Notes under the pieces: generated by a model | Told to the model about the DNA's origin: nothing | Databases searched by the model: none | What the model saw: the letters and a program-made list of their open reading frames with translations, nothing else | From: an archaeon | GTDB lineage: Archaea; Iainarchaeota; Iainarchaeia; Iainarchaeales; CSSED10-239 | Length of the DNA: 32,000 nt | Direction: 5' to 3' | Assembly (NCBI GenBank): GCA_041657425.1 | Contig: JBBABY010000005.1 | Span: 60,001 to 92,000 of the forward strand | Shown: piece by piece, positions 1 to 32,000 of the stretch | How positions within the stretch are numbered: position 1 is the first letter of the stretch | Layout of the letters: each line of letters starts with the position of its first letter | Translations under genes and position numbers: made by a program

Positions 1-2
1 TT

Positions 3-371
3 TATCCGTATTGTACATCACTAACAAGAGCAGTAACTGATAATCCAGATATGGGTAAGATTATAGAGACTGATGTTTGTTTTCAATTAGATGCAAAATA
101 CTTTTTAAATAACAAAGGTAAAGAAGAAATAGATTTTCTACTTATAGACCCGATAACTTCTAAAAAGATAGGGGTAGAAGTAAAATATAGAAATTTAATA
201 ACAAATAAAGACGTAAGTGCATTTAGATCAGCGATAGTTAAAAAGTTAAATTTGGATAAAAGAATAATAATTGTAAAAGCAGAATCAAAATTAGATTTTA
301 ATACAAAAGAAATAGTTCCTGTCATGTATTTTACAATCTTTAAACACCAATCAGAATTCAAATTTAAATAA
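3..371 (+). CDS. C-terminal fragment of a COG1373-type ATPase (DUF4143, restriction-endonuclease-like domain), truncated by the window edge
   Basis: The frame is open from nt 3 through the listed ATG at 51 with no stop, so the ORF continues upstream of the window. EEIDFLLID...IGVEVKY resembles the E-x-D-F ... E-V-K core of DUF4143. Confidence 0.5.
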   Translation, partial: YPYCTSLTRAVTDNPDMGKIIETDVCFQLDAKYFLNNKGKEEIDFLLIDPITSKKIGVEVKYRNLITNKDVSAFRSAIVKKLNLDKRIIIVKAESKLDFNTKEIVPVMYFTIFKHQSEFKFK

Positions 372-555
372 ATAATTCTGGGAAAATATGAACTCGCAAA
401 AAAAGAAAAAAACAAAGAAGTTCTTTGCAGAATTAAATAAAAGAAGCATAGAAGCAAAAGATAAATCTAATTTTATTTCTTTAAGGTATTTATAAACACA
501 GTAAAGGCACTCTAATTCTTCCAAACACTTGGAAAAAACCATATATTTATAAATT

Positions 556-569
556 CCCCCCCCCCCCCC
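556..569. repeat. Homopolymeric C14 tract in the promoter/5' region of the surface-protein gene at 625
   Basis: Direct count gives 5 C (556-560) plus 9 C (561-569). It is flanked by TATA-like tttataaatt (546-555) upstream and the GGAGG RBS (612-616) downstream. Confidence 0.95.
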
Positions 570-624
570 ATAGATAATATAGTATTAAAAAATTAATTAA
601 AACAAAATTACGGAGGAAATTAAA

Positions 625-1461
625 ATGGCAAAAGAAAATAATAAAAAGCTAATCATTTGGGCGTTAGTCGCTTTAGTGGTTGGTGTAGTAATAGGTCTAC
701 TATTAACAAGTATAGTAACAACAGGAAATGCAGCAACCGCATTAGGTGAAAAATCAGCAACACTTGATACGAAAACCACAGAAGATAATGTAGTTGAATC
801 AAGAACAAACTTAGTATTAAACTTATTAAAAGTAAATAGAATTGAAAATAGAGACGAAGATTTATTAATTCATGCAAATAGTGGAACTGAACGTCTTATG
901 TTATGGGGAGACACAATGACAAATATTTGGGCTCCAAGCATAGATATTTCTGGATCTACAGCGGTCGCAATTTCTACACCTGTAAATTTTATAGGATTAG
1001 GAACAGATGGTATAAATATTTTTGCTCATAATTTTATGATTGCTAATTCAGAACAAACTCAAACAAATCCAATAATTTCACTTGATTTAGAAAATTCTGA
1101 ATTAGTCATAAATGCATCCACTACAAAATTTATAAATGTCGTATCTGTAAGTCCAATCATTTCAGAATATAGTGTAGGAGACACATTTACTATAGAAAAT
1201 AATACTATAGAAGTTGCTGCCATTTGGGATGCAAATGGAGTAGTTGAAATGCATTTGTTCGATGCAAATATGATAAATCCAATTGTTGAATTTTACGGAG
1301 AAGGAGATATAATCTTTAATCAATATTTAACTGCAAGTTTAAAAGTAGAAAATATTTCTCAAAATGTAGTAGGCATTGTGGTTTTACCAACAGGCAACTC
1401 ATATTATGCATGTATAGGATCTGATGGAACTTTGTTTAAAAGTAATTATCCATGTAACTAA
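625..1461 (+). CDS. Membrane-anchored or secreted surface protein, paralog 1 of the MAKENNKKLIIWALVAL family
   Basis: GGAGG lies 8 nt upstream of the ATG. It has an N-terminal basic stretch plus one hydrophobic helix. The first 38 nt of the CDS are identical to the gene at 13045. The C-terminal part contains two Cys. Confidence 0.8.
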   Translation: MAKENNKKLIIWALVALVVGVVIGLLLTSIVTTGNAATALGEKSATLDTKTTEDNVVESRTNLVLNLLKVNRIENRDEDLLIHANSGTERLMLWGDTMTNIWAPSIDISGSTAVAISTPVNFIGLGTDGINIFAHNFMIANSEQTQTNPIISLDLENSELVINASTTKFINVVSVSPIISEYSVGDTFTIENNTIEVAAIWDANGVVEMHLFDANMINPIVEFYGEGDIIFNQYLTASLKVENISQNVVGIVVLPTGNSYYACIGSDGTLFKSNYPCN

Positions 1462-1484
1462 ATAGAAATAAAAAATAAAATCAT

Positions 1485-1904
1485 TTATTTAAGATAGATG
1501 ATTTTATTTCCATCTTTTATTTTTCTCCTTTTTGAATACTTGATTAAATAGTGTATCTTGCTTTTTGGAATGCCTAGTTTCTTTTCAAGGTCTCTGTAAC
1601 TGTAGTCTTTGTATGTTTGTAAGATTTTTTGTAGTTTTTCTATCTTAATGTCAATTGGTCTTCCTTGTTCTTTTCTTATTGCAATTGTAATTTCTTTCTT
1701 TTTTATAAATTCCTTAATTGCTTTACTCAGTCTTTCATTAGTTGAATTAGAGATAGTTATCATCTTTAGTCTTTTACATCGGCTGAGTATTTTGTTAAGA
1801 ACTGCTTTAGAGAAAGCCCTAGTGATATGTAGCTCTTCGCAGTTAGTATTAACTTGTCCTGCTTTTGTAAAGTCTGAAAGTGTATCTTTTACAGTGTAGT
1901 TCAT
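1485..1904 (-). CDS. Hypothetical protein with a C-terminal helix-turn-helix-like segment
   Basis: 139-aa ORF. YSYRDLEKKLGIPKSKIHYLIK looks like a resolvase/Hin-type HTH. I recognise no catalytic domain. Confidence 0.5.
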   Translation of the reverse strand: MNYTVKDTLSDFTKAGQVNTNCEELHITRAFSKAVLNKILSRCKRLKMITISNSTNERLSKAIKEFIKKKEITIAIRKEQGRPIDIKIEKLQKILQTYKDYSYRDLEKKLGIPKSKIHYLIKYSKRRKIKDGNKIIYLK

Positions 1905-1964
1905 ATTTGTCCAAGATTTAATAATTCAATATTTATATCTGGTAGATTAGATTTATAAATAAAT

Positions 1965-3674
1965 CTATGTGTTTAGAAATTCAAAGGTACTGGTTGTTCC
2001 TTTTTTAAATTTGTGATTTTTTAAGAAATCTATGTGGTCAAATCTTTCTCTTGTAATTTTTTCTTTATCTGTGTCTTGTAGTTGTATAAAATTATTAATA
2101 TCATAAGAACACAAAAATTCAGGCATAATCACATAGTCTGCTCCAGCATGATATAATTCTAAAGCCACATCTATGTGATCATTAACTACAATAAATAAGA
2201 TATTTTTGTTTTTAGATTTAATCTTAGATATTAAAAAGTGATTAATGGAATAAGAATTAATTGTTGATATAATTACTTTTATTTTAGAGAGATTTAGTTC
2301 TTCTGTTAATTCAACATTTCCTGCATCTCCATAAATATGATTAATTCTATTTTTTGTAAGTATTTTATCGATTTCGGGATTATGGTCAATTACCAAAAAT
2401 TTTTTATTTTTCGTTTTAAGATATTCTCCAACACCCATTCCTACTTTATTATATCCAAAGATGATATAATTATAATCTTCTATAATTTGCACTTCGTCTC
2501 TTGCATTTTTCTTTTCAAAGATATTTAGATATTTTCCGATTTTATCAAATATCCAATCAGAATATATTATCATGTAAGAAGAGCAAGTAATTGTTATTAG
2601 CCCTACAAAGGTAACAAATGAAAGAACCTCTGTTGTTAAATGTCCCGCAGTAATTCCTAAAGCGATAAGGATTAAAGAAAATTCAGAAATTTGAGCAACA
2701 GTAAGTCCTGCCATAAATCCTACTTTTTTTTTGTAACCCGATAGTCCCATAATAATCATAACAATTAAAGGATTACCTATTAAAATAAATAATGACAAAA
2801 TTATTATTGGAATAATGTGTGCGGAAAAACTTCCAAAAGTCATTTGTAATCCTAATAATACAAAAAATAAAATCAAAAAGAAATCTCTTAGTGGTTTAAG
2901 CTTAAGGTTTATCTCAAATCTGTACGTTGAAAAAGACAAGAAAAATCCTGCAAGAAGCGCCCCGATTTCAATAGAGAAACCAAAGTAAAAAAACAATGCT
3001 GCAAGTATTAAACACCAACCAATTGAAAATAATAATAAAAATTCTTGCGATTTTGCTACAAATTTAAGAAATTTAGGCAACAAATATATTGAAAATAATA
3101 ACAATCCAATTACTAATCCAATGCCAATAAATATATTAGTTAACATTGATGATTTGTTTTGTCCACTAAGAGAAGAAATAACAATTAAAACAACTATTGC
3201 AACAAGATCTTGAACAACTAAAAAACCAATAGATATTTTTCCATAAAGAGAATTGACTGCCCCCTTATCTGTAAGCAACTTCATTATAATAATGGTACTA
3301 CTAAATGCAAGAGCTAAAGACACATAAAGAGAAGTAACCCAATTAAATCCTATAAGTAAACAAATAAGATATCCTATACCAGTAGTAAAAACAATTTGAC
3401 CAATACCTGTAAATAAGGAAACCTTGCCCACTTCTTTTAAGACTTTAGGATTAAGATTTATCCCTACCATAAATAACAATAAAGAAACGCCTATATGTGA
3501 AAATACCGTAATTGACGAGGTGTCTTTAATAATATTTAGAACATATGGACTAACTACAATTCCTGTAAGTATATATCCAATAATTAGTGGTTGCTTTAAT
3601 AATCTAATAATTGTAGTTATGATAATAGCTATGAATATAATAATACAGATTTCAATAAAAAAATTATTAATCAT
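1965..3674 (-). CDS. Cation:proton antiporter (CPA2/Kef-type) with a C-terminal RCK/TrkA-N domain
   Basis: About 12 hydrophobic helices are followed by a Rossmann-like IIFGYNKVGMGVGEYL segment, the typical Na_H_exchanger plus TrkA_N architecture. Confidence 0.8.
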   Translation of the reverse strand: MINNFFIEICIIIFIAIIITTIIRLLKQPLIIGYILTGIVVSPYVLNIIKDTSSITVFSHIGVSLLLFMVGINLNPKVLKEVGKVSLFTGIGQIVFTTGIGYLICLLIGFNWVTSLYVSLALAFSSTIIIMKLLTDKGAVNSLYGKISIGFLVVQDLVAIVVLIVISSLSGQNKSSMLTNIFIGIGLVIGLLLFSIYLLPKFLKFVAKSQEFLLLFSIGWCLILAALFFYFGFSIEIGALLAGFFLSFSTYRFEINLKLKPLRDFFLILFFVLLGLQMTFGSFSAHIIPIIILSLFILIGNPLIVMIIMGLSGYKKKVGFMAGLTVAQISEFSLILIALGITAGHLTTEVLSFVTFVGLITITCSSYMIIYSDWIFDKIGKYLNIFEKKNARDEVQIIEDYNYIIFGYNKVGMGVGEYLKTKNKKFLVIDHNPEIDKILTKNRINHIYGDAGNVELTEELNLSKIKVIISTINSYSINHFLISKIKSKNKNILFIVVNDHIDVALELYHAGADYVIMPEFLCSYDINNFIQLQDTDKEKITRERFDHIDFLKNHKFKKGTTSTFEFLNT

Positions 3675-3759
3675 ATAATATTTAAGAAATATATATTTAT
3701 AAATACAACTCTAGTACATAATAACTAAGGACAATATAAAAATTAAAATACGAAAAAAA

Positions 3760-5448
3760 ATGACACATTTACTATTATTGAATATTGCAATTATCATAAT
3801 TTGTGCAACAGTAATGACATTTATTTTTACTAAACTTAAACAACCATCTGTTCTCGCATTTATAGTAACTGGTATTTTAATAGGTCCGTTAGTTCTTGGT
3901 TGGGTTAATAATTCTGAAGAAATAATGTTAATTTCTGAAATTGGAATTGCCTTTCTTTTATTTAGTGTAGGAATTGGAACGGATTTAAAAGAATTAAAAA
4001 GTTTAAAATTATCGATTATTCTTTTGCCATTAATAAATATAGTTCTTATGTTTATATTTTTATTTGTATTTAGTAAAGTTATTAATCTCACATTAATTCA
4101 ATCATTATATTTTTCTGTCATATTGTCATTCAGTTCCACAATGTTAGTTGCTAAGATTTATTTAGATAATTTTATGATTGATTCTTTGCATGGGCGGATT
4201 GCGATCGGAATACTTCTTGTTGAAGATCTTATAGCCATTCTTGCAATTCCAATTTTAAAAAATTTCAGCGAATTTACATTTTTGATGTTTTTAATAATTC
4301 TTGCAAAGACTGCGGTATTTGTTCTTTTTGCTCTTTTTTTAAATAAAATTGTGTATCCTTATATTATAAAACAAGCATACAAATCTGAGCAAAGTTTCTT
4401 CTTATTATCAATTGCAAGTTGTTTTATATTTATTATGTTATCTTATCTTCTTGATTTTCCAATGGCCGTTGGTGCATTTTTTGGGGGGGTTGCAATTTCT
4501 ATTTATCCGTATAGTTACGAAATCTCTAATAAAATCTCAAGTATAAGAGATCTTTTAGCAACTATTGTTTTTGTATCTTTAGGTATGCAGTTATCTTTAA
4601 ATATTTCTAACGATATTTTCTTTATAATAGTAATATTTATACTTGCATTTATAATAAAACCAATAATTCATTTCTTTATGATTTTATTTGCAGGATATGG
4701 TACAAAAATTTCTTTAAGAGTATCTGGAGATTTAAACCAGATTTCTGAATTTTCGTTAATAATAGCAATGCAAGGAATCGCTTTGGGGCAAATTACAAGT
4801 TCACAATATGCAATAGTGATTATAATTACTTCTCTATCAATGTTAACAACACCTTATGTAATGCTTAATAGTGAAAAGATATATACTTTCTTTAAACCAA
4901 TAATGGATAGATTTAAGGAAGAATTTTGGCACAGGCAAATAAATTCATTGTCTACCATTTCAAAAGATATTAAAGATCACATAGTAGTAATTGGTTCAGA
5001 TGTAATGACTGAAGGTTTCATAAAAGTAGTTTCAAGAGATGTAGATCAACCAATTATCTTAGTGGATTATAATCCAGAAAAGTTATTAGCTTTTCAAAAC
5101 AAAAGAATAAAATATGTTTGTGGAGACATCAACTATAAAGAAGTAATGAATGCAGTAAATTTAAAAGAAGCAAAACTTGCAATATTGACTGCTCCAAAGT
5201 TTGATACAACAATAAGATTTCTAAAAACTGCAAAAACAATTAACCCTCGGCTTCCAATTTATGTTAGAGCAAAAACTAAAAAAGAAGCATTACAATTATA
5301 TGAGCTTGGTGCAGATTTAGTGATCTTACCACATGTTTTAGAATCAAATTATCTTCTTCAAAAAGTTTATTCTTTTGTTAAAGATGGTCCCGAAAGAAAC
5401 AAGGCTCTAAGATCTGAATATTTAAGTTATTTAAAAAAAGAAAATTAG
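3760..5448 (+). CDS. Cation:proton antiporter (CPA2/Kef-type) with a C-terminal RCK/TrkA-N domain, paralog of 1965..3674
   Basis: Same architecture as its divergent neighbour. The N-terminal helices are alignable (LKQPSVLAFIVTGILIGP vs LKQPLIIGYILTGIVVSP), and a C-terminal Rossmann-like VVIGSDVMTEG segment is present. Confidence 0.8.
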   Translation: MTHLLLLNIAIIIICATVMTFIFTKLKQPSVLAFIVTGILIGPLVLGWVNNSEEIMLISEIGIAFLLFSVGIGTDLKELKSLKLSIILLPLINIVLMFIFLFVFSKVINLTLIQSLYFSVILSFSSTMLVAKIYLDNFMIDSLHGRIAIGILLVEDLIAILAIPILKNFSEFTFLMFLIILAKTAVFVLFALFLNKIVYPYIIKQAYKSEQSFFLLSIASCFIFIMLSYLLDFPMAVGAFFGGVAISIYPYSYEISNKISSIRDLLATIVFVSLGMQLSLNISNDIFFIIVIFILAFIIKPIIHFFMILFAGYGTKISLRVSGDLNQISEFSLIIAMQGIALGQITSSQYAIVIIITSLSMLTTPYVMLNSEKIYTFFKPIMDRFKEEFWHRQINSLSTISKDIKDHIVVIGSDVMTEGFIKVVSRDVDQPIILVDYNPEKLLAFQNKRIKYVCGDINYKEVMNAVNLKEAKLAILTAPKFDTTIRFLKTAKTINPRLPIYVRAKTKKEALQLYELGADLVILPHVLESNYLLQKVYSFVKDGPERNKALRSEYLSYLKKEN

Positions 5449-6503
5449 ATATTTTTAAATTGTTTAACTAATTCTTCAATCTTCTCATCTACTCTCTTTA
5501 AAAATAATTTTGAATCTTGGTATTTATGATTTTTAAGTTTTTGTTTATATTTTGGGATATTTATTAAAAATTGTTTAAGACTTTTCTCATCAATTTTTGT
5601 GTGTGATTCTCCATATCCTAAAATATCAAGATAGTGTGCATTTGTTAATTGTTCAAATTGATGTTTCATAGGAATGGAGTAGATTGGTTTTTTGAAATAT
5701 AACGCTTCAGTAATTAATGTGTGCCCGCCATTAGTAATTATAGCTTTACATTCAGAAATATATTTAAACAGATTTGGTTCATTTTTTTTAAATGTAATAT
5801 TTCCATCAATTTTATCTTGATTATATCCAAATACAATGAATTTTTCAGTTTTAATTTTCTTAAGAACCGGGGTCACATTTGTTTTCTCCATAAATCTGTT
5901 ATACACAAGAATATACCCTTTGTCTTTAGATTTAAACTTTTTAATTTCGTCCATAAAAATAGGATCAAAGACTTCTGTATTCTTCTTAACAATGTTTGTT
6001 CTATAGAAACATAATCCAAAATAATAATTTGCAAAAGGATAAACTAATTTTGAAACTGCTTTTGCTTGAAAGAAATCTCCACTGTCCTTTGCTTTAAATT
6101 CAACATCTCCTCTAAAGATAGTTGCATGATTATCAATTTCAATAGTTGGGATCTCAAGCATCTTTCCTGCCCAAAGAGTATATCTCTCAAGATCTGAAAT
6201 AATTATATCTGGTTTATAATTATAAATGATTTTAGTTGTTTGTGTTAAGTTCTTTGCATTCTTTGCATTAAACCACCCAAAAAAACTTTTAGCAAGCTTT
6301 ACTCCTTCTTTACTATAAACAAAAACTGGTTGTTTAACAACATCAATTTTAATGTTAGGATATTTTTTTTCTAAGAAGTTAGCAACACTTTCATCTGTAA
6401 TAATTTGAATTTTGTGTCCTTTCTTAAGCAAGTGATCAATGATTGGAATACTTCTAGTGACATGTCCAAACCCATCTGAATTAAGTGCATATATAATCTT
6501 CAT
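5445..6503 (-). CDS. Glycosyltransferase (GT-B fold, MJ1255/GT28-like family)
   Basis: The N-terminal YALNSDGFGHVTRSIPIIDHL motif and the C-terminal ITNGGHTLITEAL motif are typical of MurG/MGT-like GT-B enzymes. Confidence 0.65.
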   Translation of the reverse strand: MKIIYALNSDGFGHVTRSIPIIDHLLKKGHKIQIITDESVANFLEKKYPNIKIDVVKQPVFVYSKEGVKLAKSFFGWFNAKNAKNLTQTTKIIYNYKPDIIISDLERYTLWAGKMLEIPTIEIDNHATIFRGDVEFKAKDSGDFFQAKAVSKLVYPFANYYFGLCFYRTNIVKKNTEVFDPIFMDEIKKFKSKDKGYILVYNRFMEKTNVTPVLKKIKTEKFIVFGYNQDKIDGNITFKKNEPNLFKYISECKAIITNGGHTLITEALYFKKPIYSIPMKHQFEQLTNAHYLDILGYGESHTKIDEKSLKQFLINIPKYKQKLKNHKYQDSKLFLKRVDEKIEELVKQFKNI

Positions 6504-6573
6504 AATAATATTATAAAATAAAGCAATTTTTAAATGTTTTTAAATACTCATTTTTATTAAAAGGAGCAAACAA

Positions 6574-7155
6574 ATGATAATCTTAATATGTGGTTTTTCT
6601 GCATCAGGTAAAAGCTATCTAGTTAATTCTGTGGCAGATAAACTAAACTATAAGCACGTTCATACTTCAGATATTCTTAATCAAATTGCGTGCGGGGTTT
6701 CTGAAAAGAAAGTAAATTGTAATAATACAAAAATGAACACCGGTTGGTACGAGTTTTCAGGACTTGATGAAAAGCGAAAGAAAACAAATAATATAGATAA
6801 GAAATTGGATAAATATCTTCTAAACTTAGTAAAAACAAAAAACAATATTGTTCTTGATTCTTGGACACTACCATATTTAGTAAAAGATAATAAAAAAGTA
6901 ATTAAGATTTGGTTAGATGCAACAGAAAAAATAAGATCACAAAGGCTTGCATTAAGAGACAAGATAACATACACAGAAGCACATAAGCTACTAAAAAGCA
7001 AAGATTCTTTTTCTAAGGAACATTTCCAAGAACTCTATGGTTTTACGTTAGGGAAAGACAAACAAGTTTTTGATTTAGTAATTAATACAAATACTTTAAG
7101 TATAAAACAAGTAGAACAGAAAACTCTTGATTTTTTAAAAAAGAAAATTAAGTAG
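6574..7155 (+). CDS. cmk: P-loop nucleotide kinase, probably archaeal-type cytidylate kinase
   Basis: P-loop GFSASGKS. The C-terminal IWLDATEKIRSQRLALRD...FDLVINTNTLS matches the pattern of archaeal Cmk (IwL.A...vRa.Ria.R ... DLviNT). Confidence 0.55.
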   Translation: MIILICGFSASGKSYLVNSVADKLNYKHVHTSDILNQIACGVSEKKVNCNNTKMNTGWYEFSGLDEKRKKTNNIDKKLDKYLLNLVKTKNNIVLDSWTLPYLVKDNKKVIKIWLDATEKIRSQRLALRDKITYTEAHKLLKSKDSFSKEHFQELYGFTLGKDKQVFDLVINTNTLSIKQVEQKTLDFLKKKIK

Positions 7156-7986
7156 TTATTTTTCTATTTTTTTTCTTAGTCTTTCAATAACAGAATAATC
7201 TACATTATATTTTCCAAGTTCATTTTCTGGAAAAAAAGTGCTTCCGTGAAAATCAGAGCCACCACTTTCAATTAAGCATAATTTTTTTGCAATTTCTTTT
7301 GATTCCACGATAAACGCATCATATTCACTTCCATGTGGTCCAGTAGTTTCAATTCCTGAAAGTCCATAAGAAATAAGTTTAGATGAATAATATTCAAAGT
7401 CATTTCTAAGAGATAACGGGAGATACCAAGGGTGAGGAAGCACAGCAACTCCTCCTGCATTTTTTATTTCAGCAATTACTTTTTTAGCACTATATCTTTT
7501 TGGTTTATAGTCAATACTTATCTTCTTAATAATTCCAACAAATGCTTCTTGTAAGTTTTGAACATAGCCGTTCTTTCTAAGTTCCAAAGCCAGGTGTGTA
7601 GCCATAACTTTTTGTGTTGGTCCTGCAAACTTAAAGATTGATTCCATTTCAACATTGTAGCCATTATCTTGTAACCAATAAATCTTTTGAGTAACGACGT
7701 CACTAATGGATTTTGAGTTTTCTTCTAAAATCTTAAGTAATGGTTCATAATTAGGATCAAAGAAATAACCAAGAATTTCTGTAGACTCACAATTAATTTC
7801 AACACCTGTAATTAATTCGATTTTTTCTTTTTTTGCAAATTTAGAAGCATCAGCCAAAGCATCAACGCCATTATGATCAGTAATTGCTAAAGCTTTAAGT
7901 TTCTTAGAAGAAGCAATTTTTATTAAATATTCAGGAGAATGAAAACCATCTGAATAGTAAGTGTGAGTGTGTAAATCACAGTTCAT
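7156..7986 (-). CDS. PHP-domain metal-dependent phosphoesterase
   Basis: The N-terminal DLHTHTYYSDG and ITDHN motifs and the C-terminal GGSDFHG are classic PHP (COG0613) signatures. Confidence 0.85.
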   Translation of the reverse strand: MNCDLHTHTYYSDGFHSPEYLIKIASSKKLKALAITDHNGVDALADASKFAKKEKIELITGVEINCESTEILGYFFDPNYEPLLKILEENSKSISDVVTQKIYWLQDNGYNVEMESIFKFAGPTQKVMATHLALELRKNGYVQNLQEAFVGIIKKISIDYKPKRYSAKKVIAEIKNAGGVAVLPHPWYLPLSLRNDFEYYSSKLISYGLSGIETTGPHGSEYDAFIVESKEIAKKLCLIESGGSDFHGSTFFPENELGKYNVDYSVIERLRKKIEK

Positions 7987-8002
7987 TTGTTTTCTTCCCG
8001 CT

Positions 8003-8212
8003 TTATTGCATAGTCTTGGTTGCTAGTTTTATATCTTCGCCAGTAACTGTTTTTCTTTTTGCGTGCTTTGCAAGTTCAATTGCTTGTTTTGAGATGTCCA
8101 TAGCTACTTCAGAAAGAATCTTACTTAGTTCTTCTGCTGCGTCTTCTGACACTCTTTCTGCTCCTGCCTTTCTAATAAGTCTATCGATTGCTGCAACTGG
8201 TAAATCAGTCAT
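8003..8212 (-). CDS. Archaeal histone (HMfA/B family)
   Basis: 69 aa. [22 protein letters not shown]...[17 protein letters not shown] is the canonical archaeal histone-fold sequence. Confidence 0.9.
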
Positions 8213-8313
8213 AAAATAACCCCCATATTTAATTTAAATAAATTATAACGCTTTTCGTTTATAAGATGGTACTTCAAAAGCTTTTTAAATAAAACCTCTA
8301 AAAGATATATACT

Positions 8314-9207
8314 ATGACGCTATTAGATTCCATTCTTTTGCAGATTAATCAAAAGAAAACAAGCTTTAATGAGCTATTAACAAGAATCATACCTAATTAT
8401 TCAAGTACAGAATCAGCAAGAGCTGCTCTTTTTCGTGTTATTAAAAACCTGGTGTCGTTTGGTTATATTCAAAAAACTGAAGATTTTTACGAGATAACTG
8501 AGAAAGGAAAAAAGATGGTGGAGTCAAAGCTTCAAGATAAGATGCTAAATAATATAAATAGCATAAATGATCTTCTTCAAAAATCTCAACCTGCAAAATC
8601 TCTACAATATCTTGATGACATGGTTAGAAATTTACAAATATTTTTAGAAAGATCAAAAGAAGACCAAACTCTTTTAAAGATAGGTAAAACAAGTGTTACT
8701 TTTTATGTTTCAGATTTAGAAGATATAAAAACAAATGTCGCAAGTAGATTAACAAAATTTGAACAATCTTTTGATAGGCAGATACAGTCTTTAAAGGATT
8801 TAAATTTTGAAGATCAGTTTGTTATTAATCTTGACAATAACGCTTTTGAGTTGATTAAAGAATTATCCACTAGTAACAACGTTTCAGAACTAATAATTGA
8901 TTGTGATAAGACAGATATCAATTCAGGGATGCTTTTTGAAACACATGCAGAGTTTGCAAAAAAGCCAGATAATGTTTTTATTCTTAAGCAAGCAGACATA
9001 GATGTTTTAAAGAAATTATTATTATCAAGACTTGACATAATAATGCAGACTAGATTTAAGACCTACATTAAAGAAATTGTAATTTATTTAAAGGTTGGAA
9101 AGCTTTACTTCACAGGCCCTTACAATCAGATAGTTACAATTAAAGAAAGCTATTCTAAACTAACAGAACCAGAAAAGAAAGAAGTTAAAGAAAAAATAAT
9201 ATCTTAA
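8314..9207 (+). CDS. Hypothetical protein with an N-terminal winged-helix-like domain
   Basis: 297-aa ORF. SFNELLTRI...ALFRVIKNLVSFGYIQKTEDFYEITEKG resembles a wHTH. The rest is unrecognised. Confidence 0.5.
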   Translation: MTLLDSILLQINQKKTSFNELLTRIIPNYSSTESARAALFRVIKNLVSFGYIQKTEDFYEITEKGKKMVESKLQDKMLNNINSINDLLQKSQPAKSLQYLDDMVRNLQIFLERSKEDQTLLKIGKTSVTFYVSDLEDIKTNVASRLTKFEQSFDRQIQSLKDLNFEDQFVINLDNNAFELIKELSTSNNVSELIIDCDKTDINSGMLFETHAEFAKKPDNVFILKQADIDVLKKLLLSRLDIIMQTRFKTYIKEIVIYLKVGKLYFTGPYNQIVTIKESYSKLTEPEKKEVKEKIIS

Positions 9208-9208
9208 A

Positions 9209-9279
9209 GCAACTATAGTCTAGTGGTAGGATGCAAGCTTCCCAAGCTTGCGACTCGGGTTCGAATCCCGGTAGTTGCA
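9209..9279 (+). tRNA. tRNA-Gly (anticodon CCC)
   Basis: Hand-folded cloverleaf. Acceptor stem is GCAACTA/TAGTTGC. The anticodon stem CAAGC/GCTTG carries loop TTCCCAA. The T-arm is TCGGG-TTCGAAT-CCCGG. Discriminator is A and no CCA is encoded. Confidence 0.9.
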
Positions 9280-9284
9280 CTGCC

Positions 9285-9310
9285 TTTTCTTTTCTTGTAA
9301 GAAAAGAAAA
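9285..9310 (+). terminator. Perfect 26-nt palindrome/hairpin immediately after tRNA-Gly
   Basis: ttttcttttctt-gt-aagaaaagaaaa has exactly complementary arms. The T-rich 5' arm would also act as an archaeal oligo-T terminator. Confidence 0.35.
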
Positions 9311-9406
9311 TGTAAGCTGCCAAAAGAAAAGAACTATAAGGTGCCAAAAACGGCAGGTGTCGAAAGAAAACACGAACGATTAAAAAAATAATTAAACGGC
9401 AAAATT

Positions 9407-9988
9407 ATGTCAACTGTTAAAATACTTGTAGAAGGTTATGCTCACGAAGGAAAAGATTGTTATGAAGCAACTTGTTCGACAGTTTTAATTGAGGATTCCG
9501 GAAAAAGAATAATTGTTGATCCAGGTTGTAACGAGAAACTACTTCTTAATGCATTAAAGAAAGAAAAATTAACCCCAAAAGATATTGATTTAATTTTCTT
9601 AACACATTATCATATTGATCACTTATTAAATATAAGATTATTTCCTGGAATTGATATCTTAGATGGAGACATAATTTATCGTGGAGATAAAGAATTTTCT
9701 TTTAAAAAGAAAATACCTGGCACAAATATTGAAGTAATAGAAACTCCAGGCCACGCACACGAACAAGTAACTCTTTTAGTAAAAACTGAAAAAGGCATCA
9801 TTGCAATTGCGGAAGACTTATGGTGGTGGGAAGATGGAAAACAAAAAACAGATAAGAAATCATTATTATCTTTAAAAGATCCATTTGTAAAAAATAAGCA
9901 AGCATTATTGAAAAGCAGGAAATTAATATTACAAAAAGCAGACTATATAATTCCAGGACACGGAAAAATGTTTAAAGTAGAAAAGTGA
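9407..9988 (+). CDS. Metallo-beta-lactamase-fold hydrolase
   Basis: THYHIDH (the HxHxDH motif), plus downstream GH..H and PGHG motifs. Confidence 0.8.
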   Translation: MSTVKILVEGYAHEGKDCYEATCSTVLIEDSGKRIIVDPGCNEKLLLNALKKEKLTPKDIDLIFLTHYHIDHLLNIRLFPGIDILDGDIIYRGDKEFSFKKKIPGTNIEVIETPGHAHEQVTLLVKTEKGIIAIAEDLWWWEDGKQKTDKKSLLSLKDPFVKNKQALLKSRKLILQKADYIIPGHGKMFKVEK

Positions 9989-9993
9989 GTGTT

Positions 9994-10188
9994 ATGAAAC
10001 TAGGAAAATATAAACACTACAAGGGGAAGATTGTAGAAGTTATTAGTGTTGGTAAGCACACAGAGACAAATGAAGATTTAGTAATCTATAAAGAAGGAAA
10101 AAACTTTTGGGTAAGACCAGAAAAAATCTTTAAAGAGAAAGTAATTGTAAATGGAAAATCAGTTTCAAGATTTAAATATATAAAATAA
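9994..10188 (+). CDS. DUF1653 family small protein
   Basis: YKHYKGKIVEVISVGKHTETNEDLVIYKEG..FWVRPEKIF matches the DUF1653 pattern. I prefer the ATG at 9994 over the GTG at 9985, which overlaps the upstream stop. Confidence 0.65.
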   Translation: MKLGKYKHYKGKIVEVISVGKHTETNEDLVIYKEGKNFWVRPEKIFKEKVIVNGKSVSRFKYIK

Positions 10189-10207
10189 AAAGGAAGTGAA
10201 AAATAGT

Positions 10208-11548
10208 ATGAAAACAAGATTTTATGAAAATGCAGGACTTTCTAGTCCAAAGGTATTATTACCAAAAAAAGAAATAGATTATACTAAATGGTCAGTTGTT
10301 GCTTGTGACCAGTATACCTCTGAACCAGAATATTGGAATTCTGTTAAAGAGATTGTAGGAAACAATCCCTCAACATTAAAAATAACATTCCCTGAAATTT
10401 ATCTTGAAGATTCAGACAAAGAAGAAAGAATTTCAAATATTGTAACAACAATGAAAGAATATATTTCAAAAAAAATGTTTGATGAACATATGGGGTTCAT
10501 TTATGTTGAAAGACAAATAAAAGACAAAATAAGAAAAGGATTAGTAGTTGCTTTAGATTTAGAAAAATATGATTATAATAAAGGTTCAACAACACTTGTC
10601 AGAGCAACAGAAGGAACAATTTTAGAAAGACTTCCACCAAGGATTGAAATACGTAAAGATGCACCTTTAGAATTGCCACACATAATGGTATTAATTGATG
10701 ATCCTAAAGGGAAAGTTATTGAAAAGATTAGCGAGAATAAAAAAGATTTTGAAAAAGTATATGATTTTAATCTTATGAAAAAAGGTGGGCATATTGAAGG
10801 TTATCTAGTAAATAAAAGATTTGAAAAGAAAGCAGCTAAAGAATTAGAAAGACTTGCTAGTCCAGAAAAATTTAAAAAGAAATATAAGTTAGATAAAGAT
10901 TATCCTGTTCTTTTGTATGCTGTTGGAGATGGCAATCATTCTCTAGCAACAGCTAAAGCAGTTTGGGAGAATCTAAAGAACACTGCAGAAAACAAAGTTG
11001 AAATAATGAACCATCCTGCAAGATTTGCTTTAATTGAACTTGTTAATCTTCATGACGAGTCTTTAGAGTTTGAAGCAATTCACAGAGTATTATTTAATCT
11101 AAAGAAAGACATTGTTAAAGAAATGAAAAATCATTTTGGAGATTGTTTTAGTTTTTCTAAAAAATCAAAAGAAGAAGTTATTGAAATAATAAAAACAAAG
11201 AAAAGCAAAGATAAACATTTTATTGGTTTAATTACAGAGAATCCTAAAACAACTGGAATCATAAAAGTGGCTAGTCCGAAATCAAACTTGCCAGTTGGGA
11301 CAATACAGGATTTCTTGGACAGTTTTGGTAAATCAGGTGGCTTTGAAAAGATAGACTATGTCCATGGCGAGGATGTGGTGTGCTCTCTTGGTCAAAAACC
11401 AAACAACGCAGGAATCTATCTTCCAACAATTCAAAAGAAACAATTCTACAAAACTGTAATTGTTGATGGCGCTTTACCAAGAAAGACATTTTCAATGGGA
11501 GAAGCACACGAGAAAAGATATTATTTAGAGACAAGAAAGATTAGGTAA
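10208..11548 (+). CDS. DUF1015 family protein
   Basis: The size (about 446 aa), the N-terminal VVACDQYTSEP (compare PPYDVIS) and the central GDGNHSLATAKA (compare ADGHHR) fit DUF1015. The start is either ATG 10208 or GTG 10196. Confidence 0.5.
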   Translation: MKTRFYENAGLSSPKVLLPKKEIDYTKWSVVACDQYTSEPEYWNSVKEIVGNNPSTLKITFPEIYLEDSDKEERISNIVTTMKEYISKKMFDEHMGFIYVERQIKDKIRKGLVVALDLEKYDYNKGSTTLVRATEGTILERLPPRIEIRKDAPLELPHIMVLIDDPKGKVIEKISENKKDFEKVYDFNLMKKGGHIEGYLVNKRFEKKAAKELERLASPEKFKKKYKLDKDYPVLLYAVGDGNHSLATAKAVWENLKNTAENKVEIMNHPARFALIELVNLHDESLEFEAIHRVLFNLKKDIVKEMKNHFGDCFSFSKKSKEEVIEIIKTKKSKDKHFIGLITENPKTTGIIKVASPKSNLPVGTIQDFLDSFGKSGGFEKIDYVHGEDVVCSLGQKPNNAGIYLPTIQKKQFYKTVIVDGALPRKTFSMGEAHEKRYYLETRKIR

Positions 11549-11621
11549 AAACCTAATCTAAAAATATAGTATTTAAACACAAGTAAACAGTATATATATT
11601 ACCATTAAGGAGGAAACAATT

Positions 11622-12503
11622 ATGAGTTTAAAAGAACAATTTGAAAAATTAAAAGAAAATTGGTTATTAATTCTTTTAGTAGTATTAGTTTTAGGAACGA
11701 TGATTTACTTACCAAACATAAGTGTTGGTTCAAGTTATAATTATGCTTCTGATTCTGCACTAGGAGGATATGCTCCCGCTTATGCAAAAGAAAGCTATCT
11801 AAATTATCAAAATCAAAATTTCTCTCCAGAAGTATTGAACCGTAAAATCGTTAAAACTTCAAATTTAGGAATTGAAACAAAGATAGGTAAATTTAAAGAA
11901 ACAGATTCTCAAGTAAGAGAGGTAGTTAAAGGAACCGAATCAATAATTATAACTGAAAACATTTATTCAAATAAATTTGATTCAAAGGAAATATTTACAG
12001 GCAACTACACAATTAAAGTAAAAACAGATAAACTAGATTTAGTAACAAATCAACTTAAGACTTTAGGAAAAGTAACAAGTTTTAATCAAGGAGCTGATGA
12101 CGTTACTGGAGAATACACAAATGTAAACATAGAATTACAAGTTGAAAAAGAAAGACTTGAAAGATTTCAAGAAATGTATGCAGAAGCTGAAGAAATTAAA
12201 GATAAAATAGAATTAAACGACAGAATCTTTAATCAAGAAAGAACAATTAAATATCTAGAAGATTCAATAAAAGATGTTGATCAAAGAATTGACTATTCAA
12301 CAATCTATTTAACAATAAACGAAAGGTCAGACTATCTAGGTATTGCTTTTGTTAAGTTATCAGATCTTTTAAGATCATTTATGAGCAGTTTAAATTCCTT
12401 AGTAAGACTAATAGTAGTAGTTCTTCCTTGGGTATTGATTGCAGGATTTATTTACGCAGTAAGTAAGTTAACCAAAAAGCAAGAAATCAAGAAGAAAAGA
12501 TAA
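11622..12503 (+). CDS. DUF4349-like membrane protein
   Basis: AGGAGG RBS. It has an N-terminal TM, a central DDVTGEYTNVNIELQVEKERLERFQEM coiled-coil motif and a C-terminal TM, which is the typical DUF4349 layout. Confidence 0.6.
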   Translation: MSLKEQFEKLKENWLLILLVVLVLGTMIYLPNISVGSSYNYASDSALGGYAPAYAKESYLNYQNQNFSPEVLNRKIVKTSNLGIETKIGKFKETDSQVREVVKGTESIIITENIYSNKFDSKEIFTGNYTIKVKTDKLDLVTNQLKTLGKVTSFNQGADDVTGEYTNVNIELQVEKERLERFQEMYAEAEEIKDKIELNDRIFNQERTIKYLEDSIKDVDQRIDYSTIYLTINERSDYLGIAFVKLSDLLRSFMSSLNSLVRLIVVVLPWVLIAGFIYAVSKLTKKQEIKKKR

Positions 12504-12551
12504 TTTTTCTTTTCTTTTCTATTTTTATTATTTTCTAATCTAATATTATTT

Positions 12552-12968
12552 ATGTTAAAAATATACTTTGCAGGATCAATTAGTGGTGGAAGAGATGACC
12601 AAGAAATCTATTTTGAATTAATAAATTATCTTAAGACTAAGGGACAAGTTCTAACAGAGCATATTTCAGATAAAAATTTAAGTTCTTATGGCGAGAGCAA
12701 TAAATTAACTTCTGAGCAAATCTTTACAAGAGATGTAAACTGGTTAAAAGAATCAGATATTGTTGTTGCAGAAGTTACTCAAGTTTCTTTAAGTGTTGGT
12801 TATGAATTAGGGCTTTCTGAAAGTTTAAATAAAAAAGTAATTTGCCTATATCGTCAAAAAGAAGGAAAAAGACTTTCAGCAATGATTTCTGGTAACCACA
12901 ACTTCTTAGTTAAAGAATATCAAACAATAGAAGAAGCAAAAAGGATTATTGATGAGATTTTCAAATGA
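12552..12968 (+). CDS. 2'-deoxynucleoside 5'-phosphate N-hydrolase (DNPH1/Rcl-like, nucleoside 2-deoxyribosyltransferase superfamily)
   Basis: IYFAGSISGGRDDQEIYFELINYLKTKGQVLTEHI closely parallels the DNPH1 signature IYFCGSIRGGRED...G.VLTEHV. A later VSLSVGYELG motif is also present. Confidence 0.75.
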   Translation: MLKIYFAGSISGGRDDQEIYFELINYLKTKGQVLTEHISDKNLSSYGESNKLTSEQIFTRDVNWLKESDIVVAEVTQVSLSVGYELGLSESLNKKVICLYRQKEGKRLSAMISGNHNFLVKEYQTIEEAKRIIDEIFK

Positions 12969-12969
12969 A

Positions 12970-13147
12970 CAATATATATATATATTTCGTTCATTCATTC
13001 TATTAAATTACAATTAAATAATTAAAAAATTGGAGGAAACCAAAATGGCAAAAGAAAATAATAAAAAGCTAATCATTTGGGCATTAGTAGCTTTAGTGAT
13101 TGGTGTAATAATAGGGTTAGTAATAACAAACCTGACAACAACAGGAA
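12970..13147 (+). repeat. Direct repeat copy 1: promoter + RBS + signal-anchor coding cassette of the surface-protein family
   Basis: Aligned by eye to 14062-14235. A 73-nt run (cgttcattcattc...atggcaaaagaaaata) and a 41-nt run (taatcatttgggc...ggtgtaata) are identical. An (AT)n tract at the 5' edge differs in length between copies. Confidence 0.9.
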
Positions 13148-13995
13148 AAGGGGGTTATATCTCTGAAATTCACCAGATTCGTCCAAAAACACAGGTTGGG
13201 ATAACTATGCCTATTCCAATTTATTTGGAGTTAGTTCAAGAAATAGATAGTGTTAATGGTGGAACAGGTACTATTAATAAGTATGCGTTTATTGAAAACG
13301 AAGAATTTCACTCTAATTTACCCGGGAAAGTTAGAAAAAATACCACCGTCAACTTTTCTGATGGCACAGTATTATCTGACGATTATACTTCAGAATTAGA
13401 GTATTCTGCATATTATTCAGAATATATTGCAGGAACCTTTTTTGGTCCATTTACTTCAATAGAGGCTACTATATATGATATGAAAGTAACTTCTATAATT
13501 GATGCACACTTTAAAATAGGTTCTAAAATAATACCTAAATCATTAACAACTGTATTTAATCCGAATGAAGATTTATTTGCAGTAGTTAATAGTCTTGATT
13601 TAGATTGTAGTGGTCAATATAATCTAACACATTCAGAAGTAGGAGATATTGATGAAATATCTGGGAATTTATATATTTCTCAATATAATCAAGGCACCGG
13701 TTGGACTAATGTTTTACAGGATTACCCTTTAGATTTAACCTCGTCAGCAGATAATACCTATACAGGATATATTCCAGCATCTGCAATAACTCAGTTAAAC
13801 AATGGAAGTCAGTACATTAGAGTGTCGATTAATAGTCACATTATTACTGCAACAGGATTACAAACAAGTGCAGAAATGCACAAATATCTAAATTGTCAAA
13901 CCAATAAATCTGAATCATTAACTCCTGAAGAAATAAAGGACGTGAGAAAGATAACAGGCTATAAATCAATAGATGAAAGAGCAAAAATAAAATAA
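13045..13995 (+). CDS. Membrane-anchored or secreted surface protein, paralog 2 of the MAKENNKKLIIWALVAL family
   Basis: I take the ATG at 13045 as the start, because the listed TTG at 13030 lies inside the GGAGGA RBS. It has one N-terminal TM. The ectodomain carries two conserved Cys (LDLDCSGQYNL, YLNCQTNK). Confidence 0.8.
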   Translation: MAKENNKKLIIWALVALVIGVIIGLVITNLTTTGKGGYISEIHQIRPKTQVGITMPIPIYLELVQEIDSVNGGTGTINKYAFIENEEFHSNLPGKVRKNTTVNFSDGTVLSDDYTSELEYSAYYSEYIAGTFFGPFTSIEATIYDMKVTSIIDAHFKIGSKIIPKSLTTVFNPNEDLFAVVNSLDLDCSGQYNLTHSEVGDIDEISGNLYISQYNQGTGWTNVLQDYPLDLTSSADNTYTGYIPASAITQLNNGSQYIRVSINSHIITATGLQTSAEMHKYLNCQTNKSESLTPEEIKDVRKITGYKSIDERAKIK

Positions 13996-14061
13996 GTTCT
14001 AACTACACAAAATGAGATTATTTAATTAATCTTATTTTTCTTTTTCTTTTTTCTTAAGCGG

Positions 14062-14235
14062 CAATATATATATATCGTTCATTCATTCTATTAAATTACA
14101 ATTAAATAATTAAAAAATTGGAGGAAACCAAAATGGCAAAAGAAAATAAAAAATCATTAATCATTTGGGCATTAGTAGCTTTAGTGATTGGTGTAATATT
14201 AGGATTAGTAATAACAAATTTATCAACAACAGGAC
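14062..14235 (+). repeat. Direct repeat copy 2: promoter + RBS + signal-anchor coding cassette of the surface-protein family
   Basis: See 12970-13147. A third, partial copy covers only the coding part at 625-730. Confidence 0.9.
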
Positions 14236-15080
14236 AAGCAAAATCTATAACAGAGGTTGCGCCAAGAACATTAATTGGCACGGGATATAATTTTGTATTA
14301 TATCAAAATATGAGTTTTGAAAATCCAAATGGAGAATATCTTTTATGGACGCAAGAAAACTTACAATCTAATGTTCCTGCAAGAATTAAAAAAGAATCTT
14401 CAATGTCATATAATTTAGACGATTTCAGACCATACTTTCTTAATTCTTCTATAACTAATACAGAAAGAGCAGAAAATAGCAATTTAGGTTATGCTGCATA
14501 TCCAGAAACTGTTTTATGGTTTCCAAACACAACAAACACCCCCACCGTGTCCTATTCTTATTTTACAGAATGGACTTTTGGTAATGGAGTGACTAAAACA
14601 GAAGGTACTGGTTATTCAGTAAATGAAAATTATAATTCATTTATAGAAGCAAGTTCTTTAAATGTAAATTGTTCTAATTATGAACTTGTTCATTCTACCC
14701 CTACGGGAATTAATTATCTTGGATATCAATTCTATATATATGATACAACTTACAATTATGATCAAGTTTATTACGGGTCTTGGATAGAAGCAAGAATAAA
14801 TCCTAACGGTATTCAACAAGGAAATTTGCCACAAGAGGCAATAGATATATTGCAAAATAATAATGGATATGAGGGAGTATTGATTGCACATATATCTACT
14901 ACCGAGAATATGTATACTGTGGTTTACAGTGCTAATACTTATTTAAATTGTCAAAATGGCGCAATTACTAAATTAAATTCTGATGGTTTACAAAAATTAC
15001 AACAAAAAACAGGAACTCCAATAGACGTAATAAAAAAATTACATGAAGAAGGTAAGATGCCTTTTACAGTACAAAAATAA
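14133..15080 (+). CDS. Membrane-anchored or secreted surface protein, paralog 3 of the MAKENNKKLIIWALVAL family
   Basis: ATG at 14133 follows GGAGGA. The N-terminal 40 aa are nearly identical to paralog 2. The remainder is only weakly similar (LNVNCSNYELV, YLNCQNGA). Confidence 0.8.
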   Translation: MAKENKKSLIIWALVALVIGVILGLVITNLSTTGQAKSITEVAPRTLIGTGYNFVLYQNMSFENPNGEYLLWTQENLQSNVPARIKKESSMSYNLDDFRPYFLNSSITNTERAENSNLGYAAYPETVLWFPNTTNTPTVSYSYFTEWTFGNGVTKTEGTGYSVNENYNSFIEASSLNVNCSNYELVHSTPTGINYLGYQFYIYDTTYNYDQVYYGSWIEARINPNGIQQGNLPQEAIDILQNNNGYEGVLIAHISTTENMYTVVYSANTYLNCQNGAITKLNSDGLQKLQQKTGTPIDVIKKLHEEGKMPFTVQK

Positions 15081-15093
15081 AATCAACTAGATT

Positions 15094-16761
15094 TTATTTT
15101 TCTTTTTCTTTTTTTTCTTTAGCTTTTTTTACAAATTCTACAAACAACGGGTGTGGAGTAAGTAGCTTTGATTTAAGTTCAGGGTGTGCTTGTGTTCCAA
15201 TAAAGAAAGGATGTTTCTTAATTTCAATAAATTCAAGAAGTTCTCCAGTTGGGTCCATTCCACAAAGCACAAGTCCTTTTTCTTTCAAGATTGAATGATA
15301 CTTTGGATTAACTTCATATCTATGTCTGTGTCTTTCAGTAATTTTGTTTTTACCATATATTTTTGCAACCTGTGATCCATCTTGTAATTCAGCAACACAA
15401 GACCCAAGCCTCATGCTTCCACCAATCTTTTTATTTTCTTGACCAGGAAGGATAGTAACAATTGGTTCTTTACAATCTTTGTCAATTTCTGTTGTGTGTG
15501 CCTCAGGCAGTCCACAAACATTTCTTGCATACTCAATAACAGCAAGTTGCATTCCGTAGCAAAGTCCTAAGTAAGGAACATTATTTTCTCTAGCATATCT
15601 AATAATATTTAATTTTCCATTAATTCCTCTAGCTCCAAAACCACCAGGAACAATAATTCCATCAAGTTCTTTAATTTCTGGAGAGTTGGAAACGCCATCT
15701 TCTTCATATTTCTCAGTATCAATAAGTCTAATTTCTAAAGATTCAGATACTGTGGTTTTAGCATGATGTAAGGCTTCAATAACTGAAGCATAAGAGTCGT
15801 CAATACCGGTGTATTTTCCACATATGCCAATAACAATTTTTTCTTTAGTTCCAGTTTCTATCTTTTTAACTGCTTCAATAAATTTATCGAATTCTAAATT
15901 AGTATTTATTTTTAATTTCTTAGAAATGAGTTTATCTAGTTTTTGATTTTTAAAATTAATCGGTATTTCGTAAATATTTTTAACATCACAACCAGAGATT
16001 AATTGTTCAGGTAGTAGTGCACAATTTTCAGTAAGTTTCTCAATAGCCTTCTTATCAAGCATCCGCTTTGCTCTACAGATGACTGCGTCAGGAATAATTC
16101 CTCTTTTAAGTAATTCAGCAATACTATTTTGTGCAGGTTTAGTTTTCTGTTCATCGCTTGGTGCAATTTCAGGAACATAAGCGAGATGTACAAAAAAAAC
16201 ATTTTCTTTTCCAAGTTTTCTTCTAATTCCTTTACAAGCAGTAATGTACAATTCATTTTCTAAATCTCCAACAGTTCCTCCAATTTCAAGAAGTACAATG
16301 TTTGCATCATTATCAAGTGCAGTTTTAATAACTCTATATTCTATGTAATTAGTAACTTCTGGTATTAACTTTACAGTTTTTCCTAAAAAAGCTCCGCTTC
16401 TCTCTAAGTCAATTATTTCTTTGTAGATTTTTCCCATTGTTAGGTTCTGAGATCCATTACAAGAAATATCTAAATATCTTTCATAATGTCCAAAATCCAT
16501 ATCCACTTCTGTTCCATCATCAAGAACAAAAACTTCTCCGTGTTCCACAGGGTTCATAGTCCCTGGATCAAAATTAAGATAACCATCACATTTGATTGGT
16601 ATTTTCTTAAGATCATTATCTAAAAGAAGAGCAATACTAGAAGCAGAAACTCCTTTACCAATCCCAGAAAGCACTCCGCCAGTAATTATTACAAATTTTA
16701 GTTTCTTGTCAATTGCTTGACTATAAATATCATTAGTTTCTTTATAATCCATAAATCTCAT
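15094..16761 (-). CDS. pyrG: CTP synthase
   Basis: FVIITGGVLSGIGKG and GTVGD..N motifs mark the N-terminal synthase domain. The C-terminal glutaminase domain has GLCYGMQ and the HRHRYEVN motif. Confidence 0.95.
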   Translation of the reverse strand: MRFMDYKETNDIYSQAIDKKLKFVIITGGVLSGIGKGVSASSIALLLDNDLKKIPIKCDGYLNFDPGTMNPVEHGEVFVLDDGTEVDMDFGHYERYLDISCNGSQNLTMGKIYKEIIDLERSGAFLGKTVKLIPEVTNYIEYRVIKTALDNDANIVLLEIGGTVGDLENELYITACKGIRRKLGKENVFFVHLAYVPEIAPSDEQKTKPAQNSIAELLKRGIIPDAVICRAKRMLDKKAIEKLTENCALLPEQLISGCDVKNIYEIPINFKNQKLDKLISKKLKINTNLEFDKFIEAVKKIETGTKEKIVIGICGKYTGIDDSYASVIEALHHAKTTVSESLEIRLIDTEKYEEDGVSNSPEIKELDGIIVPGGFGARGINGKLNIIRYARENNVPYLGLCYGMQLAVIEYARNVCGLPEAHTTEIDKDCKEPIVTILPGQENKKIGGSMRLGSCVAELQDGSQVAKIYGKNKITERHRHRYEVNPKYHSILKEKGLVLCGMDPTGELLEFIEIKKHPFFIGTQAHPELKSKLLTPHPLFVEFVKKAKEKKEKEK

Positions 16762-16834
16762 CTTTACAATTAGTTTAGAAAATTATGTAATAAACAGTTT
16801 ATAATCTTTATTGTTAATTTTGGCAATCGCCAGA

Positions 16835-16842
16835 TTTATATA
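16835..16842 (+). promoter_or_regulatory. Candidate TATA box for the leader/tRNA-Ser(UGA)/tRNA-binding-protein transcript
   Basis: tttatata lies about 25 nt upstream of where the GC-rich leader begins (16866). The call is positional only. Confidence 0.25.
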
Positions 16843-16865
16843 CATTTTTGCTCATAAAATATATA

Positions 16866-16993
16866 TTTGCGGCCAATTTGTAAGGTTATTGTGTGGAAAT
16901 AGTAAACTATTGCGCGCTAACCTCAAAAAAAATACACGGTATTTTTTAGGATCCTAAAAAATCAGTGATTTTTTATGAGAGCGCAACCGGTTT
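16866..16993 (+). other. GC-clamped structured leader element, copy A (upstream of tRNA-Ser UGA)
   Basis: attgcgcgc (16909-16917) comes first. Hairpin 1 is aaaaaatac/gtatttttt (16927-16947). aggatcc follows. Hairpin 2 is taaaaaatca/tgatttttta (16955-16975). gcgcaaccgg (16981-16990) closes the element. It is collinear with copy B. Confidence 0.5.
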
Positions 16994-17038
16994 AGTTAAC
17001 TAGAGAAGAAACGCCTATGAACTGGGCGAACAGTTAAA

Positions 17039-17121
17039 GCAGAGATGGCGGAGTGGCCAAACGCGCCAGCCTTGAGAGCTGGAGTCGAAAGACTACGCGA
17101 GTTCGAATCTCGTTCTCTGCG
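17039..17121 (+). tRNA. tRNA-Ser (anticodon UGA), class II
   Basis: Acceptor stem is GCAGAGA/TCTCTGC and the D-stem is 3 bp. The anticodon stem CCAGC/GCTGG carries loop CTTGAGA. The long variable arm is AGTCGAAAGACTAC. The T-arm is GCGAG-TTCGAAT-CTCGT and the discriminator is G. Confidence 0.9.
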
Positions 17122-17145
17122 CTTAAAATTGTTAAAAGATCATTT

Positions 17146-17484
17146 ATGTCAGAAGAAAAACCAATCATTACTTTTGATGATTTCATAAAATTAGACATAA
17201 GAATAGGAACAGTTATAGAAGCAGAAAAAGTACCAAACAGTTCAAAGCTTCTAAAGCTAATAATTGACTTTGGAGATTTTAAAAGACAAATACTTGCAGG
17301 AATTGGTACCAAGTATTCTCCTGAAGACTTACAAGGTAAACAAATACCAGTAATAGTTAATCTTGCACCAAGAAAGATGGCGGGGTTAGTTAGTCAAGGA
17401 ATGATTATGGCTGTAGGGGATAATGATGTGGAAGCTCTTTTGTTTCCAACAGAAGCCGTAAAATCAGGAAGTTCAGTTCACTAA
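17146..17484 (+). CDS. tRNA-binding domain protein (Trbp111/CsaA/EMAP-like OB fold)
   Basis: DIRIGTVIEAEKVPNSSKLLKLIIDFG...ILAGIGTKYSPEDLQGKQIPVIVNLAPRKMAGLVSQGMIMAV matches the tRNA_bind signature. The start is moved to the ATG at 17146 because the listed 5' extension overlaps the tRNA. Confidence 0.85.
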   Translation: MSEEKPIITFDDFIKLDIRIGTVIEAEKVPNSSKLLKLIIDFGDFKRQILAGIGTKYSPEDLQGKQIPVIVNLAPRKMAGLVSQGMIMAVGDNDVEALLFPTEAVKSGSSVH

Positions 17485-17499
17485 AAGGAAGGGTAAATT

Positions 17500-17769
17500 A
17501 TGGATAAAATTAAAATAAATTATTTTATTGATGTTCTATTAATAATATCATTTATTGTAGTAGCAATAACAAGCCTTGTAATATTTTTCTTTCTTCCAAG
17601 TGGAGTAAGACAAGCAGGTTATCAAACATTTTTAGGATTAACAAAACATTCATGGGGTAATATTCATACAATCTCAGGATTTGCAATGATAATTCTGTCA
17701 TTGATACATTTGATATTACATTTCAAATGGTTAACAACAATGTCAAAAACAATATTTAAGAAAAAATAA
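17500..17769 (+). CDS. Small membrane protein, DUF4405-like
   Basis: Two or three TM helices with conserved His spacing (WGNIHTISG...LIHLILHFKW). Confidence 0.5.
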   Translation: MDKIKINYFIDVLLIISFIVVAITSLVIFFFLPSGVRQAGYQTFLGLTKHSWGNIHTISGFAMIILSLIHLILHFKWLTTMSKTIFKKK

Positions 17770-17774
17770 TTTAG

Positions 17775-17902
17775 TTGTGTGTCGATAAGCAACCAGTTAG
17801 TGCCATACAAATTCTGGCTGGGCGCCAACTCAGGAAAACAAAAGTTTTCAGGATGCCAAGAAATCGCAGCGACGATTTGTTGTGCACGACCGCAACCGGT
17901 TG
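17775..17902 (+). other. GC-clamped structured leader element, copy B (abuts tRNA-Ser GGA)
   Basis: ctggctgggcgcc (17814-17826) comes first. Hairpin 1 is gaaaac/gttttc (17834-17849). aggatgcc follows. Hairpin 2 is aaatcg/cgattt (17861-17878). gaccgcaaccggttg (17888-17902) closes the element. The order matches copy A, with different but still complementary stem sequences. Confidence 0.5.
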
Positions 17903-17903
17903 T

Positions 17904-17986
17904 GCAGAGGTGGTGGAGTGGTCAAACGCACTAGCCTGGAAAGCTAGAGTCGAAAGACTACGCGAGTTCGAATCTCGTCCTCTGCG
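17904..17986 (+). tRNA. tRNA-Ser (anticodon GGA), class II
   Basis: Acceptor stem is GCAGAGG/CCTCTGC. The anticodon stem CTAGC/GCTAG carries loop CTGGAAA. The variable arm is AGTCGAAAGACTAC. The T-arm is GCGAG-TTCGAAT-CTCGT and the discriminator is G. Confidence 0.9.
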
Positions 17987-18202
17987 ATTAAATTTAGATC
18001 AACAGTTTGCTGTAAGTGAGCTTGTAGACTGGATTAAAGGCAAGAAGCTCGCCCACGACTACGAAACAGGACTAATTTCTAAAATCCCGCTAATCTTCGA
18101 AGATACTCAAAAACATACGTACGTTTCTGAAAAGTGTTCTCAACAAAATCTTTTTAAATACAATATACAATAACTATTTATAGAAATAAAGTGTGATAAA
18201 AA

Positions 18203-18880
18203 ATGGTTGTAAGAAAATTAACAAAAGGCAGTTTCCCAAATGCAAAAAATATTAAGAGCATTAAAATAGGAGGTCGTAAATTCGTTGCAGAAAAGAAACA
18301 GACAGCAGACATAAAACTAGAAATAAATAAAGAAAAAATTAAAATAATCAGTTCTTTAAAAAAACGTCTAGAGAGAGGAGAATTAAAATTAACCAGTGCC
18401 GATTTAATGAAATTAAAGGCACAGGGAATTAGCCTGATTGAATTAAGAAAAGTAATAGCTCCAGAATATTTGTTAAAAACTTTGAGTTTAAAAGCATTTG
18501 TAAAAATATATGGTCAAGAAGATGTAGTTAAGGCTTTTAATGGTATTTCCCGATTAATATTTGATGCTGGTTTGAGGGAGACAGTTTATGCTATTGATCC
18601 AAAATATTTTAAAAATGAATTTTCATTAAAAGAAATTGTGAATAAGCTTTTTAAATACGGCTACAAGGATGTGTCACAGTATAGGGCCCCAGATATGCAA
18701 AGCTATATGTCACAAAATGGACGTTATGAAGTAGCAAAGGCTTGGGGGCTTAAGAATATAATAGAAACATTTGGGATTAAAGAGACTATGGTGGCTATGG
18801 GTAGATCAGAATCTGAACTTAGATCTTTATTAAATGCATCAGATTACGATTTAGGGAAAGCTTTTCCTCGCGAATATTAG
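18203..18880 (+). CDS. Hypothetical protein (225 aa)
   Basis: Long ORF with a lysine-rich N-terminus and no motif I recognise. Its TAG stop is the first three nt of att-like repeat R1. Confidence 0.6.
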   Translation: MVVRKLTKGSFPNAKNIKSIKIGGRKFVAEKKQTADIKLEINKEKIKIISSLKKRLERGELKLTSADLMKLKAQGISLIELRKVIAPEYLLKTLSLKAFVKIYGQEDVVKAFNGISRLIFDAGLRETVYAIDPKYFKNEFSLKEIVNKLFKYGYKDVSQYRAPDMQSYMSQNGRYEVAKAWGLKNIIETFGIKETMVAMGRSESELRSLLNASDYDLGKAFPREY

Positions 18881-18920
18881 AGTCTCACGACTACGCGAGT
18901 TCGAATCTCGTCCTCTGCGA
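18878..18920 (+). repeat. att-like repeat R1: copy of the 3' 43 nt of tRNA-Ser(GGA)
   Basis: tagagtcTCACgactacgcgagttcgaatctcgtcctctgcga is 40/43 identical to 17945-17987. The only differences are in the variable-arm loop (gaaa vs tcac). Confidence 0.9.
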
Positions 18921-18944
18921 TTTTTTATTTTGTGTTTAAATTGC

Positions 18945-20342
18945 TTATTTCAAAAACACACACTCTTCATTTTTTATTCGCGGATATTTTTTGTTTGACC
19001 AAGCAATTGTTCCACCAGAAATGTGAATAGCATTATATCCTTCAATAATTAAATTTTTTGCAGCTTTAAAGGACTTTTCTCCAGTTTCACAAATAAGATA
19101 GATGTTGTTTTCTTTTTTTATTTTTTGTTTATAGTTTTTTATAAAAGCATCCATCGGTATGTTTGTAAATCCAGGAATGTGATAATCCCCAAATTTATTT
19201 TCAATTCTTAGGTCTATAAAAATATTGTTTGGATTTCTTTTAATGTCTGTATTTAATTTTTCAGAATAGGTTTCTTTAAGTATTTTATAAAGTTTAGTTA
19301 CAGTTATAGAATCTACTTTATCTTTTGTATGTTTAGTTGTAATTTCATAAGGAAGTAATTCTTTGTTAATTACTTTTGGAAAATCAGACGTTGGAAGATA
19401 TGAAAAATATTCATCTAGATATGGTAATGGCGTGTCGTAACAAATAAATACGCAAGTTTTATTCTTAAGTTTATTTCTCTTAATATATTCTAATAACCCT
19501 GCAAGAGCAAACCCAGAACTTGGGCCAACTAATAATCCGCTTCTAATTAATTTTAAGCTTTGGGTATAAGATTCAACACTTCCAATCTCGATAATATCAT
19601 CTGCATTATTCTTCCAATCAAAAGCAATCATTTTCAAAAGATTTTTTGTTCTAACGCCTGGTACTAAGTTATTTGGTTTTCTTATTACCCCTATTGCCTT
19701 GAGGTTATCGTTTTTCTTCTTTAAGTAATTACTAGTTCCAAGAAAGGTTCCAGTTGTTCCAAGTCCTGAACAAAAGATATCAATCTTTCCATTTGTTTGA
19801 ATCCAAATTTGTTTTCCTGTTATCAAACTATGCGAATTAGGATTATTTAAATTATCATATTGTCCAAAGTTAATATATTTCTCAGATTTAGCCATTTGTT
19901 TAGCCTTATAGATCCCGCTATTTTCATCATCTGGATCTGGACAAATTGGTTCATTATTAATAATCGGAGTAATCCCAAATAACCTTAGCATATTTAATTT
20001 ATTTTTTGTAACTTCATTTGAAACAAATGCTTTCATTGAATTTAATCCATAATGCCTGCCAATTATTCCTAAAGAATAAGCAGTATTCCCTGAAGAATTT
20101 TCTATGATTGTAGGTTTATTTTGTAATTTCTTTTGAATATGTGCTGAATTAATCATCTCATATGCAGGAATAGATTTAATATTAAGTAAAGGCAAAGTGT
20201 TTTGTAATTTTGCAAATATTCTAATCCCATTTTTTCTAAAAGGATTACATTTATCATCAAGCTCTACAAGAGGAGTCATATGATTATGAGGATTGATATA
20301 ATCCTTTATTGCATTCTTTCCAGAATAAACATTATTTTTCAT
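18945..20342 (-). CDS. PLP-dependent cysteine synthase-family enzyme fused to a C-terminal rhodanese domain
   Basis: The CysK/CysM-like motifs are LNIKSIPAYEM (PLP lysine), SSGNTAYSLG and GLGTTGTFLG. The C-terminal ~100 aa carry the rhodanese loop LICETGEKS and a GGTIAWS tail. Confidence 0.75.
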   Translation of the reverse strand: MKNNVYSGKNAIKDYINPHNHMTPLVELDDKCNPFRKNGIRIFAKLQNTLPLLNIKSIPAYEMINSAHIQKKLQNKPTIIENSSGNTAYSLGIIGRHYGLNSMKAFVSNEVTKNKLNMLRLFGITPIINNEPICPDPDDENSGIYKAKQMAKSEKYINFGQYDNLNNPNSHSLITGKQIWIQTNGKIDIFCSGLGTTGTFLGTSNYLKKKNDNLKAIGVIRKPNNLVPGVRTKNLLKMIAFDWKNNADDIIEIGSVESYTQSLKLIRSGLLVGPSSGFALAGLLEYIKRNKLKNKTCVFICYDTPLPYLDEYFSYLPTSDFPKVINKELLPYEITTKHTKDKVDSITVTKLYKILKETYSEKLNTDIKRNPNNIFIDLRIENKFGDYHIPGFTNIPMDAFIKNYKQKIKKENNIYLICETGEKSFKAAKNLIIEGYNAIHISGGTIAWSNKKYPRIKNEECVFLK

Positions 20343-20348
20343 AATCTT

Positions 20349-21293
20349 TCATTTAAATTTAAAATTAAGATCGATCTGAGAACTTAGATCTCCAAATCTG
20401 TCTTTAATGCTTGGTTGAGAAACATATTTCGTGTGTAATAATTGAAGTCTAGACAATCTTTTGTTTGGGTCAGGAGTAATTTTATTAATCTCTAAATATA
20501 GTTTTTCTAATACTTCTAAATTGTTAGTTTCAAATTTATCTAAAGTAACTGCCCCACCGTACTTATCAAGTAATTGTAGATATTTAGAATCTCTAATAAA
20601 TCCAATTATTTTTTCTGCACCAACATTGTCTATTAAAAATTTTAAATCATCTTCATTTTTTATTTTATTTCCAAGAATAAAGAAATTATCAACATTGTTT
20701 TTGCTTAAGTTTTCAAACATTTTAAACAATTCTACACTTTTTTTTGTAGGCTCTACAATTAGTACAATTGCATCAAACTGCAAATGCATTGAAGATGCAA
20801 ATAAATCTGTTCCTGCAACCATGTCAGAAACTATATATTCATTTTTATCGTATGTGTGACTAAGAATAATTTCTAAAATTTCAAGATTGTTATGATAACA
20901 ACTAGTTCCTACACCGTGGACTTCATAAGTTCCAACAACTGCTAAGTATGCATTATCTGAAATCTCTTTACAGAAATTAGAAATAAAATAATCTTCTTTA
21001 GTAATTGTTATTAATTTAGAATTAACAGAAGGAGGAGTAGTCTTTCTAAATTCGTCATTATTTTTTATAAGATCGTTTGTTCCTTTTAAGTAGTTTTTAA
21101 TTTTTAATTTTAGATTATTATTTGAAATATATTCTTCAGAAGACACTGTACAATTAAATAACTCAGGAAGATGCACATTTATGTCTGCATCAATCACAAG
21201 TACAGGTTTTCCTTTAGAAATAATTAATTTACTAAATAATGCAGAAAGGGTAGTTTTACCAACGCCGCCTTTCCCAACAAATGCTATTCTCAT
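20349..21293 (-). CDS. CooC/MinD/ParA-superfamily P-loop ATPase (deviant Walker A)
   Basis: MRIAFVGKGGVGKTTLSA at the proposed start (ATG at 21293, since the listed upstream extension has no support). A later VIDADIN and a single-Cys GTSCYH motif are present instead of the CooC CxC. Confidence 0.7.
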   Translation of the reverse strand: MRIAFVGKGGVGKTTLSALFSKLIISKGKPVLVIDADINVHLPELFNCTVSSEEYISNNNLKLKIKNYLKGTNDLIKNNDEFRKTTPPSVNSKLITITKEDYFISNFCKEISDNAYLAVVGTYEVHGVGTSCYHNNLEILEIILSHTYDKNEYIVSDMVAGTDLFASSMHLQFDAIVLIVEPTKKSVELFKMFENLSKNNVDNFFILGNKIKNEDDLKFLIDNVGAEKIIGFIRDSKYLQLLDKYGGAVTLDKFETNNLEVLEKLYLEINKITPDPNKRLSRLQLLHTKYVSQPSIKDRFGDLSSQIDLNFKFK

Positions 21294-21356
21294 ACATATA
21301 TATATTTTTCTTCCTTTATATATATTAATGATAACCATTATCAATAAGGATAAAAT

Positions 21357-21716
21357 ATGTCTAAATCAAGAAGAACTATACAAAAAGAACTAATTTTAAA
21401 AGAAATAGAAAACATGAAAGTTTTCTTCTCTGCAGCAGAACTTTATAGTAGAATTAATTCTAAACACAAAATTGGTATTGCAACAATATATAGAATTCTT
21501 AATCAGCTAACTAAAGATTATATTATTTATTCATTTGTTTGCGATAAACGAAACATTTATTCAAAACACGGAAGAAACCACTGCCATTTCGTTTGTGAAG
21601 ATACTGGCGAAATTATTCATTTTAATATAGATTCTTTAGATTTCTTAAAAGATAAACTTCCTGGAAAAATTATTTCTTTTCAAATAGAAATAAAAGGTAT
21701 TAAAAATAAGAAATAA
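21357..21716 (+). CDS. Fur-family metal-responsive transcriptional regulator
   Basis: The N-terminal wHTH is IGIATIYRILNQL. The HCHFVCEDTGEIIHF metal-site motif is typical of Fur/Zur/PerR. It is divergently transcribed from the ATPase gene. Confidence 0.7.
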   Translation: MSKSRRTIQKELILKEIENMKVFFSAAELYSRINSKHKIGIATIYRILNQLTKDYIIYSFVCDKRNIYSKHGRNHCHFVCEDTGEIIHFNIDSLDFLKDKLPGKIISFQIEIKGIKNKK

Positions 21717-21816
21717 TGATATATTTAGTTTTATAAATTAAATATAAATTTTTTTATAGAAAACCACTTTTTATAAATTATTTCTTTCTATTGTTGTTTA
21801 AGGGGGGAGACAAAAT

Positions 21817-22125
21817 ATGACAAATGTATTTAAAGAATTTAAAGAGTTTTTACAAGAGTATAAAGTAATTGGCTTAGCAATTGCTTTTATTATTGGTGCG
21901 GCAATTACAACACTAGTAAAGTCTTTAGTTGATAATATCATCATGCCAATAATCACACCATTCATTCCTGGTGGGCAATGGCAAACTGCAACATTAAAGC
22001 TTGGTCCAATAGTTCTAAACTGGGGCGCATTTGCTGGGGCATTACTTAATTTCATAATTATTGCTTTTGTAGTATTTATGATTGCAAAATATATGTTTAA
22101 AGAAGAAACAGTTACAAAAAAGTAA
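21817..22125 (+). CDS. mscL: Large-conductance mechanosensitive channel
   Basis: FKEFLQEYKVIGLAIAFIIGAAITTLVKSLVDNIIMPII plus a second TM (FLNFIIIAFVVFMIAK) is the classic MscL sequence. A G-rich RBS lies upstream. Confidence 0.9.
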   Translation: MTNVFKEFKEFLQEYKVIGLAIAFIIGAAITTLVKSLVDNIIMPIITPFIPGGQWQTATLKLGPIVLNWGAFAGALLNFIIIAFVVFMIAKYMFKEETVTKK

Positions 22126-22203
22126 GTAACTTTCTTTTTTATTTTTTTAGTAAGCGGCTAGTGAAAGAATGTGACTTGCAAAAAAGTATCGGTACTAGAA
22201 TGC

Positions 22204-22246
22204 GAGAGTCTCACGACTACTCGATTTCGAATCTAGTCTTATGCAA
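22204..22246 (+). repeat. att-like repeat R2: degenerate copy of the tRNA-Ser 3' segment
   Basis: gagagtctcacgactactcgatttcgaatctagtcttatgcaa is about 36/43 identical to R1 and shares the R-specific tctcacgactac signature. Confidence 0.7.
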
Positions 22247-22371
22247 TTCAATTCTAAGTAAGCATTTTGCGGCAAGTTGATTTGTATCGCGTGCATTGAC
22301 TAAATTGTTTTAGATATATTTTTAAATTAGTTCTTATTAGTATATTTAGATTTTTATAAAGGAGGAATAAT

Positions 22372-22836
22372 ATGTTAAAAGAATTATCTATGAGCGAATA
22401 TATTACAAAGTACACATCTATTTTACATTTAGGTGCTGGAATTTTATATATACTATACGGAATTGGATTATTAGTCCTTAAAAATTTCGCATCAAATCTT
22501 ACTTCAATGTCAGGATTATTTGGCAGTGCATTTTTAAAAAATATGACTATTGGTCTTGCAATAATATTATTTATTGCAGGAATTTACACTTTATTAACAG
22601 CATATGGCCTTTGGGGGTATAAAAATTTTGGAAGAATAATGTTGTTAATAGAAATGTATGCTTTGGCTGCATTAATTGCAATAATGTTAATTATTTCAAT
22701 ATTTTCAATAATTACATTTTGGCAAGTTGGATTAATCTATTTCCTTGCAATGATGTATTTGGGATTGATTATCTTTTTAAGCATATATCTATTCCAAGCA
22801 CATCCAGAAATGGTTGCCCTTTTCAATAAAATGTAA
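22372..22836 (+). CDS. Polytopic membrane protein (hypothetical)
   Basis: AGGAGG RBS and four or five hydrophobic helices. No family recognised. Confidence 0.65.
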   Translation: MLKELSMSEYITKYTSILHLGAGILYILYGIGLLVLKNFASNLTSMSGLFGSAFLKNMTIGLAIILFIAGIYTLLTAYGLWGYKNFGRIMLLIEMYALAALIAIMLIISIFSIITFWQVGLIYFLAMMYLGLIIFLSIYLFQAHPEMVALFNKM

Positions 22837-22906
22837 AACACATTTTTGCCCAATTCTTTGGGCACATTTATTTTATTAGATAGTAATAGATAAATTAGGG
22901 AATATC

Positions 22907-23557
22907 ATGAATAATGAGCCAGTAACTAATACAAATAAAGAATATCCTAAAAAAAAAGGGATATCTGTCAAATTTTTAATATCTCTTGGTATAATTTTAA
23001 TAATTATAATTTTGGCAGTTATTTTGGTTTCCAAAGCAATATATAATAGAGATATTAGTACAAATATAAATAATTTTGATGAATGTATTGAGGCAGGAAA
23101 TCCCGTAGTTGCGGGGACTTATCCTATACAATGTAAAACACTAGACGGAAAACTATTTATTTCTACTTCAGATAATATTGAGAATAAACCTAAGCATGTT
23201 GATGATTTAATATTTGTAGAAAGACAAGCAACTAATTTTGAGGAATGTTTAAACTGGGGTTTCGTTTCCCAAGGTTATCCTGAATATTGTACAGATGGGA
23301 ATTCTACATTTATTAATCCTAAACATACAAGTGCTCCAACACTAGCAGAACAACAGATTTGTAATACTGATAGCGAATGTACAGGACTGCCAAATCCTTG
23401 TCATAGAACAAGGGTATGTATTAATAAAAAGTGGGTGTCTTTTTACAAAATTAAGCCAGCAGCGTGTACTTTAGAAATAGATCTTTTAGCAGTGTCTCCT
23501 GGAGATTGTGTTTGTCTAAATACAGTCTGTACAAATAAGAAGTTAATTCAAAGTTAG
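22907..23557 (+). CDS. Cysteine-rich membrane-anchored or secreted protein (hypothetical)
   Basis: It has an N-terminal TM (ISVKFLISLGIILIIIILAVILV) and an ectodomain with about 14 Cys in repeated C-x-x-x-C-like spacing. Its TAG stop is the first three nt of repeat R3. Confidence 0.65.
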   Translation: MNNEPVTNTNKEYPKKKGISVKFLISLGIILIIIILAVILVSKAIYNRDISTNINNFDECIEAGNPVVAGTYPIQCKTLDGKLFISTSDNIENKPKHVDDLIFVERQATNFEECLNWGFVSQGYPEYCTDGNSTFINPKHTSAPTLAEQQICNTDSECTGLPNPCHRTRVCINKKWVSFYKIKPAACTLEIDLLAVSPGDCVCLNTVCTNKKLIQS

Positions 23558-23597
23558 AGTCTCATGACTACGCAAGTTCGAATCTCGCCATCTGCGA
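23555..23597 (+). repeat. att-like repeat R3: copy of the tRNA-Ser 3' segment
   Basis: tagagtctcatgactacgcaagttcgaatctcgccatctgcga is 39/43 identical to R1. Confidence 0.85.
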
Positions 23598-23631
23598 ATT
23601 ATTATTTAATAAACTATTTTGTGAAAAAAAC

Positions 23632-23958
23632 ATGACTAGAAAAAAAGACGCAGGAGAATTGTTACATTATTTTTATAAATCGTCTATAGTTGATCACTCC
23701 ATTTCTGCAGAAGATTTACTAAAAGAAATAAGATGGGGAAGTTGGAGATTAGAAAAAGCAATTAAATATCTAAGAGATGTTGATGCGATTGAAATTACTC
23801 TATTTAAAGAAAAGATTGAAAGATTACAAAAGTTTGTAATAGTGGGCCTAACAAAAACAGGTATCCAAATAATAGAAGATAAATCCAAATTTAAAACCAC
23901 TTTCGGATTTGAAATAAACTTAGAGAGCACAAAGTGGAGTTGGAATACTAAACGATAA
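23632..23958 (+). CDS. Small winged-helix-like DNA-binding protein (hypothetical)
   Basis: 108 aa. LEKAIKYLRDVDAIEI...VIVGLTKTGIQIIED resembles a wHTH recognition helix and wing. Confidence 0.45.
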   Translation: MTRKKDAGELLHYFYKSSIVDHSISAEDLLKEIRWGSWRLEKAIKYLRDVDAIEITLFKEKIERLQKFVIVGLTKTGIQIIEDKSKFKTTFGFEINLESTKWSWNTKR

Positions 23959-23962
23959 ATAT

Positions 23963-23980
23963 TGCGCGCGAGCTGAACGC
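23963..23980 (+). repeat. Left arm of an 18-bp GC-rich inverted repeat (partner at 28851-28868)
   Basis: tgcgcgcgagctgaacgc vs the reverse complement of 28851-28868, tgggcgcgagctgaccgc, gives 16/18 identical. It also shares attgcgcgc with leader copy A. Confidence 0.8.
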
Positions 23981-24072
23981 TGTCGTTTTTGGGATGAAGC
24001 ACTTTTTCTAAAAGGGCTCCACTGGACAGCTACCCCCGAAAACTTTAAACACTATTTCTTTCATAGTTATTT

Positions 24073-24657
24073 ATGAATTACTTATATGTAGATATCGAAA
24101 CTGTTCCTGTGGATAAGGAAAAACATTTATCTCTAGATGAAGAGGAAAGAAAGAAACTCTTAAATCCAATTGATTCAAAAATTATTGCAATCGGTCTAAA
24201 GTCAACTAAAGATAATAAGCTAGTCATTCTTCAATCTGATAATGAAAAGGAAATGTTAACTGAATTTTGGAAGATTTACGACAATTTTAGAGCAAATAGT
24301 TCTTTAACAAACAAGATTGTGGGCTTTAACATTAAGCAGTTTGATATTTCTTTTTTAGTGACTAGAAGCTTTGTTAATGGAGTTACAGTTGTTCCTTTCG
24401 TCTTAAAAGAGATAATCGACATTAGAGACCTATTAACTTGCTTTAAAAGAGGGCCAACAAGAGGCACTTTAAAGGAATTTGGAGAGATTATTGGCGTGGT
24501 CTTAGTAGAAGACATGGACGGCTCAAAAGTGGCTGAAACTTACTGGTCAGGAAATATTGATTTAATCAAGACTTACTTAGCAAAAGACATAGAATTAACT
24601 GAAAAGATTCACAACAAGGTAATGGAACTAGGACTAGACAAAATAAGAGAATGGTGA
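24073..24657 (+). CDS. DEDDy 3'-5' exonuclease related to the PolB exonuclease domain (RNase H-like fold)
   Basis: ExoI is YVDIET (D7, E9). ExoII is GFNIKQFDISFL (D91). ExoIII is YLAKD (Y168, D172). This is the COG3298/DNA_pol_B_exo2-like pattern. Confidence 0.75.
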   Translation: MNYLYVDIETVPVDKEKHLSLDEEERKKLLNPIDSKIIAIGLKSTKDNKLVILQSDNEKEMLTEFWKIYDNFRANSSLTNKIVGFNIKQFDISFLVTRSFVNGVTVVPFVLKEIIDIRDLLTCFKRGPTRGTLKEFGEIIGVVLVEDMDGSKVAETYWSGNIDLIKTYLAKDIELTEKIHNKVMELGLDKIREW

Positions 24658-24728
24658 AATATCTATTTAAATATTTAATGTTCATATATATTACTACAAG
24701 ACTATAATATTTGGAGAAATGATAAAAC

Positions 24729-24959
24729 ATGGAAAGACAACCAGTAGATGACAATAACCATAAAATGATTGGAAATATAGTTTCAATTGGATATGATCCA
24801 GAATTAGAAGTTCTAGAAGTAGAATATCAATTAGGCTATTTATACCAATATCTTAAGGTTCCTAAAGAAACTTACGACAAATTAATGAACGAAAGAAACA
24901 AAATTACATTCGTTCAAGAAAGAATCGCAAAAGTTTATAAAAATCAAAGAATCAAATAA
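24729..24959 (+). CDS. KTSC-domain protein
   Basis: VSIGYDPELEVLEVEYQLGYLYQYLKVPKETYDKLMN fits the KTSC pattern (I..igYd.....L.V.F..g..Y.Y..VP...y..l). Confidence 0.65.
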   Translation: MERQPVDDNNHKMIGNIVSIGYDPELEVLEVEYQLGYLYQYLKVPKETYDKLMNERNKITFVQERIAKVYKNQRIK

Positions 24960-25017
24960 GATTCTTTATTTTTAATTTTTAAATAAGTTTAAATAATCTC
25001 TTTTTCTATAGTTATTT

Positions 25018-25746
25018 ATGATAAGTAAAAATTCTGAACAAAGTTATAGAGAAATTATTTTACTTATACACCCATTATTCAATTTATTTCTAGATAAAAT
25101 TAGTAGAATAAATTTCAATAATAAGGAAGAGCTATTAAAATATTTAGTTGGAAGAGAACCATTATTGATTAATTTAAAAGAAACAGTTAAAGATTATGCA
25201 AAAATTATTCTAAAATATAAAAATAAAAAAGGCGCATTATTTGTTTTAATTAATCCGGCAGCAAATAGTTCTCTTTCTTTTAATGTAGATGGCAAGAAAG
25301 TAAATTGGAAAAATTTGCCAGAATGTCAAGCACTATTTTCTATAGTAAATATCATAAGTGCTTTTGGAAGAAAAGAGTTAGGTGAAAGATTTGTAATAAC
25401 TAATTTTAGTCCGGAAGACGGTTACACAAAATTATTTTCTGAGAAAATCTATAATAAATTAGATAAATATCTAGAAATAAGAGCTTTTGGAGAATACACT
25501 GATGGTTGTGTTTATGATATTTCAAATAGAGTTGTTGAAGAATTACAAAACAGAGAATTTAGAATAATGGACTTAGAGACTTTAAGAGATCATTGTATAT
25601 CACTAAACGAGATAGAAACGAAACTAGATAAGCTATTAGAAGAAAAAAGGAAAGTATCAAAAATTAAAGAAAATCAACAAAAGAAAGAACAAATTCAAAA
25701 AGTAGTTTCTATGTTAAATAATTATAAGAAATCCAAAGCAAAATAA
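25018..25746 (+). CDS. Hypothetical protein (242 aa) immediately upstream of the HerA-like ATPase
   Basis: Long ORF with a K/E-rich coiled-coil tail. There is only a faint Rossmann/isochorismatase-like resemblance (LEIRAFGEYTDGCVYDIS), too weak for a call. Confidence 0.55.
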   Translation: MISKNSEQSYREIILLIHPLFNLFLDKISRINFNNKEELLKYLVGREPLLINLKETVKDYAKIILKYKNKKGALFVLINPAANSSLSFNVDGKKVNWKNLPECQALFSIVNIISAFGRKELGERFVITNFSPEDGYTKLFSEKIYNKLDKYLEIRAFGEYTDGCVYDISNRVVEELQNREFRIMDLETLRDHCISLNEIETKLDKLLEEKRKVSKIKENQQKKEQIQKVVSMLNNYKKSKAK

Positions 25747-25831
25747 ATTATAGTTTTTAGCATACAAATCTTTAAAAACCCTAAGATATTATATTAATTT
25801 AGATATACTTAAATTATTACATTGAATATTT

Positions 25832-28408
25832 ATGGCTATAGAAAAATATAAAGCAGATAAAGAAGAGAAAGATTTCTTTGAAAAAATAGAAGATGAACCA
25901 GCAGAAGAAGAGTTAATTGATACCGTTAAAGAAAAAAAAGAAAAGATAAAAGAAATATCTCCAAAGCTTGAATTTTTAACAGATCCAAAGGATCCAGAAA
26001 TGGTCTATATTGGAAGAAAAAAAAGCGTTCTAAAGGATCATGGTTCTAAGTCTTGTGCATTCTTAGGAAAGGTTTATGAGGATGATTGTAGAGATAAAAA
26101 GGTACATCTTGATGGATTAAACCCTCATGTTGTGTTTATAGATGGTTCAAGAGGATCAGGTAAGAGTTATGGCCTTGGGGTAATTGCTGAAGAGTTATCT
26201 GCAAATAATCCATATATTGGACAGATTGTTGTTGATCCAGTAGGTGTCTTTTGGTCCATGAAATATCCAAATCAAGAAAAGAAAGAACTAGAGGAATTAA
26301 TTGCTTGGGGATTATCTCCAAAAGGTTGTAATAATTTAAAAGTTTTTGTTCCAGAAGGAGTAGTAAGTAAAGTTTCAAAAGAAACATATGATGAAACTTT
26401 TTCAATGTATCCATCTTTACTTTTAGCAGAGGATTGGTGTCTAACTTTTGGAATTGATAGATTTAATCCAACAGGTTTACTTCTTGAAAAAACACTATCT
26501 TTCGTAAAAACGGGTTATAAAGCAGGAGATCCAAGTAAAGATGATGTTCCTGAGCAGGACATTCCTTCTAAAGGAAATCTTTACACATTAGAAGACATAA
26601 TTTTTTGTTTACAAAACGCAATGGAGTTTAAGTCTTCTTCAACAGGTTATAAGCAAGATTCAATAAGAGCATTAGTTTCAAGATTTGAAGCAGCAAAGGC
26701 TTGGGGAATATTTAGTGATCACGGTACACCACTTTCAAAGCTTTCAAAGGAAAGACAATTGACAATTCTTGATACTAGTTTTTTAGATGACAATATCACA
26801 GCACTAGTTATTGGAATATTAGCAAGAAGAATACTTTCTGCAAGAAAGTTAGTAACAAGACAAGATGCAATTAAAAAGTTTGATGATAATTCAGAAAGTC
26901 CTGATGATCTTCTAGAGATATCAATTCCTCCAACTTGGGTGTATATTGATGAAGCTCACACATTAATACCTTCTGGTAACACAATCACTCCAGCAACAAA
27001 CGCAATAATTGAATATGTTAAGCAAGGAAGAAGACCAGGTTGTTCAATGGTTCTTGCCACTCAGCAACCTTCTGCAATCAACTCCAAGGTTCTTTCTCAA
27101 GTTGATATTTTCATAAGCCATAAGCTTGTTTTCAATGACGATATCCACGCAGTTCAGAAAAGAATGCCTGCAATTATTCCTGAGGCTTACAAGGATCCTA
27201 ATTTCATAAAGACACTTCCAGTAGGTGTTGCATTAACTGGAGATAGAGGAGAAGAAACAAAAAGAGCATTTATCTTAAAAATAAAACCAAGACTAAGTCA
27301 ACATGAAGGAAGAGATGCAGAAACAATTAGAGAGGTTCCAACATTAGGAAAAAAAGAAATAATTAATTTTTGTTCAGACATGGTATATAAGAAATTAGTT
27401 GCTTCAAAAACTTTAAAGACAACTGATGCAAAAGATTTGCTTGACGTAATTAATTCAAAGTACAATAGCGAAATAACATTTAATGAAGTATTAATCTCAT
27501 TAAGTAAGATGGGTGTTGTTGAAAAAGAAAACATCTTAGTGTTTGCAAACAAAAGTCAAAAACAAAAAACAGAAATATCAAAAGAAGAAATAGAAAATAT
27601 TAATCAAGCCATTGAGTATTCAAATGCAGTTGACCAAAACCCAGAACTTAGAGAACCTGCTCCAGAAATAGAGCCAGACTACAAGCCAGTTCTTCCTCAA
27701 AGGATTTCAAGAGAAATAGCAATTAATATTGCAAGTAGAACTAATAAGAAGAAGTTCTTTTTTATTAAAGAAGAAGAATCAATTACTCAAATACATATAG
27801 TTTACAGAAAACTATACAAAGTAATTTACAATATCTTTGATGAAGAAGAAAATTATATCACTCATAATTGTTTCATAGATTCAATAACAGGAGAATTCAT
27901 ACATTTTGATGGAGTTGATTTTAAGGAGTCAACTGGTTTTAATCTTGTTGATGATTTAACTGTTGATGATATTATATTACTAGATAAAATCTTTGCTTGG
28001 AGGACTCCAGAAGAGTTGTCTGAAGAATTAGAAGCAACTCCCGAACAAATAAAAGAAGATTTAATTTCTCTAGTTGACAGAGAATTAGCAGATGTTGATT
28101 TAATAAATAAACAAGAAGCTTTCAGAATTAAAAGAAAAATAGATGTGCCATTTTCCCCAAAGCTTTCAATTCTTTCTTCAGTAACTGATCTGCCATTAAA
28201 GAAGCAATTAATCCCAATTGTAGAAGATGAGGAAGAAATATCAAAAGAAGAAATTGATGAGAGATTAAATAAGTTATGGCAAAACATAGAAGTAGTAGAC
28301 ATTGAAGAAGTCTTTTGGCCAATCTGGGAAATTAATTCAAGAGACAAAAGAGCAAATGATAGATTTGTTCTAGTTGATGCAGTACTTGGTCAAATAGTTG
28401 ATGCTTAA
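25832..28408 (+). CDS. HerA/FtsK-superfamily (DUF87-like) P-loop ATPase with a ~400-aa C-terminal extension
   Basis: Walker A is VVFIDGSRGSGKS (aa 105-112). Walker B is WVYIDEAH (D372, E373). KQGRRPGCSMVLATQQPSAINSKVLSQVDIFISHKL is the HerA/FtsK-type sensor and arginine region. The acidic C-terminal half is unrecognised. Confidence 0.75.
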   Translation: MAIEKYKADKEEKDFFEKIEDEPAEEELIDTVKEKKEKIKEISPKLEFLTDPKDPEMVYIGRKKSVLKDHGSKSCAFLGKVYEDDCRDKKVHLDGLNPHVVFIDGSRGSGKSYGLGVIAEELSANNPYIGQIVVDPVGVFWSMKYPNQEKKELEELIAWGLSPKGCNNLKVFVPEGVVSKVSKETYDETFSMYPSLLLAEDWCLTFGIDRFNPTGLLLEKTLSFVKTGYKAGDPSKDDVPEQDIPSKGNLYTLEDIIFCLQNAMEFKSSSTGYKQDSIRALVSRFEAAKAWGIFSDHGTPLSKLSKERQLTILDTSFLDDNITALVIGILARRILSARKLVTRQDAIKKFDDNSESPDDLLEISIPPTWVYIDEAHTLIPSGNTITPATNAIIEYVKQGRRPGCSMVLATQQPSAINSKVLSQVDIFISHKLVFNDDIHAVQKRMPAIIPEAYKDPNFIKTLPVGVALTGDRGEETKRAFILKIKPRLSQHEGRDAETIREVPTLGKKEIINFCSDMVYKKLVASKTLKTTDAKDLLDVINSKYNSEITFNEVLISLSKMGVVEKENILVFANKSQKQKTEISKEEIENINQAIEYSNAVDQNPELREPAPEIEPDYKPVLPQRISREIAINIASRTNKKKFFFIKEEESITQIHIVYRKLYKVIYNIFDEEENYITHNCFIDSITGEFIHFDGVDFKESTGFNLVDDLTVDDIILLDKIFAWRTPEELSEELEATPEQIKEDLISLVDRELADVDLINKQEAFRIKRKIDVPFSPKLSILSSVTDLPLKKQLIPIVEDEEEISKEEIDERLNKLWQNIEVVDIEEVFWPIWEINSRDKRANDRFVLVDAVLGQIVDA

Positions 28409-28423
28409 AAGAAGGAAAAACTT

Positions 28424-28759
28424 ATGTTAGATTTACTTAAAAAAAAAGAAGATACAAAGCTTAGTGTTGATTCATTTATTTTAGACTCATGTAAAGCAAC
28501 ACCTGGTTTTGAGTTTTTCCCTAAGAAATCCACAAAGATTGATTTAGAGAAATTATTAATGACTTTAAGGACAAAGAACTACTATATAGAAAAAGATAAT
28601 TCTCCATTTCTAATAATTATAAAAACAAAAAAAGGAACAGTTACTATTTTTAGTTCATTAAAAATAATAATTAGAGAAACAACACAAGAAAAAGTTGCAA
28701 AAGCAATACTTACTGATCTCTTAAAAGTAATAAACGATTTTTTGTATAAGCAAGGGTGA
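28424..28759 (+). CDS. Small protein with a single TBP-repeat-like domain (hypothetical)
   Basis: KIDLEKLLMTLRTKNYYIE...KGTVTIFSSLKIIIRETTQEKVAKA parallels one TATA-binding-protein repeat (lDLekla..l....YePe.FPGl..r...pk...liF.SGKiv.TGaks.e.a..A). The last 10 nt overlap tRNA-Ser(CGA). Confidence 0.45.
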   Translation: MLDLLKKKEDTKLSVDSFILDSCKATPGFEFFPKKSTKIDLEKLLMTLRTKNYYIEKDNSPFLIIIKTKKGTVTIFSSLKIIIRETTQEKVAKAILTDLLKVINDFLYKQG

Positions 28760-28839
28760 CTGAGTTCGGTTGAAGGTGCTAGTCTCGAAAACTAGATGCG
28801 GTTTATACCCGCACATGGGTTCAAATCCCATTCCTTGCG
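28750..28839 (+). tRNA. tRNA-Ser (anticodon CGA), class II
   Basis: Acceptor stem is GCAAGGG/TCCTTGC with one G-U pair. The anticodon stem CTAGT/ACTAG carries loop CTCGAAA. The long variable arm is GCGG-tttatac-CCGC. The T-arm is ATGGG-TTCAAAT-CCCAT and the discriminator is G. Confidence 0.85.
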
Positions 28840-28843
28840 TAGA

Positions 28844-28912
28844 GCCGGTTGCGGTCAGCTCGCGCCCAGCCTGGTTTGAATATCATGCACTACTCGGTTT
28901 CGCTTGCGCACA
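28844..28912 (-). other. Short-form copy C of the GC-rich leader element, inverted, abutting the 3' end of tRNA-Ser(CGA)
   Basis: The reverse complement reads aagcgaaaccgagtagtgcatgatattcaaaccaggctgggcgcgagctgaccgcaaccggc. This is alignable to 17787-17826 plus 17888-17900 of copy B but lacks the two hairpins. It contains the right IR arm (28851-28868). Confidence 0.6.
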
Positions 28913-29020
28913 GTGGTTAATCTCCTAAACAGATTATAAGGTTTAACCCTAATTAAAAAGAGGTATTTATATAAACTTTATATCATAATCTATTTATAGA
29001 AATCAAAGGAGATTTAAATA

Positions 29021-30301
29021 ATGAATAAAAAAATATTAATTGGAATTTTTATAGTATTAATAATAGGTGTTGCAACAGCAGGAGCTGTTGCGTTTTTAAG
29101 ACCTTATAATCCATTAACTCCACCATCAGTTGATGATACTGGATTAACAACAGAAGGAATACAAGAAGTAGCAAATGCCAATAATAAGTTTGCAATTGAT
29201 GTCTATAAACAAATAACTGCAACGAATAATGACAATGTTTTCGTTTCTCCATATAGTATATCTTCAGCATTAGCAATGACTTATGAAGGGGCAAATGGTC
29301 AAACTGCAGATGAAATGAAAGCAGTTTTTAATTTTCCTGAGACCGATTTAATGAGGCCTAACTTTGCAGCAGTTTATAATATAATTAATAAAGAAGATAA
29401 GCAATATGAACTAAGGACTGGAAATGCTTTATGGATTCAGAAAGATTATACGATTTTATCTAATTATCTTTCAACAGTTGAAAAATATTATGGTGGTAAA
29501 GCAGTAAATTTAGATTTCATAAATGAAACTGAAAAATCTAGATTAACAATTAATAGTTTTATTGAAGAACAAACAAATAATAAAATAAAAAATTTGATTC
29601 CAGTAGGTTTAATTTCAGGAGATACAAGACTTGTTTTAACAAATGCAATATATTTCAAAGGTAAGTGGGATGTAGAATTTAATAAGGATAATACAATAAA
29701 AAGAGAATTTAGAACGCCAACAGAATCAAAAGAAGTTTTGACAATGTTTATGGCTCCAAAACCAGAAGAATTATTTAATTATTTTGAAGATGAAGAACTT
29801 CAAGCAATAGAGTTGCCTTACAAAGATAAAGAATTATCAATGGTAATAATACTTCCAAAAGAAGATAATGTTTTAACAACACTAGAGCAATCTCTTACCT
29901 CTGAGAAATTAAATGAATGGACAAGTAATTTAAAAGAATCAAGAGTTGATGAAATTTATTTTCCAAAATTTGAATTTGATTCAGGTGCAGAATTAAGTGA
30001 GATATTAAAAGATATGGGAATGCCCACAGTATTTTCGGCTTCAGCTGATTTTTCTAAAATGACTGGAAATAGGGAATTATCAATTGGTGCAGTAATCCAT
30101 AAAGCATTCATAAAAGTAGATGAAGAAGGTTCAGAAGCTGCAGCAGCAACTGCAGTAGTAATGAGGGACACTGCTGTGGGGCCAGGAGATACGCCACCTA
30201 AAACAATATTTAAAGCAGATCATCCATTTCTTTTTTTGATTAAAGAAAACAGCACAGGAACGATCTTGTTTATGGGAAGAATCAATGATCCTTCCTCTTA
30301 G
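29021..30301 (+). CDS. Serpin (serine protease inhibitor) with an N-terminal membrane anchor or signal
   Basis: VSPYSISSALAMTYEGANGQTADEM, NAIYFKGKW, the hinge/RCL EEGSEAAAATAVVM and the C-terminal FKADHPFLFLIKE are canonical serpin motifs. There is an N-terminal hydrophobic helix and an AGGAG RBS. Confidence 0.9.
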   Translation: MNKKILIGIFIVLIIGVATAGAVAFLRPYNPLTPPSVDDTGLTTEGIQEVANANNKFAIDVYKQITATNNDNVFVSPYSISSALAMTYEGANGQTADEMKAVFNFPETDLMRPNFAAVYNIINKEDKQYELRTGNALWIQKDYTILSNYLSTVEKYYGGKAVNLDFINETEKSRLTINSFIEEQTNNKIKNLIPVGLISGDTRLVLTNAIYFKGKWDVEFNKDNTIKREFRTPTESKEVLTMFMAPKPEELFNYFEDEELQAIELPYKDKELSMVIILPKEDNVLTTLEQSLTSEKLNEWTSNLKESRVDEIYFPKFEFDSGAELSEILKDMGMPTVFSASADFSKMTGNRELSIGAVIHKAFIKVDEEGSEAAAATAVVMRDTAVGPGDTPPKTIFKADHPFLFLIKENSTGTILFMGRINDPSS

Positions 30302-30404
30302 TTCTTTTTGAAAATGAAATAAATTGCTTTTATTTTTCAAATTTACAAAATTTTAAAAAATACAAACTATAACCTTTAAATACAAGTTAATCCTAATATA
30401 TATG

Positions 30405-30491
30405 TATGTCAGCTGCTAGTTCGTTCGTCAGGTAACCAATCCTGGGGGACAACCTAGGGTGGCAATATCCTTTGTGATATCCTCTGACATA
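30405..30491. ncRNA. GC-rich (~47% by hand count) structured island between convergent genes; candidate small RNA of unknown class
   Basis: An 8-bp terminal inverted repeat, tatgtcag (30405-30412) / ctgacata (30484-30491), encloses a G/C-rich core (cctgggggacaacctagggtggc). Composition stands out from the flanks. Confidence 0.25.
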
Positions 30492-30998
30492 TTATTTTTT
30501 AAAAAGATATTGCTCTATTTCTTCTAAATTTAATTTGACACCTGTGTTAAGTTTATTCTTTTTATTAGTTCTCATTAAATAAGAATATTTGTGTGCATAA
30601 GAATAAGAATTTAATTTGCAAAAATATATATTCTCCTTTTCTAAATTCAATTTTAATTTTGCTATTAATAAATATTCTAGATTACGAATGATATCTGCTT
30701 CTTTACCATCAAAATCTCTACATATATTTAAAATAATTTTTTCGTTATTTAATTTTTTGTGGATAGATAAAAATAAGAAATATATGATTACAGAATACAA
30801 TCTTATTTTTAAATTTACTTTGCCAGATCTTGAATTTTCAAAACGCGTATATTTTTTCTGATTATATCTGATATTAATTAGATTAACCATTTTGGTTGTT
30901 ATTTTGAATCCTATAGTAATATCTTTATTATTAGATATACAAATTGTATAATCTTTACTAAGTAAATCCTCTCCACTAACATCAATATCAAAGTTCAT
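30492..30998 (-). CDS. Hypothetical protein (168 aa)
   Basis: Clean ORF with no recognisable motif. It is very AT-rich and K/N-rich. Confidence 0.5.
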   Translation of the reverse strand: MNFDIDVSGEDLLSKDYTICISNNKDITIGFKITTKMVNLINIRYNQKKYTRFENSRSGKVNLKIRLYSVIIYFLFLSIHKKLNNEKIILNICRDFDGKEADIIRNLEYLLIAKLKLNLEKENIYFCKLNSYSYAHKYSYLMRTNKKNKLNTGVKLNLEEIEQYLFKK

Positions 30999-31122
30999 AA
31001 TTTCTCAACAGGATTATAAATACATTTTAGAGCGGTTGAGGTTTATAAAATCCGTCGTAATCTTTTTTTGTAATTTTGAAATAAACATATATTTAAAAGC
31101 AGTAACTTCCTATAATTATATA

Positions 31123-32000
31123 ATGAACAGAAATACTTTATTTGTAGTTAGTATAATCCTTTGTTTATTCATAACTCCTCTAATTTCTGCCAAAGAACAA
31201 GCAGTATTATCAATACTAACTACTCCAGATAAAGATGCAGATACTTATTATGTTTCTAATTATTCAACAAGAGAAATAACTTTTGAGTCCACTTACAATC
31301 TAGGGAACAATCAAGAGGGCAAAGCAGTTTATAGTTTGCAAGTTTCTCCAGATACTAGTGGTTTAGATATTGAACTATCAACAATAGAAAGTAATTTTAT
31401 TAATGATTTAGATTCAAAAGAAGTACTTTATATAAACACAGAAAAATTAACAGGGAATAAAACAGTTCAATTAAGAGTTTCAATATTTGATAATTACAAT
31501 AATCTTTTAAGTACAAAAGTAAAATTTCTAAAGTTAGTTCCAAATAATTCAAATGATTATTATGAATACACTAAAGATCACACAGCTCCAAAATATATAG
31601 GTTATAATCTTTCAAGAAAAGTGTCAGTGATTAATGGATATAAAGATTCGGATTTAATTTCAATATTTACAACCACAGAAGATGGGTATGTTAAAGATAT
31701 AACTTGTATTTCAAGCAATTCTGCAATAGTAACAAACTTAATCTATAAAGATTCAAAACAAACAGATCTTAATATTTCAATTGATGTTAATGGTACATTA
31801 CAATCAGGCGACTATATAATCAATTGTTTTGTTTATAATGCTTATGATAAAGAAGAAGTCGCAGAAATAAAGTTAAGATATACAAACATAGATTATCCAA
31901 AGCCAAAATTAATTAATATAGATATAAATAAATCAACAAGTAAATCAATAGATACAAATTCTTCAGTAACCCCAAAGAACAGTGTAACTGGTTTTTTAGG
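31123..32000 (+). CDS. Secreted or surface protein (hypothetical), 3' end runs off the window
   Basis: Not in the ORF track because it has no stop. I translated ATG 31123 to nt 32000 by hand and found no in-frame stop (292 codons). The N-terminus MNRNTLFVVSIILCLFITPLISAKEQ looks like a signal peptide. Confidence 0.7.
   Translation, partial: MNRNTLFVVSIILCLFITPLISAKEQAVLSILTTPDKDADTYYVSNYSTREITFESTYNLGNNQEGKAVYSLQVSPDTSGLDIELSTIESNFINDLDSKEVLYINTEKLTGNKTVQLRVSIFDNYNNLLSTKVKFLKLVPNNSNDYYEYTKDHTAPKYIGYNLSRKVSVINGYKDSDLISIFTTTEDGYVKDITCISSNSAIVTNLIYKDSKQTDLNISIDVNGTLQSGDYIINCFVYNAYDKEEVAEIKLRYTNIDYPKPKLINIDINKSTSKSIDTNSSVTPKNSVTGFL

Follow-up and report, generated by a model that had tools for sequence, protein, structure and literature searches.

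Slippery-repeat phase variation is a hallmark of host-adapted bacteria. Bacterial contingency loci with the repeat in a promoter include the 'C-stretch' of Bordetella pertussis fim2/fim3, the (TA)n of Haemophilus influenzae hifA/B and the poly-C/G of Neisseria opc and porA. Other surface families keep a constant 5′ end, namely vlp of Mycoplasma hyorhinis, vsp of M. bovis and, with an upstream homology box, erp/ospEF/elp of Borrelia. Family-specific Sec signal peptides of the YSIRK-G/S and KxYKxGKxW types occur in Gram-positive bacteria, and surface-antigen alleles are exchanged between conserved flanks at the pneumococcal capsule loci (dexB/aliA) and among the Borrelia ospC types. The prevailing view is that DPANN archaea spend their lives attached to other cells, and little is known about how their surfaces vary; to our knowledge, the diversity-generating retroelement (DGR) is the only diversification device tied to them. 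We found no report in the literature of archaeal phase variation driven by simple repeats. One paper that claims archaeal contingency loci has a 1987 survey of simple repeats as its sole archaeal reference, and a 2025 review lists the distribution of repeat phase variation in archaea as an open question (PMC11868660).

Here we describe three genes, A, B and C, in a 32-kb stretch of archaeal DNA (the window, meaning the whole 32,000 nucleotides analysed). Our preferred reading, to which we assign a probability of roughly 55%, is that they encode exported or surface proteins of an episymbiotic archaeon and are subject to recombination and probably to phase variation, and that they belong to a lineage-specific superfamily in an AT-rich DPANN clade. 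A more far-reaching version, for which we would offer a little short of even odds, is a repeat-driven archaeal contingency system in which two interchangeable hypermutable promoter cassettes, (AT)n and poly-C, put a secretome of over 60 cargo families under random switching, and in which a shared cassette of ribosome site and leader forms the junction for swaps of promoters and ectodomain alleles across strains and species, giving the episymbiont a modular toolkit for surface variation. The genes and their leaders are as follows.

13045-13995, plus strand: gene A, leader and Fam1 ectodomain (all-β, with conserved Cys188 and Cys284 and C-terminal helices)
14133-15080, plus strand: gene B, leader and Fam1 ectodomain of another allelic class than A, in the slot adjoining pyrG
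625-1461, plus strand: gene C, leader and Fam2 ectodomain ending Y.C...S.YPCN, without a Pfam match
13045-13152, plus strand: leader of gene A, MAKENNKKLIIWALVALVIGVIIGLVITNLTTTGKG, with a helix predicted by AlphaFold over residues 6-33
14133-14240, plus strand: leader of gene B, MAKENKKSLIIWALVALVIGVILGLVITNLSTTGQA, in which 31 of 32 codons for identical residues are those of the P0007 leader from another species
625-732, plus strand: leader of gene C, codons 1-36, ending TTGNA, 73% identical to A over residues 1-37 and matched by the module profile (P0012, 78 bits)

A sequence-only reading of this DNA had claimed that the tandem genes A and B share about 175 nt at their 5′ ends and that their similarity collapses after the transmembrane helix. 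The repeat is indeed there, with 93% identity over 175 nt between 12976-13150 and 14064-14238. It includes the exact ungapped run of 41 nt that had been described (13070-13110) and a second of 75 nt (12987-13061), which had been put at 73 nt. Ahead of the ATG the two genes are 100% identical over 57 nt; identity is 89% in codons 1-35 and 33% in the following 105 nt. In a 40-nt sliding window, A/B identity is 0.82-1.00 across 12968-13147, 0.62 in the window on the boundary (13128-13167) and 0.40-0.65, mostly about 0.5, beyond it; the drop is therefore step-like and not gradual, in keeping with the earlier claim. As full-length proteins A and B are 29% identical (E 2e-27), and their ectodomains alone 22-23%. 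Both ectodomains retain all of the scattered motifs first noticed in them, a Cys pair, SN[LV]P..K and YLNCQ.

Gene C had been proposed as a third member of the family. Its first 38 coding nucleotides are exactly those of A, as had been observed, within an exact run of 41 nt (13042-13082) that takes in 3 nt of the spacer, and it has a GGAGGA ribosome site of its own at 612-617. The wider gene C region (556-730) is 68% identical to 12976-13150 of A. The protein match between A and C is confined to residues 1-37, and the ectodomains are unrelated. Gene C is thus a member by its leader, and not by its ectodomain, which is of a different cargo family, Fam2. An exact-product lookup for gene C found no record.

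Upstream of each gene lies a simple repeat. The (AT)n tract, which the sequence-only reading named only in passing, and its poly-C counterpart at gene C are the clearest candidates for a variation device at this locus.

541-555, plus strand: TATA-like A/T-rich block ATATATTTATAAATT, to the left of the gene C poly-C; the same block, GATATATTTATAAAAT, stands before poly-C in L013, L021, L022, L028 and L041
556-569, plus strand: poly-C repeat, C14, ending 55 nt before the gene C ATG; the same gene has C15 in L017
570-624, plus strand: promoter and 5′ UTR cassette of the poly-C type, gene C, with TATA-like ATAGATAATATA at 570-581 and GGAGGA at 612-617, conserved across cargo families and genomes
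12972-12985, plus strand: (AT)7 repeat, ending 59 nt before the gene A ATG; homologous cassettes have (AT)6 to (AT)9
12986-13044, plus strand: promoter and 5′ UTR cassette of the (AT)n type, gene A, containing CGTTCATTCATTCTATTAAAT, with the 57 nt before the ATG identical to B and GGAGGA at 13032-13037
14064-14075, plus strand: (AT)6 repeat, ending 57 nt before the gene B ATG
14076-14132, plus strand: promoter and 5′ UTR cassette of the (AT)n type, gene B, with GGAGGA at 14120-14125; the orthologue P0004 (L032) has a C12 cassette

Most leader genes carry (AT)6-9 or C9-17, located 48-63 nt upstream of the ATG; those on L006, L008 and L016 and the one at 971 on L020 have no repeat. The (AT)n cassettes share the consensus (AT)n-CGGTT-Y-rich-TATTAA. 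Across the window and the other archaeal loci compared, the repeats are concentrated at leader genes. The window holds three repeats of such length, each upstream of one of its three leader genes, and C14 at 556-569 is the sole run of at least eight C or G in its 32 kb (29% G+C). Among the other archaeal loci, one long tract lies away from leader genes (L002, 13-22). In a comparison of the upstream regions of 29 window genes, the TATA-like boxes of other genes with a GGAGG site started 47-55 nt before the ATG, and more than one TATA-like block is a candidate at the leader genes. On the preferred reading, every leader gene stands under a promoter cassette of its own. Two interchangeable types are in use, one with (AT)6-9 and the other with C9-17 directly beside a TATA-like box, and in both the repeat would fall within the core promoter or abut it.

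Contigs that encode the identical protein differ in tract length. Read from assembled contigs rather than from reads, with homopolymer errors possible, the tract before the identical protein P0007 measures C11, C11, C13, C13, C13, C16, at least C17 and C10AC4 on eight contigs, which come from independent samples and assemblers. P0005 has C13 and C16, and gene C has C14 in the window and C15 in L017, again with identical proteins. For (AT)n, one case of a length change was seen among contigs of an identical protein, P0009, with (AT)8 in L021 and (AT)7 in L036; P0014 has (AT)9 on 3 of 3 contigs, and the window matches L001 in (AT)n length. The tract is where many contigs stop. Illumina assemblies tend to err at long C/G runs, so part of the length variation could be technical. 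Since tract lengths differ between natural populations, we infer that replication slippage alters promoter geometry and would switch or tune transcription randomly, that is, by phase variation. A separate oddity, an A17 run in codons 2-7 on L020, was judged a contig-end artefact, as it is absent from the same gene on ten other contigs and adjacent bases have also turned to A.

Among known systems, the bacterial simple-sequence contingency loci come close (PMC1891110; reviewed in PMC11868660). Here as there, genes for surface proteins would have a C tract or (AT/TA)n inside their core promoter or abutting it, the tract length is polymorphic among isolates or populations, and there are several such loci per genome. 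Unlike in the bacterial cases, the promoter here is of the archaeal TBP/TFB type, so that the logic of -10/-35 or activator-site spacing is not simply transferable, and the switching is a proposal made from sequence. A further difference is that two repeat types are interchangeable before the same leader.

The family and its recombination might be real and the tracts nonetheless be fixed promoter elements, serving as TATA box, BRE-like spacer or histone-excluding stiff tract, with length differences that reflect neutral drift or errors of sequencing and no phase variation. The (AT)n tract does look like a TATA box of archaeal type, with a BRE-like GCCGAAGG ahead of it in L002, L003 and L014. 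The source genome encodes a histone, near-identical contigs mostly agree in (AT)n length, and the frequent contig breaks at poly-C also have technical reasons. We nevertheless consider this explanation unlikely, if well short of negligible. Uninterrupted C9-17 persist at one promoter position across species with 27-33% G+C, where decay would be expected; one identical gene, recovered from independent samples with different assemblers, has tracts of 11 to at least 17; and a single position is taken by two repeat types that are unrelated. Repeats tied to genes for exported proteins are also what bacterial contingency loci show (reviewed in PMC11868660).

If the tracts switch transcription, as in our preferred reading, simple-repeat bet-hedging would have evolved on a TBP/TFB promoter, and the locus would provide a natural system for studying spacer-length effects on archaeal initiation. 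The benefit may be a varied cell-surface display toward hosts, viruses or competitors.

The family is defined by its 5′ cassette rather than by the mature protein; the cassette joins GGAGGA, through a 7-nt spacer, to a leader of about 36 codons. We gathered the family by an exhaustive profile search of proteins, and further members proved numerous. The leader, with the consensus M-A/K-K...LIIWAxVALVIGVxIG...TTG-x-A, is N-terminal and lineage-wide, occurring on 114 protein clusters and within residues 1-40 in nearly all of them. Its W is conserved at 98% and its two G positions at 99% and 100%; these form the motif W-x7-G-x3-G within a hydrophobic helix of about 22 residues, LIIWALVALVIGVILGLVITNL, predicted as one helix over residues 6-33. 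A G-x-A follows the helix in 103 of 112 leaders (in 101 of these the A is residue 34-38), and conservation across the leader proteins stops directly after it.

The conservation extends to the DNA. Where two MAKEN-type leaders have the same residue, the codon is shared at 0.85-1.0 in most pairs, also when the two come from different genomes and cargo families, with reference values of 0.42 expected from codon usage and 0.65 in pyrG. Between gene B and the orthologous leader in another species, 31 of 32 codons are identical, against that same 0.65 for pyrG. The leader 5′ module is kept alike in DNA well beyond what protein-level selection explains. The earlier attribution of this constant module to gene conversion or recombination is supported in part; the module is not solely a product of gene conversion inside a single genome, the leader being lineage-wide, on 114 clusters with about 61 unrelated cargos. 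The leaders of L019 and L020 keep the peptide with a codon identity of about 50%, so the exact DNA sequence of the leader is not obligatory.

One might ascribe the conservation of ribosome-site and leader DNA to an mRNA element that acts in translation or targeting and includes a hairpin over codons 9-20, instead of to recombinational homogenisation. Such a hairpin is predicted in all three genes.

13069-13103, plus strand: predicted mRNA hairpin in the leader coding region of A, modestly supported
14157-14191, plus strand: the same in B
649-683, plus strand: the same in C

Across 18 leaders the hairpin is paired in 94% of cells, versus 20-53% with the partner slid. Covariation is seen at a single pair of third codon positions, C-G / U-A / A-U (ATC/GTG to ATT/GTA to ATA/GTT), and the hairpin also shows pair-preserving changes. 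Against the element stand folding z-scores of only -1.4 to -1.9, the single covarying pair, in a test where 10-12 of 500 shuffles reach the observed values, and codon identity that is equally high outside the hairpin, over codons 21-36. The L019 and L020 leaders, which keep the peptide at half the codon identity, tell against it as well, and the promoter swaps and allelic incongruence described below are beyond the reach of an RNA element. As a full account it seems to us distinctly unlikely; as an added layer it is compatible with our main explanation, and a conserved leader hairpin could account for part of the conservation at the DNA level.

In the preferred reading the leader DNA has a further role, as the common junction at which recombination takes place. 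Promoter cassettes would be swapped on its upstream side, and on its downstream side whole ectodomain alleles would be exchanged or sorted, with pyrG as the other homology arm; a single chromosomal slot would in this way come to have discrete allelic classes of great age. The elements at the 3′ side of A and B are these.

14029-14059, plus strand: 3′ flank of A, a T-rich putative terminator and relic copy of the pyrG 3′ end and B 3′ flank, with 29 of 31 bases matching 15091-15123 and one 2-nt gap
15091-15123, plus strand: 3′ flank of B, which overlaps the pyrG stop and final codons, likely the 3′ homology arm of the slot
15094-16761, minus strand: pyrG, adjoining the gene B slot

None of 2000 shuffles scored as high as the relic match. 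As the pyrG tail survives as a relic behind A, the simplest account of the A/B tandem is that unequal recombination joined two slot alleles. Recombinant junctions were also found between contigs. Gene B and its orthologue P0004 are about 87% identical in nucleotides from the ribosome site through pyrG, and identity is lost upstream of about 14105; their promoter cassettes have been swapped, (AT)6 in B against C12 in P0004 (L032), with the break just upstream of the ribosome site. The leader-gene slots are chromosomal and syntenic. That of gene C adjoins DUF1699, and its counterpart on L020 (971-1546) lies beside the DUF1699 orthologue there.

At the slot beside pyrG, allelic depth is pronounced. 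Five genomes have pyrG genes that are 86-93% identical, yet next to them the ectodomains are no more than 28-34% identical in all pairs but B/P0004 (85%); the slot has at least six deep allelic classes. Ectodomain type fails to track the flanking pyrG. The divergence of the exposed part, which had been taken as ongoing diversification, is thus real, and rapid change in place is not: B and P0004 differ by about as much as pyrG does and evenly along the gene (about 87% nucleotide identity), so we rejected hypermutation of the ectodomain. The divergence appears instead to consist of old discrete allelic classes that have been exchanged or differentially lost. These deep classes could stem from ancient tandem paralogues and differential loss rather than from exchange.

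Other devices were considered and set aside. The locus does not look like a DGR target: no template/variable repeat pair was found in or near the ectodomains and the B/P0004 differences are even, not patchy; no reverse transcriptase was found among the neighbours scanned against Pfam or with precomputed Pfam hits, and tblastn found no extra ectodomain copies. Promoterless extra cassettes, which the sequence-only reading had suggested seeking, did not turn up in the 32-kb window, nor did silent cassettes or invertible segments. Inverted matches flanking the promoter or cassette were only short and of low complexity, and suitable inverted repeats for an invertible promoter or shufflon switch are thus lacking. 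A viral origin was rejected too, given that leader-family matches are absent from viral contigs (IMG/VR) and that the slots are chromosomal and syntenic.

Like the capsule and ospC loci, the pyrG slot is a single site with conserved flanks and deeply divergent inserts whose distribution is independent of those flanks; unlike them, it has its 5′ homology arm inside the gene, in the leader, and its classes are only 28-34% identical in protein. The comparison with vlp, vsp and erp lies in a cassette of promoter, ribosome site and leader before divergent or unrelated mature domains, with recombination at the cassette, and in vlp a promoter homopolymer governs on/off expression. Those proteins are lipoproteins with a lipobox Cys, whereas a lipobox Cys at the end of the signal peptide was found in 0 of 112 leaders here; the present leader is archaeal, a long helix with W-x7-G-x3-G and a G-x-A end, and its cargo diversity is far greater (61 groups). 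A leader that serves as an in-gene homology arm for the exchange of alleles and promoters would be an example of modular 5′-end evolution.

Ordinary tandem duplication followed by divergence would make A and B old paralogues whose leader and promoter are under purifying selection, with neither recombination nor switching. The two genes are indeed in tandem and homologous over their whole length, and the B ectodomain differs from P0004 at the pyrG rate, with no hypermutation. Duplication is strained, however, by 57 noncoding nucleotides that are 100% identical and a neutral 3′ relic that matches at 29 of 31 bases around a saturated interior. Even across species the leader (0.85-1.0) is more alike at synonymous sites than pyrG (0.65), close orthologues differ in their promoter cassette, and ectodomain classes do not follow pyrG. 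On balance we regard it as very unlikely.

Turning to the proteins, the leader has features expected of Sec-type export, which we suggest it directs. The net charge of its n-region averages +2.2 with a minimum of +1 (n=112). The h-region, at about 22 residues, is longer than the 7-15 or so of a typical Sec signal peptide, and this length would fit a membrane anchor equally well. Cleavage probably occurs after G-x-A, or the leader may instead remain as an anchor; the proteins would accordingly be secreted or held in the membrane by their N-terminus. Like the YSIRK-G/S and KxYKxGKxW signals, the leader marks a subset of exported proteins while others in the genome use ordinary signals: the N-termini of a serpin, a DUF4349 protein and protein 22907 of the source genome are unrelated to it. 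It has no sequence similarity to those Gram-positive types, and here the whole helix and the codon choice are conserved.

In having a short charged N-terminus, a conserved hydrophobic helix and a variable globular part, the leader proteins also recall archaeal type IV pilins and archaellins. They differ in that a [KR]-[GA] prepilin-peptidase site ahead of the helix was found in 0 of 112 leaders, while canonical class III signals coexist in the same lineage, on L006 (MKMNKKG|ASEV.. and MIKTKKG|LSSL..). That they are subunits of a pilus-like filament with the helix in its core and variable heads exposed is therefore very improbable, for all the Cys pairs near the C-terminus of Fam1 and Fam2, the G-x3-G helix-packing motif and the weak, non-significant matches to a pilin-like conjugal protein (E 0.03-0.05), given the residue before the helix that varies (S, K, L), a conserved G-x-A after it as at a signal-peptidase I site, and 61 unrelated cargos that include proteins of 567-599 aa, unlike pilin sets. 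As to pilus assembly genes (ATPase, platform protein, prepilin peptidase), the neighbours identified around A, B and C among the ORFs scanned in the 32-kb window were NDT, DUF4349, DUF1015, pyrG and DUF1699.

The cargos of the 114 leader clusters fall into about 61 groups unlinked by BLAST, mostly small and cysteine-rich. Cys number is even in 89% of cargos, which would lend indirect support to an extracellular location. With the leader as a sequence tag of one line, a secretome of the lineage that otherwise escapes annotation can be retrieved, and its proteins are candidates for host contact or for toxins or adhesins. When 21 leader proteins (A, B, C and at least 17 others) were scanned against Pfam and NCBIfam, no match reached the curated cut-offs. 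AlphaFold models were moderate in confidence, with pLDDT of 61.6 for Fam1 and 55.3 for Fam2. In Foldseek searches the Fam2 model found nothing significant, and the Fam1 model returned generic tandem β-sandwich matches at a TM of about 0.2, among them transglutaminase C-terminal domains, Vps26 and RbmA.

Genes A, B and C each consist of an N-terminal leader of about 36 codons followed by an ectodomain, which belongs to one family in A and B (Fam1) and to another in C (Fam2).

13045-13995, plus strand: gene A, leader and Fam1 ectodomain
14133-15080, plus strand: gene B, leader and Fam1 ectodomain
625-1461, plus strand: gene C, leader and Fam2 ectodomain
15094-16761, minus strand: pyrG, adjoining the slot occupied by Fam1 genes

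The repeat at 12976-13150 is 93% identical to 14064-14238, at B, and 68% identical to 556-730, at C. The 57 nt upstream of the ATGs are identical in A and B, and codons 1-35 are 89% identical, against 33% for the following 105 nt. The sequence-only reading had described a constant promoter and signal-anchor cassette with divergent ectodomains, and this description of the three genes holds on re-checking: the exact A/B runs measure 75 nt and 41 nt, the A/B sliding window shows a step near 13147 and no gradient, and A and C have a common 5′ run of 41 exact nt, 38 of them coding. At the protein level, the match between A and C is confined to residues 1-37, and the ectodomains of A and B are homologous, yet 22-29% identical. 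The accompanying proposal of gene conversion or recombination was largely right; the feature is larger and more specific than proposed. We read it as one export-leader cassette, used across the lineage and placed behind slippery repeats in the promoter, with promoters and ectodomains exchanged as modules.

The shared module also occurs outside this genome. When A was used as a protein query, the search gave full-length relatives, which constitute Fam1, and a second set that matches the first 12% of A only, at 73-83% identity, and is C-like (Fam2) in the remainder. A degenerate DNA pattern for the leader helix located the module at 6 loci of a species-representative genome collection and at 14 metagenome loci, where other, again unrelated C-terminal parts follow it; some of these proteins are Cys-rich and 86-123 aa long. 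The family first seen in three genes has many further members: a search of 1.84 billion representative proteins with a 40-position leader profile placed the module on 114 protein clusters (E ≤0.001), with the match at residues 1-40 in nearly all. The related contigs are archaeal MAGs and metagenomes from activated sludge and other environments; one MAG bears the label 'Candidatus ainarchaeum sp.', which probably stands for Iainarchaeum. The window itself has 29% G+C and encodes an archaeal histone, DUF1699, CTP synthase (pyrG) and further housekeeping genes, and its source is treated here as a DPANN-type archaeon.

Among 112 leader proteins, the start is positively charged, the helix carries a tryptophan in 98% and glycines at W+8 and W+12 in 99% and 100%, respectively, and G-x-A follows the helix in 103. 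Neither a lipobox nor a class III [KR][GA] site occurs in any of the 112. By contrast, two adjoining genes on a contig that also carries a leader gene (L006 4457-6567, minus strand) have canonical archaeal class III, pilin-type signals, MKMNKKG/ASEV.. and MIKTKKG/LSSL... The N-termini of other exported proteins in the window (a serpin, DUF4349 and the 22907 ORF) are unrelated to the leader. From these sequence features we conclude that this lineage probably dedicates the module to export, as a Sec-type leader or a signal anchor, with putative cleavage after G-x-A. The 107 cargos of at least 30 aa fall into 61 groups without BLAST links between them; 58% have at least four cysteines and 89% an even number. 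The Fam1 model has a pLDDT of 61.6, with 70-86 across most of its C-terminal half; it shows an all-beta fold and a conserved Cys pair, and its structural matches are generic tandem beta-sandwich proteins only. Fam2 was poorly modelled and its structure search gave no significant match. These predictions are consistent with, though not diagnostic of, surface or adhesin-like proteins.

Helices of the form TIIWAIVALV[IV]GV, fitting the same DNA pattern, also begin Cys-containing proteins of 100-113 aa on two contigs of higher G+C: L007 (6746-7048; 44% G+C, from a MAG labelled Candidatus Berkelbacteria, and the one of the pair labelled as a CPR bacterium) and L010 (1332-1673, with a G9 run directly upstream of the start). 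Chance, mis-binning or cross-domain sharing could account for them. L002 has two leader genes in a row: immediately downstream of one of MKIKSEKTK type comes a more divergent one (MENIKKLLLWIVISLIIGLIIGFLLQN..; 1-229, minus strand), and a C10 run at the contig end lies within this second gene or beyond it. This pair indicates that tandem arrays of leader genes occur in other genomes too.

Within the leader-coding region of all three genes, an mRNA hairpin of 9 + 4 bp is predicted over codons 9-20.

13069-13103, plus strand: predicted leader hairpin of A
14157-14191, plus strand: predicted leader hairpin of B
649-683, plus strand: predicted leader hairpin of C

Across 18 leaders the hairpin is kept in 94% of cells, and one third-position pair covaries (Ile ATC with Val GTG, ATT with GTA, ATA with GTT). 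This lends modest support to the predicted hairpin as an added layer on leader conservation, and it may account for retention of the rare codons ATC and GTG at 29% G+C; it cannot explain conservation outside the stem.

Alignment of the regions upstream of leader genes revealed two types of promoter cassette. In the first, (AT)6-9 is followed by CGGTT, pyrimidine-rich sequence and a box resembling TATTAA; the second is GATATATTTATAAAAT-C(9-17)-ATTAATAATATA. Both tract types end 48-63 nt upstream of the ATG. The sole C/G run of at least 8 nt in the window is the C14 at 556-569, upstream of C, and its sole (AT) tracts of at least 6 units are the two upstream of A and B. At other archaeal loci, nearly every long tract occupies the same position relative to a leader gene; four leader genes have no tract. 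The (AT)7 of A lies inside a longer palindrome (12964-12995; AATGAAC-A-(AT)7-TTC-GTTCATT), whose left arm shares bases with the stop codon of the preceding gene, which is nucleoside deoxyribosyltransferase-like. This arm is absent at B, and other (AT)n cassettes show loose AAC...GTT symmetry.

Tract length varies between assemblies. P0007, a Fam1 gene at the pyrG slot of a related species, is identically encoded on 16 contigs of independent samples; on those that reach far enough upstream, its tract reads C11, C11, C13, C13, C13, C16, at least C17 and C10AC4, with mostly identical flanks (5 of the 10 contigs shown end <100 nt upstream of the gene). Further tracts read C13 and C16 (P0005), C14 in the window and C15 on L017 (gene C), and (AT)8 and (AT)7 (P0009), while that of P0014 is constant at (AT)9 on 3 of 3 contigs. 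These lengths are read from assemblies, for which homopolymer errors are a real caveat. That C tracts persist uninterrupted at one promoter position across species whose genomes are AT-rich speaks for their maintenance by selection. An A17 run in the first codons of P0007 on L020 (13735-13830, near the contig end) was rejected as a coding repeat, since 10 other contigs lack it; promoter and first codons there are 'A-washed' (e.g. ATGGAAAAAAAAAAAAAAAAATCA), yielding the run, which is probably an assembly artefact.

We infer that the tracts switch expression, the key putative step of our reading. In window genes with a GGAGG site, a TATA-like box begins 47-55 nt upstream of the ATG; these are a minority of about 29 genes whose upstream regions were compared, and include all leader genes. 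Many housekeeping genes instead lack GGAGG and have their TATA-like box closer in, beginning 29-44 nt from the ATG, and on these grounds are probably leaderless. By this 47-55 nt spacing, the TATA-like block directly following poly-C would stand at the usual distance, and poly-C itself at the place of a BRE. Poly-C would thus hold a conserved upstream A/T block at a tract-set distance, the same logic as in the Bordetella fim C-stretch, where tract length sets spacing. The (AT)n tract may itself be the TATA box; BRE-like GCCGAAGG precedes it in 3 loci.

Of known systems, two come closest: contingency loci of bacteria with repeats in their promoters, and families of lipoproteins that share a constant 5′ cassette (Mycoplasma vlp/vsp, Borrelia erp). 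The present genes differ from them in domain of life and type of promoter, in having two interchangeable repeat cassettes and in their wider range of cargo; unlike vlp/vsp and erp, the leader has no lipobox. In a literature search of incomplete coverage, simple-repeat-driven phase variation in archaea was not found, and we regard its novelty as provisional. The sole paper traced that asserts archaeal contingency loci cites only a 1987 survey of repeats, and a 2025 review leaves the archaeal distribution of phase variation to future work (PMC11868660).

Promoters and ectodomains both appear to have been exchanged. The B locus and that of its orthologue P0004 (L032) are about 87% identical through leader, ectodomain and pyrG, and all similarity is lost just upstream of the ribosome site, where B has (AT)6 and P0004 C12. 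Cassette type is independent of cargo family: in Fam1, A and B have (AT)n and P0004, P0005, P0007 and P0008 poly-C; in Fam2, C has poly-C and P0009 (AT)n. Over the last 200 residues of PyrG, five genomes are 86-93% identical to one another, against 28-34% for the adjoining Fam1 ectodomains in all pairs except B/P0004 (85%); even the closest pyrG pair, that of the window and L022 (93%), adjoins ectodomains only 30% identical. Differential loss of ancient paralogues is a possible source of this incongruence.

Codons for identical residues match at 31 of 32 positions between the leaders of B and P0007, against 0.65 in pyrG and 0.63 in the remainder of the gene. Among 18 leaders, most MAKEN-type pairs match at 0.85-1.0, with 0.42 expected from codon usage; those of L019 and L020-994 are near 0.5, so no exact leader DNA sequence is required. 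The 3′ flank of A (14029-14059) copies that of B at 29 of 31 bases (0 of 2000 shuffles scored as high), and the flank of B takes in the last pyrG codons and the stop. Together with the 5′ identity, both ends of the A unit thus match the B unit around a saturated interior, a pattern that fits two alleles of one slot placed in tandem by unequal recombination.

In several related genomes, an RHH/ParE toxin-antitoxin pair directly adjoins leader genes (L036 1753-1968, L039 1185-1673, L040 1136-1624 and L041 886-1372). The pair follows Fam2 genes and, at the pyrG slot, precedes a Fam1 gene, which hints that leader-gene slots are insertion hotspots. Besides two full tRNA-Ser genes (17039-17122 and 17903-17987), the window has three extra copies of the tRNA-Ser 3′ part (variable arm, T arm and acceptor) at 18877-18930, 22203-22256 and 23554-23607, 74-100% alike (89% and 74% to the copy used as reference). 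ARAGORN, with or without introns, and Rfam made no tRNA call on them. Two lie against ORF ends (18203-18880 and 22907-23557). In appearance the copies resemble attachment sites left behind by elements that had integrated into tRNA-Ser; possibly they are split-tRNA halves instead.

Follow-up and report, generated by a model that had tools for sequence, protein, structure and literature searches.

Leaders of two archaeal tRNA-Ser genes are most likely copies of a family-restricted, structured selfish repeat

The 32,000-nt window (the whole stretch of DNA that was analysed) holds three tRNA-Ser genes (UGA, GGA and CGA) and, beside them, a series of GC-rich elements (Table 1). Two of these, copies A and B, are collinear and GC-clamped with two hairpins each, and the sequence reads as an earlier sequence-only reading had described it, namely as homologous leaders of tRNA-Ser(UGA) and tRNA-Ser(GGA). 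As had been stated, copy B ends 1 nt ahead of G1 of tRNA-Ser(GGA). Copy A ends 45 nt ahead of tRNA-Ser(UGA). Because no promoter fits between copy B and tRNA-Ser(GGA), co-transcription of copy B with the tRNA as its 5' leader would be the natural inference. The fold energy z is -4.4 for copy A and -2.2 for copy B, and the motif CGCAACCGG occurs four times in the window against 0.3 expected, which is not chance. Across the whole window, tRNA is the sole match in Rfam release 15 at gathering score, in line with the earlier reading, which had not recognised the leaders as RNase P, SRP, C/D or H/ACA RNA. With E values up to 10 over positions 16780-18020, no Rfam match overlaps copy A, and one marginal match (sX4 at 17895-18020, 12.3 bits, E 9.6) shares 8 nt with the end of copy B.

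Table 1. Elements, their parts and tRNA-Ser genes in the window
Feature	Position	Strand	Remarks
Probable decayed clamp-type module ATTGTGTGGAAATAGTAAAC	16889-16908	+	holds 'ttgtgtg' of copy A; read from sequence
Copy A, long-form element	16909-16994	+	predicted pseudoknot core with type-I cassette; CM R2 58.2 bits
Copy A clamp	16911-16916	+	
Copy A P1	16918-16922 with 16989-16993	+	
Copy A cassette	16923-16978	+	type-I, AT-rich, near-palindromic, two-hairpin
Copy A hairpin 1	16926-16935 with 16939-16947	+	followed by AGGATCC
Copy A hairpin 2	16955-16964 with 16966-16975	+	followed by GAGCGCAACCGGTT
Clamp-less decayed core GAACT-GGGCGAAC-AGTT	17019-17035	+	3 nt before tRNA-Ser(UGA); read from sequence
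tRNA-Ser(UGA)	17039-17122	+	ARAGORN; Rfam tRNA 59.3 bits
Decayed short core, TGTGTG clamp, GTTGTGTGT-CGAT-AAGCAACC-AGTTA	17774-17799	+	'ttgtgtg' of copy B
Type-B spacer GTGCCATACAAATTCTG	17800-17816	+	5' of CTGGGCG-clamp cores
Copy B, long-form element	17817-17902	+	predicted pseudoknot core with type-II cassette; CM R2 89 bits
Copy B clamp	17819-17824	+	
Copy B P1	17826-17830 with 17898-17902	+	
Copy B cassette	17831-17887	+	type-II, two-hairpin
Copy B hairpin 1	17833-17839 with 17844-17849	+	followed by AGGATGCC
Copy B hairpin 2	17858-17866 with 17873-17881	+	followed by GACCGCAACCGGTTG
tRNA-Ser(GGA)	17904-17987	+	Rfam tRNA 58.7 bits at 17904-17986; ARAGORN 17903-17987
Degenerate short core ATTGCGCGC-GAGCT-GAACG...	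23961-23985	+	3' stem strand lost; nhmmer E = 1.5e-4
tRNA-Ser(CGA)	28750-28839	+	ARAGORN, Rfam tRNA
Intact short core GCTGGGCGC-GAGCT-GACCGCAACC-GGCTC	28842-28870	-	CM R1 42.9 bits
Type-B spacer and remnant of a further upstream unit GTGCGCAAGCGAAACCGAGTA	28871-28912	-	compared with other type-B units

Both tRNA-Ser leaders are composite arrays of one repeat. The string 'ttgtgtg', which had been counted as part of the leader, is in copy B the clamp of a decayed upstream unit, an assignment made by eye against an intact TGTGTG-clamp core 5' of tRNA-Ser(GGA) in genome G017 (L101). The same probably holds for copy A, where it lies in what is probably a decayed clamp-type module resembling the clamp-hairpin-GAAAYC modules upstream of many cores in relatives. 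G016:C59 and metagenome contigs L292 and L328 have the same conserved 45-nt spacer ahead of a tRNA-Ser as the tRNA-Ser(UGA) locus, and an identical copy B precedes tRNA-Ser(GGA) in metagenome contigs L313 and L337. The type-B spacer recurs before cores at C2:136350 and C7:48890, at 28871-28891 (-) of the window, and in 52-nt tandem units of genome G012. Of the two short forms that had been proposed elsewhere in the window, the inverted one is intact, its 3' end 2 nt from the 3' end of tRNA-Ser(CGA) on the opposite strand, but the other is degenerate, directly after a stop codon and about 40 nt 5' of a CACTGGACAGCTACCC module.

The unit of the repeat is a GC-rich core of about 30 nt, with TTGCGCG or CTGGGCG as its clamp, a stem of 5 bp (P1) and a GAGCG/GACCG-(A/C)AACC loop. 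The clamp (T-G-N-G-C-G) can be paired with the loop (C-G-A-N'-C-G) across the stem, giving a predicted H-type pseudoknot with a loop 1 of 1-2 nt and a loop 3, (A/C)AACC, of 5 nt, lengths that are feasible under general pseudoknot rules. In the long form, a two-hairpin cassette of about 55 nt, of which there are two interchangeable subfamilies, is set in the pseudoknot junction. Long copies number 31 in genomes of one archaeal family and 16 in metagenomes, and over long and short forms pairing is kept in 92-97% of cells. Stem covariation across the whole repeat family is clear. In the long form 91.6% of cells are paired (81.4% in shuffles), and both sides have changed in 56 cells where shuffles give 20.5; none of 500 shuffles reaches the observed level. 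P1 of the short cores is paired in 97.2%, with four of its five pairs compensated. The claim that the stems covary thus stands for compensatory changes across many copies, but the difference between copies A and B that had suggested it is one between two cassette subfamilies rather than covariation in place. Between clamp and loop, one pair co-varies (CG 50, GC 18, UG 3, UA 1), for which the two subfamilies could account in part, and the clamp helix also has two one-sided changes with pairing kept, an invariant T.G and a conserved G.A, of which the T.G and G.A form on the element strand only. Counts of G.T versus A.C in P1 (22:6 in short and 21:5 in long copies) indicate a strand-specific fold. 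Unpaired motifs are also conserved, namely (A/C)AACC, AGGATGCC and a G.G inside hairpin 2. The median pairwise identity among long copies is 60%.

The repeat is confined to one family of tiny, AT-rich, DPANN-type archaea. We aligned 92 short cores from 17 of 22 genomes of this family (1-18 copies per genome), and an order-level sample gave matches in 11 of 16 family genomes versus none of 134 genomes from 31 other families. Genome G000 has 13 strong short cores and three long copies, and G015 (same genus, 5 contigs, 84% complete) has none. The GAAAC tail of the core and the tandem arrays of 52-nt units in G012 recall a CRISPR-like repeat, a reading that was rejected since the 21-nt "spacers" are conserved between units. 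Carriage by viruses was also rejected: the core pattern has no match in viral contigs, and in a 14-mer scan of these (at least 119 stretches) all 80 of 80 loci among the matches listed are chance.

Roughly one third to one half of the copies adjoin a tRNA gene at 0-3 nt, always by the 3' end of the element. Of the 92 short copies, 31 lie against a called tRNA: 14 share its strand and sit at the 5' end, and the other 17 are on the opposite strand at the 3' end. Sixteen of the 31 long copies abut a tRNA, with two more 42-45 nt upstream; in G000, 7 of about 18 copies abut tRNAs against roughly 0.003 expected by our own arithmetic. These contexts were tabulated with ARAGORN without its intron option, which overlooks most tRNAs in short loci. 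Given the strand-specific bias of G.T over A.C in P1, the folded strand of the 3'-end copies is antisense to the tRNA. Ser and Leu genes dominate, hosting about 60% of the tRNA-linked copies, and Gly, Asn, Thr, Ala, Glu, Ile and Arg genes are also represented; elements at the 3' ends of tRNA-Ser genes are seen in three genera. All tRNAs adjoining elements are full length. Copies also abut another conserved module, CACTGGACAGCTACCC. Such nucleotide-exact abutment at one polarity is uncommon among known selfish repeats, a point against the selfish reading given below.

Scatter at non-tRNA sites, which the sequence-only reading had named as counting against it, does exist. In G000, ftsY (the gene is confirmed by Pfam SRP54) contains two in-frame copies, further in-frame copies lie in one ORF on C1 and one on C12, and some copies are in plain intergenic DNA. 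Long copies occupy the same ftsY site in G013 and G017, and the site is empty in G012, G014, G015 and G018; the comparison of filled with empty sites is ambiguous and yields a possible 9-bp duplication in G013 only. The ftsY copies retain P1 pairing. As the core of a G014 copy is 1 nt longer, which changes the reading frame of the 5' half, it is the nucleotides that are conserved and not the peptide. For this reason, and given GC-rich codons in a genome of 29% GC and the stem pairing, we rejected the peptide motif IARELSETGS as the conserved entity. With copies at tRNA genes of nine amino-acid types, antisense at 3' ends, in ORFs and in intergenic DNA, the element cannot be called a dedicated tRNA-Ser leader RNA.

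Copying of the element can be seen in two pairs of long copies that are 100% identical over about 85 nt within unrelated flanks: G014:C17 (before tRNA-Ser GGA) with G014:C1 (by a CTGGACA module), and G018:C30 (before tRNA-Leu) with G013:C16 (before tRNA-Ser). These pairs set the ends of the element at a few nt upstream of the clamp and at the final base of the P1 3' strand. The ends show no inverted-repeat relation to one another, and no target-site duplication flanks the copies. Cassettes are swapped as well: copy B and its G014 ortholog are about 97% identical in both flanks and both core halves and have different inserts. At the orthologous Val-Leu spacer (25 nt in G015 versus 89 nt in G000), G015 and G020 have no element, G000, G012 and G014 have the short form, G013 and G018 the long form, and G017 a composite one. 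In G015 both tRNA-Ser upstream regions are AT-rich and element-free, and a TATA-like AAATATATATTT upstream of Ser(UGA) is common to G000 and G015. At tRNA-Gly(CCC), the G018 locus is not syntenic with that of G000 and was set aside as an empty-site comparison. Since copies lie antisense at tRNA 3' ends and the state of the Val-Leu spacer varies between genomes, the proposal of a dedicated pre-tRNA 5' leader does not hold either. The search for a mobilising enzyme found no Y1 transposase (PF01797, 0 matches in G000, which is 80% complete) and no reverse transcriptase; TnpB is present on C3, C15 and C20 only.

Most likely, then, the two leaders are copies of a family-restricted repeat that is selfish mobile DNA rather than a dedicated tRNA-Ser leader RNA. 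Our best reading, to which we give a probability of about 0.6, is a small, non-autonomous, structure-dependent selfish repeat that is passively transcribed as a pre-tRNA leader, and we infer its mode of propagation and transcription as follows. The whole unit, from a few nt upstream of the clamp through the final stem base, would be copied or converted without a target-site duplication and without a recognisable transposase gene. It would land or persist for the most part where its 3' end meets the 5' base of a cloverleaf-forming strand, so that an element facing the sense strand would lie upstream of the tRNA and one facing the antisense strand downstream. It may be tolerated in disordered, Glu/Lys-rich coding regions, where one frame would give the hydrophilic peptide IARELSETGS, and an upstream element would be a passive part of the 5' leader transcript until removed by RNase P. 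The covariation of the stems would mean that the fold is needed for propagation, and may also stem from recombination among copies. Since there are neither terminal inverted repeats nor target-site duplications, propagation could be by gene conversion rather than transposition. Against the selfish reading, the mobilising enzyme was not found, in a G000 assembly only 80% complete, and a fold kept at 60% median identity together with the recurrence at tRNA-Ser 3' ends could also mean selection for a function. More tentatively, and with clearly less weight, the repeat may be a structure-guided mini-element: pseudoknot-forming, without transposase, with an exchangeable hairpin cassette, and homing to the 5' cloverleaf base of either strand of a tRNA gene as single-stranded DNA. 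Such homing would account for the element invariably turning its 3' end towards the tRNA, in sense orientation at tRNA 5' ends and in antisense orientation at 3' ends.

Several known systems offer parallels. Rickettsia palindromic elements (RPEs) are short, structured, lineage-restricted bacterial repeats, simple palindromes of 100-150 bp in a small AT-rich genome, without transposase, terminal inverted repeats or target duplication, that occur intergenically, beside RNA genes and in frame in protein genes as a tolerated peptide. Apart from the bacterial host, the length and the simple palindrome, all of this is shared by our element, including the use of the same nucleotide element both between genes and in frame within ORFs, with nucleotides rather than peptide conserved. 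It differs in being archaeal and in its predicted pseudoknot core of about 30 nt, exchangeable cassette and polar abutment of tRNAs; to our knowledge, RPEs have neither such a core or internal cassette nor nucleotide-precise, polar abutment of tRNA ends. Homology to RPEs is not expected, because the hosts belong to different domains of life. Yeast mitochondrial GC clusters and the GC-rich PstI palindromes of Neurospora mitochondria are mobile hairpins, often by tRNA genes, which have sometimes been proposed as processing signals. Like our element they are GC-rich hairpin repeats in a very AT-rich genome, often beside tRNA genes, but they are organellar and eukaryotic and have no sequence in common with it, and we know of no report of fixed polarity at both tRNA ends or of a pseudoknot-and-cassette architecture in them. 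The yeast clusters are the subject of PMC4478555. With MITEs our element shares small size, non-autonomy, multiple dispersed copies (92 short and 31 long in family genomes) and the existence of long and short forms; it lacks, however, their terminal inverted repeats, target-site duplications (in the identical-copy pairs) and a parent transposon, and its copies are far more diverged (median 60% identity) with pairing kept. Bacterial REP/BIME sequences consist of a conserved 5' motif and, behind it, an imperfect palindrome some 30 nt long, go together with a RAYT (Y1, IS200/IS605-like) transposase, are extragenic, and are not known to target tRNA borders. The conserved 5' motif (here TTGCGCG/CTGGGCG), the imperfect palindrome of that size, a strand-specific G.T hairpin (22:6), co-varying stems and tandem clusters are all matched here, whereas our element has no Y1/RAYT gene in G000 (0 PF01797 matches, 80% complete) and is also found in ORFs (ftsY twice, C1, C12) and at tRNA borders.

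Several functional explanations have to be set against a selfish repeat. One is a cis-acting RNA, in which the pseudoknot and hairpins are a selected part of pre-tRNA transcripts and might keep GC-rich tRNAs from pairing wrongly with their AT-rich flanks, fix where RNase P or tRNase Z cleaves, or stabilise precursors, with Ser and Leu tRNAs standing to gain most. The strong covariation, the abutment at 0-3 nt, the share of about 60% at Ser/Leu genes, the tRNA-Ser association in three genera and the lack of promoter room at copy B all speak for it. However, copies at tRNA 3' ends are on the opposite strand, with clamp T.G and G.A forming on the element strand only, others lie within ftsY and further ORFs, G015 has the same tRNAs without any copy, and the insert is swapped or missing at orthologous sites; we therefore consider this reading unlikely. 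A site recognised by a protein, on DNA or RNA, at the borders of highly transcribed genes (a boundary, terminator, roadblock or operator, which would block antisense or read-through transcription into tRNA genes or act in regulation) would fit the mirror-symmetric polarity at both tRNA ends, the conservation of the unpaired (A/C)AACC, AGGATGCC and hairpin 2 G.G, and the copies that abut the CACTGGACAGCTACCC module. In-frame copies in coding regions, the 52-nt tandem arrays in G012 and the empty G015 genome make it quite improbable, as does the want of a candidate binding protein and of an oligo-T run that regularly follows the element. The cassette was also considered as a promoter (a TATA box for leaderless tRNAs), the AT-rich 3' arm of hairpin 2 lying at about -29 to -20 from the tRNA +1, and was rejected as a general explanation: no AT-rich stretch accompanies the short cores that abut tRNAs, and in antisense copies such a promoter would direct antisense transcription.

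Still less probable, indeed very much so, is a new class of free-standing small RNA, riboswitch or self-cleaving ribozyme that would measure about 90 nt and combine a pseudoknot with two hairpins. A compact pseudoknot geometry with an A-rich loop 3, the covariation, and the lack of an Rfam match, by which it would be new, are consistent with it, but no promoter or terminator accompanies it consistently, the hairpin cassette can be absent or exchanged, and copies occur in ORFs and antisense to tRNAs. In HDV-like ribozymes downstream of tRNAs the cleavage site is at the tRNA end, and the geometry here puts none there. Hammerhead, HDV-like and theta-type ribozymes were likewise discarded, since the CUGA...GAAAC likeness is partial, Rfam gives no match, and the geometry places no cleavage at the tRNA end. 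Lastly, the sequence before tRNA-Ser(GGA) is complementary to that after tRNA-Ser(CGA), as would be expected if complementary GC-rich flanks, the leader and trailer of a split or permuted tRNA, paired into a bulge-helix-bulge splicing substrate. This is hardly credible: the three tRNA-Ser genes are all complete cloverleaves, the complementarity stems from a repeat that exists in dozens of copies, here inverted to one another, and no bulge-helix-bulge was found by eye at the cassette borders. Unlike in leaders and trailers of the Nanoarchaeum type, the tRNAs adjoining the element are full length, with no separate halves.

Dozens of GC-rich, "ncRNA-like" islands in reduced archaeal genomes are thus one repeat family, and recognising them as such avoids their annotation as new leader RNAs, signals of split tRNAs or small RNAs. 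The element could in addition be used as a marker of this archaeal family in metagenomes. We found no literature description of the nucleotide-precise, polar association with tRNA borders or of the swappable cassette. Should there be a targeting mechanism, tRNA genes would be recognised in a novel manner, and homing to the cloverleaf base, if it occurs, would call for an as yet undescribed insertion activity in DPANN archaea, either encoded by the host or acting in trans. Under the preferred reading of a selfish repeat, even DPANN genomes of about 1 Mb would host an active, structure-dependent selfish element, one that remodels the leaders and trailers of tRNAs and inserts extra peptide into essential proteins, FtsY among them.

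Re-reading the window bore out how a sequence-only reading had described the two tRNA-Ser leaders, including its claim of homology: copy A, upstream of tRNA-Ser(UGA), and copy B, upstream of tRNA-Ser(GGA), have the same order of parts, namely clamp, 5-bp stem strand, hairpin 1, AGGAT(C/G)C, hairpin 2, G(A/C)(G/C)CGCAACC and closing stem strand. As had been stated, 1 nt separates the end of copy B from G1 of its tRNA; for copy A the gap is 45 nt. CGCAACCGG has four occurrences in the window where 0.3 would be expected, the fold z-scores are −4.4 (copy A) and −2.2 (copy B), and tRNA was the only Rfam family to match (whole window, gathering score; 16780–18020, E up to 10), apart from a marginal sX4 hit (12.3 bits, E 9.6, 17895–18020) that overlaps the last 8 nt of copy B. 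This is in line with the earlier remark that the leaders were not recognised as RNase P, SRP, C/D or H/ACA RNA. The "ttgtgtg" listed as opening the shared element is present in both leaders; given the decayed modules in both (see table), in copy B it belongs to an older unit, as its clamp, and the same is probably true in copy A. Directly 3′ of tRNA-Ser(UGA) lies a gene for a stand-alone tRNA-binding-domain protein (PF01588, Trbp111/CsaA-like, 112 aa); in both G013 and G015, this gene and an 89-aa ORF resembling a small membrane protein lie in synteny between the two tRNA-Ser genes (G numbers denote genomes of this DPANN family, C numbers their contigs, L numbers extracted loci).

Features and their coordinates (window positions unless a contig or locus is named)
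Feature	Position	Description
Copy A leader, part 1	16889–16908	probable decayed clamp module
Copy A leader, part 2 (copy A)	16909–16994	long unit, type I
Copy A leader, part 3		24-nt spacer
Copy A leader, part 4	17019–17035	clamp-less decayed core
Copy A leader, part 5		AAA
Copy A leader, part 6: tRNA-Ser(UGA)	17039–17122	
PF01588 gene	17146–17484	
Copy B leader, part 1	17774–17799	decayed TGTGTG-clamp core, starting 5 nt past upstream stop codon
Copy B leader, part 2		type-B spacer, 17 nt
Copy B leader, part 3 (copy B)	17817–17902	long unit, type II
Copy B leader, part 4		single T
Copy B leader, part 5: tRNA-Ser(GGA)	17903/4–17987	
Repeat unit preceding a GC-rich module	23961–24044	
tRNA-Ser(CGA)	28750–28839	
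Third long copy, source genome	L039:549–638 = C12:6548–6637	within 305-aa ORF
tRNA-Thr-like remnants, source genome	L003:911–1003, L003:2547–2620 = C2:136310–136402, 137946–138019	
RNase P RNA candidate, source genome	C11:37078–37320 (L001)	
Tandem arrays, G012	L061 (C30:21900–22695), L063 (C12:18500–19250)	

The clamp and hairpin recur at 15 further sites in the source genome (motif and nhmmer searches). The short unit measures ~30 nt, as in ATTGCGCGC-GAGCC-GAGCGAAACC-GGCTC, with a second subtype CTGGGCGC...GACCGCAACC. Copies A and B are this short unit with an insert of ~55 nt separating the 5′ stem strand from the loop. Homologs, which a selected structure had been expected to have, exist: a covariance model of the short form found copies in 17 of 22 family genomes (1–18 each), and when the order was sampled evenly it matched 11/16 family genomes and 0/134 genomes in 31 other families. 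The long-form model found 31 copies: three are in the source genome and most others in six congeners, while two other genera have one copy each. Another 16 long copies came from a pattern scan of metagenome contigs, one of them a 100% match to copy B and likewise before tRNA-Ser(GGA). One metagenome contig (Ga0209835_1003812, 6826 nt) has two tRNA-Ser(GGA) genes 5.6 kb apart with a different long copy before each, one identical to copy B. G012 carries tandem arrays of 4–6 units with a 52-nt period (a conserved 21-nt spacer plus a 31-nt core), one upstream of tRNA-Ser(UGA); CRISPR was rejected for these because the spacers are alike.

Copies A and B carry different cassette subfamilies, but across the family the stems do co-vary. 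In an alignment of 18 long copies, 91.6% of cells are paired, compared with 81.4% after shuffling and ~40% with partners slid, and double-sided changes number 56 cells against 20.5 expected (0/500 shuffles as high). Among 92 short copies (79 distinct), the 5-bp core stem P1 is 97.2% paired, with compensatory change in four of five pairs and variants GAGCC/GGCTC, TAACC/GGTTA, CAACC/GGTTG, GAACT/AGTTC and TGACC/GGTCA. The clamp also pairs with the loop (T.G, G-C, N-N′, G.A, C-G); N-N′ is CG in 50 copies, GC in 18, UG in 3 and UA in 1, of which two subfamilies could account for part, and since the model was fitted on P1 alone, this signal is not a product of the model. Because the strands of the clamp helix and P1 interleave, the core has a predicted H-type pseudoknot with a loop 1 of 1–2 nt and (A/C)AACC as loop 3. 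The hairpin cassette would sit at its junction, where H-type pseudoknots tolerate insertions. A variant module, often immediately 5′ of the core (ATTGCGG-ATAA-CCGCGAAATC, CGTGC-ATAA-GCACGAAATC), has the clamp helix as a plain hairpin, likewise co-varying. The excess of G.T over A.C in P1 (22:6 in short, 21:5 in long copies), together with the nearly invariant clamp T.G, indicates that the fold belongs to one strand; the copy A cassette is a near-perfect palindrome centred on AGGATCCT, and its two strands fold equally well.

Association with tRNA genes is polar. At least 31 of the 92 short copies lie 0–3 nt from a called tRNA, an undercount because some tRNAs are truncated or uncalled; 14 are same-strand at tRNA 5′ ends and 17 opposite-strand at 3′ ends (Ser 11, Leu 10, Gly 3, Thr 2, Asn 2, Ala 2, Arg 1). 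Sixteen of the 31 long copies adjoin a tRNA and two more lie 42–45 nt upstream with another module between. Without exception, the tRNA is faced by the 3′ end of the element, formed by the final base of P1. By our own arithmetic, 7 of ~18 copies in the source genome adjoin a tRNA against ~0.003 expected (37 called tRNAs, 889 kb of host contigs). The notion of a dedicated tRNA-Ser leader nevertheless fails, as copies also occur at other tRNAs, opposite-strand at 3′ ends, in ORFs and after stop codons; some adjoin a CACTGGACAGCTACCC module or a conserved ...CCCAAAAGTTAAAAGCGCAC feature.

Other modules accompany the repeat. Repeat units recurrently adjoin or precede a GC-rich (TTG)CACTGGACAGCTACCCCCGAAAA module (in the window, L137, L083, L071 and L024), which has ~15 copies among the GC-rich islands of the source genome. 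A tRNA-Thr-like remnant, AGCTCCAGACGCGCTC(TT)ACCCAAAAGTTAAAAGCGCAC, combines the acceptor 3′ strand of tRNA-Thr(GGU) with an anticodon-arm-like stem and no T arm; a repeat unit adjoins one of its two copies and interrupts the other. Some 10 nt upstream, the opposite strand carries a TTTAAATA box, and the ...CCAAAAGTTAAAAGCGCAC part is also found beside elements in G006 and metagenome contigs L306 and L314. The remnant may represent either a conserved small RNA or part of a tRNA that is split or degenerate.

Comparison among genomes shows the elements turning over. Stretches of ~85 nt are 100% identical in unrelated flanks between G014:C17 (before tRNA-Ser(GGA)) and G014:C1 (beside a CTGGACA module), and between G018:C30 (before tRNA-Leu(CAA)) and G013:C16 (before tRNA-Ser(UGA)); the median identity of long copies is 60%. 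Identity runs from 2–4 nt 5′ of the clamp to the last base of P1, and neither pair has target duplications or terminal inverted repeats. Copy B and its G014 ortholog share the upstream gene, and their flanks and both core halves are ~97% identical, yet their cassettes are unalignable (type II vs type I). Metagenome copies join one 5′ half to differing hairpin-2 tips (GCC/GGC vs CGC/GCG), a mosaic pattern. The tRNA-Val(UAC)–tRNA-Leu(AAG) spacer is empty in G015 (25 nt) and G020 (AT-rich), holds a short core with differing yet co-varying stems in the source genome, G012 and G014, and carries a long type II copy in G018, a long type I in G013 and a composite in G017. In G015 (same genus, 5 contigs, 84% complete), neither model found a copy genome-wide, and upstream of both tRNA-Ser genes the sequence is AT-rich without the element (L265 and L275, clean empty sites). 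Given these sites and the TATA-like AAATATATATTT that G015 and the source genome share upstream of tRNA-Ser(UGA), we infer that the tRNA leader exists with or without the element, which would have inserted into it.

Coding sequence holds copies as well. In the source genome, two short copies lie in the acidic N-terminal region of ftsY (confirmed by SRP54 domains, residues 237–526) and one each in ORFs on C1 and C12; all four are sense-strand, with the frame I-A/V-R-E-L/P-x-E-T-G-S (own translation). At the first ftsY site the copy is short in the source genome, long in G013 and G017, and absent from G011, G012, G014, G015 and G018. At the second, an extra base in the G014 copy turns IAREP into LRASP in its 5′ half, with the nucleotides still conserved; the nucleic acid, and not the peptide, is what is kept. 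The third long copy of the source genome is in-frame in a 305-aa ORF, encoding IARELMTTGGSQDPKKSREDLLSASKTGS; a Pfam search of this ORF found no domain.

The best explanation, to which we assign a probability of about 60%, is a structure-dependent selfish repeat. A copy lying before a tRNA would be carried passively in the leader transcript until RNase P removes it. The element may target the 5′ base of the cloverleaf, a fold available to both DNA strands of a tRNA gene. That the fold has been retained over the long term, and that Ser and Leu tRNAs recur as partners, would also suit a selected role in the processing or stability of pre-tRNAs, which we consider unlikely, or a protein-bound boundary element, which seems more doubtful still. 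A selfish repeat accounts for the confinement to one family and for copy numbers that vary down to zero in G015. It also accounts for identical copies whose flanks are unrelated, for exchanged cassettes, for decayed copies and tandem arrays, for copies placed in-frame in coding sequence and, at 3′-end copies, for a fold on the tRNA-antisense strand. In the way it works, such a repeat resembles Rickettsia palindromic elements, mitochondrial GC clusters and REP elements. It differs from MITEs in having neither terminal inverted repeats nor target-site duplication, and from REP/RAYT systems in being not strictly extragenic and in the lack of a Y1 gene in the source genome.

That genome (20 contigs, 1.10 Mb, GC ~29%, 80% complete; the window is C5:60001–92000) is archaeal by its Archaea_SRP match (124.7 bits). 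As mobilizing enzymes, neither a Y1 transposase nor a reverse transcriptase was found in it, and TnpB is confined to contigs C3, C15 and C20. Contigs C3 (which holds a tRNA array and a TnpB gene), C9, C15 and C16 deviate in GC (37–62% vs ~29% elsewhere) and are probably foreign, from viruses or other organisms binned with it. The sole candidate for its RNase P RNA reaches 58.4 bits, short of the Rfam cut-off of 84, and is either reduced or divergent.

Literature searches, judged by the titles and abstracts listed, brought up no such element in DPANN archaea. New here are the long-form family with statistics on how it co-varies, the reading of the clamp as part of a pseudoknot and the polarity rule, as well as the identical copies with cassette swap, the empty sites of G015 and the confinement of the element to one family.

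Follow-up and report, generated by a model that had tools for sequence, protein, structure and literature searches.

Partial tRNA-Ser copies in a DPANN-type archaeon as probable att scars of two degraded elements with SSV-type integrases

Integration of the SSV1/SSV2 type into tRNA genes, together with 'gene capture', has been described for the Sulfolobales (She et al., 2001, Nature 409:478; She et al., 2004; both as recounted in the review PMC8371274). Suicidal integrases of the pT26-2/pTN3 type are found in Thermococcales, Archaeoglobales and Methanosarcinales (Badel et al., 2020, PMC7253208; review: PMC8371274). Related enzymes of this kind translate their att sites in different frames, and second integrations adjoining an existing attR have been described (Badel et al., 2020, PMC7253208). 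That survey, which included only five mesophilic members, lists no case of tandem integration for its data sets (PMC7253208). For the integrase of pTN3 low-specificity recombination was shown (PMC7253208; PMC8371274). DPANN hosts are mentioned in neither PMC7253208 nor PMC8371274. Integration into tRNA genes and subsequent decay are well known; here they are described for a DPANN-type lineage, in which they were previously undescribed.

The stretch of DNA analyzed in this study, in the following called the window, is 32 kb long (Table 1). The tail of its tRNA-Ser(GGA) gene recurs three times on the same strand (R1, R2 and R3), and the identities given by a preceding sequence-only reading were reproduced exactly in a 43-column alignment. 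R1 matches the tRNA segment at 40/43 positions, with all three mismatches in the variable loop, while R2 and R3 match R1 at 36/43 (seven mismatches) and 39/43 positions (four mismatches). A repeat finder placed the three copies (18877-18930, 22203-22256 and 23554-23607) and the 3′ parts of two adjacent tRNA genes in one family of five same-strand members. The sequence GAGTCTCAYGACTAC occurs three times in the window, compared with 0.01 occurrences expected from shuffles. Homology to the tRNA reaches about 10 nt further left in R2, to 22194 and across a 5-nt gap in the anticodon loop, the extension to ACTAG being a by-eye judgement against the attR sequence of the related locus L029; in R3 it reaches left to about 23550. 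Independent assemblies with 100% identity join the tRNA 3′ end, the 225-aa gene, R1 and CysK (L001) and cross both R2 and R3 (L034 and L035). As had been pointed out before, two cargo ORFs take their stop codon from the TAG that opens a repeat (18203-18880 from R1, 22907-23557 from R3).

Table 1. Features of the window and their proposed assignment (positions within the window).
Feature	Position	Strand	Basis or assignment
tRNA-Ser(TGA)	17039..17122	+	ARAGORN, Rfam; paralogous neighbor
tRNA-Ser(GGA)	17904..17986 (ends 17903/4, 17986/7)	+	ARAGORN, Rfam 58.7 bits
B1	17987-18920		tRNA 3′ part, int stump, 225-aa gene, R1
int stump 1	17987..18134	+	SSV-type (suicidal) integrase 5′ remnant, int(C) side; cut after about 49-50 codons
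225-aa cargo gene of B1	18203..18880	+	stop is TAG of R1
R1	18878..18920	+	putative attR of B1; predicted displaced native tRNA-Ser(GGA) 3′ end, TCAC loop
CysK-like PLP enzyme fused to rhodanese	18945-20342	-	Pfam
CysK/CooC cassette, 2.4 kb	18954..21330	-	Pfam; no att at borders
CooC/ParA-like ATPase	20349-21293	-	Pfam
Fur-family regulator	21357-21716	+	Pfam
MscL	21817-22125	+	Pfam
R2	22194..22246 (core first recognized: 22204-22246)	+	putative attL-type copy of B3; most diverged copy
B3	22194-23597		R2, int stump, 154-aa and 216-aa genes, R3
int stump 2	22246..~22300	+	integrase 5′ remnant, about 55 nt/about 18 codons, frameshifted, directly 3′ of R2
154-aa polytopic membrane protein, B3 cargo	22372-22836	+	
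216-aa Cys-rich protein, N-terminal TM segment, B3 cargo	22907-23557	+	
R3	23550..23597 (core first recognized: 23555-23597)	+	putative attR of B3; 108-aa gene promoter region next
108-aa gene	23632..23958	+	first chromosomal gene right of array
tRNA-Ser(CGA)	28750-28839	+	ARAGORN, Rfam

The sequence-only reading had seen no integrase. This holds for intact genes, as no intact recombinase is present anywhere in the 32 kb, but not for remnants, of which two were found, one 3′ of tRNA-Ser(GGA) and one 3′ of R2. The first aligns with the integrase 5′ coding DNA of the related loci L029, L030 and L028, with homology ending near 18134, and residues 18-88 of the L029 integrase match 17922-18134 (tblastn; 76% identity, E = 3e-31). 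The second aligns with the 5′ region of the L030 integrase with a local score of 58 (shuffles: 31.4 ± 4.7, 0/2000 reaching 58), and residues 29-63 of this integrase match 22206-22310 (tblastn; E = 0.001). The right flanks of R1 and R3 showed no integrase similarity. Intact elements were found in relatives, all related DNA being from metagenome assemblies. In L029, tRNA-Ser(GGA) is followed by 4.7 kb and then by a 57-nt partial tRNA copy. Joining the ends of this element yields a 308-aa ORF reading through the att, which matches Pfam PF16795 (E = 7e-28), PHROG 5127 (integrase; 1.8e-37) and the SSV1 integrase structures 3UXU/3VCF/4DKS (5e-11), and which is about 26% identical to SSV1 ORF D-335 and to the integrase of pT26-2. 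The ends of the L030 element, on a contig which may be chimeric via a shared T-arm 23-mer, likewise join to an uninterrupted 331-codon ORF. Neither a free circular form nor an empty-site variant was found.

Taken together, the repeats are very probably att scars of small elements whose SSV-type integrase targeted the 3′ part of tRNA-Ser(GGA), with two degraded elements, B1 and B3, left in the window. The earlier idea of a footprint of site-specific integration into a tRNA gene is supported by the integrase stumps, by the intact elements of relatives and by cargo that these relatives lack. As long as the element is free and circular, attP would lie near the 5′ end within the integrase gene. On recombination, the tRNA 5′ part would be joined to the element-borne 3′ copy, followed by int(C), and the native tRNA 3′ part would come to lie at the opposite end of the inserted element, where it forms a direct repeat (attR). 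Integration would split the integrase gene, which would decay later, deletions having presumably taken the remainder of each, and the cargo would stay 'captured' in the chromosome. The tRNA-Ser genes TGA and GGA are paralogs 865 nt apart, so the locus does duplicate, and the copies might have arisen without any mobile element, from local duplication of the tRNA region or from unequal crossing-over. Yet only the 3′ part was copied, integrase coding sequence follows two of the four att-type sites (tRNA 3′ part and R2), and the same att boundaries surround integrase-bearing elements in relatives, which makes such an origin highly implausible. The gene order TGA, tRNA_bind, DUF4405, GGA is kept in relatives, and tRNA-Ser(TGA) itself is not a product of integration.

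The 3′ part of tRNA-Ser(GGA) (17945-17986) is the attL of B1. The TCAC variable loop of the repeats had been ascribed to an element and not to the resident gene; the reverse is more likely, as the closest relatives (L024, L021, L023, L009 and L012) have TCAC in their intact tRNA-Ser(GGA) genes. The gene of L024 combines this loop with a 5′ half identical to that of the resident gene. TCAC is the native loop form in the closest relatives, and since their intact genes carry it, the GAAA loop of the resident gene is probably the imported, element-derived part. If TCAC is the native loop, strand exchange would have occurred at or left of TAGAGTC. R1 and its flank are 91.7% identical over 48 nt to the tRNA 3′ end and flank of L042, and R1 with 20 nt of flank also agrees with the native tRNA ends of L021 and L023 and their flanks, so about 20 nt of native tRNA flank stand directly after R1 (18921-18940). 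R1 and this flank would represent the displaced native tRNA 3′ end.

Three cargo blocks had been proposed, but the pairing of att copies and integrase stumps gives only two elements, from the tRNA to R1 and from R2 to R3. A three-fold tandem array would require successive integrations into the live tRNA gene, with B3 as the oldest, followed by the middle block including MscL as cargo and finally by B1. Such a series predicts the integrase stump after R2, where the attR of the newer element would be the attL of the older one, and it fits the CysK-rhodanese, which looks horizontally acquired, and the hypervariable DNA downstream of tRNA-Ser(GGA), which differs in almost every related lineage. 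It is nevertheless unlikely, as R1 is followed by native tRNA flank and not by an integrase stump, and as R3, supposedly part of its oldest scar, is less decayed. Furthermore, the MscL counterparts in L009, L010, L006 and L012 share 74-82% identity with it and lie directly upstream of the 108-aa gene in the first three of these; MscL is chromosomal and syntenic. The CysK/CooC cassette shares 85% nucleotide identity with L042-L045, where a racemase gene and MetRS flank it, in L042 with no att at the borders. Homologs of its proteins reach 87-88% identity and the next ones 50% or less, named ones being mostly from Patescibacteria; a horizontal origin of the cassette is probable. The 3.3 kb between B1 and B3 therefore appear to be mosaic chromosomal DNA and not a third cargo block.

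When compared with L009, L010 and L006, R2, B3 and R3 form an insertion within the spacer between MscL and the 108-aa gene (which follows MetRS in L023). In relatives this site lacks tRNA genes and att remnants alike, so a simple integration into a tRNA gene does not explain the position of B3. B3 may have entered a secondary, non-functional att copy instead of the live tRNA gene. R2 is much more diverged than R3, though a single event should have made both. R2 and R3 carry substitutions that disrupt T-stem pairing and are not compensated, and both copies are decaying. In L032, a strain variant with 95% nucleotide identity, the 31 nt of R3 that are visible differ from R1 at no position; the three substitutions visible in the R3 of the window are hence recent. 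R1 is identical at 41/41 positions between the window and L040, while the adjoining integrase stump is only 79% identical; this perfection across diverged lineages would not be predicted by pure neutral decay.

The conservation of R1 would suit the alternative already raised from the sequence, namely that the copies, with their variable-arm hairpin, T arm and acceptor strand, work as RNA modules in 3′ processing or termination of the upstream mRNA. Every copy indeed lies directly 3′ of a plus-strand gene, and two of these genes obtain their stop codon from it. This alternative found no support and has very little probability: covariation is lacking, only two of five T-stem pairs are left in R2 and one pair is broken in R3, fold energies are ordinary (z -0.45 to -0.93), R3 differs between 95%-identical strains, and Rfam gave no match with the E threshold raised to 1. 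No further gene end, in the window or in about 45 related loci, bears a copy, all matches being confined to tRNA-Ser genes and to attR sites of integrase-bearing elements, and the integrase stumps would be left unexplained. Split tRNAs with trans-joined halves occur in Nanoarchaeum and Caldivirga. With a DPANN-type host and R1 as an intact 3′ portion, the copies could be imagined as 3′ halves of split tRNA-Ser genes joined in trans to 5′ halves elsewhere. The chance of this is minute, as the copies begin in or after the anticodon stem and not at the 37/38 junction, have no leader complementary to a 5′ half, and are accompanied by complete tRNA-Ser genes for TGA, GGA and CGA. Moreover, the acceptor strands of R2 and R3 match no 5′ half seen, and the DNA upstream of R2 is not significantly similar to a tRNA 5′ half.

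Homologs of the 225-aa, 154-aa, 216-aa, Fur and CysK/CooC proteins were absent from all 29 related loci that share the flanking genes, and the cargo is lineage-specific. Presence and absence of the blocks in relatives, the comparison suggested beforehand, thus favors integration, and so does the second check proposed with it, since the repeat was confined to tRNA-Ser genes and integrase-bearing elements in about 45 related loci. The GC content of the blocks (26-31%) does not set them apart from the window (29%). The 225-aa protein has no Pfam family and is represented by only three protein clusters among 5.8 billion; its AF2 model is all-helical with a mean pLDDT of 65 and gave no fold match. 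Compared with 79%-identical homologs, its gene has a dN/dS of about 0.47, and the upstream promoter region is 96-98% identical to its counterpart. The B3 cargo proteins also lack a Pfam family, and only one distant homolog (40% identity) was found, adjoining tRNA-Ser(GCT) in L033.

Bacterial genomic islands also stand in tandem at tRNA or tmRNA genes, where one tRNA 3′ end is reused, and leave direct-repeat arrays with cargo after their integrases are lost. Their integrases are of the lambda or P4 type, whose gene is not split by integration, and the blocks of the window are smaller by a factor of 10 to 100. Integron cassettes share a mere resemblance, being short gene units in one orientation, each with a recombination site at its end; the window contains no IntI integrase, attI or attC structure, its sites are tRNA-derived, and the middle block lacks functional bounding sites. 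With pT26-2 and pTN3 the elements share the suicidal architecture, and the integrases of L029 and L030 use different reading frames across the att, as in the set of PMC7253208. The integrase of the relatives is only about 26% identical to those of SSV and pT26-2. Unlike the hosts of SSV, the host is not a hyperthermophile but an AT-rich (29% GC) DPANN-type archaeon from metagenomes including activated sludge. The elements of its relatives are tiny (4.7 kb, with the integrase and one giant secreted protease), and the window keeps integrase stumps of only about 50 and about 18 codons. The likeness to SSV1/SSV2 lies in the attP inside the integrase ORF, the targeting of a tRNA 3′ part, the split into int(N) and int(C), the direct repeats of the tRNA 3′ end around the insert and a decay that leaves cargo and partial tRNA copies, and the relatives' integrase shares PF16795 with SSV1 and matches its integrase structures.

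A search for repeats in the window returned one family with five copies on the same strand, namely the 3′ parts of the two adjacent tRNA-Ser genes and three partial copies located downstream of them (R1, R2 and R3). In a gap-free alignment of 43 columns, R1 differs from the corresponding segment of tRNA-Ser(GGA) at three positions, all of them bases of the variable loop (GAAA in the tRNA, TCAC in R1), while R2 and R3 differ from R1 at 7 and 4 positions, respectively; the copy identities given by the sequence-only reading were thereby reproduced exactly. The 15-mer GAGTCTCAYGACTAC occurs three times in the window, compared to 0.01 expected occurrences. An Rfam search of positions 16900-24200 at E-values up to 1 yielded the two tRNAs and nothing else. 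The succession of tRNA 3′ end, 225-aa gene, R1 and CysK gene is present with 100% identity in another metagenome assembly (L001; L numbers denote related loci from other genomes or metagenome assemblies), and L034 and L035 cover R2 and R3, again with 100% identity at the junctions. As the junctions are reproduced in other assemblies, an assembly artefact is ruled out as the origin of the array.

Coordinates of features in the window and at related loci (window positions unless a locus is named)
Feature	Position	Strand	Length	Content
tRNA-Gly(CCC)	9209	+		
tRNA-Ser(TGA)	17039-17122	+		
tRNA-Ser(GGA)	17904-17986	+		
tRNA-Ser(CGA)	28750-28839	+		
R1, repeat family member	18877-18930	+		
R2, repeat family member	22203-22256	+		
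R3, repeat family member	23554-23607	+		
Element B1	17987-18920		0.93 kb	integrase stump, 225-aa gene, R1
Element B3	22194-23597			R2, integrase stump, 154-aa and 216-aa genes, R3
Integrase 5′ stump after tRNA-Ser(GGA)	17987-18134			
Integrase 5′ stump after R2	22246-~22300			
Rejected ORF across the tRNA	17775-18173		132 codons	leader, tRNA, integrase stump
GC-rich leader	17772-17903			
Palindrome	17890-17903			
CysK-rhodanese and CooC-like pair	18954-21330			
Homologous pair in L042	L042:537-2904			
Block kept in relatives	23632-30301			
5′ regions of three paralogs	556-730; 12976-13150; 14064-14238		175 nt	
L029 tRNA-Ser(GGA)	L029:788-872			
L029 integrase segments	L029:5540-5655 + 872-1682			
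L029 element	L029:873-5598		~4.7 kb	integrase, S8 subtilase (1254 aa) with FG-GAP repeats
L030 integrase segments	L030:4826-5003 + 198-1015			
L030 element	L030:198-4948		~4.7 kb	integrase, C25-like protein (844 aa), IS with DDE transposase
L030 possibly chimeric stretch	L030:4949-5366			
Paralogs related to the 216-aa protein	L033:481-2485			

The probable origin of these copies becomes apparent from relatives in which integrase elements directly follow tRNA-Ser(GGA/AGA) (L028, L029 and L030). In L029, a stretch of 4.7 kb separates the tRNA gene from a downstream 57-nt partial copy, which takes in everything between the anticodon stem and the tRNA 3′ end; the flanking repeats of the L029 and L030 elements comprise 55-57 nt. 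An ORF begins within the tRNA of L029 and continues for 295 codons, and joining the DNA upstream of the partial copy to the DNA downstream of the tRNA creates a single ORF of 308 aa through the attachment site (att). This ORF matches the Pfam family PF16795 ‘Archaeal phage integrase’ (E 7e-28), the integrase family PHROG 5127 (1.8e-37) and structures of the catalytic domain of the SSV1 integrase (3UXU, 3VCF and 4DKS; 5e-11). Over 81-91% of its length, it is about 26% identical to SSV1 ORF D-335 and to the pT26-2 integrase. The elements in L028 and L030 are related to that of L029, and joining across att also restores the integrase in L030, as an uninterrupted ORF of 331 codons. The L030 integrase translates att in a different frame from the L029 enzyme, with a 1-nt indel just 3′ of att re-joining the two; the same kind of frame difference was described for integrases of Thermococcales (Badel et al. 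2020, PMC7253208). An attP lying inside the integrase gene, which is consequently split upon integration, defines the SSV-type ‘suicidal’ integrases (PMC8371274, PMC7253208), and the L029 and L030 elements match this architecture. Both carry one giant secreted protease each as cargo. Besides L029 and L030, an nhmmer search of all loci with an att profile revealed no older, decayed att remnants in relatives. The partial tRNA copy of L030 bears the 3′ end and flank of the tRNA-Ser(TGA) of the window; next comes a tRNA-binding protein with 100% identity to that of the window, amid neighbouring genes that differ. This apparent change from TGA to GGA may reflect a chimeric assembly via the 23-nt T-arm segment common to both tRNAs or a real recombinant.

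The window itself retains pieces of such an integrase. The DNA directly 3′ of its tRNA-Ser(GGA) aligns to the 5′ coding region of the integrases of L029, L030 and L028 until the homology abruptly ends near 18134 (tblastn with L029 integrase residues 18-88: 76% identity, E 3e-31). The right flank of R2 is likewise homologous to the integrase 5′ region (tblastn E 0.001), with a local alignment score of 58 compared to 31.4 ± 4.7 for shuffled sequences, none of 2000 shuffles reaching 58. The int(C)-side coding sequence begins immediately after the tRNA and after R2; no integrase similarity was detected in the right flanks of R1 and R3. In the whole 32 kb neither a PF16795-type catalytic domain nor any other recombinase was found; an SSV-family tyrosine recombinase is encoded by the elements of the relatives. 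The sequence-only reading had seen no integrase, which holds for an intact gene but overlooks the two 5′ stumps. The 61-aa stump had 0 matches among 1.84 billion representative proteins, an uninformative outcome for a short query from an att-overlapping N-terminus that gene callers rarely predict. An ORF running across the tRNA was rejected as a gene, as it is an artefact composed of leader, tRNA and integrase stump.

If a site followed by an integrase stump is taken as attL-type and a site followed by non-integrase DNA as attR-type, the direct repeats pair as tRNA 3′ part with R1 and R2 with R3, the target being the 3′ part of a tRNA gene. Judged from this pairing, the array would consist of two elements, B1 (from the tRNA 3′ part to R1) and B3 (from R2 to R3). 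The mechanism behind it is that of SSV-type suicidal integration and archaeal ‘gene capture’. As the catalytic domain is absent, the units in the window are remnants of suicidal-integrase elements and not complete members of the group. The initial interpretation of the array as a footprint of integration into a tRNA gene was largely right. G+C content, which had been proposed as a check on each block, showed no contrast between blocks and is rejected as a marker of foreign origin. A viral contig collection, scanned with the repeat, the B1 junction and the integrase relatives by single-sequence queries and a two-sequence profile, gave no hits and thus no circular forms.

The copies had alternatively been read as tRNA-like modules for RNA processing, and two genes of the array indeed end on the TAG that opens a copy. 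This TAG is part of the anticodon stem and a stop in one frame only, which explains the coincidence. No base pair shows a compensatory change across the five copies, with 0 pairs changed on both sides. Of 25 T-stem cells, 4 are unpaired, and these belong to R2, in which 2 of 5 T-stem pairs are left, and to R3, in which a single pair is broken. The fold energies of the copies are ordinary. Across the window and some 45 related loci, copies at other gene ends are lacking, and each match is either a tRNA-Ser gene or an attR belonging to an integrase element. In the strain variant L032 (95% identity across 900 nt), 31 nt of R3 are visible and all of them agree with R1, so the visible substitutions in R3 of the window are recent decay. 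The RNA-processing reading is not upheld by these observations. A split tRNA, with the copies as 3′ halves, was also rejected: R1-R3 are not preceded by any similarity to a tRNA 5′ half, R2 and R3 have mutations in their acceptor strands, and in the window ARAGORN finds complete tRNAs only. A scan for sigma-70 promoters and intrinsic terminators remained at background level, such models not being meaningful for an archaeon.

Within the integration reading, the next question is which of the two variable loops is native. R1 and its first 20 flanking bases are 91.7% identical over 48 nt to the 3′ end and flank of the tRNA in L042, L021 and L023, and the TCAC loop is present in the intact tRNA-Ser(GGA) of the closest relatives (L024, L021, L023, L009 and L012); the L024 tRNA also shares the 5′ half of the window tRNA, including the rare T12. 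As the flank of R1 is the native tRNA flank and the loop of relatives is TCAC, R1 would most simply be the displaced native 3′ end of tRNA-Ser(GGA). The GAAA loop of the resident tRNA would then come from the element, and the strands would have been exchanged at TAGAGTC or left of it. In the mirror reading, GAAA would be native and the crossover would lie to the right of the loop. An empty B1 site is predicted to have TCAC...CTCTGCGATTTTTTATTTTGTG directly after the tRNA 5′ half, and the predicted circular junction is ...CCTCGCGAATATTAGAGTC-loop-GACTACGCGAGTTCGAATCTCGTCCTCTGCGATTAAATTTAGATC.

Two other lineages (L040 and L041) contain B1 with the same integrase truncation. Compared to these, the 225-aa protein is 79% identical (dN/dS of its gene ~0.47), the integrase stump 79% (119/150) and the promoter region 96-98%, and R1 is identical at 41 of 41 positions to that of L040, as is its visible part in L041. 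The conservation of R1 could originate from gene conversion by the nearby tRNA, from regeneration by repeated integration or from selection on the site. B1 is tentatively regarded as either a scar maintained by conversion or an integrase-less satellite mobilised in trans. As a satellite, it would comprise att, integrase stump, strongly conserved promoter, 225-aa gene and att, would be moved by the integrases of the 4.7 kb elements, and the locus would represent a tRNA-anchored cassette platform, on which non-functional att copies (e.g., one now split into R2 and R3) would serve as secondary landing sites. The truncated module in three lineages, the identity of R1 beside a diverged stump, the promoter, the dN/dS value and the position of B3, where relatives have no tRNA gene, are all consistent with this satellite scenario, which we nevertheless consider rather improbable. 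The 225-aa protein has no similarity to integrases and no Pfam family, gives weak PHROG matches, has an AF2 pLDDT of 65 and a best Foldseek PDB match at E 0.46. The 3′ end of its gene shows weak DNA similarity to the P arm of L030 (7 of 3000 shuffles reach the score), with no support at the protein level.

The limits of the B3 insertion, as defined by comparison with L009, L010 and L006, are R2 on the left and R3 on the right. B3 with its two sites is thus located in the spacer between the MscL gene and a 108-aa gene, where relatives have neither a tRNA gene nor an att remnant. R2 is much more diverged than R3, with a 5-nt gap in addition to its 7 differences. Entry of B3 into a secondary att copy is the favoured, putative explanation. 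An empty B3 site is predicted to run from the MscL 3′ flank through a single att into AATTATTATTTAATAAAC. The idea that a decayed tRNA 5′ half precedes R2 was rejected, as alignment scores were no better than those of shuffled sequences. In the frame of the L030-type integrase, 3 of 6 R2 substitutions inside att are synonymous, which hints, on too few sites, at the right part of R2 being a divergent element attP rather than a decayed tRNA. An attP of this kind would wreck a live tRNA but do no damage to an att copy that is non-functional. The only distant homologs of the Cys-rich 216-aa protein, which is not truncated relative to its distant homolog, are two paralogs on an unrelated contig (L033), just downstream of a tRNA-Ser(GCT) with no partial tRNA copy nearby.

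Three cargo blocks had been proposed initially; the 3.3 kb stretch separating R1 from R2 is not simply a third one. Its MscL is 74-82% identical to that of L009, L010, L006 and L012, and in L009, L010 and L006 the MscL gene directly adjoins the 108-aa gene with a spacer of 37-43 nt. The remainder includes a 2.4 kb cassette of a CysK-rhodanese fusion and a CooC/ParA-like ATPase. This pair has 85% nucleotide identity to its counterpart in L042, which sits, with no att at either border, between the racemase and MetRS genes that are adjacent in L021 and L023. CysK-rhodanese homologs were found at 87-88% identity, with all others at 50% or less; the named ones among the latter belong mostly to Patescibacteria, which suggests, on sequence similarity, a possible cross-domain transfer between ultra-small organisms. 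The middle block is a mosaic from more than one process.

The window has a G+C content of 29%, and its gene products include a histone of archaeal type, a TBP-like protein of half size and a HerA-like ATPase. The organism is present in the metagenomes ERZ27247350, SRR6484787 and SRR18595299, and variants of it in SRR26784071, SRR32678450, SRR11845629 and SRR27197515. In a pattern scan of species-representative genomes, the same tRNA-Ser sequences were found only in uncultured archaeal MAGs; a metagenome scan contributed 18 further loci. The common gene order in relatives is CTP synthase, tRNA-Ser(TGA), tRNA-binding protein, DUF4405 protein, tRNA-Ser(GGA or AGA) and a variable stretch, followed by KTSC, HerA-like ATPase, TBP-like protein and tRNA-Ser(CGA). 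The gene 3′ of tRNA-Ser(GGA) changes in almost every related lineage examined: besides the integrase elements, it is MscL (L009), three membrane proteins (L010), a racemase (L021, L023 and L042), an ABC transporter (L024), KTSC (L007, L008 and L011) or, in AGA-type lineages, the HerA-like ATPase. None of the 225-aa, 154-aa, 216-aa, Fur, CysK-rhodanese and CooC-like genes had a tblastn homolog in 29 related loci, so that the blocks are not syntenic and invariant among relatives; B1 and B3 show presence/absence polymorphism whose breakpoints fall at att sites. An empty-site allele of the same species was not found, and context look-ups with the exact DUF4405, MscL and 108-aa proteins returned the same arrangement only.

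Several further features of the region were observed. A block kept between tRNA-Ser(GGA) and tRNA-Ser(CGA) in relatives contains the wHTH-like 108-aa gene, a PolB-exonuclease-like gene, KTSC, the HerA-like ATPase (858 aa) and the half-size TBP-like protein, with the 108-aa and exonuclease genes varying in presence; a serpin (426 aa) comes after tRNA-Ser(CGA). Three paralogous genes of unassigned function (278, 321 and 320 aa), with homologs at the same place in relatives, have a common 5′ region that takes in upstream DNA and is 93% identical in two neighbouring copies. A palindrome like AACCGGTT recurs directly 5′ or 3′ of tRNA-Ser genes in the lineage (L003, L007, L010, L017, L021, L022, L023, L027, L031 and the window). 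Directly 5′ of tRNA-Ser(GGA) lies a GC-rich leader (fold -43.5 kcal/mol, z -3.2) without any Rfam match; its outer segments are near-identical in L010, L023 and L030, and its inner hairpins differ in sequence in L010 and are missing from L023. Possibly, this leader forms a structured RNA that shares a transcript with the tRNA.

Integration into tRNA genes and subsequent decay is a textbook phenomenon in archaea. New here are the host lineage, the very small size of the elements and the details of the B3 position and of R1 conservation. The 225-, 154- and 216-aa ORFans are mobile-element cargo, and one tRNA-Ser gene is a hot spot of gene gain and loss in very small genomes. Suicidal integrases are recorded for Sulfolobales, Desulfurococcales, Thermococcales, Archaeoglobales and a few Methanosarcinales in a review of 2021 and a survey of 2020, which do not mention DPANN hosts (PMC8371274, PMC7253208), and no tandem integrations are recorded in the data sets of the survey (PMC7253208). 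SSV-type integration, a system described mainly in hyperthermophiles, is now placed in an AT-rich, probably mesophilic DPANN-type lineage.

Follow-up and report, generated by a model that had tools for sequence, protein, structure and literature searches.

Archaeal HerA is encoded in an operon with NurA, usually together with Mre11 and Rad50, and the anti-phage HerA systems (SIR2-HerA/Nezha, DUF4297-HerA and TdpAB) carry an effector gene adjacent to that of the ATPase and are patchily distributed in variable defence islands. FtsK and SpoIIIE are FtsK-HerA superfamily ring translocases whose motor is followed by winged-helix DNA-binding domains at the C-terminus. Here, we analyzed a 32,000-nucleotide stretch of DNA (hereafter, the window) from a relative of Candidatus Forterrea in the DPANN phylum Iainarchaeota, in which the gene of a HerA-superfamily ATPase is followed by one for a protein with a single TBP fold. 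A sequence-only reading had taken six co-oriented genes between the arms of an inverted repeat as a discrete module, representing either a HerA-based DNA-processing or defence system or the core of a small virus or plasmid. Comparison with relatives points elsewhere: the interval is probably a vertically inherited piece of chromosome and no discrete element, encoding a housekeeping HerA-type translocase with a TBP-fold cofactor. The six genes, all on the plus strand, were nevertheless correctly identified down to their motifs; they are listed below together with the gene preceding them.

23632..23958, plus strand: putative wHTH protein, 108 aa, outside the left repeat arm; position conserved in close relatives
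24073..24657, plus strand: stand-alone DEDDy 3'-5' exonuclease (PolB-exo-like), 194 aa; PF10108 DNA_pol_B_exo2
24729..24959, plus strand: KTSC-domain protein, 76 aa; PF13619, E = 7.5e-16
25018..25746, plus strand: lineage-specific ORFan, 242 aa, filling the ancestral exonuclease slot
25832..28408, plus strand: HerA-superfamily ATPase, 858 aa; DUF87, E = 1.6e-9, 38.6 bits (cut-off 23.2)
28424..28759, plus strand: single TBP-fold protein, 111 aa; PF00352 TBP, 25.8 bits (cut-off 22.9)
28750..28839, plus strand: tRNA-Ser(CGA); ARAGORN and Rfam, 50.1 bits

The ATPase contains a Walker A motif (GSRGSGKS) at residue 105, DEAH at residue 373 and ATQQPS at residue 409. Both Walker motifs and the sensor motif are intact and lie within invariant alignment columns, more than 150 of which are found among 23 homologues of 44-78% identity. 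Over their full length, homologues show 44-83% identity, and five of them carry LAGLIDADG-domain inteins at the Walker A/P-loop site. The protein begins with an acidic tail, continues with an N-terminal beta-strand region and the core (approximately residues 46-500), and ends in two modules composed of a winged helix and an alpha/beta part. Its C-terminal 358 aa have a pI of 4.6, in agreement with the acidic extension described before, and profile searches detected a MarR/BlaI-type wHTH in this part as well as TrmB matches on homologues. The AlphaFold2 model (pLDDT 72) has a disordered N-terminus. Foldseek aligned this model over 450-503 columns with the HerA structures 9x1m (E = 3.2e-15), 4d2i (E = 1.6e-13) and 7wrw (E = 1.4e-12) from the PDB, indicating that the ATPase, as modelled, adopts the HerA fold. 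The N-terminal strands and the near-full-length HerA alignment of the model are also consistent with the presence of a HAS barrel.

The gene is found in 281 species genomes, a raw count without a denominator, almost all of them titled Iainarchaeum, Diapherotrites, Forterrea or plain 'archaeon'. It resides on contigs of up to 1 Mb among neighbours including a tRNA synthetase, glmS/PGM/glmU-like genes and SMC, and is convergent with the glmS/PGM/glmU-like gene set in 27 loci. The only recurrent same-strand partner is the TBP-fold protein, which is encoded directly downstream in 30 out of 83 loci, a large sub-clade, and is not adjacent in about 50 of the 83; an unbiased census of the neighbours yielded no additional same-strand partner. 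Canonical HerA partners are missing, as had been observed: Pfam and PADLOC scans of the neighbours revealed no NurA, SIR2 or DUF4297, and no Pfam match to NurA, Mre11 or Rad50 was obtained in the genes of the window or in nine annotated neighbourhoods. The DEDDy exonuclease, which had been put forward as the nuclease partner in their place, adjoins the ATPase gene in the closest clade only. Because the TBP-like partner is often non-adjacent and exonuclease adjacency is clade-limited, a fixed multi-protein machine is not established. Of the undescribed DNA-processing system that had been proposed, a HerA-family machine stays plausible, but its conserved set comprises the ATPase and the TBP-fold protein, not six genes.

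This distribution also bears on the proposal that exonuclease, KTSC protein, 242-aa effector, ATPase and TBP-like protein jointly act against invading DNA as an undescribed HerA-based anti-virus system. The PADLOC HerA and mad8 profiles match the ATPase (E = 1e-17 and 3e-16, respectively), its closest solved relatives by sequence are anti-phage HerA subunits (8xau, 2.5e-8; 9c1m, 2.9e-6), and distant core homologues occur in defence-like or plasmid contexts. One of these, on a Haloplanus plasmid, lies in a defence-like island between BREX-like and AddAB-like genes, and Pfam gave no NurA-like match for the gene beside it. The PADLOC HerA matches are, however, confined to the Walker B-sensor region, and SIR2, DUF4297 and the other PADLOC partners were not found among the neighbours. 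The 242-aa protein, cast as a conserved effector, turned out to be an ORFan missing from every relative: it matched only itself among 5.8 billion proteins, had no homologue in 92 loci and was assigned to no family in profile scans. Moreover, defence genes behave in the opposite way to this ATPase, which occurs throughout the phylum, is strongly conserved and keeps its synteny with housekeeping genes. This distribution and the P-loop inteins contradict a defence system, and we regard such a role as very unlikely.

The remaining genes of the locus share a chromosomal order in Iainarchaeota relatives, namely MscL-(wHTH)-KTSC-exonuclease-ATPase-TBP-like-tRNA-Ser(CGA)-serpin. The putative wHTH protein is 67% identical to that encoded at 6545-6865 in locus L001 and lies upstream in the relatives' loci L001, L005 and L016; it matched no Pfam family and gave a weak SarA-like NCBIfam match (E = 0.006). 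The KTSC protein is 70% identical to its L001 orthologue, and its linkage to the ATPase locus is restricted to the close clade and L018, with a distance of 5 kb in L008. The tRNA-Ser(CGA) gene overlaps the final 10 nt of the TBP-like open reading frame, an arrangement also present in L001, L005, L006, L008, L018 and L030. The exonuclease scored well above threshold against PF10108 (E = 7e-13; 49.2 bits, cut-off 24), and its ExoI, ExoII and ExoIII motifs, read from the translation as DIET, NIKQFD (NxxxFD) and YLAKD (YxxxD), are intact, including the catalytic Tyr. In relatives, the exonuclease gene lies directly upstream of that of the ATPase; here it is relocated, and the protein is only about 50% identical to the relatives' orthologues, which are mutually 74-95% identical. 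The ORFan and the exonuclease share a duplicated 5' leader (25001-25021 and 24056-24076, respectively; repeat D20), and the ORFan copy is similar to the spacer between the KTSC and exonuclease genes of L001. The duplicated leader, the divergence of the exonuclease and the ORFan status of the 242-aa protein together show a local rearrangement, which moved the exonuclease upstream of the KTSC gene and placed the ORFan in the old exonuclease slot.

The inverted repeat itself is as had been described: its GC-rich 18-bp arms, 23963-23980 (TTGCGCGCGAGCTGAACG) and 28851-28868 (TGCGGTCAGCTCGCGCCC), are complementary at 16 out of 18 positions. The arm core, GCGCGAGCTGAMCG, occurs twice in the whole window, in both cases as an arm, with 0 occurrences expected in 100 shuffles. 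No other 18-mer inverted repeat with a GC content of at least 11/18 and at most two mismatches exists within 8 kb, and 30 shuffles preserving local composition produced 0 equivalents. As 140 18-mer inverted repeats within the same mismatch limit are present regardless of composition, it is only the GC-rich one that stands out.

That this repeat is statistically real could suggest a small integrated virus or plasmid beside a tRNA-Ser integration site, with the repeat arms as its termini and the genes between them as its replication or packaging core. The locus does adjoin a tRNA-Ser hotspot, as claimed, and direct repeats of a tRNA-Ser 3' fragment just upstream reveal that integrations do occur in the region; in addition, residues 366-447 of the ATPase, and only these, weakly match a terminase-like PHROG family (E = 4e-10). 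The comparison with relatives argues against such an element. Loci with ATPases 68-83% identical to that of the window keep the same genes and outer flanks without the repeat pair, so that the discrete module drawn between the arms dissolves: the shared gene order runs past both arms, the pair occurs in no relative, and the arms are absent at the corresponding sites in L001 and L013. The genes of the segment are found in all close relatives between syntenic flanks, rather than as a present/absent unit ending at the arms, and an empty site, with the wHTH gene joined directly to the serpin gene, was absent across all relatives examined. In L006, L008 and L010, an element like the one to which the right arm belongs is present although the left arm is missing. 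Furthermore, scans with Pfam, PHROGs and NCBIfam detected no integrase, transposase, Rep or capsid genes. Phage matches were missing, with IMG/VR returning a single 38-residue P-loop match, and plasmid matches were distant and partial, the best one reaching 30% identity in the core only. Composition is uniform, without a GC shift across the interval, and the flanks consist of housekeeping genes. We therefore consider a mobile element extremely unlikely; the arms bracket the six genes by coordinates only and mark no evolutionary boundary.

The two arms instead proved to be copies of one short module (GCGCGAGCTGA), which belongs to a family of GC-rich repeats found beside tRNA-Ser genes in the window as well as in relatives. 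Four members are located in the window.

16920..17000, plus strand: element D, repeat copy located 39 nt 5' of tRNA-Ser(TGA); alignment, blastn of C against D with E = 0.004
17786..17902, plus strand: element C, full-length copy of the repeat, directly 5' of tRNA-Ser(GGA); alignment, nhmmer cross-hits
23953..24047, plus strand: element A, orphan family copy holding the left arm (23963-23980)
28840..28912, minus strand: element B, inverted, internally deleted family copy abutting the 3' end of the tRNA and holding the right arm (28851-28868)

Copies are direct when located 5' of tRNA-Ser(GGA/TGA) and inverted when located 3' of tRNA-Ser(CGA), and, according to nhmmer, each of them except A has a tRNA-Ser gene at a distance of 1-39 nt. 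Element B is collinear with the reverse complement of element C apart from an approximately 57-nt deletion in the alignment. Its homologues in L006/L007, L008, L009/L010/L025 and L024 match it in position and orientation, and it is not present in L001 or L005/L013; the right copy is in its ancestral position and orientation. The left copy, in turn, is an orphan at the left edge of the local rearrangement. Neither L001 nor L013 has element A at this site; it is most closely related to the element inverted directly after tRNA-Ser(CGA) in L006 and resembles sequence upstream of tRNA-Ser(gga) in L001. One direct copy (A) and one inverted copy (B) of the family together appear as an inverted repeat. 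A likeness of the TCCACTGGA motif in element A to an origin-recognition box was dropped as a candidate, the motif being missing from B, C and D. In the GC-rich islands and around the tRNA-Ser genes, Rfam models matched tRNAs alone, whether the gathering or a permissive threshold was applied.

Alternatively, the complementarity of the arms might be functional in its own right, either through pairing in trans of the tRNA-Ser(CGA) 3' trailer with A/C/D-type transcripts, a leader-trailer pairing reminiscent of split or co-processed archaeal tRNAs, or through use of the arms as recombinase sites for inversion of the segment. The other two tRNA-Ser genes have 5' flanks formed by the family in the orientation opposite to that of element B, so that the respective transcripts would be complementary; the inverted orientation after tRNA-Ser(CGA) is kept in at least five relatives, and element C is strongly structured in single-sequence folding (z = -3.7 versus shuffles). 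Elements A and B, however, fold no better than shuffles, and RNAalifold recovered no usable consensus structure from six family members, probably because the members differ by large indels and consist of mosaic modules. The three tRNA-Ser genes are each complete (50-59 bits) and require no trans splicing, which likewise ruled out a split or permuted tRNA as the source of the leader/trailer complementarity. There is no recombinase gene nearby, and the relatives without element A would render any A-B interaction lineage-specific. Functional arms accordingly appear quite unlikely. The GC-rich elements flanking tRNA-Ser genes could represent a new class of conserved non-coding element. When a conserved tRNA-flanking element occurs in both orientations in a very AT-rich genome, its copies can produce a lone GC-rich inverted repeat, which should not count as a mobile-element boundary before comparison with relatives.

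The partner protein was modelled by AlphaFold2 with a pLDDT of 90, and the top Foldseek matches were TBP half-domains (probability ~1, rmsd 2.6-3.1 Å). RNase HIII (3vn5) is also among the structural matches, and JGI labels some members of the family 'ribonuclease HIII'.

Most likely, the two conserved genes encode a housekeeping hexameric DNA translocase with C-terminal winged helices and its TBP-fold cofactor. In such an arrangement, hexamers of the 858-aa protein would translocate double-strand DNA at the expense of ATP, in the manner of HerA. The two winged-helix modules at its C-terminus may hold or target the protein on DNA, and the putatively co-transcribed TBP-fold protein would bind DNA as a cofactor or adaptor. 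Such a machine would serve housekeeping chromosome maintenance, in end processing or recombinational repair, or in segregation or resolution. Within the narrow clade in which the DEDDy exonuclease is a neighbour, it may contribute the nuclease, as NurA does in canonical HerA systems. The pair could alternatively act in transcription or on protein-DNA complexes, for example by remodelling DNA-bound factors, as the TBP fold of the partner, the resemblance of the C-terminal ATPase domains to TrmB, TFIIE-alpha and MarR winged helices and the lack of a conserved nuclease partner outside one clade might suggest. We deem this unlikely, as the core has the fold of a HerA-type ring translocase and retains every catalytic motif, and single TBP-like domains also serve as general nucleic-acid-binding modules, for instance in RNase HIII.

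Returning to the translocase, we tentatively raise the possibility that the ATPase and the TBP-fold protein constitute an uncharacterised DNA translocation machine of the Iainarchaeota, with relatives in Hadarchaeales, Theionarchaea, Nanoarchaeia and Aenigmarchaeota. A literature search found nothing relevant on an ATPase/TBP-fold pairing or on DUF835-HerA fusions. If true, the machine would do the job of FtsK or HerA-NurA in reduced archaea, in segregation/resolution, end resection or even DNA uptake. The chromosomes of a genome-reduced, host-dependent archaeal phylum would then carry a widely conserved gene for a so far unstudied ring ATPase, equipped with DNA-targeting domains of its own and an unusual cofactor of the TBP fold, which would offer a handle on the little understood topic of DPANN chromosome maintenance and partition.

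Compared with known systems, the exonuclease is an ordinary member of the PF10108 stand-alone exonucleases, notable only for its clade-restricted position beside the ATPase. Bona fide TBP comprises two tandem repeats that form the DNA saddle, whereas the 111-aa protein has one, scores far under the cut-offs of the NCBIfam TBP models, and adjoins an ATPase gene in the absence of a TFB-type context. The anti-phage HerA systems provide the best PDB sequence matches of the ATPase, but in the Walker B-sensor region only; the effector gene adjacent to their ATPases has no counterpart here, and their patchy occurrence contrasts with the fixed housekeeping contexts in which this ATPase is found throughout the phylum. 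With FtsK/SpoIIIE, the ATPase shares the logic of a ring translocase followed by winged helices, yet it has no FtsK_SpoIIIE Pfam match at E <= 0.1 and, instead of an apparent membrane anchor, an acidic, disordered N-terminus; its winged helices are MarR/TrmB-like. The Walker A and B motifs and GRRxG...ATQQPS, which we take to be the equivalent of GRK...SQRPS in HerA, are shared with archaeal HerA (4d2i, 9x1m), the likeness being at the level of the fold, as identity is approximately 15%. By curated models, the ATPase does not score as a HerA orthologue: scores of 24.8 bits for NCBIfam helicase_HerA (cut-off 970) and 36.5 bits for HerA_antiphage_2 (cut-off 850) are approximately 25-40 times under the equivalog cut-offs, so that its behaviour may differ from that of HerA. 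To the HerA architecture it adds approximately 360 C-terminal residues with the two winged-helix and alpha/beta modules as well as the acidic N-terminal tail, and where the archaeal HerA operon contains NurA, its own recurrent partner is a TBP-fold protein.

The window carries an 18-nt GC-rich inverted repeat, whose left arm (23963-23980, TTGCGCGCGAGCTGAACG) and right arm (28851-28868, TGCGGTCAGCTCGCGCCC) are complementary at 16 of 18 positions. Its 14-nt core, GCGCGAGCTGAMCG, occurs in the 32 kb at the two arm sites only, with none expected from 100 shuffles, and the arms form the sole inverted 18-mer pair within 8 kb with at least 11 G+C and at most two mismatches. Shuffling with local composition preserved yielded no GC-rich inverted pair in 30 runs; AT-rich inverted 18-mer pairs of equal quality, 140 in all, arise by chance. 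The repeat proposed in the sequence-only reading is real, and the six co-oriented features described between its arms were all confirmed:

24073-24657, plus strand: PolB-exo-like exonuclease (PF10108, E = 7e-13), with DIET, NxxxFD and YxxxD legible
24729-24959, plus strand: KTSC protein (E = 7.5e-16)
25018-25746, plus strand: 242-aa protein, no family
25832-28408, plus strand: 858-aa DUF87/HerA ATPase, with Walker A at 105, DEAH at 373 and ATQQPS at 409
28424-28759, plus strand: single-repeat TBP-like protein (25.8 bits versus a cut-off of 22.9)
28750-28839, plus strand: tRNA-Ser(CGA) (ARAGORN and Rfam)

Canonical HerA partners had been called unrecognizable, and NurA, SIR2 and DUF4297 are indeed all missing from the window. 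G+C content is about 28% across the whole window, without a compositional shift across the interval between the arms.

DPANN metagenome-assembled genomes encode hundreds of full-length homologues of the ATPase, at 44-83% identity. Among the fetched genomic loci, those of close relatives (ATPase 68-83% identical; L001-L003, L005-L008, L013, L016 and L030) share the order MscL-(wHTH)-KTSC-exonuclease-ATPase-TBP-like-tRNA-Ser(cga)-serpin-...-YdjM-BacA-thioredoxin, and their upstream tRNA-Gly(ccc), tRNA-Ser(tga) and tRNA-Ser(gga) genes follow the window's order. Synteny therefore passes through both arms, and the window's wHTH, KTSC and exonuclease proteins are orthologous to those of the relatives (67%, 70% and 49% identity, respectively). 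Neither L001 nor the closest relative, L013/L005, has the arm-bearing islands at the equivalent sites, and the arm core was found in none of the 92 fetched loci. A discrete module bounded by the repeat, as initially proposed, falls by the refuting condition that the sequence-only reading itself had set, a repeat missing or off-boundary in relatives; we reject the interval between the arms as a unit, and the bounded module is no real entity. Downstream of tRNA-Ser(CGA), a full-length serpin gene (29021-30301; signal-anchor-like N-terminus, Pfam E = 6.5e-119) is kept in several close relatives.

The two arms lie in GC-rich islands, A and B, which align with two further islands, C and D:

23953-24047, island A, holding the left arm, direct: aligns to the middle and right part of C
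28840-28912, island B, holding the right arm, inverted: reverse complement of C with an internal deletion
17786-17902, island C: abuts the 5' end of tRNA-Ser(GGA)
16920-17000, island D: 39 nt upstream of tRNA-Ser(TGA)

Each copy of this element family in relatives touches a tRNA-Ser gene: L005/L013 and L006 carry one upstream of tRNA-Ser(gga), L006 has another upstream of tRNA-Ser(tga), and inverted copies directly follow tRNA-Ser(cga) in L006/L007, L008, L009/L010/L025 (Forterrea) and L024. Island A is the sole copy in the data set not adjoining a tRNA-Ser gene. The L006 copy after tRNA-Ser(cga) is of the A type and contains GGCTCGCGCGCAA, to which the window's left arm is the reverse complement, and the L008 copy contains AGCTCGTGCCCAGCCTGGTTTGA, which is the window's right arm plus its continuation. 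The right arm therefore sits in an ancestral element, in its ancestral place and orientation, and the left arm is the homologous module of an extra element copy; two copies of one repeat, one direct and the other inverted, are bound to look like an inverted repeat. The element family has no Rfam match. Both strands of island C fold much more stably than their shuffles (z = -3.7 and -3.3), unlike A and B, which do not fold well, and a naive alignment gave no consensus structure for the family. As no TATA-like sequence lies within 30 nt of tRNA-Ser(GGA), C may be a long structured leader of this pre-tRNA. Another GC-rich (49%) intergenic island, at 30406-30489 between the serpin gene and an opposite-strand 168-aa ORF, has a terminal 9-bp stem, folds with z = -2.2 on the plus strand and has no Rfam match.

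Element A marks the exact left edge of a rearranged stretch. The exonuclease gene, directly upstream of the ATPase gene in relatives, is upstream of KTSC in the window, where the 242-aa ORF fills the relatives' exonuclease slot. The 21 nt before this ORF (25001-25021) duplicate those before the exonuclease (24056-24076; 86% identical, start codon included), and both leaders resemble the KTSC-to-exonuclease spacer of L001; the duplicated leader marks the rearrangement that displaced the exonuclease. The window's exonuclease is about 50% identical to close-clade exonucleases, which are 74-95% identical among themselves, and its indel pattern is common to distant Iainarchaeota copies (L044, L076). 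Either it diverged fast once relocated or it was replaced. The 242-aa protein, placed in the effector position by the sequence-only reading, matched only itself among 5.8 billion proteins, with no homologue in the 92 loci and no family match; we rejected it as a conserved effector, and it is a lineage-specific ORFan.

Further upstream, the 3' part of tRNA-Ser (variable arm, T arm and acceptor 3' strand) recurs as three direct-repeat copies (18872-18932, 22198-22259 and 23550-23610) and once in L006 (5206-5260), with nhmmer E values of 1e-16 to 1e-18 across all loci and 5e-20 to 6e-18 in the window alone. Two of the three window fragments and the L006 copy end a small ORF, the stop codon lying inside the fragment. 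L001 and L005 lack the segment that separates the second fragment from the third (ORFs 22372-22836 and 22907-23557), and in both the wHTH gene directly follows MscL. The arrangement resembles a tRNA-Ser att site bearing scars of serial integration, or gene cassettes; a search for an integrase gave none.

Scanning a genome collection with two conserved peptides recovered the ATPase in 281 species-level genomes, nearly all of which bear the title Iainarchaeum, Diapherotrites, Forterrea or just 'archaeon', and complete chromosomes carrying it include CP045477 (Forterrea multitransposorum), CP010424 (AR10) and CP064981. More than 150 columns within residues 46-498 are invariant across 23 homologues of 44-78% identity. 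Five homologues from several lineages, Nanoarchaeia included (P0076, P0168, P0173, P0174 and P0311), carry inteins with a splicing domain and a LAGLIDADG endonuclease at Walker A; such insertions are characteristic of catalytic sites under strong conservation. Within the main Iainarchaeum clade, the ATPase gene is solitary, and in 27 loci it is convergent with a glmU-like/PGM/glmS-like gene set. The module had been read as either a defence system or the core of an integrated virus or plasmid. Searches with the ATPase gave no phage match, a single trivial match to a viral contig and plasmid matches that were all distant, speaking against a mobile origin; the defence reading is countered by the lack of an effector and of a patchy distribution. 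Together, distribution, conservation, inteins, missing phage matches and gene context indicate a vertically inherited chromosomal gene rather than a defence or mobile one. Distant core-family branches do occur in defence-like plasmid contexts: on the Haloplanus sp. HW8-1 plasmid NZ_CP098519 (L095), a 389-aa homologue (6947-8116; 30% identity with the ATPase core) lies between BREX-type ATPase and PD-(D/E)XK nuclease/helicase genes and overlaps a hypothetical gene of 380 aa.

An AlphaFold2 model of the ATPase (pLDDT 72) had HerA as its best structural matches, led by T. kodakarensis HerA-NurA 9x1m (3e-15), S. solfataricus 4d2i and D. radiodurans 7wrw; sequence similarity to solved HerAs is confined to the Walker B-sensor region. 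The C-terminal 358 residues are acidic (pI 4.6), and the C-terminus is modelled as a pair of winged-helix modules with a beta-alpha-beta3 domain after each. The family profile matches MarR/BlaI-type winged helices there, homologues carry TrmB matches, and faint precomputed matches tentatively suggest a PepSY resemblance of the beta-rich domains. An exhaustive search widened the core family to 236 archaeal clusters at E < 1e-30, with members in Hadarchaeales, Theionarchaea, Nanoarchaeia and Aenigmarchaeota, some bearing other DNA-binding tails (TrmB/TFIIE-like or DUF835+SAP).

Partner genes were counted after iterative profile searches in the 83 fetched loci with enough sequence. A TBP-like gene lies directly downstream of the ATPase gene, on the same strand and within 120 nt, in 30 of them; these take in L004, L083 and nearly every locus whose ATPase shares at least 47% identity with that of the window. 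Adjacency of the exonuclease gene to the ATPase gene is limited to the closest clade, and three other loci have the exonuclease gene 1.3-2.7 kb upstream. KTSC and wHTH occur in the close clade only, and unbiased clustering of neighbours revealed no further same-strand gene that recurs. Two distant Iainarchaeota loci have an SMC gene 6-7 kb downstream of the ATPase (L004, 18040-19150; L011, 14286-14580). The TBP-like protein model (pLDDT 90) superposes on TBP half-domains (probability about 1, r.m.s.d. 2.6-3.1 Å), with weaker matches to BamC and RNase HIII, which have the same fold. Its homologues do not reach beyond the same archaeal group, and some carry the JGI names 'ribonuclease HIII', 'TATA-box binding protein' or 'ArsR family metal-binding transcriptional regulator'. 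The final 10 nt of the TBP-like ORF, stop codon included, are the first 10 nt of tRNA-Ser(CGA) (28750-28759), an overlap kept in L001, L005, L006, L008, L018 and L030; RNase P processing of a co-transcript would take off the ORF's stop codon.

We propose that the ATPase would act as a double-strand DNA translocase, hexameric and driven by ATP, that its winged-helix modules and the TBP-fold cofactor place on DNA, and would serve chromosome maintenance through repair-linked end processing, or segregation or resolution; the DEDDy exonuclease may be its nuclease partner in this clade. We are highly confident of the structural and evolutionary part of this account (HerA fold with intact motifs, C-terminal winged helices, TBP-fold neighbour, distribution and synteny) and give the functional part, a DNA translocase in chromosome maintenance with a TBP-fold cofactor, roughly even chances. 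Overall, the observations of the sequence-only reading hold, its interpretation only in part, the bounded module having fallen; significance rests instead on the uncharacterized ATPase/TBP-fold pair, for which we found no paper describing the pairing, and on the unexplained tRNA-Ser-flanking elements.

Compared with known systems, the ATPase falls outside the anti-phage HerA systems, since it has neither an effector nor a patchy distribution. It resembles FtsK in architecture, a motor plus C-terminal winged helix, but is not FtsK, as it lacks the FtsK domain. Although not a HerA orthologue, given that it scores far below the cut-offs of curated HerA orthologue models and has no NurA, it would work most like HerA.
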